A DNA stretch of 62,873 bases, counting the filler. It is 20 parts of 20 records of this genome, joined end to end, with 100 filler letters (N's around TTAATTAATTAA, not from the genome) between each part and the next. Parts side by side here need not be neighbours in the genome. Positions count along the whole stretch, not along the records: positions 25,777 to 29,535 come from SRR16133337_44559; 19 more parts are not named here. The stretch is one strand, 5' to 3'. A program made the position numbers and the translations under genes. Every line of letters starts with the position of its first letter. Position 1 is the stretch's first letter. The notes under the pieces are model-generated. The model was given only the letters and a program-made list of their open reading frames with translations. It searched no databases and had not been told where the DNA came from. Positions 1-62,873 of the stretch are shown here, one piece after another.

Positions 1-128
1 ATTCGTACAGAAGAATGTATTCTTTTAACATTTTACAATGTGCGATTTGACTGAAGTTCATTAAAACAAAACAGTCAGACTTCATCTACACAACAAAATG
101 ACTGCAGTCGTATTATATGTGGAATTAA

Positions 129-443
129 ATGACAAACACACGCATCATACTCATTGAATTTCAGAAAATAAATAAGCAATTCAAAAAAATGAAAAGATTA
201 GCAAATTCAAATCAAAGATATAATGGTCCTATTAACGACGATGCTCAAGAAAAACTCATGAATCGGAAGAACCAAGAAATTATGGATCGACAAAATGCTT
301 CTTACAAAGTTAATCGGAGATTTAACCAGCTTGATGAAACAGCAATTATTGATAAGTATCTGAAATCAGTCGATGAAATGGAAAGAAAAAAGTCAGGCAA
401 AACATTTTTTCAAAGATGTTGTTGTAACTGCACAGTAATGTAA
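129..443 (+). CDS. Small intronless helical protein with a C-terminal CaaX prenylation box
   Basis: 104 aa ending KKSGKTFFQRCCCNCTVM*: basic patch, upstream cysteines and CaaX (CTVM). AATAAA follows the stop. Confidence 0.6.
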   Translation: MTNTRIILIEFQKINKQFKKMKRLANSNQRYNGPINDDAQEKLMNRKNQEIMDRQNASYKVNRRFNQLDETAIIDKYLKSVDEMERKKSGKTFFQRCCCNCTVM

Positions 444-462
444 TATAAATAAATTTTTTTCA

Positions 463-822
463 CTAACAAGGCAAGTTTATTCTATAAAAGCGAACATTAA
501 AATTTAATTTATTGCTTTCATGGAAAAATACATCATAAAACATCTTGATTTTGAAAGACAAGATTATTTCATGTGATATCACAACGGCAAGACAATTAGC
601 GTAAGCACTTACCTTCAACGAAAAAACATTTTTGTCTGGATGTTCTGTAACTTTGTATGATGCAATCATTCGAACAATTTCATGTGTTACATTTGGCTTG
701 TTCATAATTAGCACATCTTGCCATGAAAAAACTACTGTATTTCTGCAAAATTCAAAGGCTGTAAAATAATTTGGTGATCCTGAAGTTTCACTATTATTGC
801 TAAATTCTTGAATATCCGCCAT
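463..822 (-). CDS. Hypothetical intronless protein, 119 aa
   Basis: Open ATG-to-stop frame in AT-rich DNA. It is tail-to-tail with ORF 129-443 across a 19-nt gap. Confidence 0.5.
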   Translation of the reverse strand: MADIQEFSNNSETSGSPNYFTAFEFCRNTVVFSWQDVLIMNKPNVTHEIVRMIASYKVTEHPDKNVFSLKVSAYANCLAVVISHEIILSFKIKMFYDVFFHESNKLNFNVRFYRINLPC

Positions 823-1573
823 CGTTGTATATAATCTTCGCGATTGCGATGCAAATTTCCTACCCCAATGAAACCAGTACAGCTATATAAAACCTGATGG
901 CGGTGATCTTTCTACACGCACGAGGGTTTGGTTTAACATTAAACGTGTAATCACGTGTTGCAATACAAAAGTCCGAAAATTATTCAATGTAAATATTAAG
1001 AAAGTCCGAGAAAAAAATGAGCTAAAATAAAACATGTGGTGAAAAAAATCATGGCAAAAAACCATTCCGTCATTTGAACAGTTTAATTCACGGGGTCATT
1101 GTCTGTTTCTTGGTTTGGCAGTTTTGTCAATCATTTTCTCTTATGGCGGAAGATAATGAAGAATCGCAGTCTCATTTGGTATGTAGGATTTTCCAGTTGA
1201 TGCATTGTTATGCACAATACTCATTTCAAAATTGCTGTTTGGATGAAATTTTTTTGGATATTAAAGATGTTTAAAATATTTTTTTCAAAAAAATCCACTC
1301 ATTTTTTGTGTAAAGTATGTTCAATGTTTTTTTTGTTACAAAATACGCTAAACTTTTTACAAAAGTATAAAAATTAAAAACTTTTTATTTTTGATGTTTA
1401 CAAAATTTTATTTCAAAATAATACATGCTTGCAAAATTTTTCGAAATAACCACCAACCACTTTCAAAAATAACCAGCAAGAAATACTCCTTCAATCATCC
1501 CAGACGACAAACACGTTAAAGATACAAATAACAGAAAAATCAACATTTGAACTGGTTGTTACTTTTTCTTTAG

Positions 1574-3583
1574 CGTATTCCCGCAATACCTTCAGCGTCT
1601 TTTCTACAAACAAGAAAACGAACTGCTTTTCAGTCGGAAAAAGAAAGAAAATTGCAATCAACTATACCAGAACCAACTGATGAATTGCTTGCACATGTTG
1701 AGGAACATCTCTCAGGAGGAAATGAAGCAACTATGAAAATAGAAAAATATGCGATAGCGTTTTACCAGAAATGCTTAATAAAATATGCTGAATGTATGTA
1801 CATGTTTCAATACGATCTAGGGATTAATTTGTATCTCCAATACATTATTTACATTGTCAATGTTGTTTCCTCCATCTTTTCAGATTTTTCTTTCCCTGAT
1901 GACTGGTGATGCAATTTCTTCCATTATGTTTTCAGACAAACACAATCTACATGAAATGTATTCCCATTCAGATTAATCACTTCTTCATGGTTCAAATAGT
2001 CAATTAATTTGGCACTTGGTAAAGCAATATATTTGCGACCATCATTTTGGTTTTTTTTTTCAAAACTGGTATTTTTTTTTGTAATTTTTATTGTAATGTA
2101 TAAAAAATAGTTATATTTGAAATATATCAAATTTAATTTCTCATCATGAATTTGGAAAAAATATTTCATTTATAACCGCTGCTTTTTTTAGACTACCCTG
2201 AGCGAATGGAGACAATTTTTGTGAATTATGATGTTAACGAAATAATGCAAGAACCAATTTCTTTTTACAAAAATCCAGGATGTGCAGCTCATCCAATATT
2301 GGAATCTAATTCAACTCAACTGAACCAAAGCCTCGTACAATTTTTCAAATATTTTATAATGGCGTCAGCTTCAGTCCAACACGCTCAAACAACTATGGAT
2401 AATTACAAATGTAAAATAAATATGTGGGTAAGTATTCATTTTATTTTTCCTTTCTCAATATCTGATGGGATTGAATCACATGTTATGTGTCCGTCTTTAA
2501 AAAAACCAGTTTTTTTTATGTTGAATCCACATATTACTGTACAGCGTTGAATTGTAAGCCTTTTAAAATTTTTATAACTTTTTTCCAAAGTTAATTAGGT
2601 CTCTACGACCTGGGCAGACCCTATGATCCAATAATTTTTGGAAAAAATAACCATACGACCCGGTATTTCCTGTGTAAAAAGAAAGTTTACTGACAACCGT
2701 TTTATGGAAGAAAGACTCTTTAATACGAACACAGCAATTAGCGCGACCAACAAACGGAACAGTTTCATGTTTATACTTTAAAAAAAAAAAGGACAATTAA
2801 TTCTGTCCTATGCCAATACTCAGGTATGGCTTTAACGTTTTTTTAGGAAGAAAAACATAATTATAGATATTACAGCAGAAATTTTATGAACGAAAACGGT
2901 CCCTACAACACTGTATTTTTTGTGAAAAAACAATTCTCGTATGACCCGGTATTTTTTGAGAAAAAACAAAACTCTGGCTGGAAGTTCGGAGAGGAAGTAA
3001 AGGTGAGTGAGGTGGGGTAGGTTGAAGGTGTCTACAACCCACGCAGGCTCTACGAGCCGGTTCTTTACAATATTACAATTATTAGAAATTAAATTACTTC
3101 AGTGGAACAGTGTATTTCACTTCTATATGTTTCCATTGATTACGTTCCAATACTGGTTTATTTGATTATGTAAAAAATTATCACATCTGGTGACTTCCAT
3201 GTATGAAAAAATAAAGGAGAATATTTTTTTTGTTTTAATTTCATTCTGTTCTCTCAACCAAGAAATTATTAAAGTAAAAAAACAATATGTGTTTCGAATT
3301 TACGTGAAATTAATCCTGTTTGTATTAAAATATAATATTATATGTTATCGTGAATACTAAAAAAACTAAATTCCTGTTTGATATATTTAGATGAACCGCC
3401 ACGGAACACCAAATGTTTTTACGAACGATTCTGGTAGACCCACTCCACTGGGTGCAAACATAAATGCAACGATAAAAAGTGTTTGTTCTAGGAAACAAGG
3501 ATATATCTCTGGGCAACGTACAAACAATTTACCTATCACGTTGGCAGATTTTGTTTCAGCAATGGATAACTTTCTGGATTCTT
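1574..3583 (+). CDS. Spliced gene (partial) resembling the N-terminal core-binding part of a Crypton/DIRS-type tyrosine recombinase
   Basis: Exons 1574-1793, 2192-2427 and 3391-3583 join in frame through GT-AG introns. The product reads ...LVQFFKYF...TTMDNYKCKINMWMNRHGTP...NATIKSVCSRK...RTNNLPITLADF, like the 'T..Y...I..W...G.P...R..LPIT' pattern of eukaryotic YRs. The catalytic R-H-R-Y domain is not seen. Confidence 0.45.
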
Positions 3584-4031
3584 GTAAGTGAAAAATGATT
3601 TAAAAACGAATATGTTCATTTTAAGGTGGAATTTTCATTAACATCGGGACATTAATATTTAAGAAATTGCATAAAACAACCGTACTGATCCTGGTCGATA
3701 CAAAACAAAGCCCAGAGGTATCCTTAACAAAAATCCTATCCATAAATACGAAAAAAAATATTTTGCTTTCAAACCAATGTGAAAAAAACAATGTGAAAAA
3801 TGTCGTGGAATCAAAGGAAAAAAAAAACTGAAATTTGAGTTTGAATTTCAAAACAATTCTATTTTCATCTACTCACGAGAAAAAAAATCCGATTTCAACT
3901 TACATATTTTGATGAGAAACTCGAACACATATCATCTTGAATCTTCACATTGAATTTTTTCCTGCCACACTCTTTTTGGATCATAGAAATTTTATTTTTC
4001 AGCAACAAGTTCTGTAAAATTGGAATTGTGG

Positions 4032-4131
4032 NNNNNNNNNNNNNNNNNNNNNNNNNNNNNNNNNNNNNNNNNNNNTTAATTAATTAANNNNNNNNNNNNN
4101 NNNNNNNNNNNNNNNNNNNNNNNNNNNNNNN
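4032..4131. other. Artificial contig linker (first of 19)
   Basis: N44-TTAATTAATTAA-N44, which has stops in all six frames. Identical linkers start at 4032, 6470, 9016, 17063, 20394, 23169, 25677, 29536, 31932, 34590, 36961, 39211, 41470, 43624, 47438, 49780, 51895, 57482 and 60657. Confidence 0.99.
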
Positions 4132-4782
4132 TATAGGTGGTGATCTTATAGGTGGAAGTTTACTGTAATTCAATACTCAAAAACCATCGTAAATACAGTC
4201 AATTTTGTTTTAACACTGTCCCCGGACATTGGGAAGGACTTGAAGCGTTATTTGGCACAATCACTTTTCAAACATCAAACGTACAGATTTTTTCTCAATT
4301 TACAGTATTCTATCCTTGAGATTTTAGGCCTTGTTTCCTGAAAGAGATGTTGCTAGCTTGAGCTATTGATCTTTTTTGCAGAGGTTTATGTGTGCCGAAA
4401 ATTAGGACTTTAGATTTCCACTAGCGCTGGTAAAGGACAGTTCATAAATGCCGCCACGGTGACGATGGGGTATGGCTGCAACAAATTATAGAAAAAGCGT
4501 GACGCACTAATGTGTTTATAAGGCTGAGGTAGCGTGATGAAGGAGATACGTTGGTAAAAACTTCGAAAATTCACCACGTTGGAATTTATGAATGGTCCCT
4601 TTTCTCAAAGTCATTTCTAGTGACGAATTTTGACACAAGTTGTTGAAATAAGTAACAAGCCTATACGCCTCTTTGGCATATTTTTTAGCAAAATGATATC
4701 GAAAAGTATCTTATTAGAAAGTACCAGCAGTAACGAAAATCTATTTTCCGCTTTTCAAAAATGGCGCGATCAGAAGTATTTA

Positions 4783-5206
4783 CAGTTGTGTTTTTTTGAG
4801 TAATGATTGTCACTCGGTGAGTATTGGACAAGCCAAAGGAGTAACACACGAAAAAATCGTTACTCAAAGGAGTAATGCAAAAACATCTGTTATTCACGTC
4901 TTCTTGTCATTATTTTTTGATTTCTTGGTATCACTTTGTTTAAAAAAATAGCAAATATATACATTTTTTAAAAAAAAATTCCTTCGGGAAAAAATACAAT
5001 CCAATAACATGTTATATCATATGCACATGTACAACTAATATTTGAATTGATGGCAAGATTATGTTGTTCTTCAACGTGGGAAAATTTTTTTTGATTGGTA
5101 AGTAACAGAGAAAAATCCATTACTCAAAGGAGTGACAGAGCAAAAAACCCATTACTCCCGTGAGTAACAGGAGGAAAAAACGTATTACTCAAAAAAACAC
5201 ACATTG
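4783..5206. mobile_element. MITE/foldback with TIRs and internal TACTC-N(3-4)-GAGT(A/G) palindromes
   Basis: Left end TA-CAGTTGTGTTTTTTTGAGTAAT, right end ATTACTCAAAAAAACACA. The subterminal hairpin motif TTACTC-NNN(N)-GAGT is repeated in both arms. Confidence 0.65.
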
Positions 5207-6355
5207 ATTTTACAACCTTTAAAGTTCGTCCAACAAAAATTCGAAGGTTTATGCTTCCATCGGAATTAAAACAATTGATTGTGGAGCCGTACAATTGATC
5301 GAATCGAAAGAAAAATGACATACCGGACGCCGTCTCCTCAGCGGGTCACTGCCACGCGCGCTCTCTTCCCTTTGGTTATTTTGTACCACAATTTCAATAT
5401 TTCTGTTCGACATTATATCTATTCGTTGCAATCGCTCTAAACTGGAAAATTGGCTTCAAAATCGCTCCCAAAATATCGACGTATGACCGACATATGATTC
5501 TCGCTAATAACAAGTTCTGTAAGATTTATACATCACGCTTGTCCTTACAACCACTGGCAATTGCCAAATTACACGGTCATGAGATCGCCACACATGTCCA
5601 ATCGACTTCTCCTGCTTCCAGTTTTGTAGAACAAACATTCCATAGACAATAAAACGCACAACAATTCCATCACATGAATCACGGTGATATTTGGCTGTCC
5701 AAAACAAATTCATTAATTTCCAATTTTAGCGAAAAGTTGTCGGATTTTGGAATGATTTTGTCTGTTGTTCTGTTCTTTTTTCAATTTTCAGCCGGATTTT
5801 TTTTCTCTCGGGTGAGGGTTCGTATTTTTACCCACAGCGGACATGTCAACAGAAAAATGAAATGTGAAGTTGAAATTTCGTGTTTTTTTCATGTGGATAT
5901 TCTTTTTCAATTTTTCTGAATATTTTCACGCTCCATGGAGATATTATGTTGTTCCAATTTCATTGTCATATTGGAGAATCAATTTCCAAGGTGATCCAAC
6001 TCGCCATCTGATTCCCATTTGGCAGGTAGATCGAACGCATGATCGTTCGTATGAGTGAGTAGAGAATCATAAAGGGCAAGTATTGCTTTGAGTCTAAGTT
6101 GCGAAAGTGAAAATTGGTTTTCAGAGGCGTAATAATTGAATTTTTACTGCCGATAGAAGGATAATTTGCCATCAATGGAGCAATACCCCCACACGAACAT
6201 GCGCACCATTTCCATTCGAAAACAGGGGCGTCAGCGACCCGAGGGTAATTTTTACATGTCATGACAACTTAAACGGTGGTGGAGAGAGAGCTAGCGAGTA
6301 AGTTTTTCGAATTGGAAACAAAACAAAAAAGTTTGCTGAATTGATGACAACAATA

Positions 6356-6469
6356 CAGTGTTTTTTGAGTAACTACTCATTGAGTAGTAGAAATCCCGTT
6401 TGAGTAGTAGACGAAAATGTTACTACTCAAATGAGTAGTAGATGAAAAAAACTACTACTCATTGAGTAG
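6356..6469. mobile_element. Truncated end of a related MITE
   Basis: TA-CAGTGTTTTTTGAGTAACTACTC followed by repeated CTACTC-N(3-4)-GAGTAG units running into the contig end. TA+CAGTG resembles Tc1/mariner termini. Confidence 0.55.
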
Positions 6470-8659
6470 NNNNNNNNNNNNNNNNNNNNNNNNNNNNNNN
6501 NNNNNNNNNNNNNTTAATTAATTAANNNNNNNNNNNNNNNNNNNNNNNNNNNNNNNNNNNNNNNNNNNNCTTTTCAAAATCCTTAGACATTGTGCTACCA
6601 TAAACGTGTGACGATTATTACGGTCTGCGTAGAAATGGTAGCACTTTATAGAGTGGATTCTAATCAAGCACGAAAATTAATTACAAAAAACTTGTATCGT
6701 TCCGTCCTATAAAAACTTTTTTTCTTTCAAATGATTGAACAACACAATGCGAAATACATACAAGCATGTTCTCTGATTGAGATAAATTAAAACAGGGAAG
6801 AAAAAATCTCGTAATAACATAACGTAGAAACAATATAAAGATCAGCGCATAATACACAATTGTAGATGTATCAAAAAAAACTAAAACCATATGGTAACAA
6901 CAAACAATGACTTTATAATTATTACTGTAAATTTTACACCTGATTTAGAAAAACTGCGTTTCTTTCAGGCACACCATTATTAAGTGTATCCACTACATAC
7001 ATTTATATTTTTGAAAAAAAATCCAGCACAGGGTCTAACACATAACAAAAATCACTCCAGCGCACGCAAAAAAGAACCCACACAAAAAGAGTAATTTTTT
7101 TAAAAAACAATAGTAGTACAAACTCTTGAGGTACTAGACTGGGACTCGTTTTTCACAAAAAGTTTTTCCTTTTAACAAACTTCATTCTCAAAGAATTTTT
7201 TTGTGCTTTTGGACTAAAATATTGATGGAGCAGCGTTTAGACACTAGAGAACCAATTTTTTGTTTGGAGGCATGGCGGTGTAATTCCGTAAATTTGATTT
7301 TAAAAAATGTAAATAAAAAAACCACCGTGCTGCCGAAATGTTTCAAAATAATTTTGTTTGATGCTCCAGTGTCCAGAGTCTATACTACAAATTTTTTAGA
7401 TATTATACACAAAAATTCATTGAAAATAAATTTTCTGAAGAGAAAAACTTGATGTGAAAAAACATTGTGGTCCAGTACCTCAAAGTTCCCGGAAAATGCC
7501 ATTTTTTTATTTGAAACACAGCATTTGTTAAAGGATTAGAGGTTGGGGTGAGTGCTCTTGATTTGTTAGACCTGTACATAACAGCCAAAGAAAATAACGA
7601 CAAACACAAAAATTAAACTTCTTAGTGTAAAGAAAAACGCGATAATAAAAACAAACAATCGCAAGAAATAATCATCAAAAGCGTACCGTTAATGAAAAAC
7701 AAAAGCTTATCGTGTAACAGAATAATCCCTGTTATTTTTATTATATCCGTCAAGTATTGCAATCCACACCATGCTTCGAAAGTTTGATCAATGTGCTTCC
7801 GGTAAGGAGGACTCGGAAATGTGACCCTTCCAAGCAATGCAATAATATCAAGTTTGTGTACAATGAACAATATTATATCTAAAATGCATTCATATGCACA
7901 AAAATATGGCCATTAATACCTTATACAAATTGTTTCACGCGATCCACAACAATCCGGTCAACAAATTTTCATATGACACATAATCCAAGACTTTATCTTA
8001 GTTTGAATACATATGGCAAATGCTAGGTGGGTGGCAAAAATGTCTCCGCAATGAAGTTTTTGAACTAAAATCCAGTCTTGAATTATGTCACACAAGCAAA
8101 AGTGTATAATGGATTGTTCATGTCTCCGGCTTTAAATATGTTTTGATAACGCTTTTTTTTTCACTGCTGTATTCCTCAATGCTATGTGATCATAAATCAG
8201 TTTGTATTTGTTTGAGTGCGTGCTCACGGCTAATTATTGAACACAAACAGTCCATGGCCATTTGCTTAAAATGCTGACCTCAAAACAAGTACTCTGCTTT
8301 GAAACTCTCTTTGTCCTCTATAAGCTGCACATTTCTTCTACAAATTAAGTTCTAAGATGGAATCACAACTGTTCTGTTTGAATTTCAACTTTTCTCGCAA
8401 AACGACAGTGTAATATGGAAAACCTATCATTTAAATCATAAACGTTTCATTTTGCCAATTGACATGTTAGACATACATTTTACAAATAAACTAGATTTTT
8501 GTTTCAAACTTTACATGTGGTATATACATTGATATAGCTTTTTTATTCATTTGTGAACACGAATCTTTTATTTTGTTTTGACCCAATGCTTTGGAGATAG
8601 TAATTTATTCTGATTAGCCATACATTTCACTGAAACAGTATGCGTGAATGAATACTTAC

Positions 8660-8912
8660 GAAATAAAACAAAGTTCTTTTTGTACCACGAGTTAAATCTA
8701 CCATTTGTTTTTGATTCCCAATAAATTGCTCTGCAATAAAAAATAACAGTAAATATTTTGTCGAGCACAACTGCAAGAAAGAAAATGTAAAAAACATGCA
8801 CATCATTAAACAAAAATACTGCCCCTATTGACAAAGGCGCAAAAAAAATAAATACGTAATCGATTGCGTTCACAATAATCGCGACTAGAACCACCAGATA
8901 AGCAAATCCGTG
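8660..8912 (-). CDS. Exon of an unknown eukaryotic multi-pass membrane protein
   Basis: ttttctag acceptor and GTAAGT donor flank an open hydrophobic frame (HGFAYLVVLVAIIVNAIDYVFIFF...). Confidence 0.4.
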
Positions 8913-9136
8913 CTAGAAAACATAAAAAAAGTATGAAGATAAAACAGTTAAGGGAAACGTGCTTTTCTGTGCAAGAAAATCGAACGATTGTTTAAGGTAG
9001 GAGACTGTCTAAGGANNNNNNNNNNNNNNNNNNNNNNNNNNNNNNNNNNNNNNNNNNNNTTAATTAATTAANNNNNNNNNNNNNNNNNNNNNNNNNNNNN
9101 NNNNNNNNNNNNNNNAAGACAACCCGACTGCAAGAC

Positions 9137-9166
9137 AAAAAAAACGGTATCACGGCATCACCGTTT
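9137..9166 (-). terminator. Rho-independent terminator of the sugar operon
   Basis: On the minus strand, an AAACGGT...ACCGTTT stem followed by a T-tract, about 20 nt after the eda stop. Confidence 0.65.
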
Positions 9167-9187
9167 CACCAGTTGATATTTTAACAT

Positions 9188-9820
9188 TTAAATAATTCTG
9201 GGAGGTACTTTTAACAGAGCATCCCTGACGTTGTTCTCAATAGTTTTATAATCACCTATCTCTGTAAGCTGTTTATTCGCCAACCAAGAACCCCCTATTG
9301 CCAGTACGTTTGGTAACTCTAAAAAATCGCTCATGTTTTGTAAAGTAATTCCCCCCATCGGAATAAACTTTAAATCGGTATCACCATAAGGACCGTTCAG
9401 GGCCTTTAACATTGTGACACCCCCTACTTGCATGCAAGGAAATAATTTTAGAGTTGTACAACCCATTTCAAAGGCCTTTTCAATTTCAGAAGGAGTCATA
9501 ACTCCAGGAATAAATGGCAATTCGTTAGCGATTGCAGCTTGCACAATATTCGGATTAAAACCGGGGGATAAACCAAATTTAGCACCTGCCTTTTTAGCCG
9601 CCTCTACTTGTTTGGTAGTAATGATGGTACCTGCTCCTACATATAAACTAGGAGATACCGATGTAACTTTTTTAATTACTTCCAAAGCAACAGAGGTTCT
9701 AAGTGGTATCTCCAAAACATTAAGGCCACCCAATGTAAATGCGGTAACAACTTCAACCGCTTTTTCAAGATTGTTAAAGGTTACCGCTGGTAATATCCGA
9801 TGTTCAAAAAAATGGCGCAT
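9188..9820 (-). CDS. eda: KDPG/KHG aldolase
   Basis: Motifs EIPLRT, VGAGT, PGVMTPSE, LKLFP (Schiff-base Lys), PMGGI and GGSW; 210 aa. Confidence 0.93.
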   Translation of the reverse strand: MRHFFEHRILPAVTFNNLEKAVEVVTAFTLGGLNVLEIPLRTSVALEVIKKVTSVSPSLYVGAGTIITTKQVEAAKKAGAKFGLSPGFNPNIVQAAIANELPFIPGVMTPSEIEKAFEMGCTTLKLFPCMQVGGVTMLKALNGPYGDTDLKFIPMGGITLQNMSDFLELPNVLAIGGSWLANKQLTEIGDYKTIENNVRDALLKVPPRII

Positions 9821-9821
9821 A

Positions 9822-10508
9822 TTAATCTTTTATGGCTTTCAATACTTTATCTGTTAGTTCTTTAACTGCTTTGTCACGCAGAATCTCACCATTCTTAAAA
9901 TCCGCTCTGCTAGGATTTCCATTTATACCTCCGGAAGCTTTATTTAAAGCGTACCTCGAACGTATTTTATACCATGGTTTATCCACCTTATAGTCTACTA
10001 CTCGATCCATGTAAACTTGAGTCCCGCAAGCTACTGCAACCTCTGTTTCTCCCTTACCTGCATGATGTATCCCATTTATACCACAGTCTGACCACCAATT
10101 CCAACAAGCACCTTTAAAATCCGGATAATTATCCCAAACTTTATTGAAAGCCAATTCGGTAGGTACTTTATTTGCCCCATGTCCGGTAAGAAAAATAATT
10201 TTTTTGAAGTCTTGAGCACAGAAGTTATTGCAAAGATCTACGATTACACTCATGAAGACCTCTACACTAAGGCCTAAACTACCTGGATATTCCCGCATCT
10301 CATCAGAAAAACCATAAGGAAGTGCCGGGACAAGAATTGCCCCTGTATTCTCAGCAACTTTTCGTGCAAAATACAAACTAGAATCTATATCAACACTAAC
10401 GGGTAAGTGGAGACCGTGAGCTTCGATTAAGCCTATGGGAACAATTACCGGTAAATTTCGGTCCAGAACTTGTATTTCGTCTGAAGTCAATTTAATCCAT
10501 TCCTTCAT
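9822..10508 (-). CDS. Creatininase-family metal-dependent amidohydrolase
   Basis: Metal-binding motifs GLIEAHGLHLPVSVD, TGHGAN and HAGKGET. Confidence 0.9.
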   Translation of the reverse strand: MKEWIKLTSDEIQVLDRNLPVIVPIGLIEAHGLHLPVSVDIDSSLYFARKVAENTGAILVPALPYGFSDEMREYPGSLGLSVEVFMSVIVDLCNNFCAQDFKKIIFLTGHGANKVPTELAFNKVWDNYPDFKGACWNWWSDCGINGIHHAGKGETEVAVACGTQVYMDRVVDYKVDKPWYKIRSRYALNKASGGINGNPSRADFKNGEILRDKAVKELTDKVLKAIKD

Positions 10509-10510
10509 TT

Positions 10511-11479
10511 TTAAATGATTTTTAGTCTTTTTAATAAATAGGTTGCTGCCCCAATAGCACTGCTGTATTCCTGGTTATCGGCAATTGCTATATCAATAGT
10601 ATCTTTTGTGGGATAATGAAATATACGTTGGTTTACAATCTTTTTCAACTTCTCTAAATAAAAATCTGCCGCAAGGGTAGCCCCACCACTTAATATGATT
10701 CTTTCTGGGGAATAGGCGTGAACCGCGTTTATTAAAAGGATTGCCAAATTATTTATCCAAATCTCTAATTCTGCCAAGCAAATTGTGTCTCCTCTCTTAC
10801 AGGCAGCTATAATTTGTTCAAAATCGATGTTTAAAGGATTCTCAAAATAAGTTTCCGAAAGTACTGAAGGTAACCCTCTTTGAATGGCATTCCTGACCTG
10901 AAGAGTCAGTGCTGTCGCCGAGCAGCTGATTTCTCCAGTCCCAAAGTTTCCAGTTAAGCAAGTATTATCGGAGGACTTATCCATTACGATATGTCCTAAT
11001 TGTGTCCCGACTTGGAAATGGGAATCCTCTAAAATTTCACCGTTGAGTAATACCCCAGAGCCGATTCCAGTGCCAATGGTCAACACCACTGCCCAATCTA
11101 CATCTTTTGCATTGCCAAAATAACGTGCCGCGTACATGGCTAGTCTACCATCGTTATTGGCAAATACCGGAAGCCCAAATTCTTCCCTAAGTTTTGAGAC
11201 AATTGGATACCCCTCCAATTTTTTATATTTCCCTGGAAGCAGTACAACCCCCTTCTCAGGGTCTATAACACCACTTAAACTCAGGGCAATGCCCTGAGGT
11301 TTGTCGTGTTTGGAAATTATTTTTTTTACGGAAGCATAAATGTTGTCATACAAAACTGCGGCACCTTCATTGGCACTCCCGCTAGTGGCTGTACCTTCTA
11401 TGAGTTGACCGTTGACTGATATGATTGCTGTCTTGAGTCTTGTTCCTCCAACGTCAAATGAAATTACATAGTTCTCCAT
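10511..11479 (-). CDS. ROK-family sugar kinase
   Basis: Motifs DVGGT, NND and LTIGTGIGSG, plus a divergent GHI..C..G..G zinc region. No N-terminal HTH. Confidence 0.92.
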   Translation of the reverse strand: MENYVISFDVGGTRLKTAIISVNGQLIEGTATSGSANEGAAVLYDNIYASVKKIISKHDKPQGIALSLSGVIDPEKGVVLLPGKYKKLEGYPIVSKLREEFGLPVFANNDGRLAMYAARYFGNAKDVDWAVVLTIGTGIGSGVLLNGEILEDSHFQVGTQLGHIVMDKSSDNTCLTGNFGTGEISCSATALTLQVRNAIQRGLPSVLSETYFENPLNIDFEQIIAACKRGDTICLAELEIWINNLAILLINAVHAYSPERIILSGGATLAADFYLEKLKKIVNQRIFHYPTKDTIDIAIADNQEYSSAIGAATYLLKRLKII

Positions 11480-11484
11480 ATTAT

Positions 11485-12807
11485 TTAGATTAGGGCATTT
11501 GTTTTCTTTAGAATTCTCTGTAAATCCGTAATATCAACATGTTTTGGTCTCACATGCTGTTTTATTGCTAGTACCGCAGCATTTCCTACTGCTTCTCCCA
11601 TGGTCATACATTGAGCCATAGATCTTACACTTGAATGTGCAACGTGATTGGCAGAGAAACATCTACCGGCTACAAAAACATTTCCACTATTTTTAGGGAC
11701 CAATGTCCTGTAAGGGATCCCTACTGTTTCTCCTTCAGGTAGATATTGCCATTTCACGCCCTCACCATCATGATGATCCTCCATCGGTGCACCACATAAT
11801 CCAATTTGGTCATCAAATTTAAGTGCGGATAAAACATCCTCAGCGGTCAGTCGATATTCGCCAATGACTCTTCTTGTTTCGCGAACCCCAATTTGCATTC
11901 CGAAAGAAGAAAGTTCTGCTTTCTCGTAACCTAGAACATAATCTTTTAGAAACCGGATATATTCAATCGCTTGTATACGCCCTTTGATTTCTGCAGCACT
12001 CAAAAAATCAGCATCAGACGCATTGATTACATTCCCGTTCTGGTCTTTTTCAAAGGATTTCAATCTTGTCATGATTGTAGCAGTCATATGATCGACTGGT
12101 GTAATATGGTCACTACCTTCTTTTCGAGGTAAATTATAGTTTCCAGTTGCTACTGCCTTTTCCATAAGGGTATTCACCTGTTGTTTTGAAACCTTTTTGC
12201 GTTTTTGCACATTGACGTTTACCATTTTAAATGTAGTGGTCAACGTTTGTGCTGGATCTATTTGCCCCGCTAACTCATAAGGTAAACCTGCTTGATGACA
12301 AATATCTGCATCACCAGAAGCATCAATGACCTCTTTACACTCGAAAATTTTTAATCCATTTTTGGTAGCAACAACCAATCCAGAGACTTTATCATGCTCC
12401 ATAATTACATCCTGTACCCAGGCATTCAGAAGTATATGGCAGCCTGCATCTCTTACCAATTTCTCCCATACAACCTTTAAATATTCAGGGTGATAGGTAA
12501 TCCCAGTTCCAGCTCCAAAGCTGTTGGGTCTATTAAAGCAAGCATTATACTTTTTTAATCCCTTAACCACGTCATCAGCAATCCCTCCAACAACTTTTAT
12601 TGATTGCGATCCTGGAGTATAGTAGCCATAAAAAGTGTCCAAAACCGCTGTACTGGTTCCACCTAAAAAAGGTAATCTTTCCAACAAAAGCGTTTTAGCT
12701 CCAGTTCTTGCTGCTGCAATGGCCGCCGTTGCTCCAGCGGATCCCGCTCCAACGACAATGATGTCAAAACTTCCCGCTTCTATTAATTTAGTTTCAAATT
12801 TTCTCAT
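11485..12807 (-). CDS. FAD-dependent oxidoreductase (FAD_oxidored/PF12831-like)
   Basis: Motifs VVGAGSAG, LLER..LGG, IDASGDAD, GVRETRR..GEY, IPYRTLVP and AGRCFS..H..S.R.M..C..MGEA.G. Start placed at MRKFE (12807) to avoid overlapping the SDR gene. Confidence 0.9.
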   Translation of the reverse strand: MRKFETKLIEAGSFDIIVVGAGSAGATAAIAAARTGAKTLLLERLPFLGGTSTAVLDTFYGYYTPGSQSIKVVGGIADDVVKGLKKYNACFNRPNSFGAGTGITYHPEYLKVVWEKLVRDAGCHILLNAWVQDVIMEHDKVSGLVVATKNGLKIFECKEVIDASGDADICHQAGLPYELAGQIDPAQTLTTTFKMVNVNVQKRKKVSKQQVNTLMEKAVATGNYNLPRKEGSDHITPVDHMTATIMTRLKSFEKDQNGNVINASDADFLSAAEIKGRIQAIEYIRFLKDYVLGYEKAELSSFGMQIGVRETRRVIGEYRLTAEDVLSALKFDDQIGLCGAPMEDHHDGEGVKWQYLPEGETVGIPYRTLVPKNSGNVFVAGRCFSANHVAHSSVRSMAQCMTMGEAVGNAAVLAIKQHVRPKHVDITDLQRILKKTNALI

Positions 12808-12829
12808 ATTGAAGTCATTTACAATTTTA

Positions 12830-13615
12830 TCAACCCGAAATACTCCATCCGGCATCTACCTTTAATATTTCCCCTGTAATTACTTTACTTTGATTACTCA
12901 ACAAAAAAACGGATGCTTCGGCGACATCCTTTGCCTTCATAAGGTTTTCGACCAACGGTTGCTTTATCTTCATAAAATCGACAATTTGATCATTTTCAGA
13001 AGCTCTTTTGCTCATTCTAGTCAAGGCAAGCCCTGGAGCAATTGCATTTACTCGAATTTTATCATGGGCATATTTTGAGGCCATGGAAAGAGTCATACTA
13101 ATAATGGCTCCTTTGGCCGCAGCATAGCTGATTGTGCTAAAAAATTTTGGTTCAGGAGAAATCCCTAAAATACTTGCCATATTTAAAATACATCCACGTA
13201 ATCCATCTCCATCAGGTGATTGCTTTAACATTTGTTTTACTACTTCTCGACACATCCTATATTGGGTGGTAACATTTGTTGTTATTGTTGTTTCCCAACC
13301 CTCTTCCGTACATTCGTGAATGGGACCATCTCCGAAACTTCTGCCACTTATACCCGCTACATTGAACAAACCATCTATTCGTCCATATTTTTTAATACAG
13401 TTATCCACTAGTTCAATGGCTACCTTGGGTTTTACCAAATCGCCTACCATATAATCAGCATTCAAATCACATTTAAGAAGTTGGTTTTGGAAATTTTTAC
13501 ATCTTTCGGAATCCCTTCCAATAAAGTAGACCTTGGCACCTTTGGCCAAAACCAATTTTATAGTTTCCGCAGCAATACCTGATGAACCCGTTATGATAAA
13601 TATCTTATTCTCCAT
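12830..13615 (-). CDS. Short-chain dehydrogenase/reductase
   Basis: Motifs ITGSSGIA, NVAG, catalytic S and YAAAK, IRVNAIAPG and VDAGW. Start at MENK lies 1 nt after the upstream stop. Confidence 0.92.
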   Translation of the reverse strand: MENKIFIITGSSGIAAETIKLVLAKGAKVYFIGRDSERCKNFQNQLLKCDLNADYMVGDLVKPKVAIELVDNCIKKYGRIDGLFNVAGISGRSFGDGPIHECTEEGWETTITTNVTTQYRMCREVVKQMLKQSPDGDGLRGCILNMASILGISPEPKFFSTISYAAAKGAIISMTLSMASKYAHDKIRVNAIAPGLALTRMSKRASENDQIVDFMKIKQPLVENLMKAKDVAEASVFLLSNQSKVITGEILKVDAGWSISG

Positions 13616-13616
13616 A

Positions 13617-14459
13617 TTACTTTCTATTTTCAATGGTTTTCTTAGGTTTCACCCTTTTAGGATTGTGTAGAGCCCTAGCATATCTTTTGTGTTGATCACG
13701 CATCCATTCATTATAGTTATCCGTTGAATCGCTTATATGCATATTACGCAATACCTGATGATGGTAGCCTCTGTTATCCAGTTCTCGGATAGTAAGTTCG
13801 TTCAATGATTGAATTACCGAAAGGGCTCCGATTGAGGATAAAGGGCATACCTGATACGTCTCGAGTTGTCCATTTACCGTAACGGATAGGTCTCCATATG
13901 GCATACCATTATCAATAAAATAGCCATTACTGGCTTTGTCAATAACATGAATCAGATTGATGCCCGAGCTGTGTTTGGTCTGAGATTCCCTAGATTGAAC
14001 TTCCGATGCAATAGCTACAATTGCATGATCTGGGTATCTATTGTTGAATTCAATGGCCATATCAACAGCAGCGGGTGTTGTACCTGTTGCCGTAACTACA
14101 ACCATTACATCCTTTGGACCCACATCATACTCGTTCAATATATTTGTGGCAATGCCCTCATAACGTTCTATTCCTTGATTAACACGTATTCCGTTAGCCC
14201 CCACTACATTTGTAAAGGAGGTGAGACCCACCTGAACAATTCCATGAAACCCTGTCAGTGCTCCCATGCGAACGCAAACTTCTTCCACTGAGATACGCGA
14301 ATGTCCGTTGGCGTAGACGTAAATCACCCCTCCATCCATGATTGCATCCGCATAAATCTCACTTACTTGTTGAAGTATACTTATTTGACGGAATAATCCT
14401 TTTTTTATCGTATTCAGTTGATGCGGAAACGATAATTCGATCTGTTTTTTAGATTTCAT
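13617..14459 (-). CDS. SIS-domain (sugar isomerase/phosphosugar-binding) protein
   Basis: Motifs IYVYANGHS, DVMVVVTATGT, IDNGMPYGD and CPLSS, typical of single-SIS proteins. Confidence 0.8.
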   Translation of the reverse strand: MKSKKQIELSFPHQLNTIKKGLFRQISILQQVSEIYADAIMDGGVIYVYANGHSRISVEEVCVRMGALTGFHGIVQVGLTSFTNVVGANGIRVNQGIERYEGIATNILNEYDVGPKDVMVVVTATGTTPAAVDMAIEFNNRYPDHAIVAIASEVQSRESQTKHSSGINLIHVIDKASNGYFIDNGMPYGDLSVTVNGQLETYQVCPLSSIGALSVIQSLNELTIRELDNRGYHHQVLRNMHISDSTDNYNEWMRDQHKRYARALHNPKRVKPKKTIENRK

Positions 14460-14510
14460 TTTTATTTCAACTATTTAGATTCAAGTCCAATGTCATGTTC
14501 ATCATTTAAT

Positions 14511-16079
14511 TCAACTAAACACTATATAAAAAAGGGCTATTGTAGTTATTAATACCAAAGAACCAATATTATACAAATTGGAAGCATCCTGTTTGGTTTT
14601 CGATATATTCAATTCGGGTACAACCCGTTTATCGTTTATACTAATGAAAATGGCCACGATCAATAGCATTATAAAGGTAAAAGACATCCGGTCTAAAAAC
14701 GCTAGTTGTGGCAGAAAGGCTTTGAACATTACAGAGATCGGTATCGTTAGTAATACCACCCATAGTGCTGCTTTGCTAGTCATTTTTTTCCAAAAAAGCC
14801 CGGTAAGGAATAGGCACACAACTCCTGGAGCTACAAAGCCTGTATATTCTTGGATGAAGTAAAACAATTTTCCCATGGAAACAACAAAAGGGGTTGTAAT
14901 AATGGCAATAAGTAAGGCAATAGCTGTAACAATCCTTCCTGTAAATATCAATTCGTAATTCGTAGCTTTTTGATGAATCATTTTTTTATAGACATCCATA
15001 GTAAAGATTGTAGCGACACTATTACATATAGCATTAAGGGAAGAAATTATGGCGGCTATCAAGGCTGCGATGACCAATCCGGAGTACCCTGCGGGCAAAA
15101 GTTCACGTATTAGTACTGGGAATGCCTGATCTCTTGCAGTTATCTGATCGGAAAATAATTCACTTGCAACAACCCCAGGTATGACTATAATTATTGAAAC
15201 GATTATGGACAGGATGGCTGCAAATAATAATCCATGCTGGGCTTCCTTCAAATTTTTTGCCGCTAATGCCCTTTGGATAATATATTGATTACATCCCCAA
15301 TAGCTTATCGCTGCAATCCACAACCCACCAAGAAAAACACCTGTCCATGGAAGTTCATTATGAGTAGCAGGCAAAACAGTATGGAACTTATCGGATTGTT
15401 CTTCTAACAATTTAGATATCCCAGTGAACAGACCACTACCTTGGTGTTTTACTGCGACTTGCTCCAAACCTAACCAGACCACTGCTAGACCGCCTATAAT
15501 GAGTACTCCTACCTGAATAAAATCCGTCCAAGCTACAGCCGAAAGTCCTCCGTAAATGGTATATATTGCAGAAAAGGCAGCCAATCCTATTATACTATAA
15601 ATAATAGGAATTCCTAATACGGCTTCAAGGGTTATGGCTCCCAAAGATAGTACGCTCGTTAAGTTTACGAATACGTAGACCAAAATCCAAAACACCCCCA
15701 TTAGTGTACTTACCTTATTATTGAACCTCTTCTCCAAAAATTCAGGCATACTATAAATCTTACCCTTTAGAAATCTGGGAAGAAAATATTTGCCCACCAG
15801 TAATATGGTTATCGCCCCACCTACCAGAGAATAGGATATTACTGCTATACCGCTTTCAAAAGCAGTACCATTCATCCCTATAATTTGTTCAGTGGAAATA
15901 TTTGAAGCGACCAAAGATGCCCCGATAATCCACCAAGGTAGTGATCTGCCTGCCAAAAAATAATCCTCGGCTTTTCTCTTATGATTCTTTGGTTTCCTTG
16001 AAACATAAATGGCGATTCCAATTACGAGAACAAAATAAATACCAAATACCAGATAATCTAGTGTTTCTAAAATCTTCAT
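14511..16079 (-). CDS. Sodium:solute (sugar) symporter, SSS family
   Basis: Motifs DYFLAGRSLPWW, ASNISTEQ, YTIYGGL.AV.WTD, WGCNQYIIQR and A.IFTMD.Y; many TM segments. Confidence 0.95.
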   Translation of the reverse strand: MKILETLDYLVFGIYFVLVIGIAIYVSRKPKNHKRKAEDYFLAGRSLPWWIIGASLVASNISTEQIIGMNGTAFESGIAVISYSLVGGAITILLVGKYFLPRFLKGKIYSMPEFLEKRFNNKVSTLMGVFWILVYVFVNLTSVLSLGAITLEAVLGIPIIYSIIGLAAFSAIYTIYGGLSAVAWTDFIQVGVLIIGGLAVVWLGLEQVAVKHQGSGLFTGISKLLEEQSDKFHTVLPATHNELPWTGVFLGGLWIAAISYWGCNQYIIQRALAAKNLKEAQHGLLFAAILSIIVSIIIVIPGVVASELFSDQITARDQAFPVLIRELLPAGYSGLVIAALIAAIISSLNAICNSVATIFTMDVYKKMIHQKATNYELIFTGRIVTAIALLIAIITTPFVVSMGKLFYFIQEYTGFVAPGVVCLFLTGLFWKKMTSKAALWVVLLTIPISVMFKAFLPQLAFLDRMSFTFIMLLIVAIFISINDKRVVPELNISKTKQDASNLYNIGSLVLITTIALFYIVFS

Positions 16080-16141
16080 TCCGTTCTTGATTGTTTAATC
16101 ATTTGGGTTCATCATATAAAAATTCACACTACTTAATGCAA

Positions 16142-16149
16142 CAAAGGTA
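16142..16149 (-). promoter_or_regulatory. Bacteroidota -7 promoter element for the operon
   Basis: TACCTTTG matches the TAnnTTTG consensus about 62 nt upstream of the SSS start, in the divergent intergenic region. No clear -33 element. Confidence 0.5.
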
Positions 16150-16277
16150 AGGTTTGAATCAAGTCTATTTCTACAAGTAAGTTTCCTTATACCTATACTA
16201 AGTTATCATTAAATTATGATATTTTTGTAATTAGAAGAAAATAAATGTAACTTGTTTTTATAATTAAGAAAAAATAG

Positions 16278-17062
16278 ATGAAACCCGTTTTAGAACATCT
16301 GCTTCCAGAGAATAGAGAATCATTTTTCGCAGAGGCCTTTGACTTGCCAAACTTTGGAACTCCATGGCATTATCATTCTGAGTATGAATTAGTTTTTATT
16401 GTAGAAAGTCATGGTAAAAGACTAATAGGAAATACAATATCTGATTTTAAGAAAGGGGATTTAAGCTTTTTAGGTTCCAACTTGCCTCATATATATCGTA
16501 ATCCAAGTGAATATTATGAAAAAAACCCAGATAAAAGGGCAAAATCTATTGTAGTTCATTTTCTGGAAAAGTCTTTCGGGGATGGATTTCTGAACCTTCC
16601 ACAAGCAAAAAACATCAGAAAATTCCTAGAACTCTCAAAACAGGGCATCGATATTACTGGTAACACCAAGAAAATTGCTATCGAAAAGTTGAAGAATCTT
16701 ATTGAAACAACTGGTATGGAACGGCTATTAATCTTGATTGAATTGTTGAACTTATTTGCGAATACTAAGGAGTATCGCCTTATTTCCGAAATTAATATTA
16801 AAGGCCATAATGCTTCCGACTCTAAACGTATGGACAAAGTATTTCAGTATGTTTTTAAAAATTTCCGTTCAGAAATAAACTTAGAGGAAATTTCACGGAT
16901 TGTTGCTTTGACCCCTACCTCTTTTTGCAGATTTTTCAAACAACGAACAAAAAAATCGTTCTATAAATTTGTTGTCGATTTTCGTTTGAATATTGCCTCC
17001 CAACAACTCATAGAAACTAATAAGAACATTCTTGAAATATGTTTTGATAACGGATTTAATAA
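16278..17062 (+). CDS. AraC-family transcriptional regulator (3' end cut by the contig end)
   Basis: Cupin PWHYHSEYEL..GSNLPH and C-terminal HTH SFCRFFK..R...A...L...CFDNGFN. Divergent from the operon. Confidence 0.93.
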
Positions 17063-17248
17063 NNNNNNNNNNNNNNNNNNNNNNNNNNNNNNNNNNNNNN
17101 NNNNNNTTAATTAATTAANNNNNNNNNNNNNNNNNNNNNNNNNNNNNNNNNNNNNNNNNNNNCTCAGTAAATAAATTTCTTTTATACTCCACCCTTTTAG
17201 GGTGAAAAAGTGATGTCATTTTTCTTCAATAACACATTAAATAAAATT

Positions 17249-17721
17249 TTATAAACAATCTATTACAAATATTATTTTTGGTATTAAAAATTAAAATAAT
17301 ATAAAAGTATATGTTATAGCTGTTAATAGGTACAATAACTTTTTACTTACTTATTAGGAATTCTCACTTATAGATATTTATAAACAGCTATAAACAATAT
17401 TAAAAGAAGCTAATTATTTAAGAGTCAATTATAAAAGAATGGTTATTAACAAGATGGTTAAAAAGAGAATTCACAAGAAATTGAGTACTCTTTTTAAAAC
17501 CTTCATTATTTATAAATCTCTTTTAAGTCGTTGATAAGTGTCCGTTAAAAAATGGAAAATAAATTTGTGTATGTGTTCCCTTCTTCCTTATTATTTTTTT
17601 CATTGGATTTACAAAATTTACTTATTCTTTTTTACTGTTATTTATTAACAGTTTGATAATATATCTAAATACTTTGTTTACAGAAGTTAAACAAAAAGTT
17701 ATTAGAATGAATTGTTTATAG
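17249..17721. promoter_or_regulatory. Cluster of DnaA-box-like 9-mers (candidate oriC)
   Basis: (T/C)TAT(A/T/C)AAC(A/G) copies at 17249, 17321(-), 17378, 17388, 17443, 17529(-), 17642 and 17713(-), in a very AT-rich ORF-free region. Confidence 0.45.
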
Positions 17722-17763
17722 AGATATAAAAGTTCAAAGATGCAGAGGTATAAAGGGCAATAG

Positions 17764-17796
17764 AAACCTAGTAGATTTTCTAAATCTACTAGGTTT
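17764..17796. repeat. Perfect 15-bp hairpin (REP-like palindrome or terminator)
   Basis: AAACCTAGTAGATTT-TCT-AAATCTACTAGGTTT. Confidence 0.7.
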
Positions 17797-17952
17797 TAGT
17801 TGTATACCTCACTCCCCTAGAAACCTAAAGTCACTAAGAAGTAGAAGAATCTCCTATAAAAAATCTTTAACTTAAGGACACTGGTATAAAGGGGAGTTGT
17901 GAGTAATTCAACAATTTTGTATTTTCGTACTTTAAAATTAATAGATAACAAC

Positions 17953-18384
17953 ATGATTGTAGCAATAGGAAATGATCACGCTGGATTTGAATACAAGTTA
18001 GAAATTATCAAATTATTAAAAAGTAAAGGAATTACCGTTCTTAATTTTGGGACTGATACAGATGCGAGTATAGATTATCCAGATGCAATACATCCTACTG
18101 CCCAAGCTGTAGAGAGTGGAAAAGCAGAATTTGGTATTGTTTTGTGTGGAAGTGGAAATGGGGCACAAATGACGGCTAATAAGCATCAAGGTATTCGTGC
18201 TGCTTTGTGTTGGAATAATGAATTGGTTGCCCTAACACGTCAACATAACAATGCAAATATATTAGCAATTCCAACACGTTTTGTTTCTGTACAACAAGCA
18301 TTAGGTTTTGTAGAAATATTTTTAAATACAGAATTTGAAGGAGGTCGCCATCAAAAAAGAGTTGACAAAATTAGGGGTTGCTAA
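17953..18384 (+). CDS. rpiB: Ribose-5-phosphate isomerase B
   Basis: Motifs MIVAIGNDHAG, DYPD, CGSGNG, ANK..GIRAA, HNNAN and FEGGRH..R. Confidence 0.97.
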   Translation: MIVAIGNDHAGFEYKLEIIKLLKSKGITVLNFGTDTDASIDYPDAIHPTAQAVESGKAEFGIVLCGSGNGAQMTANKHQGIRAALCWNNELVALTRQHNNANILAIPTRFVSVQQALGFVEIFLNTEFEGGRHQKRVDKIRGC

Positions 18385-18410
18385 CAGGATGGAGTAATAA
18401 ATACCTATAC

Positions 18411-20371
18411 TCAATTTAGCTGTTGAAGAAACGTATGATATTGAATATTATTAAGAAATAACTCTACCAGTTTTAAAGCTATATTTTTAGCCCTTTCTTT
18501 GGATCCATTATTGGCATATTGATAAGCCAATAAATACAATAAACTTTCATTGTTAGGAACTATTTTTAAACCTCTAAGAACAGTTTTCTCAGCCATTGGA
18601 ATATTTTTAATATTATAGTATAACAAACTTAAATTATAATATACTCGAATATTTTCTGACATATATTTTGTTGCCAATTCCATTTGTACAATAACCTCTT
18701 CAGTTCTTTTTAATTCAGCAAGTAATAAACCATAAGAATAGTAGGTAGCTCCATAGTCAGGTTCTTGTTTGATAATAGTTTTAAAAGCAATTTCTGCTTT
18801 TTCAAAATCTTTATTTTGATAGTATAAATTAGCCAAATTAGTTCTTACTATATTGTTGATTGGATCCATATATAAAGCATTTTCATAGCCTTTGATTGCC
18901 AAACTCAAATCGCCTTTTTTAGATAGTAATTCGCTCTTTTAATTCTTCCACCTACAAAATCAGCAGTAACCTTTAAATAGGTAAAAAATTATTCTCTTAC
19001 TTTTTTATAAAGCCTAAGATAATTCGCAGGAATTTGATTTTCATTAAAACTCCCCAAAGCATTAAAAGCCTTAATACGAACAGCTCTTTTCTTGTCCTTA
19101 AGCAAGGGTAAAAAATAGTTTAAATATTCAGGATTTGAAATTTCATTCAAAGCATCTACACTAGCTCCTCTGACTATTGGAGATTCATCATTTAAAAAAT
19201 TTAAGAGTTCATTTACGGTAGTCGTATTTCTATAATTACTTAATTCATTGACGGCGGAAGCTCTTGCAATTTCTGGCTGTGTAGTATCTTTTGCCAAAAT
19301 TATTAAAGATTCTAAGGCATTAGACGCCTGTGTCAAACCAGAGGCTAACAATTCTGAAAAATGAATAGCATCAGGAATCCCATATTGTTCTATAAATTTT
19401 TCTGAAGCCCAATGATTGTCCTTATCCATATGACAACTCACACAAGCATTTGGCGTGTTGTATTTTACACTTAAATCAGGTCTTGGAATTCGAAAACTAT
19501 GGTCACGTCTAAAATCATTTCCCATATAAAATTTACCTGGCATATGACAGTTAATGCATTTTGCTCCTTCTGTTTCTTTAGAATGAAAATGATGCTTTTC
19601 AGTATCATATTTTTCAGGAACATGACATTGAGTACACAATTGATTGCCCTTAAATTTTAATTCTAAAGAATGGGGGTTGTGACAGTGGGTACAAGTTACA
19701 TCATGGAGGTACATTTTACTTTGTACAAAAGAACCATACACATAAGTTTCATCCAAAATTTGACCATCAGGATGGTAAATCCCTTTAGTAATTAATTGTG
19801 GAAAATAATGATCTAGCAGGGTGCCTTCAAAATTAAAATTTGCTGAAATTTGTTCCCTTCTCATATGACAACGTGCACATTAATCTACCAATTCTTTAGG
19901 TTTTGTATCCAAAGTCATTTGCATCGTACCAGAATCTCTATAATTTTCACCTTGTGTATTCACCTCATCAATATGTTGTTTTCCAGAACCGTGACAAGCT
20001 TCACAACTTACATTTATCAAGGCAAATTTAGTATCATAACGATGCGTTTTTTCATCGTAATTTTTTTAAACATTGGTAGAATGACAATCTGCACACATTG
20101 TGTTCCAATTTAATCCCCCTCTAGACCAATGCAACCATTCTGAATGTACTACTTTAAAATCGGGATACAGATCAAACCATTTTTTCTTTTCAGAATCCCA
20201 AGCAGTTCTTAAACATTGATAATGACCCTTAGGAAATTTTACGATATACTGTTGTAAAGGAAAGATTCCAAATACATATTCAATTTTGTAGTTGTGGTTT
20301 TTACCATCAGGTCCTTCGGTGTTTACATAAAAATCGCCATTCTTCCTAAAAAAACGAGATTTTACATTTTG
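18411..20371 (-). pseudogene. Multiheme c-type cytochrome with HEAT and TPR repeats, disrupted (5' end truncated)
   Basis: Seven CxxCH motifs lie in one frame, followed by HEAT and TPR repeats. In-frame TAA at 20066-68, 19880-82 and 18989-91, plus a 1-nt deletion in an A-run near 18915-20. Confidence 0.85.
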
Positions 20372-20393
20372 AGATCGGAAGAGCGTCGTGTAG
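20372..20393 (+). other. Illumina adapter remnant (also at 47415-47437 and 60633-60656)
   Basis: AGATCGGAAGAGCGTCGTGTAG(GG) at contig ends. Confidence 0.98.
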
Positions 20394-23300
20394 NNNNNNN
20401 NNNNNNNNNNNNNNNNNNNNNNNNNNNNNNNNNNNNNTTAATTAATTAANNNNNNNNNNNNNNNNNNNNNNNNNNNNNNNNNNNNNNNNNNNNCGCCAGT
20501 CACTCTATTAGGCAAGCAATCCCTGCTATGTATCAGAAGCTAGGGTACAATTGAGAGTATTGAATAAAGGTGATTAGGGTTCGTGTTGGAATACAACATA
20601 CACGTTGAGAGCCAAGACTTGAAGCACGGTGTTGTTGTACTAACAAAAGTATGGAATCACTCAGGGGACATTAATTTTGTGTGTGTGGAATATTGAGGCA
20701 AACTCGCAATGCCACTAACATTGCCTACCATCATAAAAGCACGGATGTACTGGAGACGTCCCATAATCCAGTTCTCCTAAAAATGAAAACATACACGCAG
20801 TCAAGAAAAGTGGAGAAATAAAAATGGAAAGAAACAGCCAACACAAACAAACCCATTTCACAAAAACTTCGCAAGTATTAAAATGGATTTTTGTGATATA
20901 CCTTCGGCGAGTTCCAGAAGGATTGTCAGAACAAACCCGAAAAGCAAAAACCTCATCTCCCAAAAAATGTGAATTTTGTAGTTTCACAAGTTGCGTTCTA
21001 CGGCTCGGTTCTTTTCGTGGATGCGAGGGATGGGTTTTTTTCGTGTCGTTTGTTTGAAACGTAATGAACCTCTCCTTATCTAGATTTCGATGGAATTAAT
21101 TTTACCAATCCAATTTTGTAAAAAAGGAGATAATATTTTATTACAGCATTTTATTTCCACCACAGCCCCACCGTATGATTTGCTTGGTTGTGCACTTTCG
21201 TTGAGCAATTTGCGAACAAGGTTAAGGAGATTAAGTGGTTGGTTTTCAAATTTCGTTGGGGATTTCACAACATTTTCTTACAAAGACCAAATTAGGGTTG
21301 CTCGTTTCAGGATTTCGCCTTTTAGAGAATGCTCTTAATGCTTACAATGGTATTAGTGCAATAATTAATTTTTGGCGTGATCAATGTAGGGATTTTGGAT
21401 AAGTGATCAGCTTTTCATTTTTTTCCCGCGTATTCTATCGATCTTTGACCATCCAATAGGTGTGGTGTGTTTTGACAAAGTAAAACAAAAAAAGACACCA
21501 AGCTAAACCTTCCAACACTCAAACTTTTACATTGTCAAGCAAACTAGGAACACATTTTGGGTGAACATAAAGCCTTGTTTACCTTCTAACTTCTTGGCAT
21601 ACATAAAATAAACACAAAAGAATGTTCAAACTTGGTGTTTTGTTTTGAATGTGTTCGTACACAATAGACTGAGTTAATACATTCCTTCCCACACCCACTC
21701 CCACACACGCCCACACCCACATTCGACCGTGTACAAAATGCAGTTACTGACTTTTCTGATGATATTTTTTGAGCATTGTCATCAAAAGATAAGTATCATT
21801 CATGCTTTTCATTTTATATTTATTTTTAAGATGAGAAATTGATAGAATTCATTTGAGTGTGGAATGAATCTGTAAATAAATGTTTTTTTGCATTTGTTCA
21901 TTAACTGTTAGTTTCAAAGTCCCATAACGACAAATACACCTGCTTGTTTTTACATTGGATTCCACAACGAACATGCACCTGTAAAGTCTTCTAGCTTTCA
22001 CAAAGAGCTCCAAATCATGCGGAACGCCCCTCAATTCCGCTGTTCAACAAAGGAGCCCTGACTCCAAACCGTGTGAACGTGGGAAAAATTGGCAAAAGAA
22101 GTATCCGCGGTGGAGTATATCACATTCACACTAACTGATTTTAATTTTGGGTTTGACAGTGTTTTTTTTGGAAATTACAAAAATCTTTCCTCATTGAATC
22201 TAACGAAAGGGAAAAATACAAACAATGCTGGAAAAACAGATGCTGCTTTGAACCGCCACCACAAATACGTCGCACTTTTTTTATGCATTCCGCCCTCCGA
22301 CAGCGACTGACCAACTGTATCATAGCCAAAAACGGAACAAAGCACTTTACTTTCCTCAAACGAGCGAGGGGCTGTTTTGTGACAATCCACGCAACCTTTG
22401 ATAATTTGTAGCCTCAACTAACCCAGACTTTTGCTTGATTCTTCAGACCACCTAAAAAACCAAGTAACATGCATTCAATTTACACATTTACTCCAAGTCA
22501 TAAAAAAGAACACCACTTTCGCAAAGAACTGACCGCTAAAAAATGCGAGATTTAGTCGGAAACTACCTGTACCACCTCAGTGATGCAGTGGTATCAATCG
22601 AAAAACAAGCGGTTGTGGCCACTCTGGATGACTTCAATTGCAGCTCCTCGCAGTGTATTATATGACTGGGTAAGATGAAGTGCGTCCAGGAGTTCCGCTG
22701 GAAACGCTAGATTTGAGACAGTATCAGATTTTGAGCATAGTTCTTGTGAACTCATATTGCGCGCCATTTTTATTAGTTTTTTGCTTGCTTGTTTGTTATT
22801 GGTACATAAACGACAAACAAACACAACAACTAATTATTTTCCATTCATTTTGTTTTGGAGCACATTTTTTTAGTTTTGAACATGCAAATCTAACAGTTTA
22901 CTGCAATTTTCTTTCAAATAATCAAAATATTGTAGAAAAGTAATTATGGTACATTATTTGTGTCTGGTGCAATGATATCGATGTTCCCAAATTACAAGTT
23001 CGCTTTTATTGCAAACGCGATGCAGTAAAAAGTTTCGGTGGTGAAGAAGTATTATGAAGTAGCATCTCCGTGCAACCATTCCCGAGTTTTCACACGTTTG
23101 CAATTTTGATTGATTGAATTTAAATAGAAATGCGACAACATACGTGAACGTCCCACAGTGCACACGTTNNNNNNNNNNNNNNNNNNNNNNNNNNNNNNNN
23201 NNNNNNNNNNNNTTAATTAATTAANNNNNNNNNNNNNNNNNNNNNNNNNNNNNNNNNNNNNNNNNNNNAATTCTTAATTCAAATTCCACTCAAAGAATAA

Positions 23301-24000
23301 AAACAGTCAATTTTACGGAATTAAAATGAAAGAAGCAAACGTCGTGATCGTGATAAAGGATTTATTTCTCCTAAAACGTGTTGCTTGGGGACTGCAGATG
23401 TTTCTACAAATCCAACTTTGCACTACCCACCCCCCAATAATTTATCATGTGGGAAAACACAACAACACACGAAATTTCCACCAACATGATTTTCAAGCCG
23501 ACAAGACATGTGCTGTATGTACCACGTACCTGCAAATTCTGCTAGAAGTTGGCATACGTCAGCTGGGAGGACAAATGGTGATGTCAGTTCCAGAAAAACA
23601 TCAAATAATTCATCCTCACTCATTCTCCAAAATTCAAAACCCGCGTTTTGACCTTATTTCAAAATTGCCGGCACTTGGCGAAATAATTCTCAATGCAGCT
23701 GAATTTGTTTGATAAGGTTCACCTAACAAAAAATATATATACATTAATCAGTTGCTAGCAGTTTAAAACCACGACGGATTTGTGGAAAATAAGTTTTTTT
23801 GTTCCTTTTGTGACTTTAAAAGTGACTTATAAAAAAATCTAACCCTTCGCGACCACATTACATATGTGTGTTTCCGCCAAAAAAGGTCTCAACTCCATCT
23901 TTCCTAGAAAATAAAGATATCTGTCATTGCTCGCCTCGAGACCTTGTACTTGACTTTTGCGTCTTCCCAACGTTTATGTCACGTGAGCTTTTCACCCGAC

Positions 24001-24338
24001 AGATTTATGATCACATCCGATTGGAACCCACTTTTGTAATCCCAAAATACCACAAGTGAAAAATCTAGACTTACGAATTTGACAACAAACAATTTGTGCA
24101 TATGATAAAAAAGGTGAGTCATTGTTGGAAAATCTAAATTTGTGTACGGCAAATGAACGGCTAAAAATGAAAATTAGCATGTCGAGATTTAGAAGTTAAG
24201 TCTGGTGGAAAAGAGCCATTCATTTTTAACCATTCATTTGCCGTACACAAATGTGAAGATTTGTTATTTTTGTGCCACCGATCAAAACAACTTCTAGGAT
24301 TACAAAAGTGCGTTTCAATTGGGTATGGTCATAAATCT
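24001..24338. mobile_element. Foldback/MITE with long imperfect inverted arms
   Basis: AGATTTATGATCACATCCGATTGGAACCCACTTTTGTAATCC pairs with about 24297-24338. An inner arm TTTGTGTACGGCAAATGAA pairs with TTCATTTGCCGTACACAAA. Confidence 0.7.
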
Positions 24339-25806
24339 TGTACACAAAAAAACTATGTTTCACACAGTCTACATTTAAACTATGAATCGCAAAACTTCAA
24401 CTTTGTGTACATCTATGTGTAGAAAATGAAAAATTTACCATTGAGTCTTTGAAACAAGCGTTTTCTGAACAAGAATAACTGAATTCTTGGGAAAACAGTA
24501 CAAACAAAGTACACAAATTTGGCCAAAAAAAGAAAATTAATTGGGTATCCATTAATTGTTTAGAGGGAGGTATGGTTTCATGCATTACTTTAGAAAGTTT
24601 TTTTCTGAAATTAAAAAATCCCTTTAATGTTTCTCAATAAAAACATTCGTGCTCTCATGAAATTTTCATAAGTAAAATTTACCTATGTACTTTTTTCAAT
24701 TCATATAAATAGTATACGCTCGCTCCCCTTCGCATAGTTGTTAAAAGAACCACCCACATTTTCGTGTGTAGAAGGAGGAAAACGTGACGACTAGAGGGTG
24801 TGCAAAAACGTGACGCACTGTGACGAAGGTCGGGTGTGGGTGTTAAAAAACAGAAAAATATGCGTGACACATTTTATGGATGGTCCCTTTCTATAACACC
24901 AGATTTCGGTAGATGTTGGTTATGGGGACAATTTGTACTGTGAGGTTGTTGGTTTTCCAAGAAAAAAAAGGACATGAAAATTATCGTTCGATATTCAGTT
25001 GTTTGGCCTTTCCCTTCGACATCTGGGATATTCACACTTCTACATTAGTTTTCGGTTATCGAATTTCATATATGAAACAATGTGAAATAATTACATCCCA
25101 CTACGTCCATATTAACATTTTTAAGCAAATTGAAGGGTTTTTTTCAAAATCCATTGGTGTCCTGAACAGGCAAAACCCAATGAGAGGCGCACCATGGGAA
25201 AATGCATTCATTTTTTTGCTCGTGGAAACAAAGTTTCTAAATTTTGAAATAATTTTTTCCTCTTAAATCTATAGGGCCAACACTTTCGCTTTAAAGATTT
25301 TTCTATGGTCAATCCCATTCCAACAAACCAGAAAAAGGTGCAAAAAGCCCCAAAAATCATTTTTCATTTTTCCGTTTGTGAAATTGATATTTTCAAAACA
25401 AATATTCAAAAAACGAAAAAGCTCAACCAATGATATTTTTTTTTGAACAGTGACGTTTTGTTTTTGGGGATCTCTTTCTTTTTTTTTTTTTTCAAATTTA
25501 GTCACTGAAAAAATCTCCATGAAAAACTAAAATTTTATGACATCATCATATTTATGCATCTTAAAAATTCAATACAACTAAAAATTAAATTTCAACAATC
25601 TTGTGGTGTGTTGTTATGTCAACTTTTAACCAATTGTTTAGTTATGGGATTGACTATTCTTATTTTTCATTATTTCNNNNNNNNNNNNNNNNNNNNNNNN
25701 NNNNNNNNNNNNNNNNNNNNTTAATTAATTAANNNNNNNNNNNNNNNNNNNNNNNNNNNNNNNNNNNNNNNNNNNNTGTGTTTGTGCGAAGGTGAACAAA
25801 ATAGAT

Positions 25807-26336
25807 CTATTAGCACAGAATTGCATACTGTGATTCACAGTTTTTTGCAAAGGAAATGCTAGTAAAAAATCTGTGATTCATAGTTTTTGTGTTGTGAAAA
25901 AAATGTCGATCACAGTTTTAAAAGAAAGTTGAGTTCTATTTTTCTTTGGGACTTAACTTTCACGGTGTAAAGGACTTAACTTTTTTTGACATGTTAATCA
26001 TAAATTTTGTAAATCACAGTGCGAAGAATTCTGTGGTTAGTGCTGGTGTGAAATTGTTGGTGTTTGTTTTTTGTTGAGCGTTAACTCTGCAAATATTGTG
26101 AATGACGGTATGCAAAATTGTATTAATAGTATTTATATAGTACAGAAACTGTGATGAATGGTTAAAAGAAAGTTAAGTTTGTTAACTGGTTGAAAATTAG
26201 TCCCAAGTAAAGAAAGAACTTAATTTTTTTTCAAAACTCTGAATCACATTTTTTTCATGGTGTAAAAATTGTGAATCACTGTTTTTTTATTGAGCAAATA
26301 GTTTTTTAGTCACAGTACGCAAAACTGTGCGGATAG
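25807..26336. repeat. Foldback element with about 200-bp diverged inverted arms
   Basis: About 25807-26005 is the imperfect reverse complement of about 26143-26336, and both contain internal CTGTGATTCACAG-like motifs. It lies about 90 nt past the integrase stop. Confidence 0.75.
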
Positions 26337-26424
26337 TTTTGAGGTGTATTGTTGTTAAAATGCATTGGGTGAAAGTAATTATGATTTTTTTTAAATGGTT
26401 TGGTTTTATGTTAAATAATATTAA

Positions 26425-29301
26425 TTATTGGTTTTCATCGATATAATCCTGTATAAGAGAATACGATACTGCACATGTGGATGTCCTAATTCCTGCCAAT
26501 TTGTTTGTTGAGTTAGAAAGATATTTAAGCTCTCCAGTTTCCAAATCATGTTGGTATATTTTGCCGTCGGTGTTACGGAATTGAAGGATGTGGCTCTCCC
26601 ATTCTGTTGCTTTTCTGACAATCCTTGTTTGCAGTTTGTACGTCTAAAAAAATATTGATAAAGTAGATGTTAGTATTTGTAGTTTATAAAGTAATTTTTG
26701 TTTAATACAAGTGTTTGTGTAAGTATTTTGTCATTACCATTTTTTTGATGACAATTGCTGGTGCAAAGTTGCATTTCTGCATAGCGTCTTCTGTGCCAGT
26801 TAGTATTATTGACAGTGGTAATGGTTGGAATCGTCTAGTATATTGGGCGTCTGAAGAGTTGCAGGAAGAACAGGTTTTTGTTTTTGATGTTCCTGTATAG
26901 AAGAGTGTATTTATGATGTCCCAGGCGGTTATAATGTTTGACGATAATCCTATTTTTCCGTCGCTAAAGGTGATTCGTTCTAATTCCTCGTCTAAATCAA
27001 TTGCTATTCTATGTCGTTCGTAGGTTGTTCCTATTTCTGGAGAGATTACTTGATTGTTGAAACTTGCAGGGCATTTATCTCCTCTAAAGTAAAGTAGTAA
27101 CAAAGAATAATTAGGATATTAAGAATTTTGTTTTTGAAATGTGTGGTGTGTGGAATGTTTTTGTTATGGTGTTTTCTGTACTTACTGGCATAACATTGTG
27201 GTTTTAGGTGTGAATCCCATTGTAGGATTTTTGAACAACTGTGCGGTTGGTGGAATGTCGAATGGAATTATTTTGAGAAAGTTCTGCATTTCATATACAT
27301 ATTTCGTTTGGTAGTATTCATCTTGCATTTTGTGCTCCATCTTGTTTTGTAGGAGCGATATAATATCATTTTCTATTTGTTCGCTGCTGAACCTTGTCAA
27401 GAATACTGATTTTGTTAGCAACCTGGCGAGCATAGTGTTGGAGAGGTTGTGTTTGTCTTCGTATATTTGTTTTGCAAGTTTGTCGAAGTCGTCATGGTGA
27501 GAGAAGAAAATTATATGAAGTAGTGCGGTTGTTGTTAGTATAACTCCATAGTCATGGTTTTGTTGTTGTAGGTGGCGAAATTTAAATTGTGGCAGCTCTT
27601 GTTGTTTGTCTTCTTTCTTTCTTTTTGACGGCTTAGCAGGATCTTCGAGAAGAGAGTCCTAGATAATATATGTTCGGTTAATGAAAGTTGTTGTTAAATT
27701 TGTTTCAAATGTTTGTTTTTTAAATGGAAATATACTTACTGTTTTTCGTTTTTGCATTTCTTCTCCTACTTTGAAGTCATGGTCGTTGTTATCGTTGTAG
27801 TGCATTGCTTGGATGTGTTGGTCGTATTTCTGTAGAAAAAACAAATTACTTGTTAGAATGTTAATTTTTGTCGGTTATATAATTTTTTTTTTATGTTATT
27901 TTACTTACTGTCCATCCGTGAGCTAATGCCTTTTTCACTTCCTCGTTGGGAATGAGGGATAGTTCATTGAAGCAGTATTGAGTTGATGATGTGCAACCAG
28001 CCTCAAGACTATCGGGGTTCTTGTTGCATGTGTATGTTATTCTGCACATTTGATCTCTGGTAATCTCAGTCACTATGCCTGTTACATCCCACATGGATTC
28101 GTAACCGTAGTTTTTGTTCCGAAGGTCTTTGGCAGGTAACTGATAGTAAACAAAGTCACCCAGGTCAAAGTTTGTGACTTTGTGGTTTCTCTTGTTGTCA
28201 GCAATTGTACGATCGATTCTTTTTTGCTTTGCCTATAAAAGAAATTCTCAGTTAGATTTATAATAAGAATGCATTGCTGTTTGTATGTGTGTTTGATGTT
28301 TATTTACCTTAACCAAGCCGTCCATCATGTCATCACAGTGCCTACTAGTAAGTATCTTTTCAGTTTGAAGAAACTTGTGTACTGCGAAAGTAGTACGTCC
28401 TGTTCGTCCACGCCACATTGTCATTGGAGAAACGCGTCTCTGTGCCGATATTTTTGTATTTGTTTGGTTCACGACTGTTGGTAGACATTGTGACCAGTTT
28501 GAGATTCTGTTTATATCATGACTGAGATACGCTTGAAGGTTTCGACGGAGTTCCTTGTTTCTTGTTTCTGCCATGCCCTGAAAAAGAATGTGTATAAACG
28601 AATTATTTTTCTGGGGTTTTAAGAGTGTAATTTTGTGTTAATTGTACTTACATTGGACCGGGATTTATGTGGTGTTATTGTTTTGAGTTTCGAGGCGATC
28701 TCTTTGAGGTAGTCTTTGAGGTATCCTCGAAATTCGCCTCCATTGTCTGAACGCATGTATGTAGGAACGATATTCTCCTGAAAGAAAATTTCGTCGAGTA
28801 GCTCTACAATTTGTTCTGAACGCTTTGTTCGTAGTGCACGTGCGAAGAGGAATAGTGTAGCATTGTCTGTTATTGTGAACACGTACCGAAAGCCTCTCAA
28901 GTCAACACACATTTCAAACAGGTCAATACACCATTCACCACCGGCCTTGGAAGTGTTGGTAAATTTGCAGTAGTACATTTCTCCTTTAGGTTTGTACTTT
29001 GCTATGCAGCTCGCGCATCTTGCTGCGTTTTCTGATACAAGAATTTGTACATCGGGCACGTAATAGAGTGATCCAATGCCATATTTTGTCGAATTTATAC
29101 CTATAATATGAGAAATAAGTTTTTTAGAGTGTGTTATTTTTTTTGTTTTTGTACTATTGGAAAGAACAAGATAATACTACTTACCACAGCAAATATCGTT
29201 GTGGCATTTTCTGATAATATTTGGTAGTTCATCCATGTGTGGCACAGTTCTCCATTTTGGGTGATGTTGGCTTGGGTAGAGGTTACATTCTAACCATTCG
29301 G
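26425..29301 (-). mobile_element. Intron-containing Ginger/TDD-like DDE integrase gene with a C-terminal USP-like domain (at least 761 aa, 5' partial)
   Basis: Exons 29301-29185, 29100-28652, 28577-28308, 28232-27909, 27829-27740, 27658-27186, 27083-26738 and 26643-26425 join in frame through 74-102-nt GT-AG introns. Domains: Zn finger (CHNDICCG...YYVP...CASC), rve core (WCIDL, SDNGGEF, SNGMAE), FDLGDFV (GPY/F-like), then USP-like motifs. Confidence 0.88.
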
Positions 29302-30071
29302 CTAAGAAGCAATCAAGATAGTTTTAGTGATAGGTTGTAGTATATTTTATTTTGATTCAAGTAATGAGAAAAGTAGCAGTTTGAAAAAGAATAAGTTTTA
29401 ATATTAAAGTCTATTACAGAGCTGTTGAACGTTGTAAATGGAGATTTAAATAGTGGTACGTACTCCATTGGTATAGTAGAGTGTGTTTTAAATGTTTTAG
29501 GAAAATTTTAATTTTGACTTGTTTTCGAAGAAAAANNNNNNNNNNNNNNNNNNNNNNNNNNNNNNNNNNNNNNNNNNNNTTAATTAATTAANNNNNNNNN
29601 NNNNNNNNNNNNNNNNNNNNNNNNNNNNNNNNNNNGGTGGGTGTTATTCATTGATATGTTCTGTAGACCAACCTGTAGAGTTTTTTGGAAAACAAAAACA
29701 TGCAAAATTGTACTGGAAGAGTTTTGAAGATATGTTCTCGGAAATAATTTGTCAAAAATTGCGAATCCACAAATGTTTTTAAAACGTTTGGAATCTTTGA
29801 TGTCGTGACGTCACTATTTTCTCTTTTTGTGTGTTAGTTCCGTACACTCTTGGGAATGAGATTTTGCCACTTTTACAAGAATACGGGAAACTTTCTGATT
29901 CGATGGCAAAAGTTATTATCGAATATTGTGCAGGTAATATGCCACAACAACTATCTTATTTCTCTTTGTGATGTGCATAAATGTTGAATAAAATTTGTGC
30001 AGAGGGGAATCACTTTGGTTACTGTGCACTAAATTCTTATATTTTGTGTGTGTGTGTGTGTGTTTTTGTAG

Positions 30072-30250
30072 ACTCGACTGTCACAGATTCGTCCGAACGT
30101 CTCTCAGTCAATGAGAGAAAAGATGCACAAACAATGACAACGCGAGACGTACAAACGATGGTACGAAAGGTAATTAGCACACCACGCGGCGTACACAACA
30201 TTATAAAACCTCCTCGCTCCCACCACCTCCACACTCCCAAAAGAGTACTG
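30072..30250 (+). CDS. Internal exon of an unknown eukaryotic gene
   Basis: ttttgtag acceptor after a GT microsatellite, an open frame, and a GTGAGT donor. Confidence 0.4.
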
Positions 30251-30461
30251 GTGAGTTTTATGATTTTCAAATAAAAAATTGTGTTTGTGAAAACTCCAAA
30301 CAGGTACACGACCCCGAAAAAGTTCTGGTAATTTTAAATGTTTTGCTCTCAAAGGAACCCTGTTGAAAATATGAAAAATATTTTTTAACATATTATTTTT
30401 TAAAGCCAAATCCAATTTTTCAAAACAAAATAATTCTCAAAACGTTTTTGGGGCCCCAGTT

Positions 30462-30696
30462 CAGGGTCTAATGGAGTAACAAAACCTACTCTCACACTCT
30501 AGCCCCTTTTTTGACATCAATTTGAGGAGAGAGGTTGTTACAAAAAAATGGATTTTAGTATAAATCCTTTGTAAAAATATTCCAATGGGGAAATTTCTCA
30601 ATATTTTGGAGTGAGGAGGTTCCTACTGAGGTTGGGGAGTGGAGGTTCCTACTGAGGGGGTGTGGGAATGGAGGGGTTTTCACTCCATTAGACCTG
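30462..30696. mobile_element. MITE, CAGGGTCTAAYGGAGT TIR family
   Basis: CAGGGTCTAATGGAGTA...ACTCCATTAGACCTG-TA, with an internal GAGGTTCCTACTGAGG direct repeat. A related end lies near 34503. Confidence 0.7.
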
Positions 30697-32126
30697 TATT
30701 ACCCTCATGTGTGTGTTTTAATACAATTCTTGCAGGAGTATCGTGTTCCTACATAGAGAGCGAGTGTTCTTACCCCGTTAGACATCGCATATCAATAAGT
30801 AGTTGGAAGTTGGGACGCATTTGTTGTTTCAAAATATCGGAAATTTTTGGTTTTTGTCATTTTTTTCGATTATTTCGCGCAGTTTGATGGTTGTCATTTT
30901 TTTCACTGTATTTCGTGCCTTGATAAAATGTATATTGTCGTGAATGTGGATAATGATTTAAACTTTTGGGAGGTTGCTTTTTTGTACGATTAGGTCACTT
31001 TTGTAGACAGTTTTTGCAGGTTCTAATTTTTTTAGTGTAATATGCCCACCGTCAAAAACCAACAAACTAAAAAATATAATTGGACTGAAAATTAGCGACT
31101 GGTTGGGGAAGGAGTTCCGGATTTCAAGGACGGAATACAACACGCCCAGTGTAGTTGGAATTTTTTTTCTCGCCTAAATCCCTCCACTCCCTACACTCGT
31201 GGTGCGGGAGGGAGGGGAGGTGGGGTTTAAAGTGGAATGAAAACAGAGCAAGAAATTAAAAAAAGGTGTTTTTGCTGTTTTTCCTTTGGTTTTTATAAGT
31301 TTTAGGTACACACAAAAAATGTGGGAACTCCATTTTGTTTTCAAACGTACATTTCCTTTATTGCCAAACCCTCTTGGTACAATTGCGAAACCCATCAGAA
31401 CGAATGTCAAATGAAGTAACGTATTTTCTGACCCGAGAAATGTGGCTGGAAGGGTGAATAACAAAGTTTTGTGGTAGGAAAAGGCCTACCGATTTTTTTA
31501 GTGAAGTTTTTAGGGCAGTTTTCAATTGAAAATTGTTTTTGTTGTGTAAAACTGTGGTTGGTTGTAGTTTTGATCAAGGAAAACAAATATTAAACTCCAA
31601 AAAACTATTGTGTGCAAATATGAAATATGTTGAAAATCCCGAAGGTCCATGTGTCATTCTCCAAATCGTGTCCATAGATTTCTTCTGAAATCGAATGAAT
31701 TCTAATTACGATAAAAGATCAACGTGTTGATATAATAAATATTCACGCTGTCACACATTACTTTTTTAATTTTTTGGCATTTCCGCAAGAATGACGGTAA
31801 GAATTTCTCTTTCAAAGCAGTATGTTCAAATTTACGAACGAAAAATGGATAAATTGAAGGAGGTGTGAGGGGGGTGGGAAACTGTATTGTGGATTTCGAG
31901 CATGAGAGATGATTTTTTCGGGTGTTTTCACNNNNNNNNNNNNNNNNNNNNNNNNNNNNNNNNNNNNNNNNNNNNTTAATTAATTAANNNNNNNNNNNNN
32001 NNNNNNNNNNNNNNNNNNNNNNNNNNNNNNNTTTCGGTTTGCAAGTATAACACTAGGAAACAACACACAAACTCTAATTATTCGAAATTAAACAAAATTT
32101 ATTGTATTTGCTAATTAACACCTCCA

Positions 32127-33511
32127 TTACACCTTATGTATTTTTTCGTTAGACTTTGCTTCAATAACTATATCGTCCCTTATTCTTCCAATTTGCACCC
32201 AAATAATTTCTCGCACGTGCGCTCGCACACTTTCCTCATGGTTTTCAAGTCTATCACAAAATGTTTGAAAATCAATTGCGTTCTTGTCATTTATTGACCC
32301 AGCAGTGCTCTCGCGGTGATGCGTTTTATGTTCATTATTTTCATCATTTTGATCACTTTCTTCTATGTCATTATTTTTTTGTTCTCCAGAGGGTATTGTT
32401 TGTTTGGACTCTTCTTCTCCAAAAAGTACAACTGTTAGTTCTTTGTTCATTGATTTGAATGGCGCGTCCTTGCTTTGTTCGTTTTCACTTTCGTGGCAAA
32501 CTGCTTCAAGTTTTAGCCAAGATTTTTTTGATATGAACCTATAATTACAAACGAGAATTAAAAACTTAATCGATGTTGCCGCCATTTTTGAGAATAGTGG
32601 ATAATTTTTAAATGAGAATGAACAGTGAAATTAACTTACAAGGGTTCCGCGAAAAATGACTCAAATCGCGTTTTGTCGCATTCTCAAAATTTAAGACTAA
32701 ATTTGCAGCCAAAAAATCAATTCTTCCTCTAAACGAACATACTTGTGATATGTTGGCTATATTTCTATCAGCATAAGACATATATAGTTGAGAAGGATCA
32801 CAAAAAAAATATTCATATAACTTTTAGAATCAATTCTCACACTTTGGCCCTATAATCGTTAAATTGTAATTTATTGTCCGGTGTATAACTGCAGAAAATG
32901 AACTCATTCAATGCACTAAAACCCAGCCAACGGCACACACATATGCAAAGAAAGTGGGTTAACAACACATCTGTGACAAACACAGGCGAAACTTTGAACA
33001 CCTAGCATTATTGCACCACACAAGAGATCGCGACCTATTTTCAAAGGTGATCAGCGCGCAATTTTCGGAGTTTCATTGTATCATTGGCTTGATGATTGGA
33101 ATAAGTATATTTCGAAAGTGCCGCAGCTAATTTTTGCGGTATTACAAAAAGCCATTTCGCACACGAATTAGTTTTGTTTACTTTTGTTAAAAAGCATTTA
33201 ATTTTTCATTTTTAGACCAAATATAAAAAATTATATATGAAAAAACTACATTAGTACTTTATAAAGCAACATTCAATCACCTTACGTTGTGACAGCACTT
33301 ACCCATCTTTGTTGGTATCTACAATCGTAAAAAGGGCGTTGAGATTGTCGTAAAGATCCGCTTTCTCCGTACAAATAGCCATTGCATGCATAAAATCGGT
33401 AAAACTAACCATCTGTCGAGTGTTCGCGAAAAGTTCAAAAAGTGTTCGACCAAAATAATGTTCCTCAAAATTCAAATGCCCAAAAAATTCGTCGAAAGAT
33501 AAAAGTCCGTC
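32127..33511 (-). CDS. EF-hand calcium-binding protein (two exons, partial)
   Basis: Exons 33511-33303 and 32538-32127 splice to DGLLSFDEF...FTIVDTNKDG|FISKKSW...AIDFQTFC. Confidence 0.75.
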
Positions 33512-34920
33512 CTAGAAAGTATAGGTATACACACATTTACATATAGCGTTTCAGATTTGTAAATATTTTACAACTTCATAACAAAAAAAATTGCGCAATA
33601 AAACATCTTAATATCTAAACAAAAATGGTCACATCAGTGTAACATTTTCTTTTGACGATACATAATTTGACGCGGTTTGATTGTCTGTGATGTCTATCAG
33701 TGGTCCAAAAAAATGATTTTTTTCTAATATCGGCCAAAAAAATGTTTCCAAAACATACTAAATATTTGTTTGGTTTCACAAACTTCACTTGGAGAAAATG
33801 ACACTTTTCAAATGTGTCTCTTACTCTGTTCGATGCAGTAACGGCATTGATATTTTTGGCAGGTTTGCGAAATCGTATGCAGAAAATGTTTGATTTTTTG
33901 CCTGCGGGTATTTAAGGGATTGTTAATAAATAATCAAAATCGATAAAATATTTTGCATATGGGACAAATTTTATTTCCAGTTCCATTGCTCGTGTTCAAA
34001 CACCCGTTCACATTTGAAAATGATAAATCTCAACAGCAACTACAAATTCTTTTTCGAGTTATGTATTTCGTACCCCACCCACCAACGAAACTACAACCCA
34101 CCAAAGTATGTGATATTTTGTAATTGTGCAATTTTGTTGCCATGTGCAAGAGAATTTCTTCTGATTTTGACAATTCGCGATCTCAGGTTTTGTACAATGT
34201 AATTTCCGTATCGTTGTCAAAGTTTATTCTCATGACCAACCAGCAGAAAAATTTAACAACATACAGAAAAATACACTTTCAAAATAATTTCCATATAAAA
34301 AAATCAAAACTGCCAAAAATACTCATTTTGTAAAGAAATTATTTTTCTACTGGCTTTGCATTTGTAAACGAAATAAAGTTTCTAAAATATGTTTTCAGTT
34401 TTTTGTATGACCCTCCTGACCCACGCTTCCACTGGAGTTAACGTTTGTCAAAATCGAAAATCTTTTTGAACTGAATGTTTGTTATTTTTCTTGAAACCAA
34501 GACAGTTTCTAACGGAGTAAGAACGAGTTTTAGTGTACGTTTTGTACGGGGGTGGGTTTTTACGAAAAATGTATTTTAGTGTAAATCCTNNNNNNNNNNN
34601 NNNNNNNNNNNNNNNNNNNNNNNNNNNNNNNNNTTAATTAATTAANNNNNNNNNNNNNNNNNNNNNNNNNNNNNNNNNNNNNNNNNNNNTTTAGACCCTT
34701 GAAGGGTGTGTGGTGGGAGGAAGGGAGTGGTTTATCCATTGGTATGCTCTGTAATGTAACATAGGCAAAACATAATGTCAGACAAAATATAGTTTTAATT
34801 TCGGTTCTAAACGCGATATAAATGCTTCTTCGTGGTGATCACGACTAGATTGTGAGTCGCATGATTACTCCCCTTTGTACGGAGAACGCGATTACCTGAT
34901 TTTTTTTAAAAAAAACTTAC

Positions 34921-35123
34921 TTGGTGTATGGATGGCCGGCAACAATGCCATTGTCTTGTATCCCAAAATATATTGTTCCTCCATCAGCATTCATAAACGC
35001 AATTATGTATTTTTCGATGGCGGACATTTGAGCGCCACCTATGTTTTTGAATTCAATATTTCGAGTTTCATCCATACCACACTGTTCACCATCAACAAAG
35101 AGAAAATCCATTGACATTTGAAT
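34921..35123 (-). CDS. Exon encoding a Schlafen AlbA_2 domain
   Basis: DETRNIEFK...IEKYIIAFMNADGGTIYFGIQDNGIVAG, flanked by an AG acceptor and a GTAAGT donor. Confidence 0.85.
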
Positions 35124-36022
35124 CTAAATTTTAAAATACAAAATGTCAAAGCGAAACTTCCCAAATCAAACAATGTTACCAAGATTGTCCACCAAAATTG
35201 ATTTACAAACTATGGTCCTAGTTTGTTTAAGCTCTGTCTATCCTAGCGATTGAGCGCCTCTTTTTTTACCAACGGTTACACTTGCATTGTCCGCTTCTAC
35301 TTCTCCATGGACATTTTTGGTTGGAGATCGCCCCCGTCGTTTTTGAGCTCTTTGAGGGCCCGTTCTATGGCACTAAGGAAATCACCCGAAGGTTTTTTAA
35401 AGCTTGATCCTGGAAATGGCCTCAAAATACACTCTACTCCACCCACACCACATTCGCCCCCCACAACCCACTCCGCACCAGTTTGTAGTCATAGGTCTTG
35501 TGTTTCTTCTTTTTTGTCTCTTGGTGGGAAGATGAAAGAGCCGTTTTATGGCTGGAAATCACCTCTACCACCAGACTTTGCTCTTGTTGTTGCGTGGGAT
35601 GGTTGTTGTTTTTCTTTGCCAAGAGTCATTGTGGTGGGCTTGTTGTGGGTGAGTTGTGTATGGAAATATGTGAAATTTCGGGGCAGCGAAGCACGTTTTC
35701 ACATGCGGGTTGTCACAAATCTAAAGAAAAGAATGACTCCCATAATTGGATGTGTGATTTTTGTTCCGGTTTGTCAAGAAAATTCTTTGACACCCGGACA
35801 AGCAAAAACCACAAATATCTGTTTGGTGTGACACGTACACAACAGCAAAAGGCTATCAAAACTGGTGTCTCAGAGAGCAGGCGCTCCGCTGCGGCTCGAT
35901 ATCCTCCTCACAGCGTAGCAATACCAAGAAAAAATATGGAGAGATGCTAAACAACAGCAAGTAGGTTTAGGGTAAATCTAATTGTATGATTAAATGAGAG
36001 TTTGGAAATTGTTCTAAAATTG

Positions 36023-36094
36023 ATGGACAAGAGAATTGCACTAGCTGCACTGGCTGGAGCCGCTTTTGCCAGCATCTATCTCAAGAAGCGGAAG
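36023..36094 (+). CDS. Probable first exon with an N-terminal signal anchor
   Basis: MDKRIALAALAGAAFASIYLKKRK followed by a GTATGG donor. Confidence 0.5.
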
Positions 36095-37414
36095 GTATGG
36101 AACTTGAGCATTCAAATGAAACTGCACCACTTTTCCGGGATCACCGGCAAATAGGCACTAATTTTGAAGCCCGATACACATGTATTGGAGCTCGATGGAA
36201 GAGGAGGCGTTGTTTTGCACTCAAATCCCTCCTGCGTGAAATATTTGTTTTCTAATTTCTAGAACACAAATAATTTGAAATTGCACTTGAACGCGAAGGT
36301 GCACCGAGTTAAAATGTGATTGTTTCTCAATTTAGAAACACCAAAATAAATATATCGAAGAACTCGCAGTTATTGATTTATCAGAACCAGAAGACGAAAT
36401 TGTCCGAAAATTACGTCATGCGTGGTAAGTCGAAGACTGTAATTAATAATATTATACACTGTGCACTGGTAATTAATGTGCCGCACACCGTGACACTGCG
36501 CACTGCACTCGTAAATGATCAGTGCATTTCTTAACAATTAACTGCGCTGAGGTTGTTTCCCTATCGAACAAAAATGAGACAGAAATGAATGTGAAAAGTT
36601 TCGTTTGGGAAATGTGAAATATTTTTGTGTTTTGTCTGTTTGGTATTAAGGATTTTTTTCTGGGCATTTGTTTGATTTGTTAGGGCATTTTTGTTTTTAG
36701 GGAATTAAACATTTTTGGATTTGGGTATATACAGATCAGATCAATGGATAACACTCCCATCACACTCACACCACTCCACTCACTCTTCGAGGGTGTTTAG
36801 TTTCAAAAACCGAAGCGTGAAAAGTGTGGAAAGTTGCGACGGGGCTATTTCGCGAAAAATCCACTTTGAAAAAATGTTGAAAAAATTCTACGAAAAGCAT
36901 GATTTCACTTTTTTTCTACAAATTTCGTGGAAAATATGATAATTTAATTTATGCCGACCANNNNNNNNNNNNNNNNNNNNNNNNNNNNNNNNNNNNNNNN
37001 NNNNTTAATTAATTAANNNNNNNNNNNNNNNNNNNNNNNNNNNNNNNNNNNNNNNNNNNNTGGTCACAAATCCAGTCTTAAAGTTTCAAATTTCGAAATG
37101 TGAAAAATGTAATATTTCAACAGGCAAAATATCTGAATCGCCAAATAAAATTTTCATATTTATGTTCGTTGCTGAGTAAGTAGCGTTTTTGTCGAGAACC
37201 TTTTTGAGGCAGAAAGCCTAATGTTGCTCCAGTTTAAAATCATTACAGTATTGGGAAATGAATTTATTGGTGCGCTAAAAATCTGTCAGTGTATTCATTC
37301 ACACATTACTGACTAGCTCACAAAATAATACAAAATAATCATAACGAGCGTGTTTTTATTACAACCACCAAAAAAAGGGCACAAAAAATACAAAATCCAT
37401 AACCATTTACTTAC

Positions 37415-38391
37415 GTAATTCGGCTATACATTCATCACACTCTTGAGCTAAGAAATCCACTGCGTCTCCCCTGTCCAACTGTGGCCACATGTTAAGTGTC
37501 TCGCCACATGGATCTGCTAAAGTTTCATCAAGAACACTCAGACACTCGAAATCTTCTTCTGTCACACAGATATTGTTGTCAGCTTGCAGTAATTCGATTT
37601 TCGATTTAGGGGTTCTATTCCACATTTCGCTGGACGGTGCCTTCAAGATAAAATAGAATTGGGGTTTCAATTTGCAATTTCCAATTCTTAATTGACAATT
37701 GTAAGAAATCATGTGGATCTCAAAAGACAGAAATTGACATTTTGCGCTATGATTTCACAATTGAGAATCCGGCAAATTTTGAATACGAGGAACAATATTT
37801 GTAATTTTAGGAGTTGTGAAAAAATCAGTCCCTTTCTCTTTGCGAATGTTACACGCGCGTGATTTTATGTTCGTCTGAATTTAAAGTTTTTTGTTCGATG
37901 TGAAGAAAACCTGAAAAAATGAAAATCATTGCTCGGAAGGTGGTAACGAGCACGGAGAGCCCTTTAATATTGTGTTTGGGCATAAGGAATTATTAGAGAG
38001 ACGGATCGATGCCCCAAACAAAAAGCCATTCAACTTGTGGCAAACACGCGAATAAAATGTTTTGGACGTGCATCAAATGCAAAATTACACAGACCTTCGG
38101 AAAGGAAAAATGAAATTTGAATCGAAAAAACGCAACTTTGAAATGGTCATGAAGGAAAAGTGCAACAAAAAAACAGAAATCCAGATTTTTGACCACACTC
38201 AAAAAATATTAAAAATTGCTGTGGCAATTTCAGCACAAGATGGGGCATAAGTCGAGTTTTTTACAAACCTTTTTCATTCGTTCGAATTTACCCAAGTGTG
38301 CTTGGAGTTTGGATATGGCTACATCGCGGTCAATTTTAATTCCCACCACGCTAACCACCAGGAGTCCCAAGAGAAGCAAAGCGCTTTTCAT
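37415..38391 (-). CDS. Putative secreted protein (signal-peptide exon plus a Cys/acidic exon, partial)
   Basis: MKSALLLLGLLVVSVVG...HL followed by gtaaat (38391-38292). An open exon at about 37645-37415 ends at GTAAGT. The link between the two is unproven. Confidence 0.4.
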
Positions 38392-41300
38392 GGCTCCGAA
38401 ACGCCGTCCTACTTGTAAAACAGCGAGTTTCGGTAAATGAAGAAGAGGACACCAAAATTGTAACGGAAAAGTCGTTTGCAAACAAGTGAAGTCTCAAAGT
38501 GAATTCCACACTTCGGTGCAGCCGTTGCAAAGTGAAGAGTGAAATCAAATTAGAAAATTGAATCCCCCAAAAAATGAGGTATAGAAATTTGAACACCCAC
38601 GCAACATCTCAACCAAGCTTACCGTTACAGCTTTTTATTGTCTTCATTTTTTGGACGTGGTGATCACACAGACGCCGGTTGCTTTTCAGAGAAAATTAAA
38701 GCACGGTAGTTTTCTGGATTTTCGTACTCAGCGCTTTATGACATGCCATTTCACGGAATTTTTCGAATTTTAGTGTTTTCAATTGTTCTGATGGCGTCAA
38801 ATTCATCGCAGGACACGAGAAGGTATGTTTTTGCTCTACTATTTTCGTGATTTTTTGTGGCGCAAAATGTGGGGGAAATGAAATTGTGGGGCTCTTATTG
38901 GTGCTGCATTGCTTGAACTAACTTGGTTGGCTCTTGTGAAAAAAGTGAAAAACCAAAATTCTCTAGTTTTCGTCTGCTCATTTTTCATAATAAAACAGAA
39001 TTGTGCCCACAATTTTTTGAGTGCGAGTGTGAGGAAAACTTTGAGACTGGATTTGACGGAGATGAAACTACCTCGTCAAAATGTTCTGCACTCGCGTGTG
39101 GCCTCACCTCGGTCACAAACCATGTGGATGCCCTCACCGCCAGTACTGTTTTATAAAGTGCCTTACAATCGTGAACAAAGCAACTCTAGTGAAATGAGAT
39201 TTCACTCTAANNNNNNNNNNNNNNNNNNNNNNNNNNNNNNNNNNNNNNNNNNNNTTAATTAATTAANNNNNNNNNNNNNNNNNNNNNNNNNNNNNNNNNN
39301 NNNNNNNNNNCAATTTGTGCCTACTCTCGAACGTTGAAAACTTTGACCTTTGAAGGGTTAGATGGTACGTATTCATTGCCATATGTGTAGTTTGTGTTGT
39401 GGTCAAGTGTTTTTCTTCGCTGAATATGTGATTATTTTCTTTTGGGATCCAGCAAATTTGCTCAGTTGAAGCGTGTTAAAGTGTCCACATTTTTTTTGCA
39501 TTTTTAACACTTACAACTAAATTTGTAACCACATGACAGTTTTTGAGAAAGCTTTGAAAATAACGTGTTATTTTTCCCCACTTGGGTGTAATTTCCCGTA
39601 TTTTTGCTTTTTGTAGCTCGAAATCACTCACGGATGAACATACAACAAACTGCTGGACATAAAGCGAATAAAAAATCTAGATTGTATTCACTATTTCGGA
39701 AAGCTTTGGTTCACGGGGTGAATCTACTGTCCATTTTACAAACTCTACTTTTGAGTAAAAGGCTTGTTCCCGACCAAATCTTGATAAAAACTAACAAATT
39801 TTTCTACTGAAGATCTCTAGAAATTAGGGAACTAATTCAAAAATCAAAACATTTTATGCGGTGTACGTTCGAAATTTCGTAAACATTCGCATTTTTTTTG
39901 TTTCAATTATAGATCAAAATACGTACTCGGATCTCGAAATCCGTAACAGATTTTCATCCAAATTCAAATTTTTGAGTAACTCGAAAAGGTTTACACCAAA
40001 ATGTTTGAAAAGAATTTAACTCATTGAGTTTAGTGATTTTTTGTTAGAGTGAAAAAAAGCTCTTTAACTTTTCCAAACTTTATGACTGAAAATTTTTTCG
40101 TATGTTTTTTAGATCAAGACGGGCATTTTTTTGTAATGTGTATCAACTTGCACAATTTTATTTTCTGCAAACACTTGCGAAATTCCGCATGTCCTCACTA
40201 CTTTTTTTGTGTCGATTTTTGAAATCACTGGCATCGGCAATCAATTTTTGTGAGCGTTTGTAAAATATTTATCAAGAACAAATTGTAGATGTCACATTGC
40301 TTCTTGTGATTTATTGAATGTATTTCGTATTTACTAACATTGAAACGTCAATTCTAACTGCAGTATTTTTTACGTAAAAATTCTGAAAATGATCTCACAC
40401 GAAACTACAAAATTACGAAATTTTCTCAAATTGAACAAATTTGTCATTTTTTCAGCAACTTTCACCAAAATTTACAACAAGTTGAAGTTTAAAATACAGA
40501 CACGAACGGATTCTCGCAATGGTGCGGTGCCTGCTGTTGTGTGTTGACAACATATTACAAGCGCGGTATAACGGAAGCTCAGTTTTATCACAAAATATAG
40601 GTTTTGCACCTTTTCAAATACGGATTGTATGCGCAGTTTTGTTGGTTAGTCTGGTGGTTTTGCATTAGCCCGAAAAATTGGTTCAGTACTCATAGTATTT
40701 TTTTCTGAAGCATGAACGTCAGTTCTTTAGACTTCCATCCCCTCAAATGTGTGACGAGAAGAAAACGCCCATTGGGGGAATCACACGTAGAATTGGTGTT
40801 TGATGTTGATTTAATGTAAATGTATTAGTTGTATTTTCATTTTGTTCAATAGCCCATGAATTAAACACTTTACAACACAACATTTCTATTTTGCACAAAA
40901 GATCTAAAACAATAACATTTTATATTTCGCGAATGCAGGGCGTGGGTGGTGTATGATTTGTAATTGTGGGGAAGCTATCCAAAAACACATGAATACACGA
41001 AAAAGAAAAACTATCTTCAAAATTGCTTTTTAATTATATAACATTTCATTGCGTGTTAGTTGTTAAATGATTTTTATTGAATAGTGCACTACATGCAGCG
41101 GTGTAAAATGGATTGTTGTGGGTAACTAGCTTTTTTTAAATGTGTTTGATTATGATTTTTCTGTGACCAGGTAGCGTACAAACTTGCGTCTAATTGATAA
41201 ATTTTGTTCAAGCGTTCAAGGAATTTACATGTCCATTGCATGTTAAAGTATTCATGTATTATCCTATTTTCAGGCACATAGACTTAACTTCTTACAAGAG

Positions 41301-42249
41301 ATAATTTTTTAGAAAATCTTGGAAATTGAGAGCACATTTTTCTCAAAGGAGAACATATTACCAATCTATTTTCCATGTATCACCCATCTTTTTTGCAATG
41401 TATAGGGTGTATCAATGAATAACACCCCACACCTACGCCCCTTCAAGGGTGTAATTTTTCAATTTTCAANNNNNNNNNNNNNNNNNNNNNNNNNNNNNNN
41501 NNNNNNNNNNNNNTTAATTAATTAANNNNNNNNNNNNNNNNNNNNNNNNNNNNNNNNNNNNNNNNNNNNAAATGCGGAAATTTTACACATTTCAAACAAG
41601 ACATCCTTTATTTTCCAAAAAGAAAATTTTCGGGTGCGTTTTAAAACTAATTTCATTTCCAAAATTAAGCATGGTCCTTTTTTACGACGGCGCAGTGGTC
41701 ACAACAGGAATATTTTATTTCTATAAAAATACAATACCATATGACACTGACACTTTTATGTTGAACTTCTTTTTGTGGAATTTCGCGAAAATAGCATGTA
41801 CTCGCTGTAGCGCATACAATCGCATATTTTACAATGTGTAGTATCGTGCTTGTCTACTCACCAAGTAATAACTCCACGCATACCTCAAAATATATAGACT
41901 TTTTTGGCGTTTTTGAAAAAATCCTAAAGATGTGTTCTTATTTTCTTGTTGGCGGGTTGGCAGGTTTGCAACATTTTTTATACAATGTTGTGTTTTTATC
42001 CCTGCAGTTCGGATGTTTTTGATATTAAAATACAAACTCGAACCCTTCGATTTACAAGGGATAAGATATACACAAAACAGTTATCTATGTGTTTATGCGT
42101 ACAAAAACAATAACTACTCGAATTTTAAATTCTGCGCGTTTTCGTGGGATAATTGTTTCGGGTCTTACTTTTTATTTTGTTTTAATTAATTGGAACATAT
42201 GTTTTGATAACCGTTGTAAAAATGTATTAAAAAATAATGTATTTTTTAG

Positions 42250-42564
42250 AAGTGTTTGATATGGAATTATGGACACTATCAACTTTTTTGCCCACAAATA
42301 CACCAACTAACGAACCAACTCAAGAATCCACGAACGAGCCAGTTGAAGTTCCTGCACCGGCGCAAATTCCGTCACAAGAAACTAATCAGCCAACGCTTTC
42401 GCTAACAAATCAGCCAACAATTTCACCAACTCATGAACCAACTCCCCAACCAACAATTTTACCAAGTCTCCAACCAACGAATATTCCAACTATAATTCCT
42501 GTTGAGCCAACTGTTGAACCAACCTTGTCACCAACAACAGAACCCACAGTGCCGGAAACTCCAG
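42250..42564 (+). CDS. Exon with PT (TxxPT) mucin-like repeats
   Basis: PTNTPTNEPTQ...QPTISPTHEPTPQPT...PTLSPTTEPT between a ttttag acceptor and a GTAAAT donor. Confidence 0.75.
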
Positions 42565-45215
42565 GTAAATTCAGGTGGTATATCAATGGAAAAATCCCAA
42601 TCACAACCAACTTTACTAAATTTTTTTCTCACGTTTCAAAGCAAAAATATTTACATTTTTGTTGGAAAATATACACCTCTATATCCTCGTTTTTTGTGGA
42701 AATTCGTGTTGTCTTTTTTTTTTCTTCTTTTTTTGGGAAATGAGCGCAACTTGTGAGTTTTATCATATCCGCATAATTGTATTGAGAAACAAATTTGCAA
42801 ACTTATGTCACTTCATTTCGATATTTTAAGGAAAAATCGCTAACATGTGAGTTTTAGCGAAAAAGATGCTACACATTTCGTCAAATAAAATTTCAACTCT
42901 CTTTTTCATGACATAATCTCCACCGTTATATGTTTTTTGAATGGTGGGAGTTTACCCTTTGTTATAACTTCTATGCAACGATATATGTTTTCGCGTTTTT
43001 TGAAAGAATAAGTGCCGTACTCCAATTGGTATAGAAAATTGTTTTAAATGGAGTAAACGGTGATTGGAACGAGTGTTGAATACAAATATATTTAACTTTC
43101 AAACAGGTTTTTTTTTAAAAAGGAAACGAAAAAACAACAACATGCAGGCTTGTACCTAGAATGAACGTGAAGCTGATTTATTTTAATTTGTCCTGCACAT
43201 CATGAAATTGTTTCTTTATTCTGATTTTCCTTTTCAAAATTTTCTATAAAAACCTTAGATATTTGCGATTTTAGAGCGACGCGGTTGTAGTGGAACCCCC
43301 TTTTTCTTTGTATAACAGCCCAGTAATAGTTTTGCAGGTTTGATGTCAAGCAATCCGACCATATTTATTTATTTAACCCTGTAATGCATCAAAAACTCTC
43401 ACTGTACAAATTCACATACAATGAGACAAATCAATGATGTGTCTCAGTGTTTGTGAAAATACATTTTTTTTGCGTTATCGAAATTAAGTAGACAGAGTGG
43501 ATAACATTAAATTCAATAAAATCACCACAACTTCTAATCCATTCCCGTTCACCTCGTTCAAGGATGTTATTTTTTTCAAATACAGAAATGTAGATTTGAA
43601 AATTTTCGTTTGGGAGGGTGGGTNNNNNNNNNNNNNNNNNNNNNNNNNNNNNNNNNNNNNNNNNNNNTTAATTAATTAANNNNNNNNNNNNNNNNNNNNN
43701 NNNNNNNNNNNNNNNNNNNNNNNAACTTTTACACCATTAACTTTTACACCATTGTGATGTGTGTGCGTGCCTTAATCTGGCTTGGTGAAGGAGAATCTTT
43801 TGTATGTTGTTTGAATTGTGGTGCATTTTGATATATTTTGCTTGTGTTTTGGATTGGTAATGAGTTGGTGGGTTTAATGGTGTGTATTGTACCAGAAAGT
43901 TGGGCAATTTTAGGCGCTTTTATTTGTAGGACACATTTGAAAACATACGAATGTATGACGTAAAATAAAATGGCTTGGTGATTTCGTGCGTTTTCACAGG
44001 TGTCCTACATACACAAGTGGCCAAAATTGCTCAAACTTATGGCATTGCGGTATATGGGCCTTTTCACAAAACCCTTACCACCACTGTTTACATGATTCGG
44101 ATGCTAGCCCGAATTACTCACACTGGAAAGCAAGCTATGTTTGGGGTTTGAACCCAGGACCTCTACAAATGCAGGTGGTCGTCTTGGCCAATTGAGCCAT
44201 TGAAGCAATTGAAATCAATTTACACAACAATGACCTTTTAAGCGCACATGGAAATGGAAATTCTTGGGAAATGCAAAAACTGCTTTGTGACATTTTGGTG
44301 TTGGAAATTTTGTGTGAGGATTGGGTTTTGAACAAGTTCTCCCAGCACAGCATTTCAACCGGTGTGGGCGGCAACAACCGCGATAGGTGGGAAATGAAGG
44401 AGGAGAGAGGAAAATTTTGGGGGGTCGATTTCCATTCTCAATCGAACCAACGCAGTGATTAGAGCACGCCGGTTTTTGACAATGACGGTCGTGAAGCTGG
44501 GTTACTTCGAACAGGGAAGGCTTACTTGAATTTTTGCACAATGGTGGCTTTGAGGTTGGATTTTCGCTAGAGCTACTTTACTACTAAGGTGTGATGCCAG
44601 AAGTTTTTTTGATATTCCCACACTTTGCTTGAAGCGAACTCTCGTGGTACCACAGTGTTCACAGCCACCGCGCAATGAAACGGTTTACGGAATCGAAATT
44701 AAGAGAAACACATCGCAATCGAGGTTGGTGCATTGAATTTTTCCAAAAAAAATGTGCTCTGGTACTCTGGAAACCTGGAGCTTTTGCCTTTTTGGTGCCA
44801 TTTGAAAAAACCTGGTAGGGCACGCCTGTTTTCTCGGGTCCCAAATTGATTCAAACTTTGAGACTTTCAGAACTTGTTCCGAGGCTTTTGGTCCACACAT
44901 TTCTCTATGAAAGTTTTTTCAATCTAGTCTCTGTGAGTCTCCAAACAGGTTTGAAAATTTTCTGGTTTTGGGTGGCAGTGTCATATTGATCACCACACAT
45001 CTGTGAGACCACCAAAAATCCATCATTCCCGTGACCAACAGTTCTAAGTCACGTCCTGAAAGGTTCAAATTTTTAGCTTTCCTATAAAGCCTGAAAATCG
45101 GGTTCCAAAAACAGGCTTTTTTGGGAAGGTTTTGGTGAAAAGGCACATATCCTACCCAGTCAAAGACAGTGACTTTTAACATCCTGTCAAATGATTTATC
45201 TTGTTTTGTTGTCAG

Positions 45216-47091
45216 AACTACGAGCAGATCGAATTGACGGTGCTTTGGAAGCGAAAGGTTTGAGTTGGACTGGTGCAACAGTGATTTATGATGGAACTGA
45301 GGGTGCTGAGAAGGTCCTGCATGCAGACATTAAGAAAGTATTGATTATTCATTCTCCATCCGGCGACCTTATCAACACACAGAAATATTCGAATACGATC
45401 CATCGCGTAAGTTGCTTGGAAATTTACTTTTTGATGGGAGGGGGAAGTGTTGGTTACGCGTGTCGTAGTTGTCTTGTCTTCCAATGGCCTGAACTCAGCT
45501 GCATGCCACGATCGAATCAACGGAAGTTGAATTATTCCTTCATCTTGAAGGGCATCTAAAAGAGAGCATGCAAAAATCAAGGTTTTGCAAAAGGATCAGT
45601 GCACCCATCCACACTCATACCGTGAGTTACCTACACATAGGTGGTTATAAAAATGCAACAAAAATTTCCGAAAACCATTGCAGGATTTCAGAATTTTCGA
45701 TTTTGTATGGGTGTGAAACCAAAAGACTTGTAAGGCTGAAGTTACTGGAACTAAAATTATAATTTGCATTTTGCATTTATCTCTGTGAGAGGATGGGAGA
45801 ATATTATACCTGCAGAATTTTGTGTGGCACATTCAGTTATCGCACCTTGACAGAGTGGAGCAAAAAATTTGGTCCGAAAAGTGTTCGGAACGCGCAGAGA
45901 GACAAATGGATGTCCTCTGGGTTGCAAGGTAACCGGTGTACCATACAAGTATGTGACTAAACTAAGGTGGAGAACTCACAATTAACATGTAAATTACGTT
46001 TGGTAGGTTTTCTCACGGCCCCCGAGGCCGGCAACATGTGAAGCAGTGTCAACGCCTGCGTATCGTACGCAGGAACATGCATATCAAATTAGACCAAATT
46101 CTGTCGTGTTGTCAGGCACTGACACGTGTTTTTTGTGTTTTTTATGAAATTTTGGGATCTTGCAGGTGGGTTTTCAAGCCAAAATGTAACACCGGATTTC
46201 ACTATCATCGCAACGAGTTCGAAAATTTTTGAAAGTGGCTTTGAGGTTCTTTTTCAAAAAGGAACCCACACGCAAAATGTGGTTGGGTGCACAGGGTACT
46301 TATGTTTTTGCATGCTCTCTTTGGAGGGGCATCTAAAATTCCTGTCGTGAAATGCACTCACAGCTTTTTGGGATGAGCATTCAGGCGCAAGTCAGCGGCT
46401 CTTTCACCGCCAATGTTCCTGAGCATGAATTTACTTCTGCAAAAGAGCCGCAAGAAAATAAAACCGATTTCTTTTGTTCTACACCAAATGATGATGAACG
46501 CAAGGAACAGTCCCACATCTCGGGTTGTGCGCAGTGGAAATTTTAGATGCCCCTGAAAAGGAACCTAAACCGATAAAGGATAGAAGACTAGAATGGGTGA
46601 AGATAAAAAAAATTAACACCATTTCGGATTTTCTTTGGTTCAACACTCATAGAGCACAGAAGTTTGTGTGAACTTACTTCAACTTCAGCCTGATTTCCGT
46701 TGTATTTCTGGATGGAGCAAGAAAACGAAACAAAACCAACAGAAAAAATGCAATCTAACATGACCACACCGATTAGGCTGAGCTGGTGATCACCAAAACA
46801 CTTTGTTGATGACTAGACATGTCCAAAAACAGAAAAAATTAGTAAAACCAGAAATCATGTTGACAAACAATTTCAGATCGACTGTGGGCTGGTAACTAGG
46901 CAGGGGTTCTACAAAAACGAGTAATTTTCACCTTCTGTGATTGATAGGCTTTATTAACACCATGGACTTTTGACGAGGTGAGGCAATGGAATGACATGCA
47001 CATGAAACTGGATCTGGGTGTGCTTGAGGAAAGATTTTCGATGATCGGAGGTGTGATGAGATATCTCATAAAAGATTCAAGCGATGTCAAG
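45216..47091 (+). CDS. Crinkler/RHS (CR)-type P-loop NTPase, two exons (partial)
   Basis: Exons 45216-45406 and 46948-47091 splice in frame: TVIYDG (Walker B), VLIIHSP...IHR|ALLTPWTFDEV...LEERFSMIGGVMRYL. This matches the CRN/RHS 'PW..EE...RF...GG.PRY' signature. Confidence 0.75.
46325..46554. mobile_element. Small MITE inside the CR-NTPase intron
   Basis: Perfect 16-bp TIR AGGGGCATCTAAAATT / AATTTTAGATGCCCCT. No clear TSD. Confidence 0.6.
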
Positions 47092-47100
47092 GTAATTGCT

Positions 47101-47138
47101 TGGGTATTATCTGGGTATTATCTGGGTATTATCTGGGT
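47101..47138 (+). repeat. 11-bp tandem repeat (TGGGTATTATC), about 3.5 copies
   Basis: Directly visible. Confidence 0.85.
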
Positions 47139-50100
47139 GTTGTAAGATTAACAAAAAAATTTATTTGTGCATCACAGGGCCTTGAGGTGGCTTGTACCTT
47201 GCATTTGTTACATTCAAAAAAGTCAACAAAGTACAACGATTGCGCCGTAGTGACGTGTGAGGCATGTAAATGACGTGCAGGATAATAATGTTGTGAAACG
47301 CAACATGGTCTGAACGTGAGTCAGGCCTCTTTTTGAAATAACTTTTGTGTTTTAAAAAATCAAACGTAAAGAGATCACCCCCACAAAACAACAAAAGTGT
47401 GGTTGTGTGGAGGAAGATCGGAAGAGCGTCGTGTAGGNNNNNNNNNNNNNNNNNNNNNNNNNNNNNNNNNNNNNNNNNNNNTTAATTAATTAANNNNNNN
47501 NNNNNNNNNNNNNNNNNNNNNNNNNNNNNNNNNNNNNCACTTTCAAATGTGAAAATTTTTTTGTGAACACCCCCCAAAAGTGCATTGTTCATCATAGAAT
47601 ATTTTGACTTCCAAAAATACTTTCGCTCTTTCGCTTTTTTTTTTTAGAAGTCTACAAAATAAAAATTAAAAGTTAAAAGAGGTTTTGGGGTGAGAAATTT
47701 TTTGGGTGTTTCACAACAAACATTCGAAAGGGAAAATTCCAATGTCTTCCCACAGAAGACAACAAAATTTATTCACCATCATTTTGACGTGTCAAAAGAA
47801 TGGTGAACGCTCCGCACATGGTCATGAGTAACATAAACATTTATATACCAATTCGTTATCCTAGTTGCACAATATTTCTCACACACAAAAAAGAGAGATG
47901 AACGATAAAGGTTTTTTAAACTGTACATATGTCGTCTTCTGCATCGCAAATTATAGTATTCAATTTAGAAATTGATGCACTCTAATAATTTGAAAGTACA
48001 TAATTATAATTAAAATCTAAATGAAATCATGCCCTCTCTTATCACTGGCTGGTGACGCCACACATAAATAAAATCTGCTCCCAACAAACTTACAAAAACC
48101 AAACTGAAAGTGCCGCATTATTTACTTGGAACTTCACATCAAGATCAAAACATTAAATTTACTTTTTCATCCAATCTTCTTCAGCATGTTACTTTTTGTA
48201 CTGGATTGTAATTCCTCTCCATAAATTTGGAAAGAATAGCAATTTAAAATTAAAATGTTTCTATCGGCCATGCAATGTCATTGAACGTTTCCACACACGT
48301 ATTTTTGCGGAATATATCGTTTGCGTATGTGCAAAAATTTGCTTTAAAATATGAAAACACATTTAGTGCAGTGAACCAAAAACATTTCTCGTTTGTTTTA
48401 AGTAATTTGACATTTAATGAATAAATAATTCATCAATACCACTCCACACAACATGGAATGTTTAAACACATAACATCGTATTACACGAAACAACTTGCTC
48501 CTAACGCCAAAAGAATATACGTGACAACGGGAAACAATCGCTGACATCCATCAGACTCTTCCCCTATAAACAAACATAAAACACAGCATTCGCAGTTACG
48601 ACCACAAAAAAATCGTATATTTCCCCATAAAAGACAAGATACAGTAATTCAAAACAAGAAACAAAATTATTCGCATTGTCAAGTGTTTCAGAGAAGAATT
48701 TTAATTTCGGTTCCATTAATCATATCGAAACGAGAAGATCCAAGAGCAACAGAAGACGAGAAAACTTGGATTTATACTGTTTTCCAGGTTTTTTCTCGTT
48801 TTCTCTTGGTTTCACTGGTGAACACTTGGTATTTGTTTGTTGCAAATATTATATAAACGTTAACATTTTTTTTGGTAAGTTTCAACTGGAACAACATATC
48901 AAAACACACCCACTCACATACACACACCACTCCACTCACCCTTACAAATTGAAACTGAGTCTAAAGTATCAAAAGCATTTGTGTTATTGTGAAAAAGAGA
49001 AGTTTTTACTTAACTTTTTACAATTTCGAATTTGGGAATTGTGTATTTTTCATAAATTTCGCACTGAACTTCGGCGTTGTTTTGTACTTTGTTGTTTAAA
49101 CAATTTGAGGATATGTGGATTGAAAAATGTATTCTCTTGCACGACATTAACCTTCCCTAATTTCATTTTCACTCCCGGAATTATAGCCACAATTATGCGC
49201 AGCATCGGAAAACACAAATTTACAACAAAAAATTCTATATTTTTTCGACGGGGCGTTTTTGTGCAAAATTACATCAGATTTTGAAATATGACACTTCTAC
49301 AAAACATTGTTTGACTATGTGGCACAAACTCATTTCACAACATTAACGAAAATTTTCTAAAATGTGATTTTTACGAAAGAATGTCATTATCTTAACTTTA
49401 TTTTGCTTGATCACGTATTTCGAATCTGAATGAGAAATCGCGAATATGATTTTTTTTGCTTGAAATACCACATGAGTGAACAAGAAAAACACTGGTCATA
49501 ATCCAACACCCAAACACAATTTTTCAATATTTTAGCAAATATTTCTTGCCAAAACAAAAAACAAACAGTTCGCATTTTCAAAGTTTTCCCTAAAAAATAT
49601 TTTGATAACAAATTTAGTCTTAAGGCAGGAGATTATCTTAAAGCGATGTTTTTAGTTTTTGCCTAGTTTTCGCTCAAAAAATTTGTGGATTGGAGTTTGG
49701 GACACGGGAAACAAAATGTAAAAATAGGAAAAGTTTTTGCAGGGAGATATTAGAATTTTTCAATTTCAAATGTGAAAAANNNNNNNNNNNNNNNNNNNNN
49801 NNNNNNNNNNNNNNNNNNNNNNNTTAATTAATTAANNNNNNNNNNNNNNNNNNNNNNNNNNNNNNNNNNNNNNNNNNNNGCCACATTTTCGCGAATCCTT
49901 GCGAAATTTTAATTCTTGAAAAGATTTCGCCATCAGCAAGAGGTCACCCTTGCCAATTTTGGGGTGTTTGTCGAGAACAAAGTTTTTTACTAAAAGTAGT
50001 TTTTGAAAACTGAATAGTGGGTTCACGACCTCAAGGTTTCAGTTTCTCCACAATGTGTTTCACAAAATAGAGGATGTCCCATATCTCATAAAACGACATA

Positions 50101-50220
50101 CTTTTCGATGTGAAATTCAGTCTTAATGCTTGAAAATGCTCAGGCTTGAACACAAAACTGAATTTAAGTGTCAGGAAATTACTTGGTCTGCCTTACTTTA
50201 AGTAAATTGACCATACTTAC

Positions 50221-50890
50221 ATGTTTTTAGGTAGAACTTGAAGGTGTAAAGGTAAATTTAAAACCTTTAGAAGAACCACTCCTTGTTCCCGCGGCATGCG
50301 GTTATGACCCTGATAGAAATCAAAGTTTCCTCCAAGGGCAATGTTGAACCCTTTGGCTTCCGTACTTAGGAACGGTTGTGATACTCCTTTTGAATCTTCG
50401 AGGTATTCAAATTCTTTCCAGACCTCGCCATCCCATATAGTAGACATTCCATCTTCGGCGTAAAGTCTTTCGAGATTGCCTTTCTTATGCTTCTTCCACG
50501 CATCAAGCGATTCACGAAACTCCCTGTCCAACAGACGCTTTTCAAACCAGAGCCTAAATGCAGACCGAACCATCTTTTTCAGTGGGGTTCCCCTTGTGCG
50601 ACCGTGCTCGTCGACAGTTCCATAAAAAAGTCGTCCTTTACACCGCTGATTTTTATACTCTACTCGCCTAGAACCTTTTTTCGCATTCGGGGGCGCAGCA
50701 AAGTAGTCGAGCAAAGGTTCGTTACAAAACCGCTTGAGCTTTCCGCTTGCGTCGCGACAATTTTTCGCATCGTGAACGTGTTGACAAATCTTCCCGTCAC
50801 ATATGGCATATTCAAAAACCTTGTGAGGCCTATTCTTCGAAATGGATTTCCAGAATCCTTGAAAGGTGAGAGGAATTTTGATTGTCTTGT
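50221..50890 (-). mobile_element. EnSpm/CACTA (CMC) transposase exon
   Basis: Cys-rich YAIC..C..C region, then STIWDGEVWKEF...NIALGGNFDFYQ...GVVLLKVLNLP..L...N (Tnp2/Transposase_21-like). cacag acceptor and GTAAGT donor. Confidence 0.8.
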
Positions 50891-52078
50891 CTGTGAAAAG
50901 CCATATGACAATTTGAACTGCACACAAGATAAATCTGAAGTCTCGAATGCTCATAGAGAGCTCAAACAAAACGCATTGCAAGACAAACATCAAGTATACA
51001 GTTAGCATTTCTGCTTTTGAATGCGTCTTGTAGCTGATTACATTTTCATCAGGGTGTGTTTTTAACTTACCCCATTCTATTCACACCAACAAATCAAAAT
51101 TCACATTTTCTTTCCAATACAAGGATTTGTCCAAGATTTAATATTTGTTTTGAGGGAATTCAAAACATCCCAATAAGAGAATCAAAAATTGGAAGCTATA
51201 AAAGTAGAAAAATGCTTGAACTTTCAGTAGTTTTCTTTTTTGTTATCAGAACACATTTTTAAGCGTTCGAATTTACTTTTACATTATTTAAAAAAAAAAA
51301 ACGAATCGAACTTCCTAATCATTCACACTTTTTATAAACGGATTTTTTTCACAGAAAAGATTCAGGCTTGCAGTGAATTTTTTCAAATATGTTGATGCTC
51401 ATAAAACATTCAGGTGAGGGGTGTGTGGGTGTGACATAGGGGGAAAAATTTTGAAAAAACTTTTTCTTCAAACCTAAATCTTTTCAGAGAAGAAATCCTG
51501 TTTGAAAAAGAGTGATTGAGTATGAAAATCTATTCGTTTTTTTTCTAATAAAAAAGTAGAACGAATCGCCTAATAATGTTCTTTTTTATTAATAATTGCC
51601 ACTTTAGTTCCAAGAAAAAGCAGTTAAAAAGTTTGAGAGTTATTTTTCTTTTGACTGGGTAGAAAAAACGTCAGCACATCACTCTCCAAACTTCGCTAAT
51701 CAATTTTGGGCAAAAAATATGGGGCGAAAATATAAAAAGACACACACACACACACAATTTCTTGATTTAATGAAAGATTATCTTTGCTTTTTTGTTTGGC
51801 AGATACATGAAATAAAATTCTGCAAAATAAGAGAACAAATGAACATTTTTTTTGGTGATGTTTGTTTCTTAAGGTGGTAAATCTAGTATCGATTNNNNNN
51901 NNNNNNNNNNNNNNNNNNNNNNNNNNNNNNNNNNNNNNTTAATTAATTAANNNNNNNNNNNNNNNNNNNNNNNNNNNNNNNNNNNNNNNNNNNNTTCAAA
52001 TAAATAGCTTGCGGATTTAAGGTTGACAACAATTGTTTAATGTTTGTAATGGGCCTATTACCAATATTGTATTAAACC

Positions 52079-52474
52079 TTATCTTTGAAAGTACCCTGTA
52101 AATCTCAGTGTTCTATTGGAATATTTAATTTCTATCTCAGACGAATCTCCAGATAGCTTAGTAATGCATATCGAAACAGCCTTTCCGTATTTATCCTTAC
52201 CGTACATACCACACATCTCTCCCAAGTTACCATTTATATAGTATTTGAAAGGAGATTTTCCATCTCTTAAATCTAGAGTAAATTCTTTACCAGAAGCGTT
52301 TCCAGTTAACCTAGCACTTCTCTCTAACTTCCTTCCGTTCATATGAGTTAAAACCCAAGTATACGTTCTTAATTCACAAAAATTATTTGTTGTAATATCT
52401 GAATTAATTGTCTTTGAATTAACTGTTGGAATTAAAATTAAAGCGAATAAAATTGTAGTTATAATGTTTTTCAT
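52079..52474 (-). CDS. Hypothetical exported protein (bacterial)
   Basis: 131-aa ORF with a Sec signal peptide (MKNIITTILFALILIPTVNS). Confidence 0.7.
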   Translation of the reverse strand: MKNIITTILFALILIPTVNSKTINSDITTNNFCELRTYTWVLTHMNGRKLERSARLTGNASGKEFTLDLRDGKSPFKYYINGNLGEMCGMYGKDKYGKAVSICITKLSGDSSEIEIKYSNRTLRFTGYFQR

Positions 52475-52675
52475 TTCGTAGTTTTTAGGTTTTAAAAGTT
52501 CTTAGTTACAGAATTGGCTATGATTAGTTGAGCTATGTAATTTTAAAACATGCCATTATATTCTGTGTGTTTTACATGAACGTTCATTGTGTTTTTCTGA
52601 GGTGAATTTAAAACTAAATTTTTGTTACAACTAAAATGCAGTAATTAATTATGGCGTTGTTGTAAGTAGGCTTAT

Positions 52676-52991
52676 TTAAAAATCATTTAATTGCTTTTTG
52701 TTAATGGACTCTGTTTCGATTTCTTCAAGGTATCTTGATTTGTATTCAATTTGAGTCTTTATATTAAAATTATCTCCTGAAATTTGAATAGTGATATCAG
52801 TATCTAAAGTTCTCCATTTTTTATAAATAACTAGATGCCCTGCGCTAATTGCAAGCCCATAATTGTCAGTATCGTTTTTATACAATTTATTCTTCCAAAT
52901 ATATTCTTCATCGATTGGTTTGGAATATTTTTTTTCAAGTAGTTGAGAAATTTTTCTAAAATCAAATAAATATTCATTTTGGGTTGTTTGA
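52676..52991 (-). pseudogene. 5'-truncated remnant of a bacterial hypothetical gene
   Basis: The protein-like frame NEYLFDFRKISQLLEKKYSKP...WKNKLYKND...YGLAISAGHL extends upstream of the listed TTG start but reaches a TGA with no ATG. Confidence 0.45.
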
Positions 52992-53550
52992 ACTCATGAT
53001 GTGGATCTTAAATGTGTTAAACTAATTTAAGTATAATTAAGAGACATTTTTAATCAAAAAAATATGTTTAATTCTACTGTAAAGGTACAAATAAGGTACA
53101 TATTAATACAAAATAAACGATTAACTTTACAAATAAAAACGATAGTGTGTATTCTGTTTACTAAGTTTTATCTTGTTTATAAAGGTTTTGTTGTGTGTTT
53201 GTATATTGTTTGTTTTGTGAGGTTACTTCCCAATACAAAAAGTGGTTATCTATTACAATAAGAAAATGATTTGATTTGTGATACCCGTTATTATACTAAA
53301 AACACTTGGAAATCGAAACTTTTAGGGATCTCTTTTGGCTTTTAACTACGTTCCCATTGGAAACGATAGCGATACCATCCTTGAAAATTAAACCTTGCTA
53401 CTCGCAAAAATAAGGGGACTCAATTCCCGAAAACCTAGTATTTTTAGTATATTTGAAATTTATTCCCTATTTAACATCAAAAATTGTTACATATTATAAA
53501 TTATTTATCTTCTCCATTTACAAACAAATCTAATCACAATTGTAAATTAT

Positions 53551-55023
53551 ATGAAAACGAAATGGAATGTTATCTTTCTTTTTATCTTTATTTTTTATGT
53601 GTTCTTTCCCACGAATAATTCTACACAAGATGCTTATGCGTACGCAGGTTATGTGAAGTACAATCATTTTTTGTTTACCCCACACCATCTGTTCAACAAT
53701 GCCTTGGTATTTTTAGTAAATTCTTTTCTTAAAACCCTAGGATTAAGGATGGATATATTGTCATTAGCCAAAATTTTGAATAGTATTTTTGCGATTTTTA
53801 ATTTAATTATTTTTAAGAATATTTTGACCCTATTAAAAATCCCTAAAAAAGAAATAATTGCCTATGTACTCATTCTCGGTTTTTCTTTTAGTCCTTGGAG
53901 ATATGGTACAGAAAATGAAACGTATATCATTCCTATTACATTTTCATTATTAGGAAGTTTTCACTTCTTAAAATTCACGAGAGTTGACAAAAACAAAAAT
54001 CTTTTTTTAAGCGGTCTTTTTGCAATGACGGCCTGTTTATTTCATCAAATACATTTTTTTTGGTGGTTGGGCTTACTTATAGGTGCTTATTTGCAAAAGA
54101 AAACAATAAAAACCCTTTTTGTTTATACAAGTACTGCTATTGTGGTTCCTATGAGTTACCTTCTGGTTCTTATTTATTACGAAAATCAGAATTTAACTTT
54201 TGGGAACTTTACCCGTTTTGTGTTTCATGATTTTTATGGAGGCACTGTTACAACCGGTTTTGGATGGAAAGGTCTATTTTTTCAAGGACTCAATAGTTTT
54301 AGAACTTTTTTTCAAGTACATCCTAATATCTATTTTTTAATAAAAAAGAATTTTCTTTTTATCATTCCTCTTTTTTTGGGGATCCTTCTTTGCGTTCAAT
54401 TTTTAAGGAAAATCTTAAAAAAACAATGGGTTACAAAGAGAATACACAAAGAGCCTCTTTTTATAAAAACGCATATTTCTATAGGCATTGCCAATTATTT
54501 ATTTGCGTATTACAACGTAGGAAATATTGAATTTATGGTGATGTTGCCTTATCTTTTGATTTTAGGTGTTGTCCTTAAATACCGAATAAACGATAAACTT
54601 CTGCGAACTTTTTCTGTAACGCTCTTCTTATGGAATTTTAGTTATGGAATTTTGCCGAATCATTTTTTCAACTACTATCATGATGATTTTCTAGTGGATT
54701 ATATGATAGAAAATCCAACGAATATCTATATTGTAAAAAACGCATTTGTACGGAATCATTATTTTTATAAAACAGGAATAGACAGTCCTCCGAATATCAT
54801 CCCATATTACAAAGTTGATAAAAAATTAGTAGAGGAACTTTTACAAGCAAAGAATTTTATTTTTACAGATGTCATCGATAAACCTGAAATTTTCAACAAA
54901 GAAAAAATAATCACAAAAAACAAGGTTTCTGGCATTTTAAAAAAGTATCCGAAAACAAAAATCACTACTTATAAAGGATTTTATGGAAAATCGACCCTTT
55001 ATAAAATTGAAAACAATCCTTAA
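53551..55023 (+). CDS. GT-C-like polytopic membrane protein (putative glycosyltransferase)
   Basis: 490 aa with many TM segments; D-A-Y.Y loop, PHHL and WRYGTENETY motifs. TATATTTG (-7 element) at 53448. Confidence 0.7.
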   Translation: MKTKWNVIFLFIFIFYVFFPTNNSTQDAYAYAGYVKYNHFLFTPHHLFNNALVFLVNSFLKTLGLRMDILSLAKILNSIFAIFNLIIFKNILTLLKIPKKEIIAYVLILGFSFSPWRYGTENETYIIPITFSLLGSFHFLKFTRVDKNKNLFLSGLFAMTACLFHQIHFFWWLGLLIGAYLQKKTIKTLFVYTSTAIVVPMSYLLVLIYYENQNLTFGNFTRFVFHDFYGGTVTTGFGWKGLFFQGLNSFRTFFQVHPNIYFLIKKNFLFIIPLFLGILLCVQFLRKILKKQWVTKRIHKEPLFIKTHISIGIANYLFAYYNVGNIEFMVMLPYLLILGVVLKYRINDKLLRTFSVTLFLWNFSYGILPNHFFNYYHDDFLVDYMIENPTNIYIVKNAFVRNHYFYKTGIDSPPNIIPYYKVDKKLVEELLQAKNFIFTDVIDKPEIFNKEKIITKNKVSGILKKYPKTKITTYKGFYGKSTLYKIENNP

Positions 55024-55180
55024 ATTACTGAATCCTATAGAACCCTAAAGTTGAATCCTAAAGAATTTATAAAAAACGGTCAACTCTAACTAGACGGAAT
55101 CTATAAATCAAAGACGATACATAACTTTCCAAAAAAACCAAAACTCCGTACTCAAAACTAAATTAAGTACCTTTATCCCT

Positions 55181-55858
55181 ATGAGAATTGATATTATTAC
55201 CGTTTCGCCAGAATTGATTCAAAGTCCCTTTAAATACTCCATTTTAAAAAGAGCTATCGACAAAGGATTGGCTAAAGTGTACTTTCACAATTTACGAGAG
55301 TTTGCACTCAACAAATACAATAAAATTGATGATTCTCCATTTGGAGGGGGGGCAGGAATGGTCTTGATGATGGAACCGATAGACAAATGTATTTCTAAAT
55401 TAAAAGCGGAAAGAGACTATGATGAGATCATCTATATGACTCCAGATGCTCCGATATTAAATCAACAAACGGCCAATACCTTATCTTTAAAAGAAAACAT
55501 CATCCTACTTTGTGGGCATTACAAAGGGGTTGATCAACGGGTACGTGATTTGTGGATTACCAAAGAAATCTCTATTGGTAATTATGTATTGAGTGGAGGT
55601 GAATTGGGGGCTGCTGTTCTCTGTGACAGTATGATTCGTTTAATTCCAGGAGTTTTAGGAGATGAAACTTCTGCATTAACCGATTCCTTTCAAGACGGCT
55701 TACTATCTCCACCTATTTATACAAGACCCTCAACATACAAAGGAGCTACTGTTCCTAAAATATTGCTTTCTGGAAATTTTCCTAAAATAGATAAATGGAG
55801 AACGGAACAGGCTTATGAAAGAACAAAACGAATAAAACCAGAATTGTTGGATGAATAG
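55181..55858 (+). CDS. trmD: tRNA (guanine-N1)-methyltransferase
   Basis: Motifs MRIDIIT, DDSPFGGGAGM, LCGHYKGVDQR, SIGNYVLSGGE and PIYTRP. Confidence 0.98.
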   Translation: MRIDIITVSPELIQSPFKYSILKRAIDKGLAKVYFHNLREFALNKYNKIDDSPFGGGAGMVLMMEPIDKCISKLKAERDYDEIIYMTPDAPILNQQTANTLSLKENIILLCGHYKGVDQRVRDLWITKEISIGNYVLSGGELGAAVLCDSMIRLIPGVLGDETSALTDSFQDGLLSPPIYTRPSTYKGATVPKILLSGNFPKIDKWRTEQAYERTKRIKPELLDE

Positions 55859-57329
55859 ACTTCAACAATTTATAAAATGCCATCCAGCAGTAAGTGTGGT
55901 CATCGGATTTCAACTTTTCCGATTGGTTCTTTTACCTTTTATGGGTTTGATGCCTCAAGATGCTTATTATCATTTTTATGGGGAACATCTATCCCTTTCG
56001 TATTTTGATCATCCAGGGATGATTGGATACCTTTTAAGAATATTTACAACGCTCTTTGGAAAAACCGTTTTTGTGGTAAAATTTGCTGATTTTGTCATTA
56101 CTTCTTTTACCATATTGAGTTTTTATAAACTTGCCTCCTACTTTTTATCCAAACAAAAACTTCAACGAGCACTTGTTTTATTGAGTTCTACGGTTTTTAT
56201 ATCCGTTTTAAGTTTCAATTCTACGCCAGATGTTCCGTTGCTTTTATTTTGGACACTGTCACTGATCTGCTTATACAAAGCTATTTTTGAAAACAAAAAA
56301 GGGTATTGGCTTTTAGGGGGGGTGATCATGGGCTTGGCTTTTGATAGTAAATACAGTGCTTTATTATTGCCGTTAGGATTCATCGCCTTTTTAGTTTTCT
56401 CTAACAAATACAGAAAATTATTGCGTTCTCCTTGGTTGTGGACTTCCCTTGTAATTTCTGTTCTGGTTACTTTTCCTGTTTGGTACTGGAACTACCAAAA
56501 CAACTTTGCTTCTTTTGTATTCCAGTCTTCAAATAGAACGGGAGACATTTCAAAATTTCAAATCACTCCCCAATACTTTTTAGGTGCAGTGGGGCATCAA
56601 TTATTTCTTTTGTTGCCTATTTTATTTGCCGTATTTGTAAACCTTACTTACAAGCACCTCAAAAAAGCAGTTACCAAATTCAAATTACCTTCTAGTAAAA
56701 CGTTGTTTTTAGGGGCTTTTTTTATTCCAACATTTGTCGGTTTCTTTTTATTGACCCCTATTTATTGGGTCAAATTAAATTGGATGATGCCTTCCTATAT
56801 TACGGGTATTATTTTAGCCAGTTCTGTCATCTCTAAAAAATTAGTCAAAATACAAGTCTTTATTTCAATAGCAATTCATTTGTTAATTAGTGTGGAAATC
56901 ATCGGTTATCTTGTCCCTATAAAAAGTGATGATACATGGGTGGGCTGGGAAGAACTAGCAAGCGAAACAAGGGCTTTGCAAAACCAATATCCAGATACCT
57001 TTATTTTTTCTGATGATGGTTACAAAACCAGTGCTGCCTTGACATTTTTCTCAGAACAAAAGATCTACGCTCAAAATATTATTGGCAAACATGCTTTGCA
57101 TTTTGATTATATTGGAGATGATTTAAAGGCACTCAAAGGTAAAAATGCTCTTTTTATAGACTCTGACAAACAATTTAAAAACGTCTATAAAAAAGGAAAA
57201 CAACCCAAAAAACTGAATGGCTATTTCTCAGAAATAACGGAACTCCAACCTATTATCATCAAAAAAGGAAAGAAAAATGTTCGGAAGTTCTGGGTCTATT
57301 ATTGTAAAAATTATACTCCAAAAAAATAA
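55851..57329 (+). CDS. ArnT/PMT-like glycosyltransferase (GT39/GT83)
   Basis: Motifs PQDAYY..Y..HL.LSYFDHPGM, TPDVPL, GLAFDSKY and P..YWN..N.F.SF. Overlaps trmD by 8 nt. Confidence 0.9.
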   Translation: MNRLQQFIKCHPAVSVVIGFQLFRLVLLPFMGLMPQDAYYHFYGEHLSLSYFDHPGMIGYLLRIFTTLFGKTVFVVKFADFVITSFTILSFYKLASYFLSKQKLQRALVLLSSTVFISVLSFNSTPDVPLLLFWTLSLICLYKAIFENKKGYWLLGGVIMGLAFDSKYSALLLPLGFIAFLVFSNKYRKLLRSPWLWTSLVISVLVTFPVWYWNYQNNFASFVFQSSNRTGDISKFQITPQYFLGAVGHQLFLLLPILFAVFVNLTYKHLKKAVTKFKLPSSKTLFLGAFFIPTFVGFFLLTPIYWVKLNWMMPSYITGIILASSVISKKLVKIQVFISIAIHLLISVEIIGYLVPIKSDDTWVGWEELASETRALQNQYPDTFIFSDDGYKTSAALTFFSEQKIYAQNIIGKHALHFDYIGDDLKALKGKNALFIDSDKQFKNVYKKGKQPKKLNGYFSEITELQPIIIKKGKKNVRKFWVYYCKNYTPKK

Positions 57330-57812
57330 TCGGCTATAAGCAGTAGGCTTTTGGCTATTTGTCATGTAGCCAGGTTGTCTTGTAGATGATGATACAGTGA
57401 AAAAGTGACATCGTCTTTCTTTTGTCTACTGCTTAAATCCTACAGCTTTTTTATACTCCTCCCAGTTAGAAACCCGAAAATNNNNNNNNNNNNNNNNNNN
57501 NNNNNNNNNNNNNNNNNNNNNNNNNTTAATTAATTAANNNNNNNNNNNNNNNNNNNNNNNNNNNNNNNNNNNNNNNNNNNNTTACCTTTGCGGTCAGAGA
57601 AATTCTGAAAGGGGACTTATGCTTTTTTTCCCGCTTGTCACATGCAGAATGAAAAGAAATTCAAATTACACGAAACAAATGGGATATGTTTGATGATAAA
57701 TTGTTTTTTAAAAGATGTGGGAAGGATGACATGTTTGATCATAAATCGTTGTCAAGGGATGACGGGAAGATGAAAGTCCATTTGAAGAACACAAAAAACC
57801 CCAATACATATA

Positions 57813-57952
57813 CAGGGCCTAACAAAGTAACCCCCACCCACACCATCACCACACACCCACTTCGCACCCACTCACACAACTCCCTACACACACCCTCAAT
57901 ACCCGTCTATAGTGGGGGAGGTGTGTGGTGTTTTTACTCCGTTAGACACCTG
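57813..57952. mobile_element. MITE of the same TIR family as 30462-30696, with TA TSD
   Basis: TA-CAGGGCCTAACAAAGTAA...TTACTCCGTTAGACACCTG-TA. Confidence 0.65.
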
Positions 57953-57982
57953 TATATCATTTTGAAGTGACATTCGACTTAC

Positions 57983-60483
57983 GTTTTATTGGCGTGATGA
58001 ATCTTATTTCAGGAGCAACTTGTGGGTAATCAGGAGGAAAATCAACATAAAGAACCCAAACACCGCCCTAATACACATATATTCACAAACATAATAAACG
58101 TGTTATTCGTATGTGTTTTCAATAATATTGAAGAAAACATGATGATCGCCAAAATGTCACAATTTTTTACCAGTTTTTGCTATTTTCTAAAATTTGATTA
58201 TAAATCATTATTAAAATCTCACAAAGCATTAAAAAGAGTACTCGTATCTGACCATGTGTTTTTCAGCTTACTTGAATTACCACAAGTAAACATGCACCAC
58301 ACGATTATAAGACGAGCAACCAAAAAAGTAAATTATTTTTACATACTCGGTATGGTGTTGATTCAGGTCCAGTCATTGTGATTCGCCAGAACGAAAGATC
58401 ATTTTCACACGGGAAAATGTCAAATGCAGAATGGGGACTGCGCAAAAGTCCACGCATTTCTCTCATAATACCTGAAAAAGAACACACAAAAATTTTAAAC
58501 TTTCAGAAGACAAACAAATATGCGACATGGCAATGAATGCTGCTAAATTTAGCACAAAAAATTGAACCCACCCCCACCACACAATCATGTCAAAGTGCAT
58601 AATATGGATGCTCCCATGACTGTCAGATGTTTTTACTGACACGGCACCATTTCAAAATCATGTACCTGAACAAGGTGCGGATTGTAATTTTCGATACGAT
58701 ACACATTGTGGGAAACCCATTAGAAATCAAGGAGCTTTGAATACAGCCATTCAAACATTAATAAACACATTATTTTCAACCAATGAAGAATTCGATTATG
58801 TAATAGATATGTTTTTATTATAGTTTTTTCGTGACAAGGGTTGGTCGAACACTTTAGGACTTCCCAAGATCGTTTTGTTATTCAAGATTGAATATAGAAA
58901 TATTTTGGGAATATGAAGAATTGTCATTTTTTTCAAATTCTCCCATAATGGAGTTAAAAGTTTGACTAACAAATATCATATTCTTAAAATAATGTATCTG
59001 TAACTCAATTGGCAGAGTGTTCGCCTGTAAACTGACCGTCCCAAAAGTATTGAGAGGGCACCGCCCAAGCAATTCTTCAGGGTAGACGGTGGCACGGTTG
59101 CTCTTCCGGTATCTGCTTCCGCTAGGAGGTTAGTAAATGGTTGTTGGTTCGATTCCAACCAAAAACATTTTTTTGGTAAGGTATTAATTTTTCCTCCGCT
59201 CCATACACAAAGAACTTTCGATTATTGGAGAACTCCAATGAAATTCCACCGCAAAACTGATTGTCCAAACTTGCACAACAAGGTGAACAATGCGAAGCAA
59301 CCGATATTTTAATACTTTTTCACAATGAATTTGAAATATCGCAAAGACTAATGTTAGTCAAATAAAACATTTTTCGATTTTGAGACATAAACATTTTTCA
59401 CACACAGGATTGATTGATACACGAAACTTGCCATTCACGTCACATTTTTTGTCACATAATGTGTGGGACCCAGTACAATTGTCTATCTTCATTTTTGAAA
59501 TCCCGAAGTTTTTCATTAAAATTAACAATGTTGGGCTTATGGCTCGAATGAGATACACAATTTGAAGTCGTAAGCTCAATTATAAAGCATCCGTTTCAGT
59601 GCCATGAGTTGACGAAAGACAACACAGATTTTCAGCAAAAATTACGAAATTGTGCTATATTTTAAATATTGTCACCGCAATGTCTCAAATTGCATTGGTT
59701 TTTTGCCAATTTGAGGAGCCAATAATTCAAAAACCAATACAAAAACGTTTGGACAACTCCACCCACCCCCATCCACCACACCACACCTACCCACCACCCT
59801 CCAACCGTCCGATGTTTTCAATACAGTTTTAGCGAATAAACAAAAATTGCACATACTCAACCAACCCACACGCCCCTCACACATGTAAAGATTATGTAAC
59901 TACAAACGCAAAAAATACTGGAAGCAGATTTTGCATCTACTACGTACGTTTCACTCGTTCAGCATCGCCTTGCTCGATATGATCCCCATCATCGTCTGTT
60001 TTCCCTAATTTCACAAATATATACTTTAACACTTTTTCATATGGCGACATTTTTGTGTTTGGGGACACCCACACCCCCATTTTTCTTTTCCATTTGTAAA
60101 ACCGTTCGTTTCAAGTATTTTTTCACATTTTCAAGCTAGTTTTCTTCTTGCAAATTCGGCTTTTCGGGATATGGAGAAGGGTCCCAGAGCTGATGGCCCG
60201 ATAATTTTAACGAAAAGATCATTAATTTCGTTAAAAAACCTGCAATAATCACGTATGTTTTCTAATGTCAGTTGCTGCTACAAAGCTAAAAGGATTGAAT
60301 ATAGTGCCAAGACATCTTGCTAAACACACATATATACAATGGGTAGTTTTTTTCAACATTCTCTTTCGAAAAGTTTGTTTGTGTTACCTTCAGCTTTGTT
60401 TATAGCTTCCTCAAGAGTAGTGACAGGAAGCAAAACTTTTGTTGTTTGACGTCTTTTCGGAACGACATTATCATTACAAACAT
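57983..60483 (-). CDS. Protein with a C-terminal ubiquitin-conjugating E2 (UBC) domain, partial
   Basis: Exons 60483-60388, 60004-59948, 58471-58347 and 58067-57983 splice to ...RVKRIMREM..PHSAFDIFP...FWRITMTGPESTPYRGGVWVLYVDFPPDYPQVAPEIRFITPIK. The exon with the catalytic Cys is not found on the contig. Confidence 0.88.
58994..59167 (+). tRNA. tRNA-Tyr(GTA)-like gene with an intron of about 100 nt, probably a pseudogene
   Basis: D-arm AACTCAATTGGCAGAGT, CT-GTA-A loop (GTA at 59027-29), T-arm GTTGG-TTCGATT-CCAAC and a downstream T7. The acceptor and anticodon stems have mismatches. Confidence 0.6.
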
Positions 60484-61194
60484 CTATCAGACAAACGAAA
60501 AAAAACGTATTATGATCATTGTAACACTCACGTGTAGTGCTAAAAATGGATTTGCAACCATTTACATTTTCCTGTTTAAAGAGTTCAACGTTCTGAATTT
60601 TTCAGTTTTTTATTGGATGAAAATTACTTCGTAGATCGGAAGAGCGTCGTGTAGGGNNNNNNNNNNNNNNNNNNNNNNNNNNNNNNNNNNNNNNNNNNNN
60701 TTAATTAATTAANNNNNNNNNNNNNNNNNNNNNNNNNNNNNNNNNNNNNNNNNNNNTGAAACTTTTTTTGTGATTTGTATGGGCCACAGTGCAAGTGGCC
60801 CATGAAGTCTCATAAATTTCCTGTTTTTTTCAAAAAACAAACAACACAAAAACATTCATGTATATTATATTCTGTATCATAGAGAATTGGTGACCCACTG
60901 CAAAAAGTCGTGTCTTCTCCGAGTTGTGTTAAGAAATTGAACATTTTACAAACAATTGCTCATTTTTAAGTTAATTGATTGAAACAAAGAAGCAAAGAAA
61001 ATTTAATGTGAGTACTTCCTAAAAGCCGAGAGTCAATAATCAATCATCGCTCACGCCGTAGTTTCTTCTTTAGTGAATTTTCGAACTTGCTTGGAGTGCA
61101 GCCCCGTTTTACGTGATGTGAAAAAATAACACTTTCTCATAATACGATCACAGCAATTTGAGTAAGAAAAATCAGTGACCAGGAAAACACATAC

Positions 61195-61325
61195 GTGATA
61201 ACATTTTCTGGTTGCCCATGTTCTGTGTAGGTTGCTGCGCGCGCTGAAGTGCTAAAACAACGAATTGTTGTACGGCTCAGCGGTCCGCCAGACCGTCGTA
61301 CAGCTGTGCCTATGGCCTTGAACAT
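61195..61325 (-). CDS. First exon of mitochondrial trans-2-enoyl-ACP/CoA reductase (MECR/ETR1-like)
   Basis: Arg/Ser/Thr-rich presequence with no acidic residues, then RAATYTEHGQPENVI, followed by a GTATGT donor. Confidence 0.65.
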
Positions 61326-62873
61326 GCTTCTCAACGGAATAAGCTGTGTACGCAATAAAATGTTTTTGCTCAATAAAATTGTCGTTATGGGCATCAAAAC
61401 TTTGCCATAGCGCGGGAGATAGTGATACGATATTCTGATTGTCGCGAATATTTTCCATGGTGTGAACAATTTTTTTTATTTCAATTTCACTTTAATTTTG
61501 TTTTCACAGCAATGAGAAAAGTGTGTGGCTTAAAATGAAGTTTCGCTTCACTTTTCAATCAACCCCTCCTCTCTAGAGGGGGTTGCAAGCTTCAACGAGC
61601 CATTCTGAGACACTGTTTGTGAACAAACAAAATGCATTGAAATTCTCTCTTAATTATTAAATAATTGTGTCAACATCCAGCTCTACTGTTGTAAATAAGA
61701 CTGCAACATGTACCACAGATTCCATCCAAAAAAGTAATTGGAGTAATGAATTTGAGTGAAATCCTAAACTACATAGACTATCCAAAAACATTGTGGCGTC
61801 GATCTACATCACATTTTGTTTGATGTAATAATTTAGGAAACAAACAAAGAAATCACAAAGCAACAAGGGATATCGTGTGTCCCGTGAGAGCACCTTTATC
61901 CAGCGGGCCAACTCCTTTCAAAAAACAAATAATTCGTATTCCTTGTACAGTGGAAGGTGTGTTTTAATAGTTATGAACACATAAATAATTGTACCTAACA
62001 AATATTACAATTTAAGTGCTTCCACGGTTTTCGTTTTGGTGATCCAAATGAAGTTGCTCCAGTTCCTTTTGTGCCTGTTCAACTTTATACAGAACGGCAG
62101 CACGTTCTCGCGCTTGTCTATCCTTTTTTGACTCTACTGGTCCTAAATTACATAAATCGAATATTGGTGAGAGGTTTTGAAATCAGCATCTATGCTCAAT
62201 TTGGTGTGAGGTGGTCATGTGTCGTATGAAATGGCACTTGCCCTGTAGACAATTATTTACACAAGCACTTGATTTGTGAATTTTGAATTGAATATGGCAT
62301 ATCCACTCCCAAAAAATCATAAACTGACGCCCAAGAGAATTTTCAAACAGTATGATTTCCCCCACCCTCCAGATTTCTCTGAACGAAAAGTCCGAAAAAT
62401 CGAACTTTTATATTCTGAGCGAACTGCTTGGTTTGATAATCCAGCGACAACATAAATGTAGTGTAAGTAAAAAAAATTCCCTGCGATTGCACCATCATTG
62501 CGTGTTTCTTGAGGATGCAATACATTGCATTACACACAAAATTTGCAAAGCTCGCGTATGCACGCATCGGATTGAAAACCAACCAAAAACGTCATGCATT
62601 TGCCACTTTTTGTACAATTGGGCGGCACTACGCGGAAGTAATTGCAAAATCTAACGAGGCGCGCCACTAAAGCAAAATTGGAGAAACACAAAATTAAGAT
62701 TTTTTGCGAGTGTTTCAAAATACACAGGTCGTACACACCGGCTACACAGAATCCCATGTTTGTTTTTCTCTCTTTTTTTAGAAATCGAAACTGAGGAACA
62801 GCCGGGTTAGGGTAAAGTTAAAAGGCAACCACTCTTTGCTTTTTTAAAGTTGGGTTCGTGTTCAATTGTACCT

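Follow-up and report, generated by a model that had tools for sequence, protein, structure and literature searches.

The gene at positions 26,425 to 29,301 of the window raises three connected questions: which kind of integrase it encodes, what the long C-terminal tail of that protein is, and whether the gene belongs to a mobile element. The window, meaning the whole stretch of DNA that was analysed (62,873 nucleotides), joins 20 contigs end to end; several are bacterial, and the contig that hosts the gene was binned with bacterial contigs. That contig spans 25777-29535 (3,759 bp) and holds 299 bp upstream of the ATG. An earlier note on this DNA described an intact Ginger-like integrase fused to a USP (C19 deubiquitinase)-like domain. 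On balance, we favour reading the locus as an intact eukaryotic Gypsy/Ginger1-type integrase gene with a conserved tail, most likely a divergent USP fold minus the catalytic cysteine.

Gene model and integrase domain

Eight exons on the minus strand, bordered by GT..AG, splice into one stop-free frame, in keeping with the frame of at least 761 aa that the earlier note had claimed. Counted from the ATG at 29236, this frame gives 740 aa and a stop; counted from an acceptor-like site at 29301, it gives 761 codons and a stop (762 in all), the sole stop being the terminal one. The exons and their landmarks are as follows.

29185..29301 (or from the ATG at 29236), minus strand: exon 1, with the ATG (29236-29234) and the first zinc-finger half
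29203-29201 and 29191-29186, minus strand: exon 1 residues H12 and C16 + C17, respectively
28652..29100, minus strand: exon 2, with the second zinc-finger half C46-x2-C49 (29017-29006) and the integrase core
28924-28922 and 28747-28745, minus strand: exon 2 catalytic residues D77 and D136, respectively
28308..28577, minus strand: exon 3, with the catalytic E171 (28568-28566) within GMAETRNKEL and the remainder of the core
27909..28232, minus strand: exon 4, an SH3-like, GPY/F-type C-terminal integrase module as read from motifs
28169-28149, minus strand: exon 4 motif FDLGDFV, followed by W..TGIV and then YCFNELSLIP
27740..27829, minus strand: exon 5, a variable 30-aa linker
27186..27658, minus strand: exon 6, with the NLS-like KPSKRKK (27634-27614) and a helical domain
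27553-27542 and 27190-27188, minus strand: exon 6 sites D-Y-G-V (the expected place of a USP Cys box) and C552 at the exon end, respectively
26738..27083, minus strand: exon 7, with C557 (27073-27071, completing C-x4-C), CSSC (26872-26861) and RRFQPLPLSII (26836-26804)
26425..26643, minus strand: exon 8, with the His-box-like YKLQTRIV...ESH(686)...GKIYQHD(701) (26640-26545) and the stop TAA (26427-26425)

The donors read GTAAGT or GTAAAT at six of the seven introns and GTAATG at the other, all seven acceptors are YAG preceded by a T-rich run, and the introns measure 74-102 nt. Under the non-coding composition of this strand, an open frame of 72 codons has a chance probability of about 0.004 and one of 157 codons about 6e-6. 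Each exon has a G content of 13-21% (about 17%); the introns have 6% and the flanks 9%. Because of these open-frame probabilities and the exon/intron contrast in G, the exon set lies beyond chance. Exon 8 is exon-like in its G content (17%) and has no comparative support. Judged by these sequence signals, the locus is an intact nuclear gene of a eukaryote with short introns.

The integrase domain is recognized directly, since a Pfam search of exon 2 brings up rve (E 1.9e-10, 41.4 bits), and a match to PFV integrase (E 0.008) covers the zinc-finger end and the core. The catalytic triad consists of D77, D136 and E171, separated by 58 and 34 residues, so that the D,D(34)E core described earlier is present. 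Likewise present is the zinc finger with Cys in place of the second His, H12-x3-C16(C17)-x29-C46-x2-C49, which is split by intron 1 and gave no Pfam zinc-finger match. The post-core module in exon 4 contains W..TGIV and the closing YCFNELSLIP; the relatives described below keep W.VQGFIV and HGFIV, and the G-P-Y/F triad is absent. The F.GD.V motif of the earlier note is found here as FDLGDFV, but its spacing is F..GD.V. Exon 4 had no Pfam match, and in P0004, P0001 and P0005 it is the N-terminal part that aligns with this exon. From its motifs and domain match, the protein is classed among the DDE integrases of Gypsy/Ginger1 type: an H-C-C-C zinc finger precedes the D,D(34)E core, and a putative SH3-like module of GPY/F type follows it. 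The earlier description of an intact multi-exon integrase of Gypsy/Ginger type is borne out.

Ginger1 transposases possess a Gypsy-like integrase of 500-800 aa with a zinc finger, a DDE core and a GPY/F module, and their genes contain GT-AG introns (PMC2836005; Bao, Kapitonov and Jurka 2010). They can also carry a C-terminal OTU or Ulp1 protease domain, and a YPYY motif of about 40 aa precedes their zinc finger (PMC2836005). The protein described here is similar to these in its size, zinc finger, DDE core, putative GPY/F-type module and GT-AG introns, and in having an additional domain of putative ubiquitin/SUMO-protease type at its C-terminus. Unlike Ginger1, it has seven introns rather than 0-4 (PMC2836005), a Cys that replaces the second zinc-finger His, a degenerate GPY/F triad, and a tail that is neither OTU nor Ulp1 by Pfam and possibly USP-like, without the nucleophile. 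Membership in GingerRoot was considered and dropped, since neither the HHCC nor the GPY motif occurs in that group (PMC6839031).

The conserved tail

An exhaustive phmmer search with exon 6 against 1.84 billion representative proteins returned five matches at E<=0.001. One of these, P0002, is a low-complexity proline-rich repeat protein and was discarded. The four retained relatives (P0001, P0003, P0004, P0005) are 22-26% identical, all fragments, and each a single-member cluster seen on one contig. With four relatives in 1.84 billion representatives the family is very rare, and because the relatives are few and fragmentary, this contig is the most complete family member found. Word-index searches with exons 6 and 2 returned nothing, a family profile search recovered only two of the family's own members, and related-locus searches of metagenome, viral and genome contigs found nothing. 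Two marine metagenome runs yielded contigs of 31-243 nt only, of which the 151-243-nt pieces differ by 0-4 letters, and added no flanks. Exons 7-8 have no relatives beyond 50 residues of P0004.

The tail is about 345 aa long and is joined to the integrase by a basic linker. In the four-sequence set, residues 270-596 of the spliced protein and 5-322 of P0004 form one continuous alignment of 94.5 bits, and continuous alignments are also obtained for P0001 with spliced residues 320-547 and P0005 with 306-552. Uninterrupted ORFs run from the integrase end through the linker into the tail in three of the four relatives. The P0004 ORF bridges the exon 4/5, 5/6 and 6/7 junctions (CKNPGC ... IIDLD ... 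F.DG), introns 4-6 being absent, and the stretch of the exon 5 linker lies in one unbroken ORF in the relatives. P0001, P0003 and P0005 end in Cys followed by R, W or R and then a stop, exactly at the phase-2 intron 6, as reading through an NN|GTAAGT donor would give; CQGDKC straddles this exon 6/7 junction. Because single ORFs of the relatives span integrase end, linker and tail, the fusion is real, as the earlier note had proposed, and by its reading frame the integrase and the tail belong to one protein. The other landmarks listed for the tail in that note were also recovered, namely KPSKRKK, CQGDKC, CSSC, R.F..LPLSII (as RRFQPLPLSII) and a His-box-like start of exon 8.

Whether this tail has a USP fold is a separate matter, and the sequence-based comparisons gave no support for it. 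Pfam UCH and UCH_1 were not matched at E<=1 by exon 6 or at E<=10 by the exon 6-7 read-through, exon 7, exon 8 or P0004; OTU and Peptidase_C48 were not matched at E<=1 by exon 6 or at E<=10 by the read-through, exon 7 or exon 8. PDB sequence searches found no USP at E<=10. A custom HMM of 98 viral USP domains scored -0.8 bits against the spliced tail, a value equalled by 516 of 1000 shuffles. In hhalign comparisons, P was 0.37, 0.41, 0.26 and 0.5. In shuffle tests, the real score was reached by 36 of 100 shuffles in global and 23 of 100 in local mode.

Structure prediction and language-model features point weakly the other way. AlphaFold gave an all-helical model for exon 6 (pLDDT 60) and a model for the exon 6-intron-exon 7 read-through (pLDDT 42). 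USP-fold chains occupy 7-8 of the 50 listed low-Z matches of the first model and 5 of the 50 listed for the second (USP18, two PAN2 entries, USP9X and USP7). As USP-type sequences account for 110 of 177,635 distinct PDB sequences (~0.06%), they are over-represented among these matches; the two models are not independent, because they have one alignment and one program in common. The matched chain ranges presumably start a few residues before the catalytic Cys, by the Cys numbering that we assume. These USP folds came up at low Z from models of low pLDDT, and Foldseek found no match at E<=0.001 with the exon 6 model. In the ESM Atlas, restricted to named clusters, residues 125-325 of P0004 retrieved Pfam UCH in 20 of the 30 matches listed (best 0.92, 0.91, 0.91). 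The matches have 131-134 of 256 features in common, and a score of 0.9 is attained by 4-10 of 100 shuffled proteins, a figure determined on whole proteins. Exon 7 alone was poorly recognized in the Atlas and gave no family. Its predicted secondary structure, of low confidence, has three strands, then a helix at AWDIINTLFY and a strand at LSII, an order like that of USPs.

Two candidate motifs were abandoned along the tail and its border. The reading of YQTKYVYEMQNFL as a Q-Q-D..E box was an early guess, and QYCFNELSLI at the end of exon 4 was dropped as a Cys box, as its Cys is not kept in relatives and the segment fits the closing strand of the SH3-like module.

The USP-like domain proposed earlier therefore stands on two weak independent leads, the UCH language-model neighbours and the USP-fold structural matches, while every sequence and profile test failed. 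The tail may instead be a family-specific module composed of a helical domain, a four-cysteine zinc ribbon and a small beta domain, which could bind DNA or chromatin for targeting and would resemble USPs in its motifs by chance. We regard this as a substantial but secondary alternative: the language-model features of P0004 and the exon 6 structure of the window both pick USP/UCH from thousands of families, the exon 7-8 motifs are collinear with the USP order, and the number of USP chains among the structural matches contrasts with their scarcity in the PDB. A very divergent USP-type (thumb-fingers-palm) fold is the probable identity of the tail.

Possible mobility of the gene

Ginger1 elements have TIRs of 40-270 bp with TGTNR termini and 4-bp CCGG/CCGT target site duplications (PMC2836005). 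On the 3,759-bp contig, which is too short to exclude TIRs, no inverted repeat links the 299-bp 5' flank with the 3' flank. Neither a target site duplication nor a second copy of the gene was seen, and the ends of the putative element lie off the contig. The 3' flank itself contains the following feature.

25857..26296, no strand assigned: foldback/MITE-like inverted repeat with arms at 25857-25990 and 26161-26296 and TGTGAWTCACA-like motifs

Pieces of this foldback have a greater contig depth than coding pieces in run X2.

We lean slightly towards a mobile element over a domesticated gene. The strongest competing view is that the gene stems from a Ginger-like transposase but, like GIN1, GIN2 and Imagin, now belongs to the host, is no longer mobile and is kept for a cellular function. 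The locus is like GIN1/GIN2 (PMC2836005) and Imagin (PMC12863088) in being multi-exon, low-copy and integrase-like with no visible TIRs, and its seven introns fall within the 6-8 of GIN host genes and above the 0-4 of Ginger1 (PMC2836005). Purifying selection is suggested by a frame that has stayed intact although its background strongly depletes G, and the single-contig, single-member status of all four relatives fits the same view. These arguments are countered by the intact DDE triad and zinc finger, as Imagin has lost its catalytic E (PMC12863088), by the variable intron content among relatives (seen in P0004), by the short contig, and by the low copy number of Ginger1 families themselves (PMC2836005). 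In addition, no USP-like tail is described for GIN1/GIN2 or Imagin (PMC2836005, PMC12863088). We consider domestication the less probable of the two.

The 5' end of the gene bears on another explanation. Upstream of the ATG the frame has 22 open codons, and an in-frame stop stands 29 codons away, at 29326-29324; position 29302 has an acceptor-like CTTAG. Since the G content jumps from 2-4% to 16-18% near 29301, 29237-29301 looks like coding sequence, and because the open stretch begins at an acceptor-like site, upstream exons are likely; they would be located off the contig. The stretch reads ..RTVPHMDELPNIIRKCH, resembling the V-P...I-L...H lead-in of Gypsy-type integrases. All this would suit the 3' end of a pol gene with introns from a Gypsy/Metaviridae-like LTR retrotransposon, with RT/RNase H exons beyond the contig end, an origin that we nevertheless judge improbable. 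To have seven spliceosomal introns would be unusual in an LTR element, no LTR-like direct repeat occurs on the 3,759-bp contig, and manual reading of the G-poor contig 5' end found no upstream exon of fitting phase within the 234 bp that remain. One candidate for a first coding exon, 29468-29418 (ATG ... GTAATA), was dropped as out of phase with the 29301 acceptor. The roughly 40 aa with the YPYY motif ahead of the Ginger1 zinc finger explain an upstream exon equally well (PMC2836005). The earlier observation that RT, gag and LTR are missing from the contig is true, but it is weak evidence given a contig of 3,759 bp with just 299 bp ahead of the ATG.

Catalytic residues and possible role of the tail

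The segment equivalent to the Cys box is of the type D-[YF]-G-V-x-[LMI], with G-V invariant, and is cysteine-free in five of five family members: it reads HDYGVILTTT in the window and DFGVFMAS, DYGVFISS and EFGVSMAA in relatives. The Cys-box position named in the earlier note (D-Y-G-V) has no cysteine. An active C19 deubiquitinase, as the title of that note implied, is accordingly very improbable, given that exon 6 has no cysteine ahead of its final codon, even though H686 and D701 lie in a His-box-like context in exon 8 (Y-x-L-x3-I-x8-S-H ... G-K-I-Y-x-H-D, a motif-level reading from the window only).

PAN2 contains a pseudo-USP domain, a USP-type fold that lacks the catalytic cysteine and acts as a scaffold or binding module beside a nucleic-acid enzyme. 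The tail resembles PAN2 and other dead USP folds as a putative cysteine-less USP-type fold next to a nucleic-acid enzyme; unlike the tail's partner, PAN2 is a deadenylase subunit and not a transposase, and no sequence relation is detectable between them. The combination of a transposase with a USP-class domain has a precedent, because a Trichomonas vaginalis protein fuses transposase_11 to a Peptidase C19 domain (PMC2836005). Two points differ: the enzyme there is an IS5-like DDE transposase instead of an integrase, and the C19 domain is recognizable by sequence (PMC2836005). Helitrons and Helentrons encode VTD and OTU deubiquitinases, of which inactive, domesticated versions exist (PMC9741609). 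They are comparable in placing a deubiquitinase-type domain on a (putative) mobile element, and differ in their transposition enzyme, RepHel, and in the protease folds they use (PMC9741609).

In the favoured reading, the basic KPSKRKK would carry the protein to the nucleus, and the intact DDE triad would move a low-copy Ginger-like DNA element by cut-and-paste or strand transfer. As a targeting or partner-binding module, the dead-USP tail would stand in for the OTU/Ulp1 domains of Ginger1 transposases, and, if it is a USP fold without cysteine, may bind ubiquitin or a ubiquitin-like mark without cleaving it. A more specific and speculative proposal, which we hold to be rather unlikely in its full form, is that the gene represents a rare, undescribed lineage of Gypsy/Ginger-type integrase genes of marine micro-eukaryotes or small animals. 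In this lineage OTU/Ulp1 would have been swapped for a nucleophile-less USP-fold reader of ubiquitin or a ubiquitin-like mark, steering integration to ubiquitylated chromatin or a host factor, as chromodomains steer chromoviruses.

Mobile elements repeatedly recruit ubiquitin-system folds: integrase-type transposases carry OTU or Ulp1, and Helitrons OTU or VTD. If true, the cysteine-less USP-like fusion would mean that binding, and not cleavage, can be the selected property, and a third protease class would be added to the Ginger-type repertoire.

Gene structure and surroundings

The gene occupies a contig of its own, 25777-29535 (3,759 bp), and the eight-exon structure is confirmed as follows.

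Exons 1-4: 29236-29185, 29100-28652, 28577-28308 and 28232-27909, minus strand
Exons 5-8: 27829-27740, 27658-27186, 27083-26738 and 26643-26425, minus strand

The seven introns measure, from 1 to 7, 84, 74, 75, 79, 81, 102 and 94 nt; all begin with GT (GTAAGT in five, GTAAAT in one, GTAATG in one) and all end in a T-rich run followed by YAG. Spliced, the eight exons form one frame, 740 aa long if it begins with the ATG at 29236. Counted instead from 29301, where there is an acceptor-like site, it has 762 codons including its sole, terminal stop, which bears out the stop-free frame of at least 761 aa proposed in the earlier note. The exon/intron model is supported by composition, because the exons are richer in G than the G-poor unconstrained sequence (coding-strand G is 6% in the introns, 9% in the flanks and 13-21% in every exon, highest at codon position 1). 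At non-coding composition, an open frame of 72 codons has a chance probability of ~0.004 and one of 157 codons of ~6e-6. No second copy of the gene was found in the window by tblastn with the spliced protein.

G jumps from 2-4% to 16-18% at ~29301, not at the ATG, and the sequence that stays open ahead of the ATG, ..RTVPHMDELPNIIRKCH, resembles the lead-in to a Gypsy-type integrase zinc finger. Exon 1 therefore probably starts at 29301, with at least one further 5' exon probably ahead of it; in our own reading, the remaining 234 bp of the contig hold no upstream exon of fitting phase.

The 20 contigs of the window, 2.0-7.9 kb each, are joined by N44-TTAATTAATTAA-N44 linkers (e.g., 25677-25776 and 29536-29635) and are a mix of clearly bacterial contigs and eukaryote-like contigs nearly without long ORFs. 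Because they are separate contigs, sequence across the linkers is no genomic context for the gene. Bacterial features include the following.

9116-17062, minus strand: contig with a sugar-utilisation operon (KDPG aldolase, creatininase, ROK kinase, FAD-dependent oxidoreductase, SDR, SIS, sodium:solute symporter (SSF))
17163-20393: contig with RpiB, a TPR protein and a HEAT protein
18989-19879, minus strand: 296-aa ORF on the RpiB and TPR contig, with a doubled CXXCH (multihaem-type) motif and HEAT repeats
51995-57481: contig with TrmD and PMT_2
53500-57329, plus strand: 507-aa ORF without a Pfam match, followed in order by genes for TrmD (tRNA m1G methyltransferase) and a PMT_2 glycosyltransferase

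Contig 25777-29535 shows strong strand asymmetry from end to end, with G at 6% and 9% of the coding strand in introns and flanks against 39-45% A; GC skew is ~0 in most other contigs of the window and has a size of 0.13-0.15 in three. Host mutational bias, transcription-linked bias or editing may cause the asymmetry.

The integrase and its conserved tail

The integrase domain is established. Exon 2 is recognised by Pfam as rve (E 1.9e-10); it also has a weak match to the PFV integrase (E 0.008), which spans the last part of the zinc finger and the core. As previously claimed, the enzyme has a zinc finger and a D,D(34)E core: the finger, H12-x3-C16...C46-x2-C49, is complete, and the catalytic residues D77, D136 and E171 are all present, with 34 residues separating the last two. 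Exon 4, with F..GD.V, W..TGIV and a closing YCFNELSLIP, has the layout of a GPY/F-type SH3-like module, which Pfam does not recognise and in which the GPY/F triad itself is degenerate. Passages of PMC2836005 describe this module as setting Ginger1 and Gypsy apart from Ginger2, and GingerRoot is without HHCC and GPY motifs according to part of PMC6839031; on these grounds the integrase is, as judged from its motifs, of the Gypsy/Ginger1 type.

When exon 6 was used as the query of an exhaustive phmmer search (E<=0.001) against 1.84 billion representatives, five matches came back, of which P0002, a proline-rich repeat protein, was discarded. The other four (P0001, P0003, P0004 and P0005), distant relatives with 22-26% identity to exon 6, each form a cluster of one member and come from Logan and ENA contigs 1.2-1.9 kb long. 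In the four-sequence set, residues 5-322 of P0004 align with spliced aa 270-596, corresponding to exons 4, 5, 6 and 7 (94.5 bits), P0001 aligns with 320-547 and P0005 with 306-552; three of the four relatives align in a single stretch. The exon 4/5 and 5/6 junctions are bridged by uninterrupted ORFs in three of the four, in other organisms, and the P0004 ORF also bridges the 6/7 junction, including a C-x4-C that is divided between two exons in the window gene. Since these ORFs cross the junctions, the idea of the tail as a separate gene is rejected, at least as far as mid-exon 7. The integrase-tail fusion put forward in the earlier note is thereby established as real and conserved that far, and exon 8 probably belongs to it, judging by splice logic, the open frame and exon-like composition. 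P0001, P0003 and P0005 end just past the final cysteine of exon 6 (C-R, C-W and C-R, respectively); as such ends are expected from a phase-2 NN|GTAAGT donor, intron 6 is probably common to these three and the window gene.

Full-text literature searches found no integrase-USP fusion; alignments in supplementary files, outside their reach, may bear on this. The nearest precedent is a Trichomonas protein joining transposase_11 to Peptidase C19, a remark in PMC2836005, and Helitrons carry VTD and OTU deubiquitinases according to a section of PMC9741609.

Mobile element or host gene

The gene may belong to a mobile element, given its intact catalytic residues and Ginger1-like architecture; low copy number is known for Ginger1 families from a portion of PMC2836005. 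It may also be a domesticated host gene: it has seven introns, in contrast to 0-4 in Ginger1 and compared with 6-8 in GIN genes (in the same portion of PMC2836005), its relatives are singletons on one contig each, and TIRs were not found on its 3,759-bp contig. The 3' flank holds one repeat.

25857-25990 / 26161-26296: foldback immediately 3' of the gene, its ~135-bp arms separated by 170 bp

The foldback carries five TGTGAWTCACA-like motifs. It looks like a separate, dispersed MITE-like repeat because related pieces in X2, a marine metagenome sequencing run, have other flanks and a contig depth above that of the coding pieces.

Relation of the tail to the USP fold

The earlier note proposed a USP-like domain, and a USP-like fold of the tail is plausible but unproven. 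When the ESM Atlas was searched by features with residues 125-325 of P0004, UCH clusters made up 20 of the 30 matches to named clusters, the best three scoring 0.92, 0.91 and 0.91 with a low number of shared features (131-134/256). Low-confidence AlphaFold models, one all-helical from exon 6 aligned with the four relatives (pLDDT 60) and one of the exon 6-intron-exon 7 read-through (pLDDT 42), which are not independent of each other, each gave a list of 50 low-Z structure matches, both headed by a phage lambda P loader chain. In the first list, 7-8 of the 50 rows are of the USP fold, the eighth, 5mpc chain 8, only possibly so; these span ~residues 32-153 of the model (TetR-type rows, ~80 residues). 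In the second, USP18, two PAN2 entries, USP9X and USP7 make up 5 of the 50. As only 110 of 177,635 distinct PDB sequences are USP-type, these rows are a large over-representation. The matched USP chain ranges presumably start a few residues ahead of the enzymes' catalytic cysteine.

Sequence comparison and Foldseek gave no such signal. Pfam UCH and UCH_1 did not match exon 6 at E<=1, nor exon 7, exon 8, P0004 or the read-through at E<=10, and PDB sequence searches at E<=10 returned no USP. A USP HMM was built from 98 domains drawn from 120 viral-contig loci fetched by a Cys-box DNA pattern (all eight sampled ORFs were Pfam UCH); the spliced tail scored -0.8 bits against it, and 516 of 1000 shuffles did as well. 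Comparison of the tail with USPs by hhalign gave P 0.37 as a single sequence, 0.41 and 0.26 with family profiles and 0.5 in a further comparison, and in shuffle tests the real score was reached by 36/100 (global) and 23/100 (local). The Foldseek check suggested for the tail structure found nothing at E<=0.001 with the exon 6 model. As the viral loci themselves show, compact USP domains (Pfam UCH) ~260-400 aa long occur on many giant-virus metagenome contigs; in one class (~260 aa) the domain begins directly at the Cys box. Weighing both sides, we lean modestly towards a USP fold.

No cysteine stands at the Cys-box position named in the earlier note. Independently of the fold, the family carries D-[YF]-G-V there and then hydrophobic or small residues, G38 and V39 being invariant in all five members, and exon 6 holds no cysteine ahead of its last codon, so that, from the sequence, an active C19 protease is unlikely. 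The reading that fits is that the tail may be a dead-USP binding module, by analogy with PAN2.
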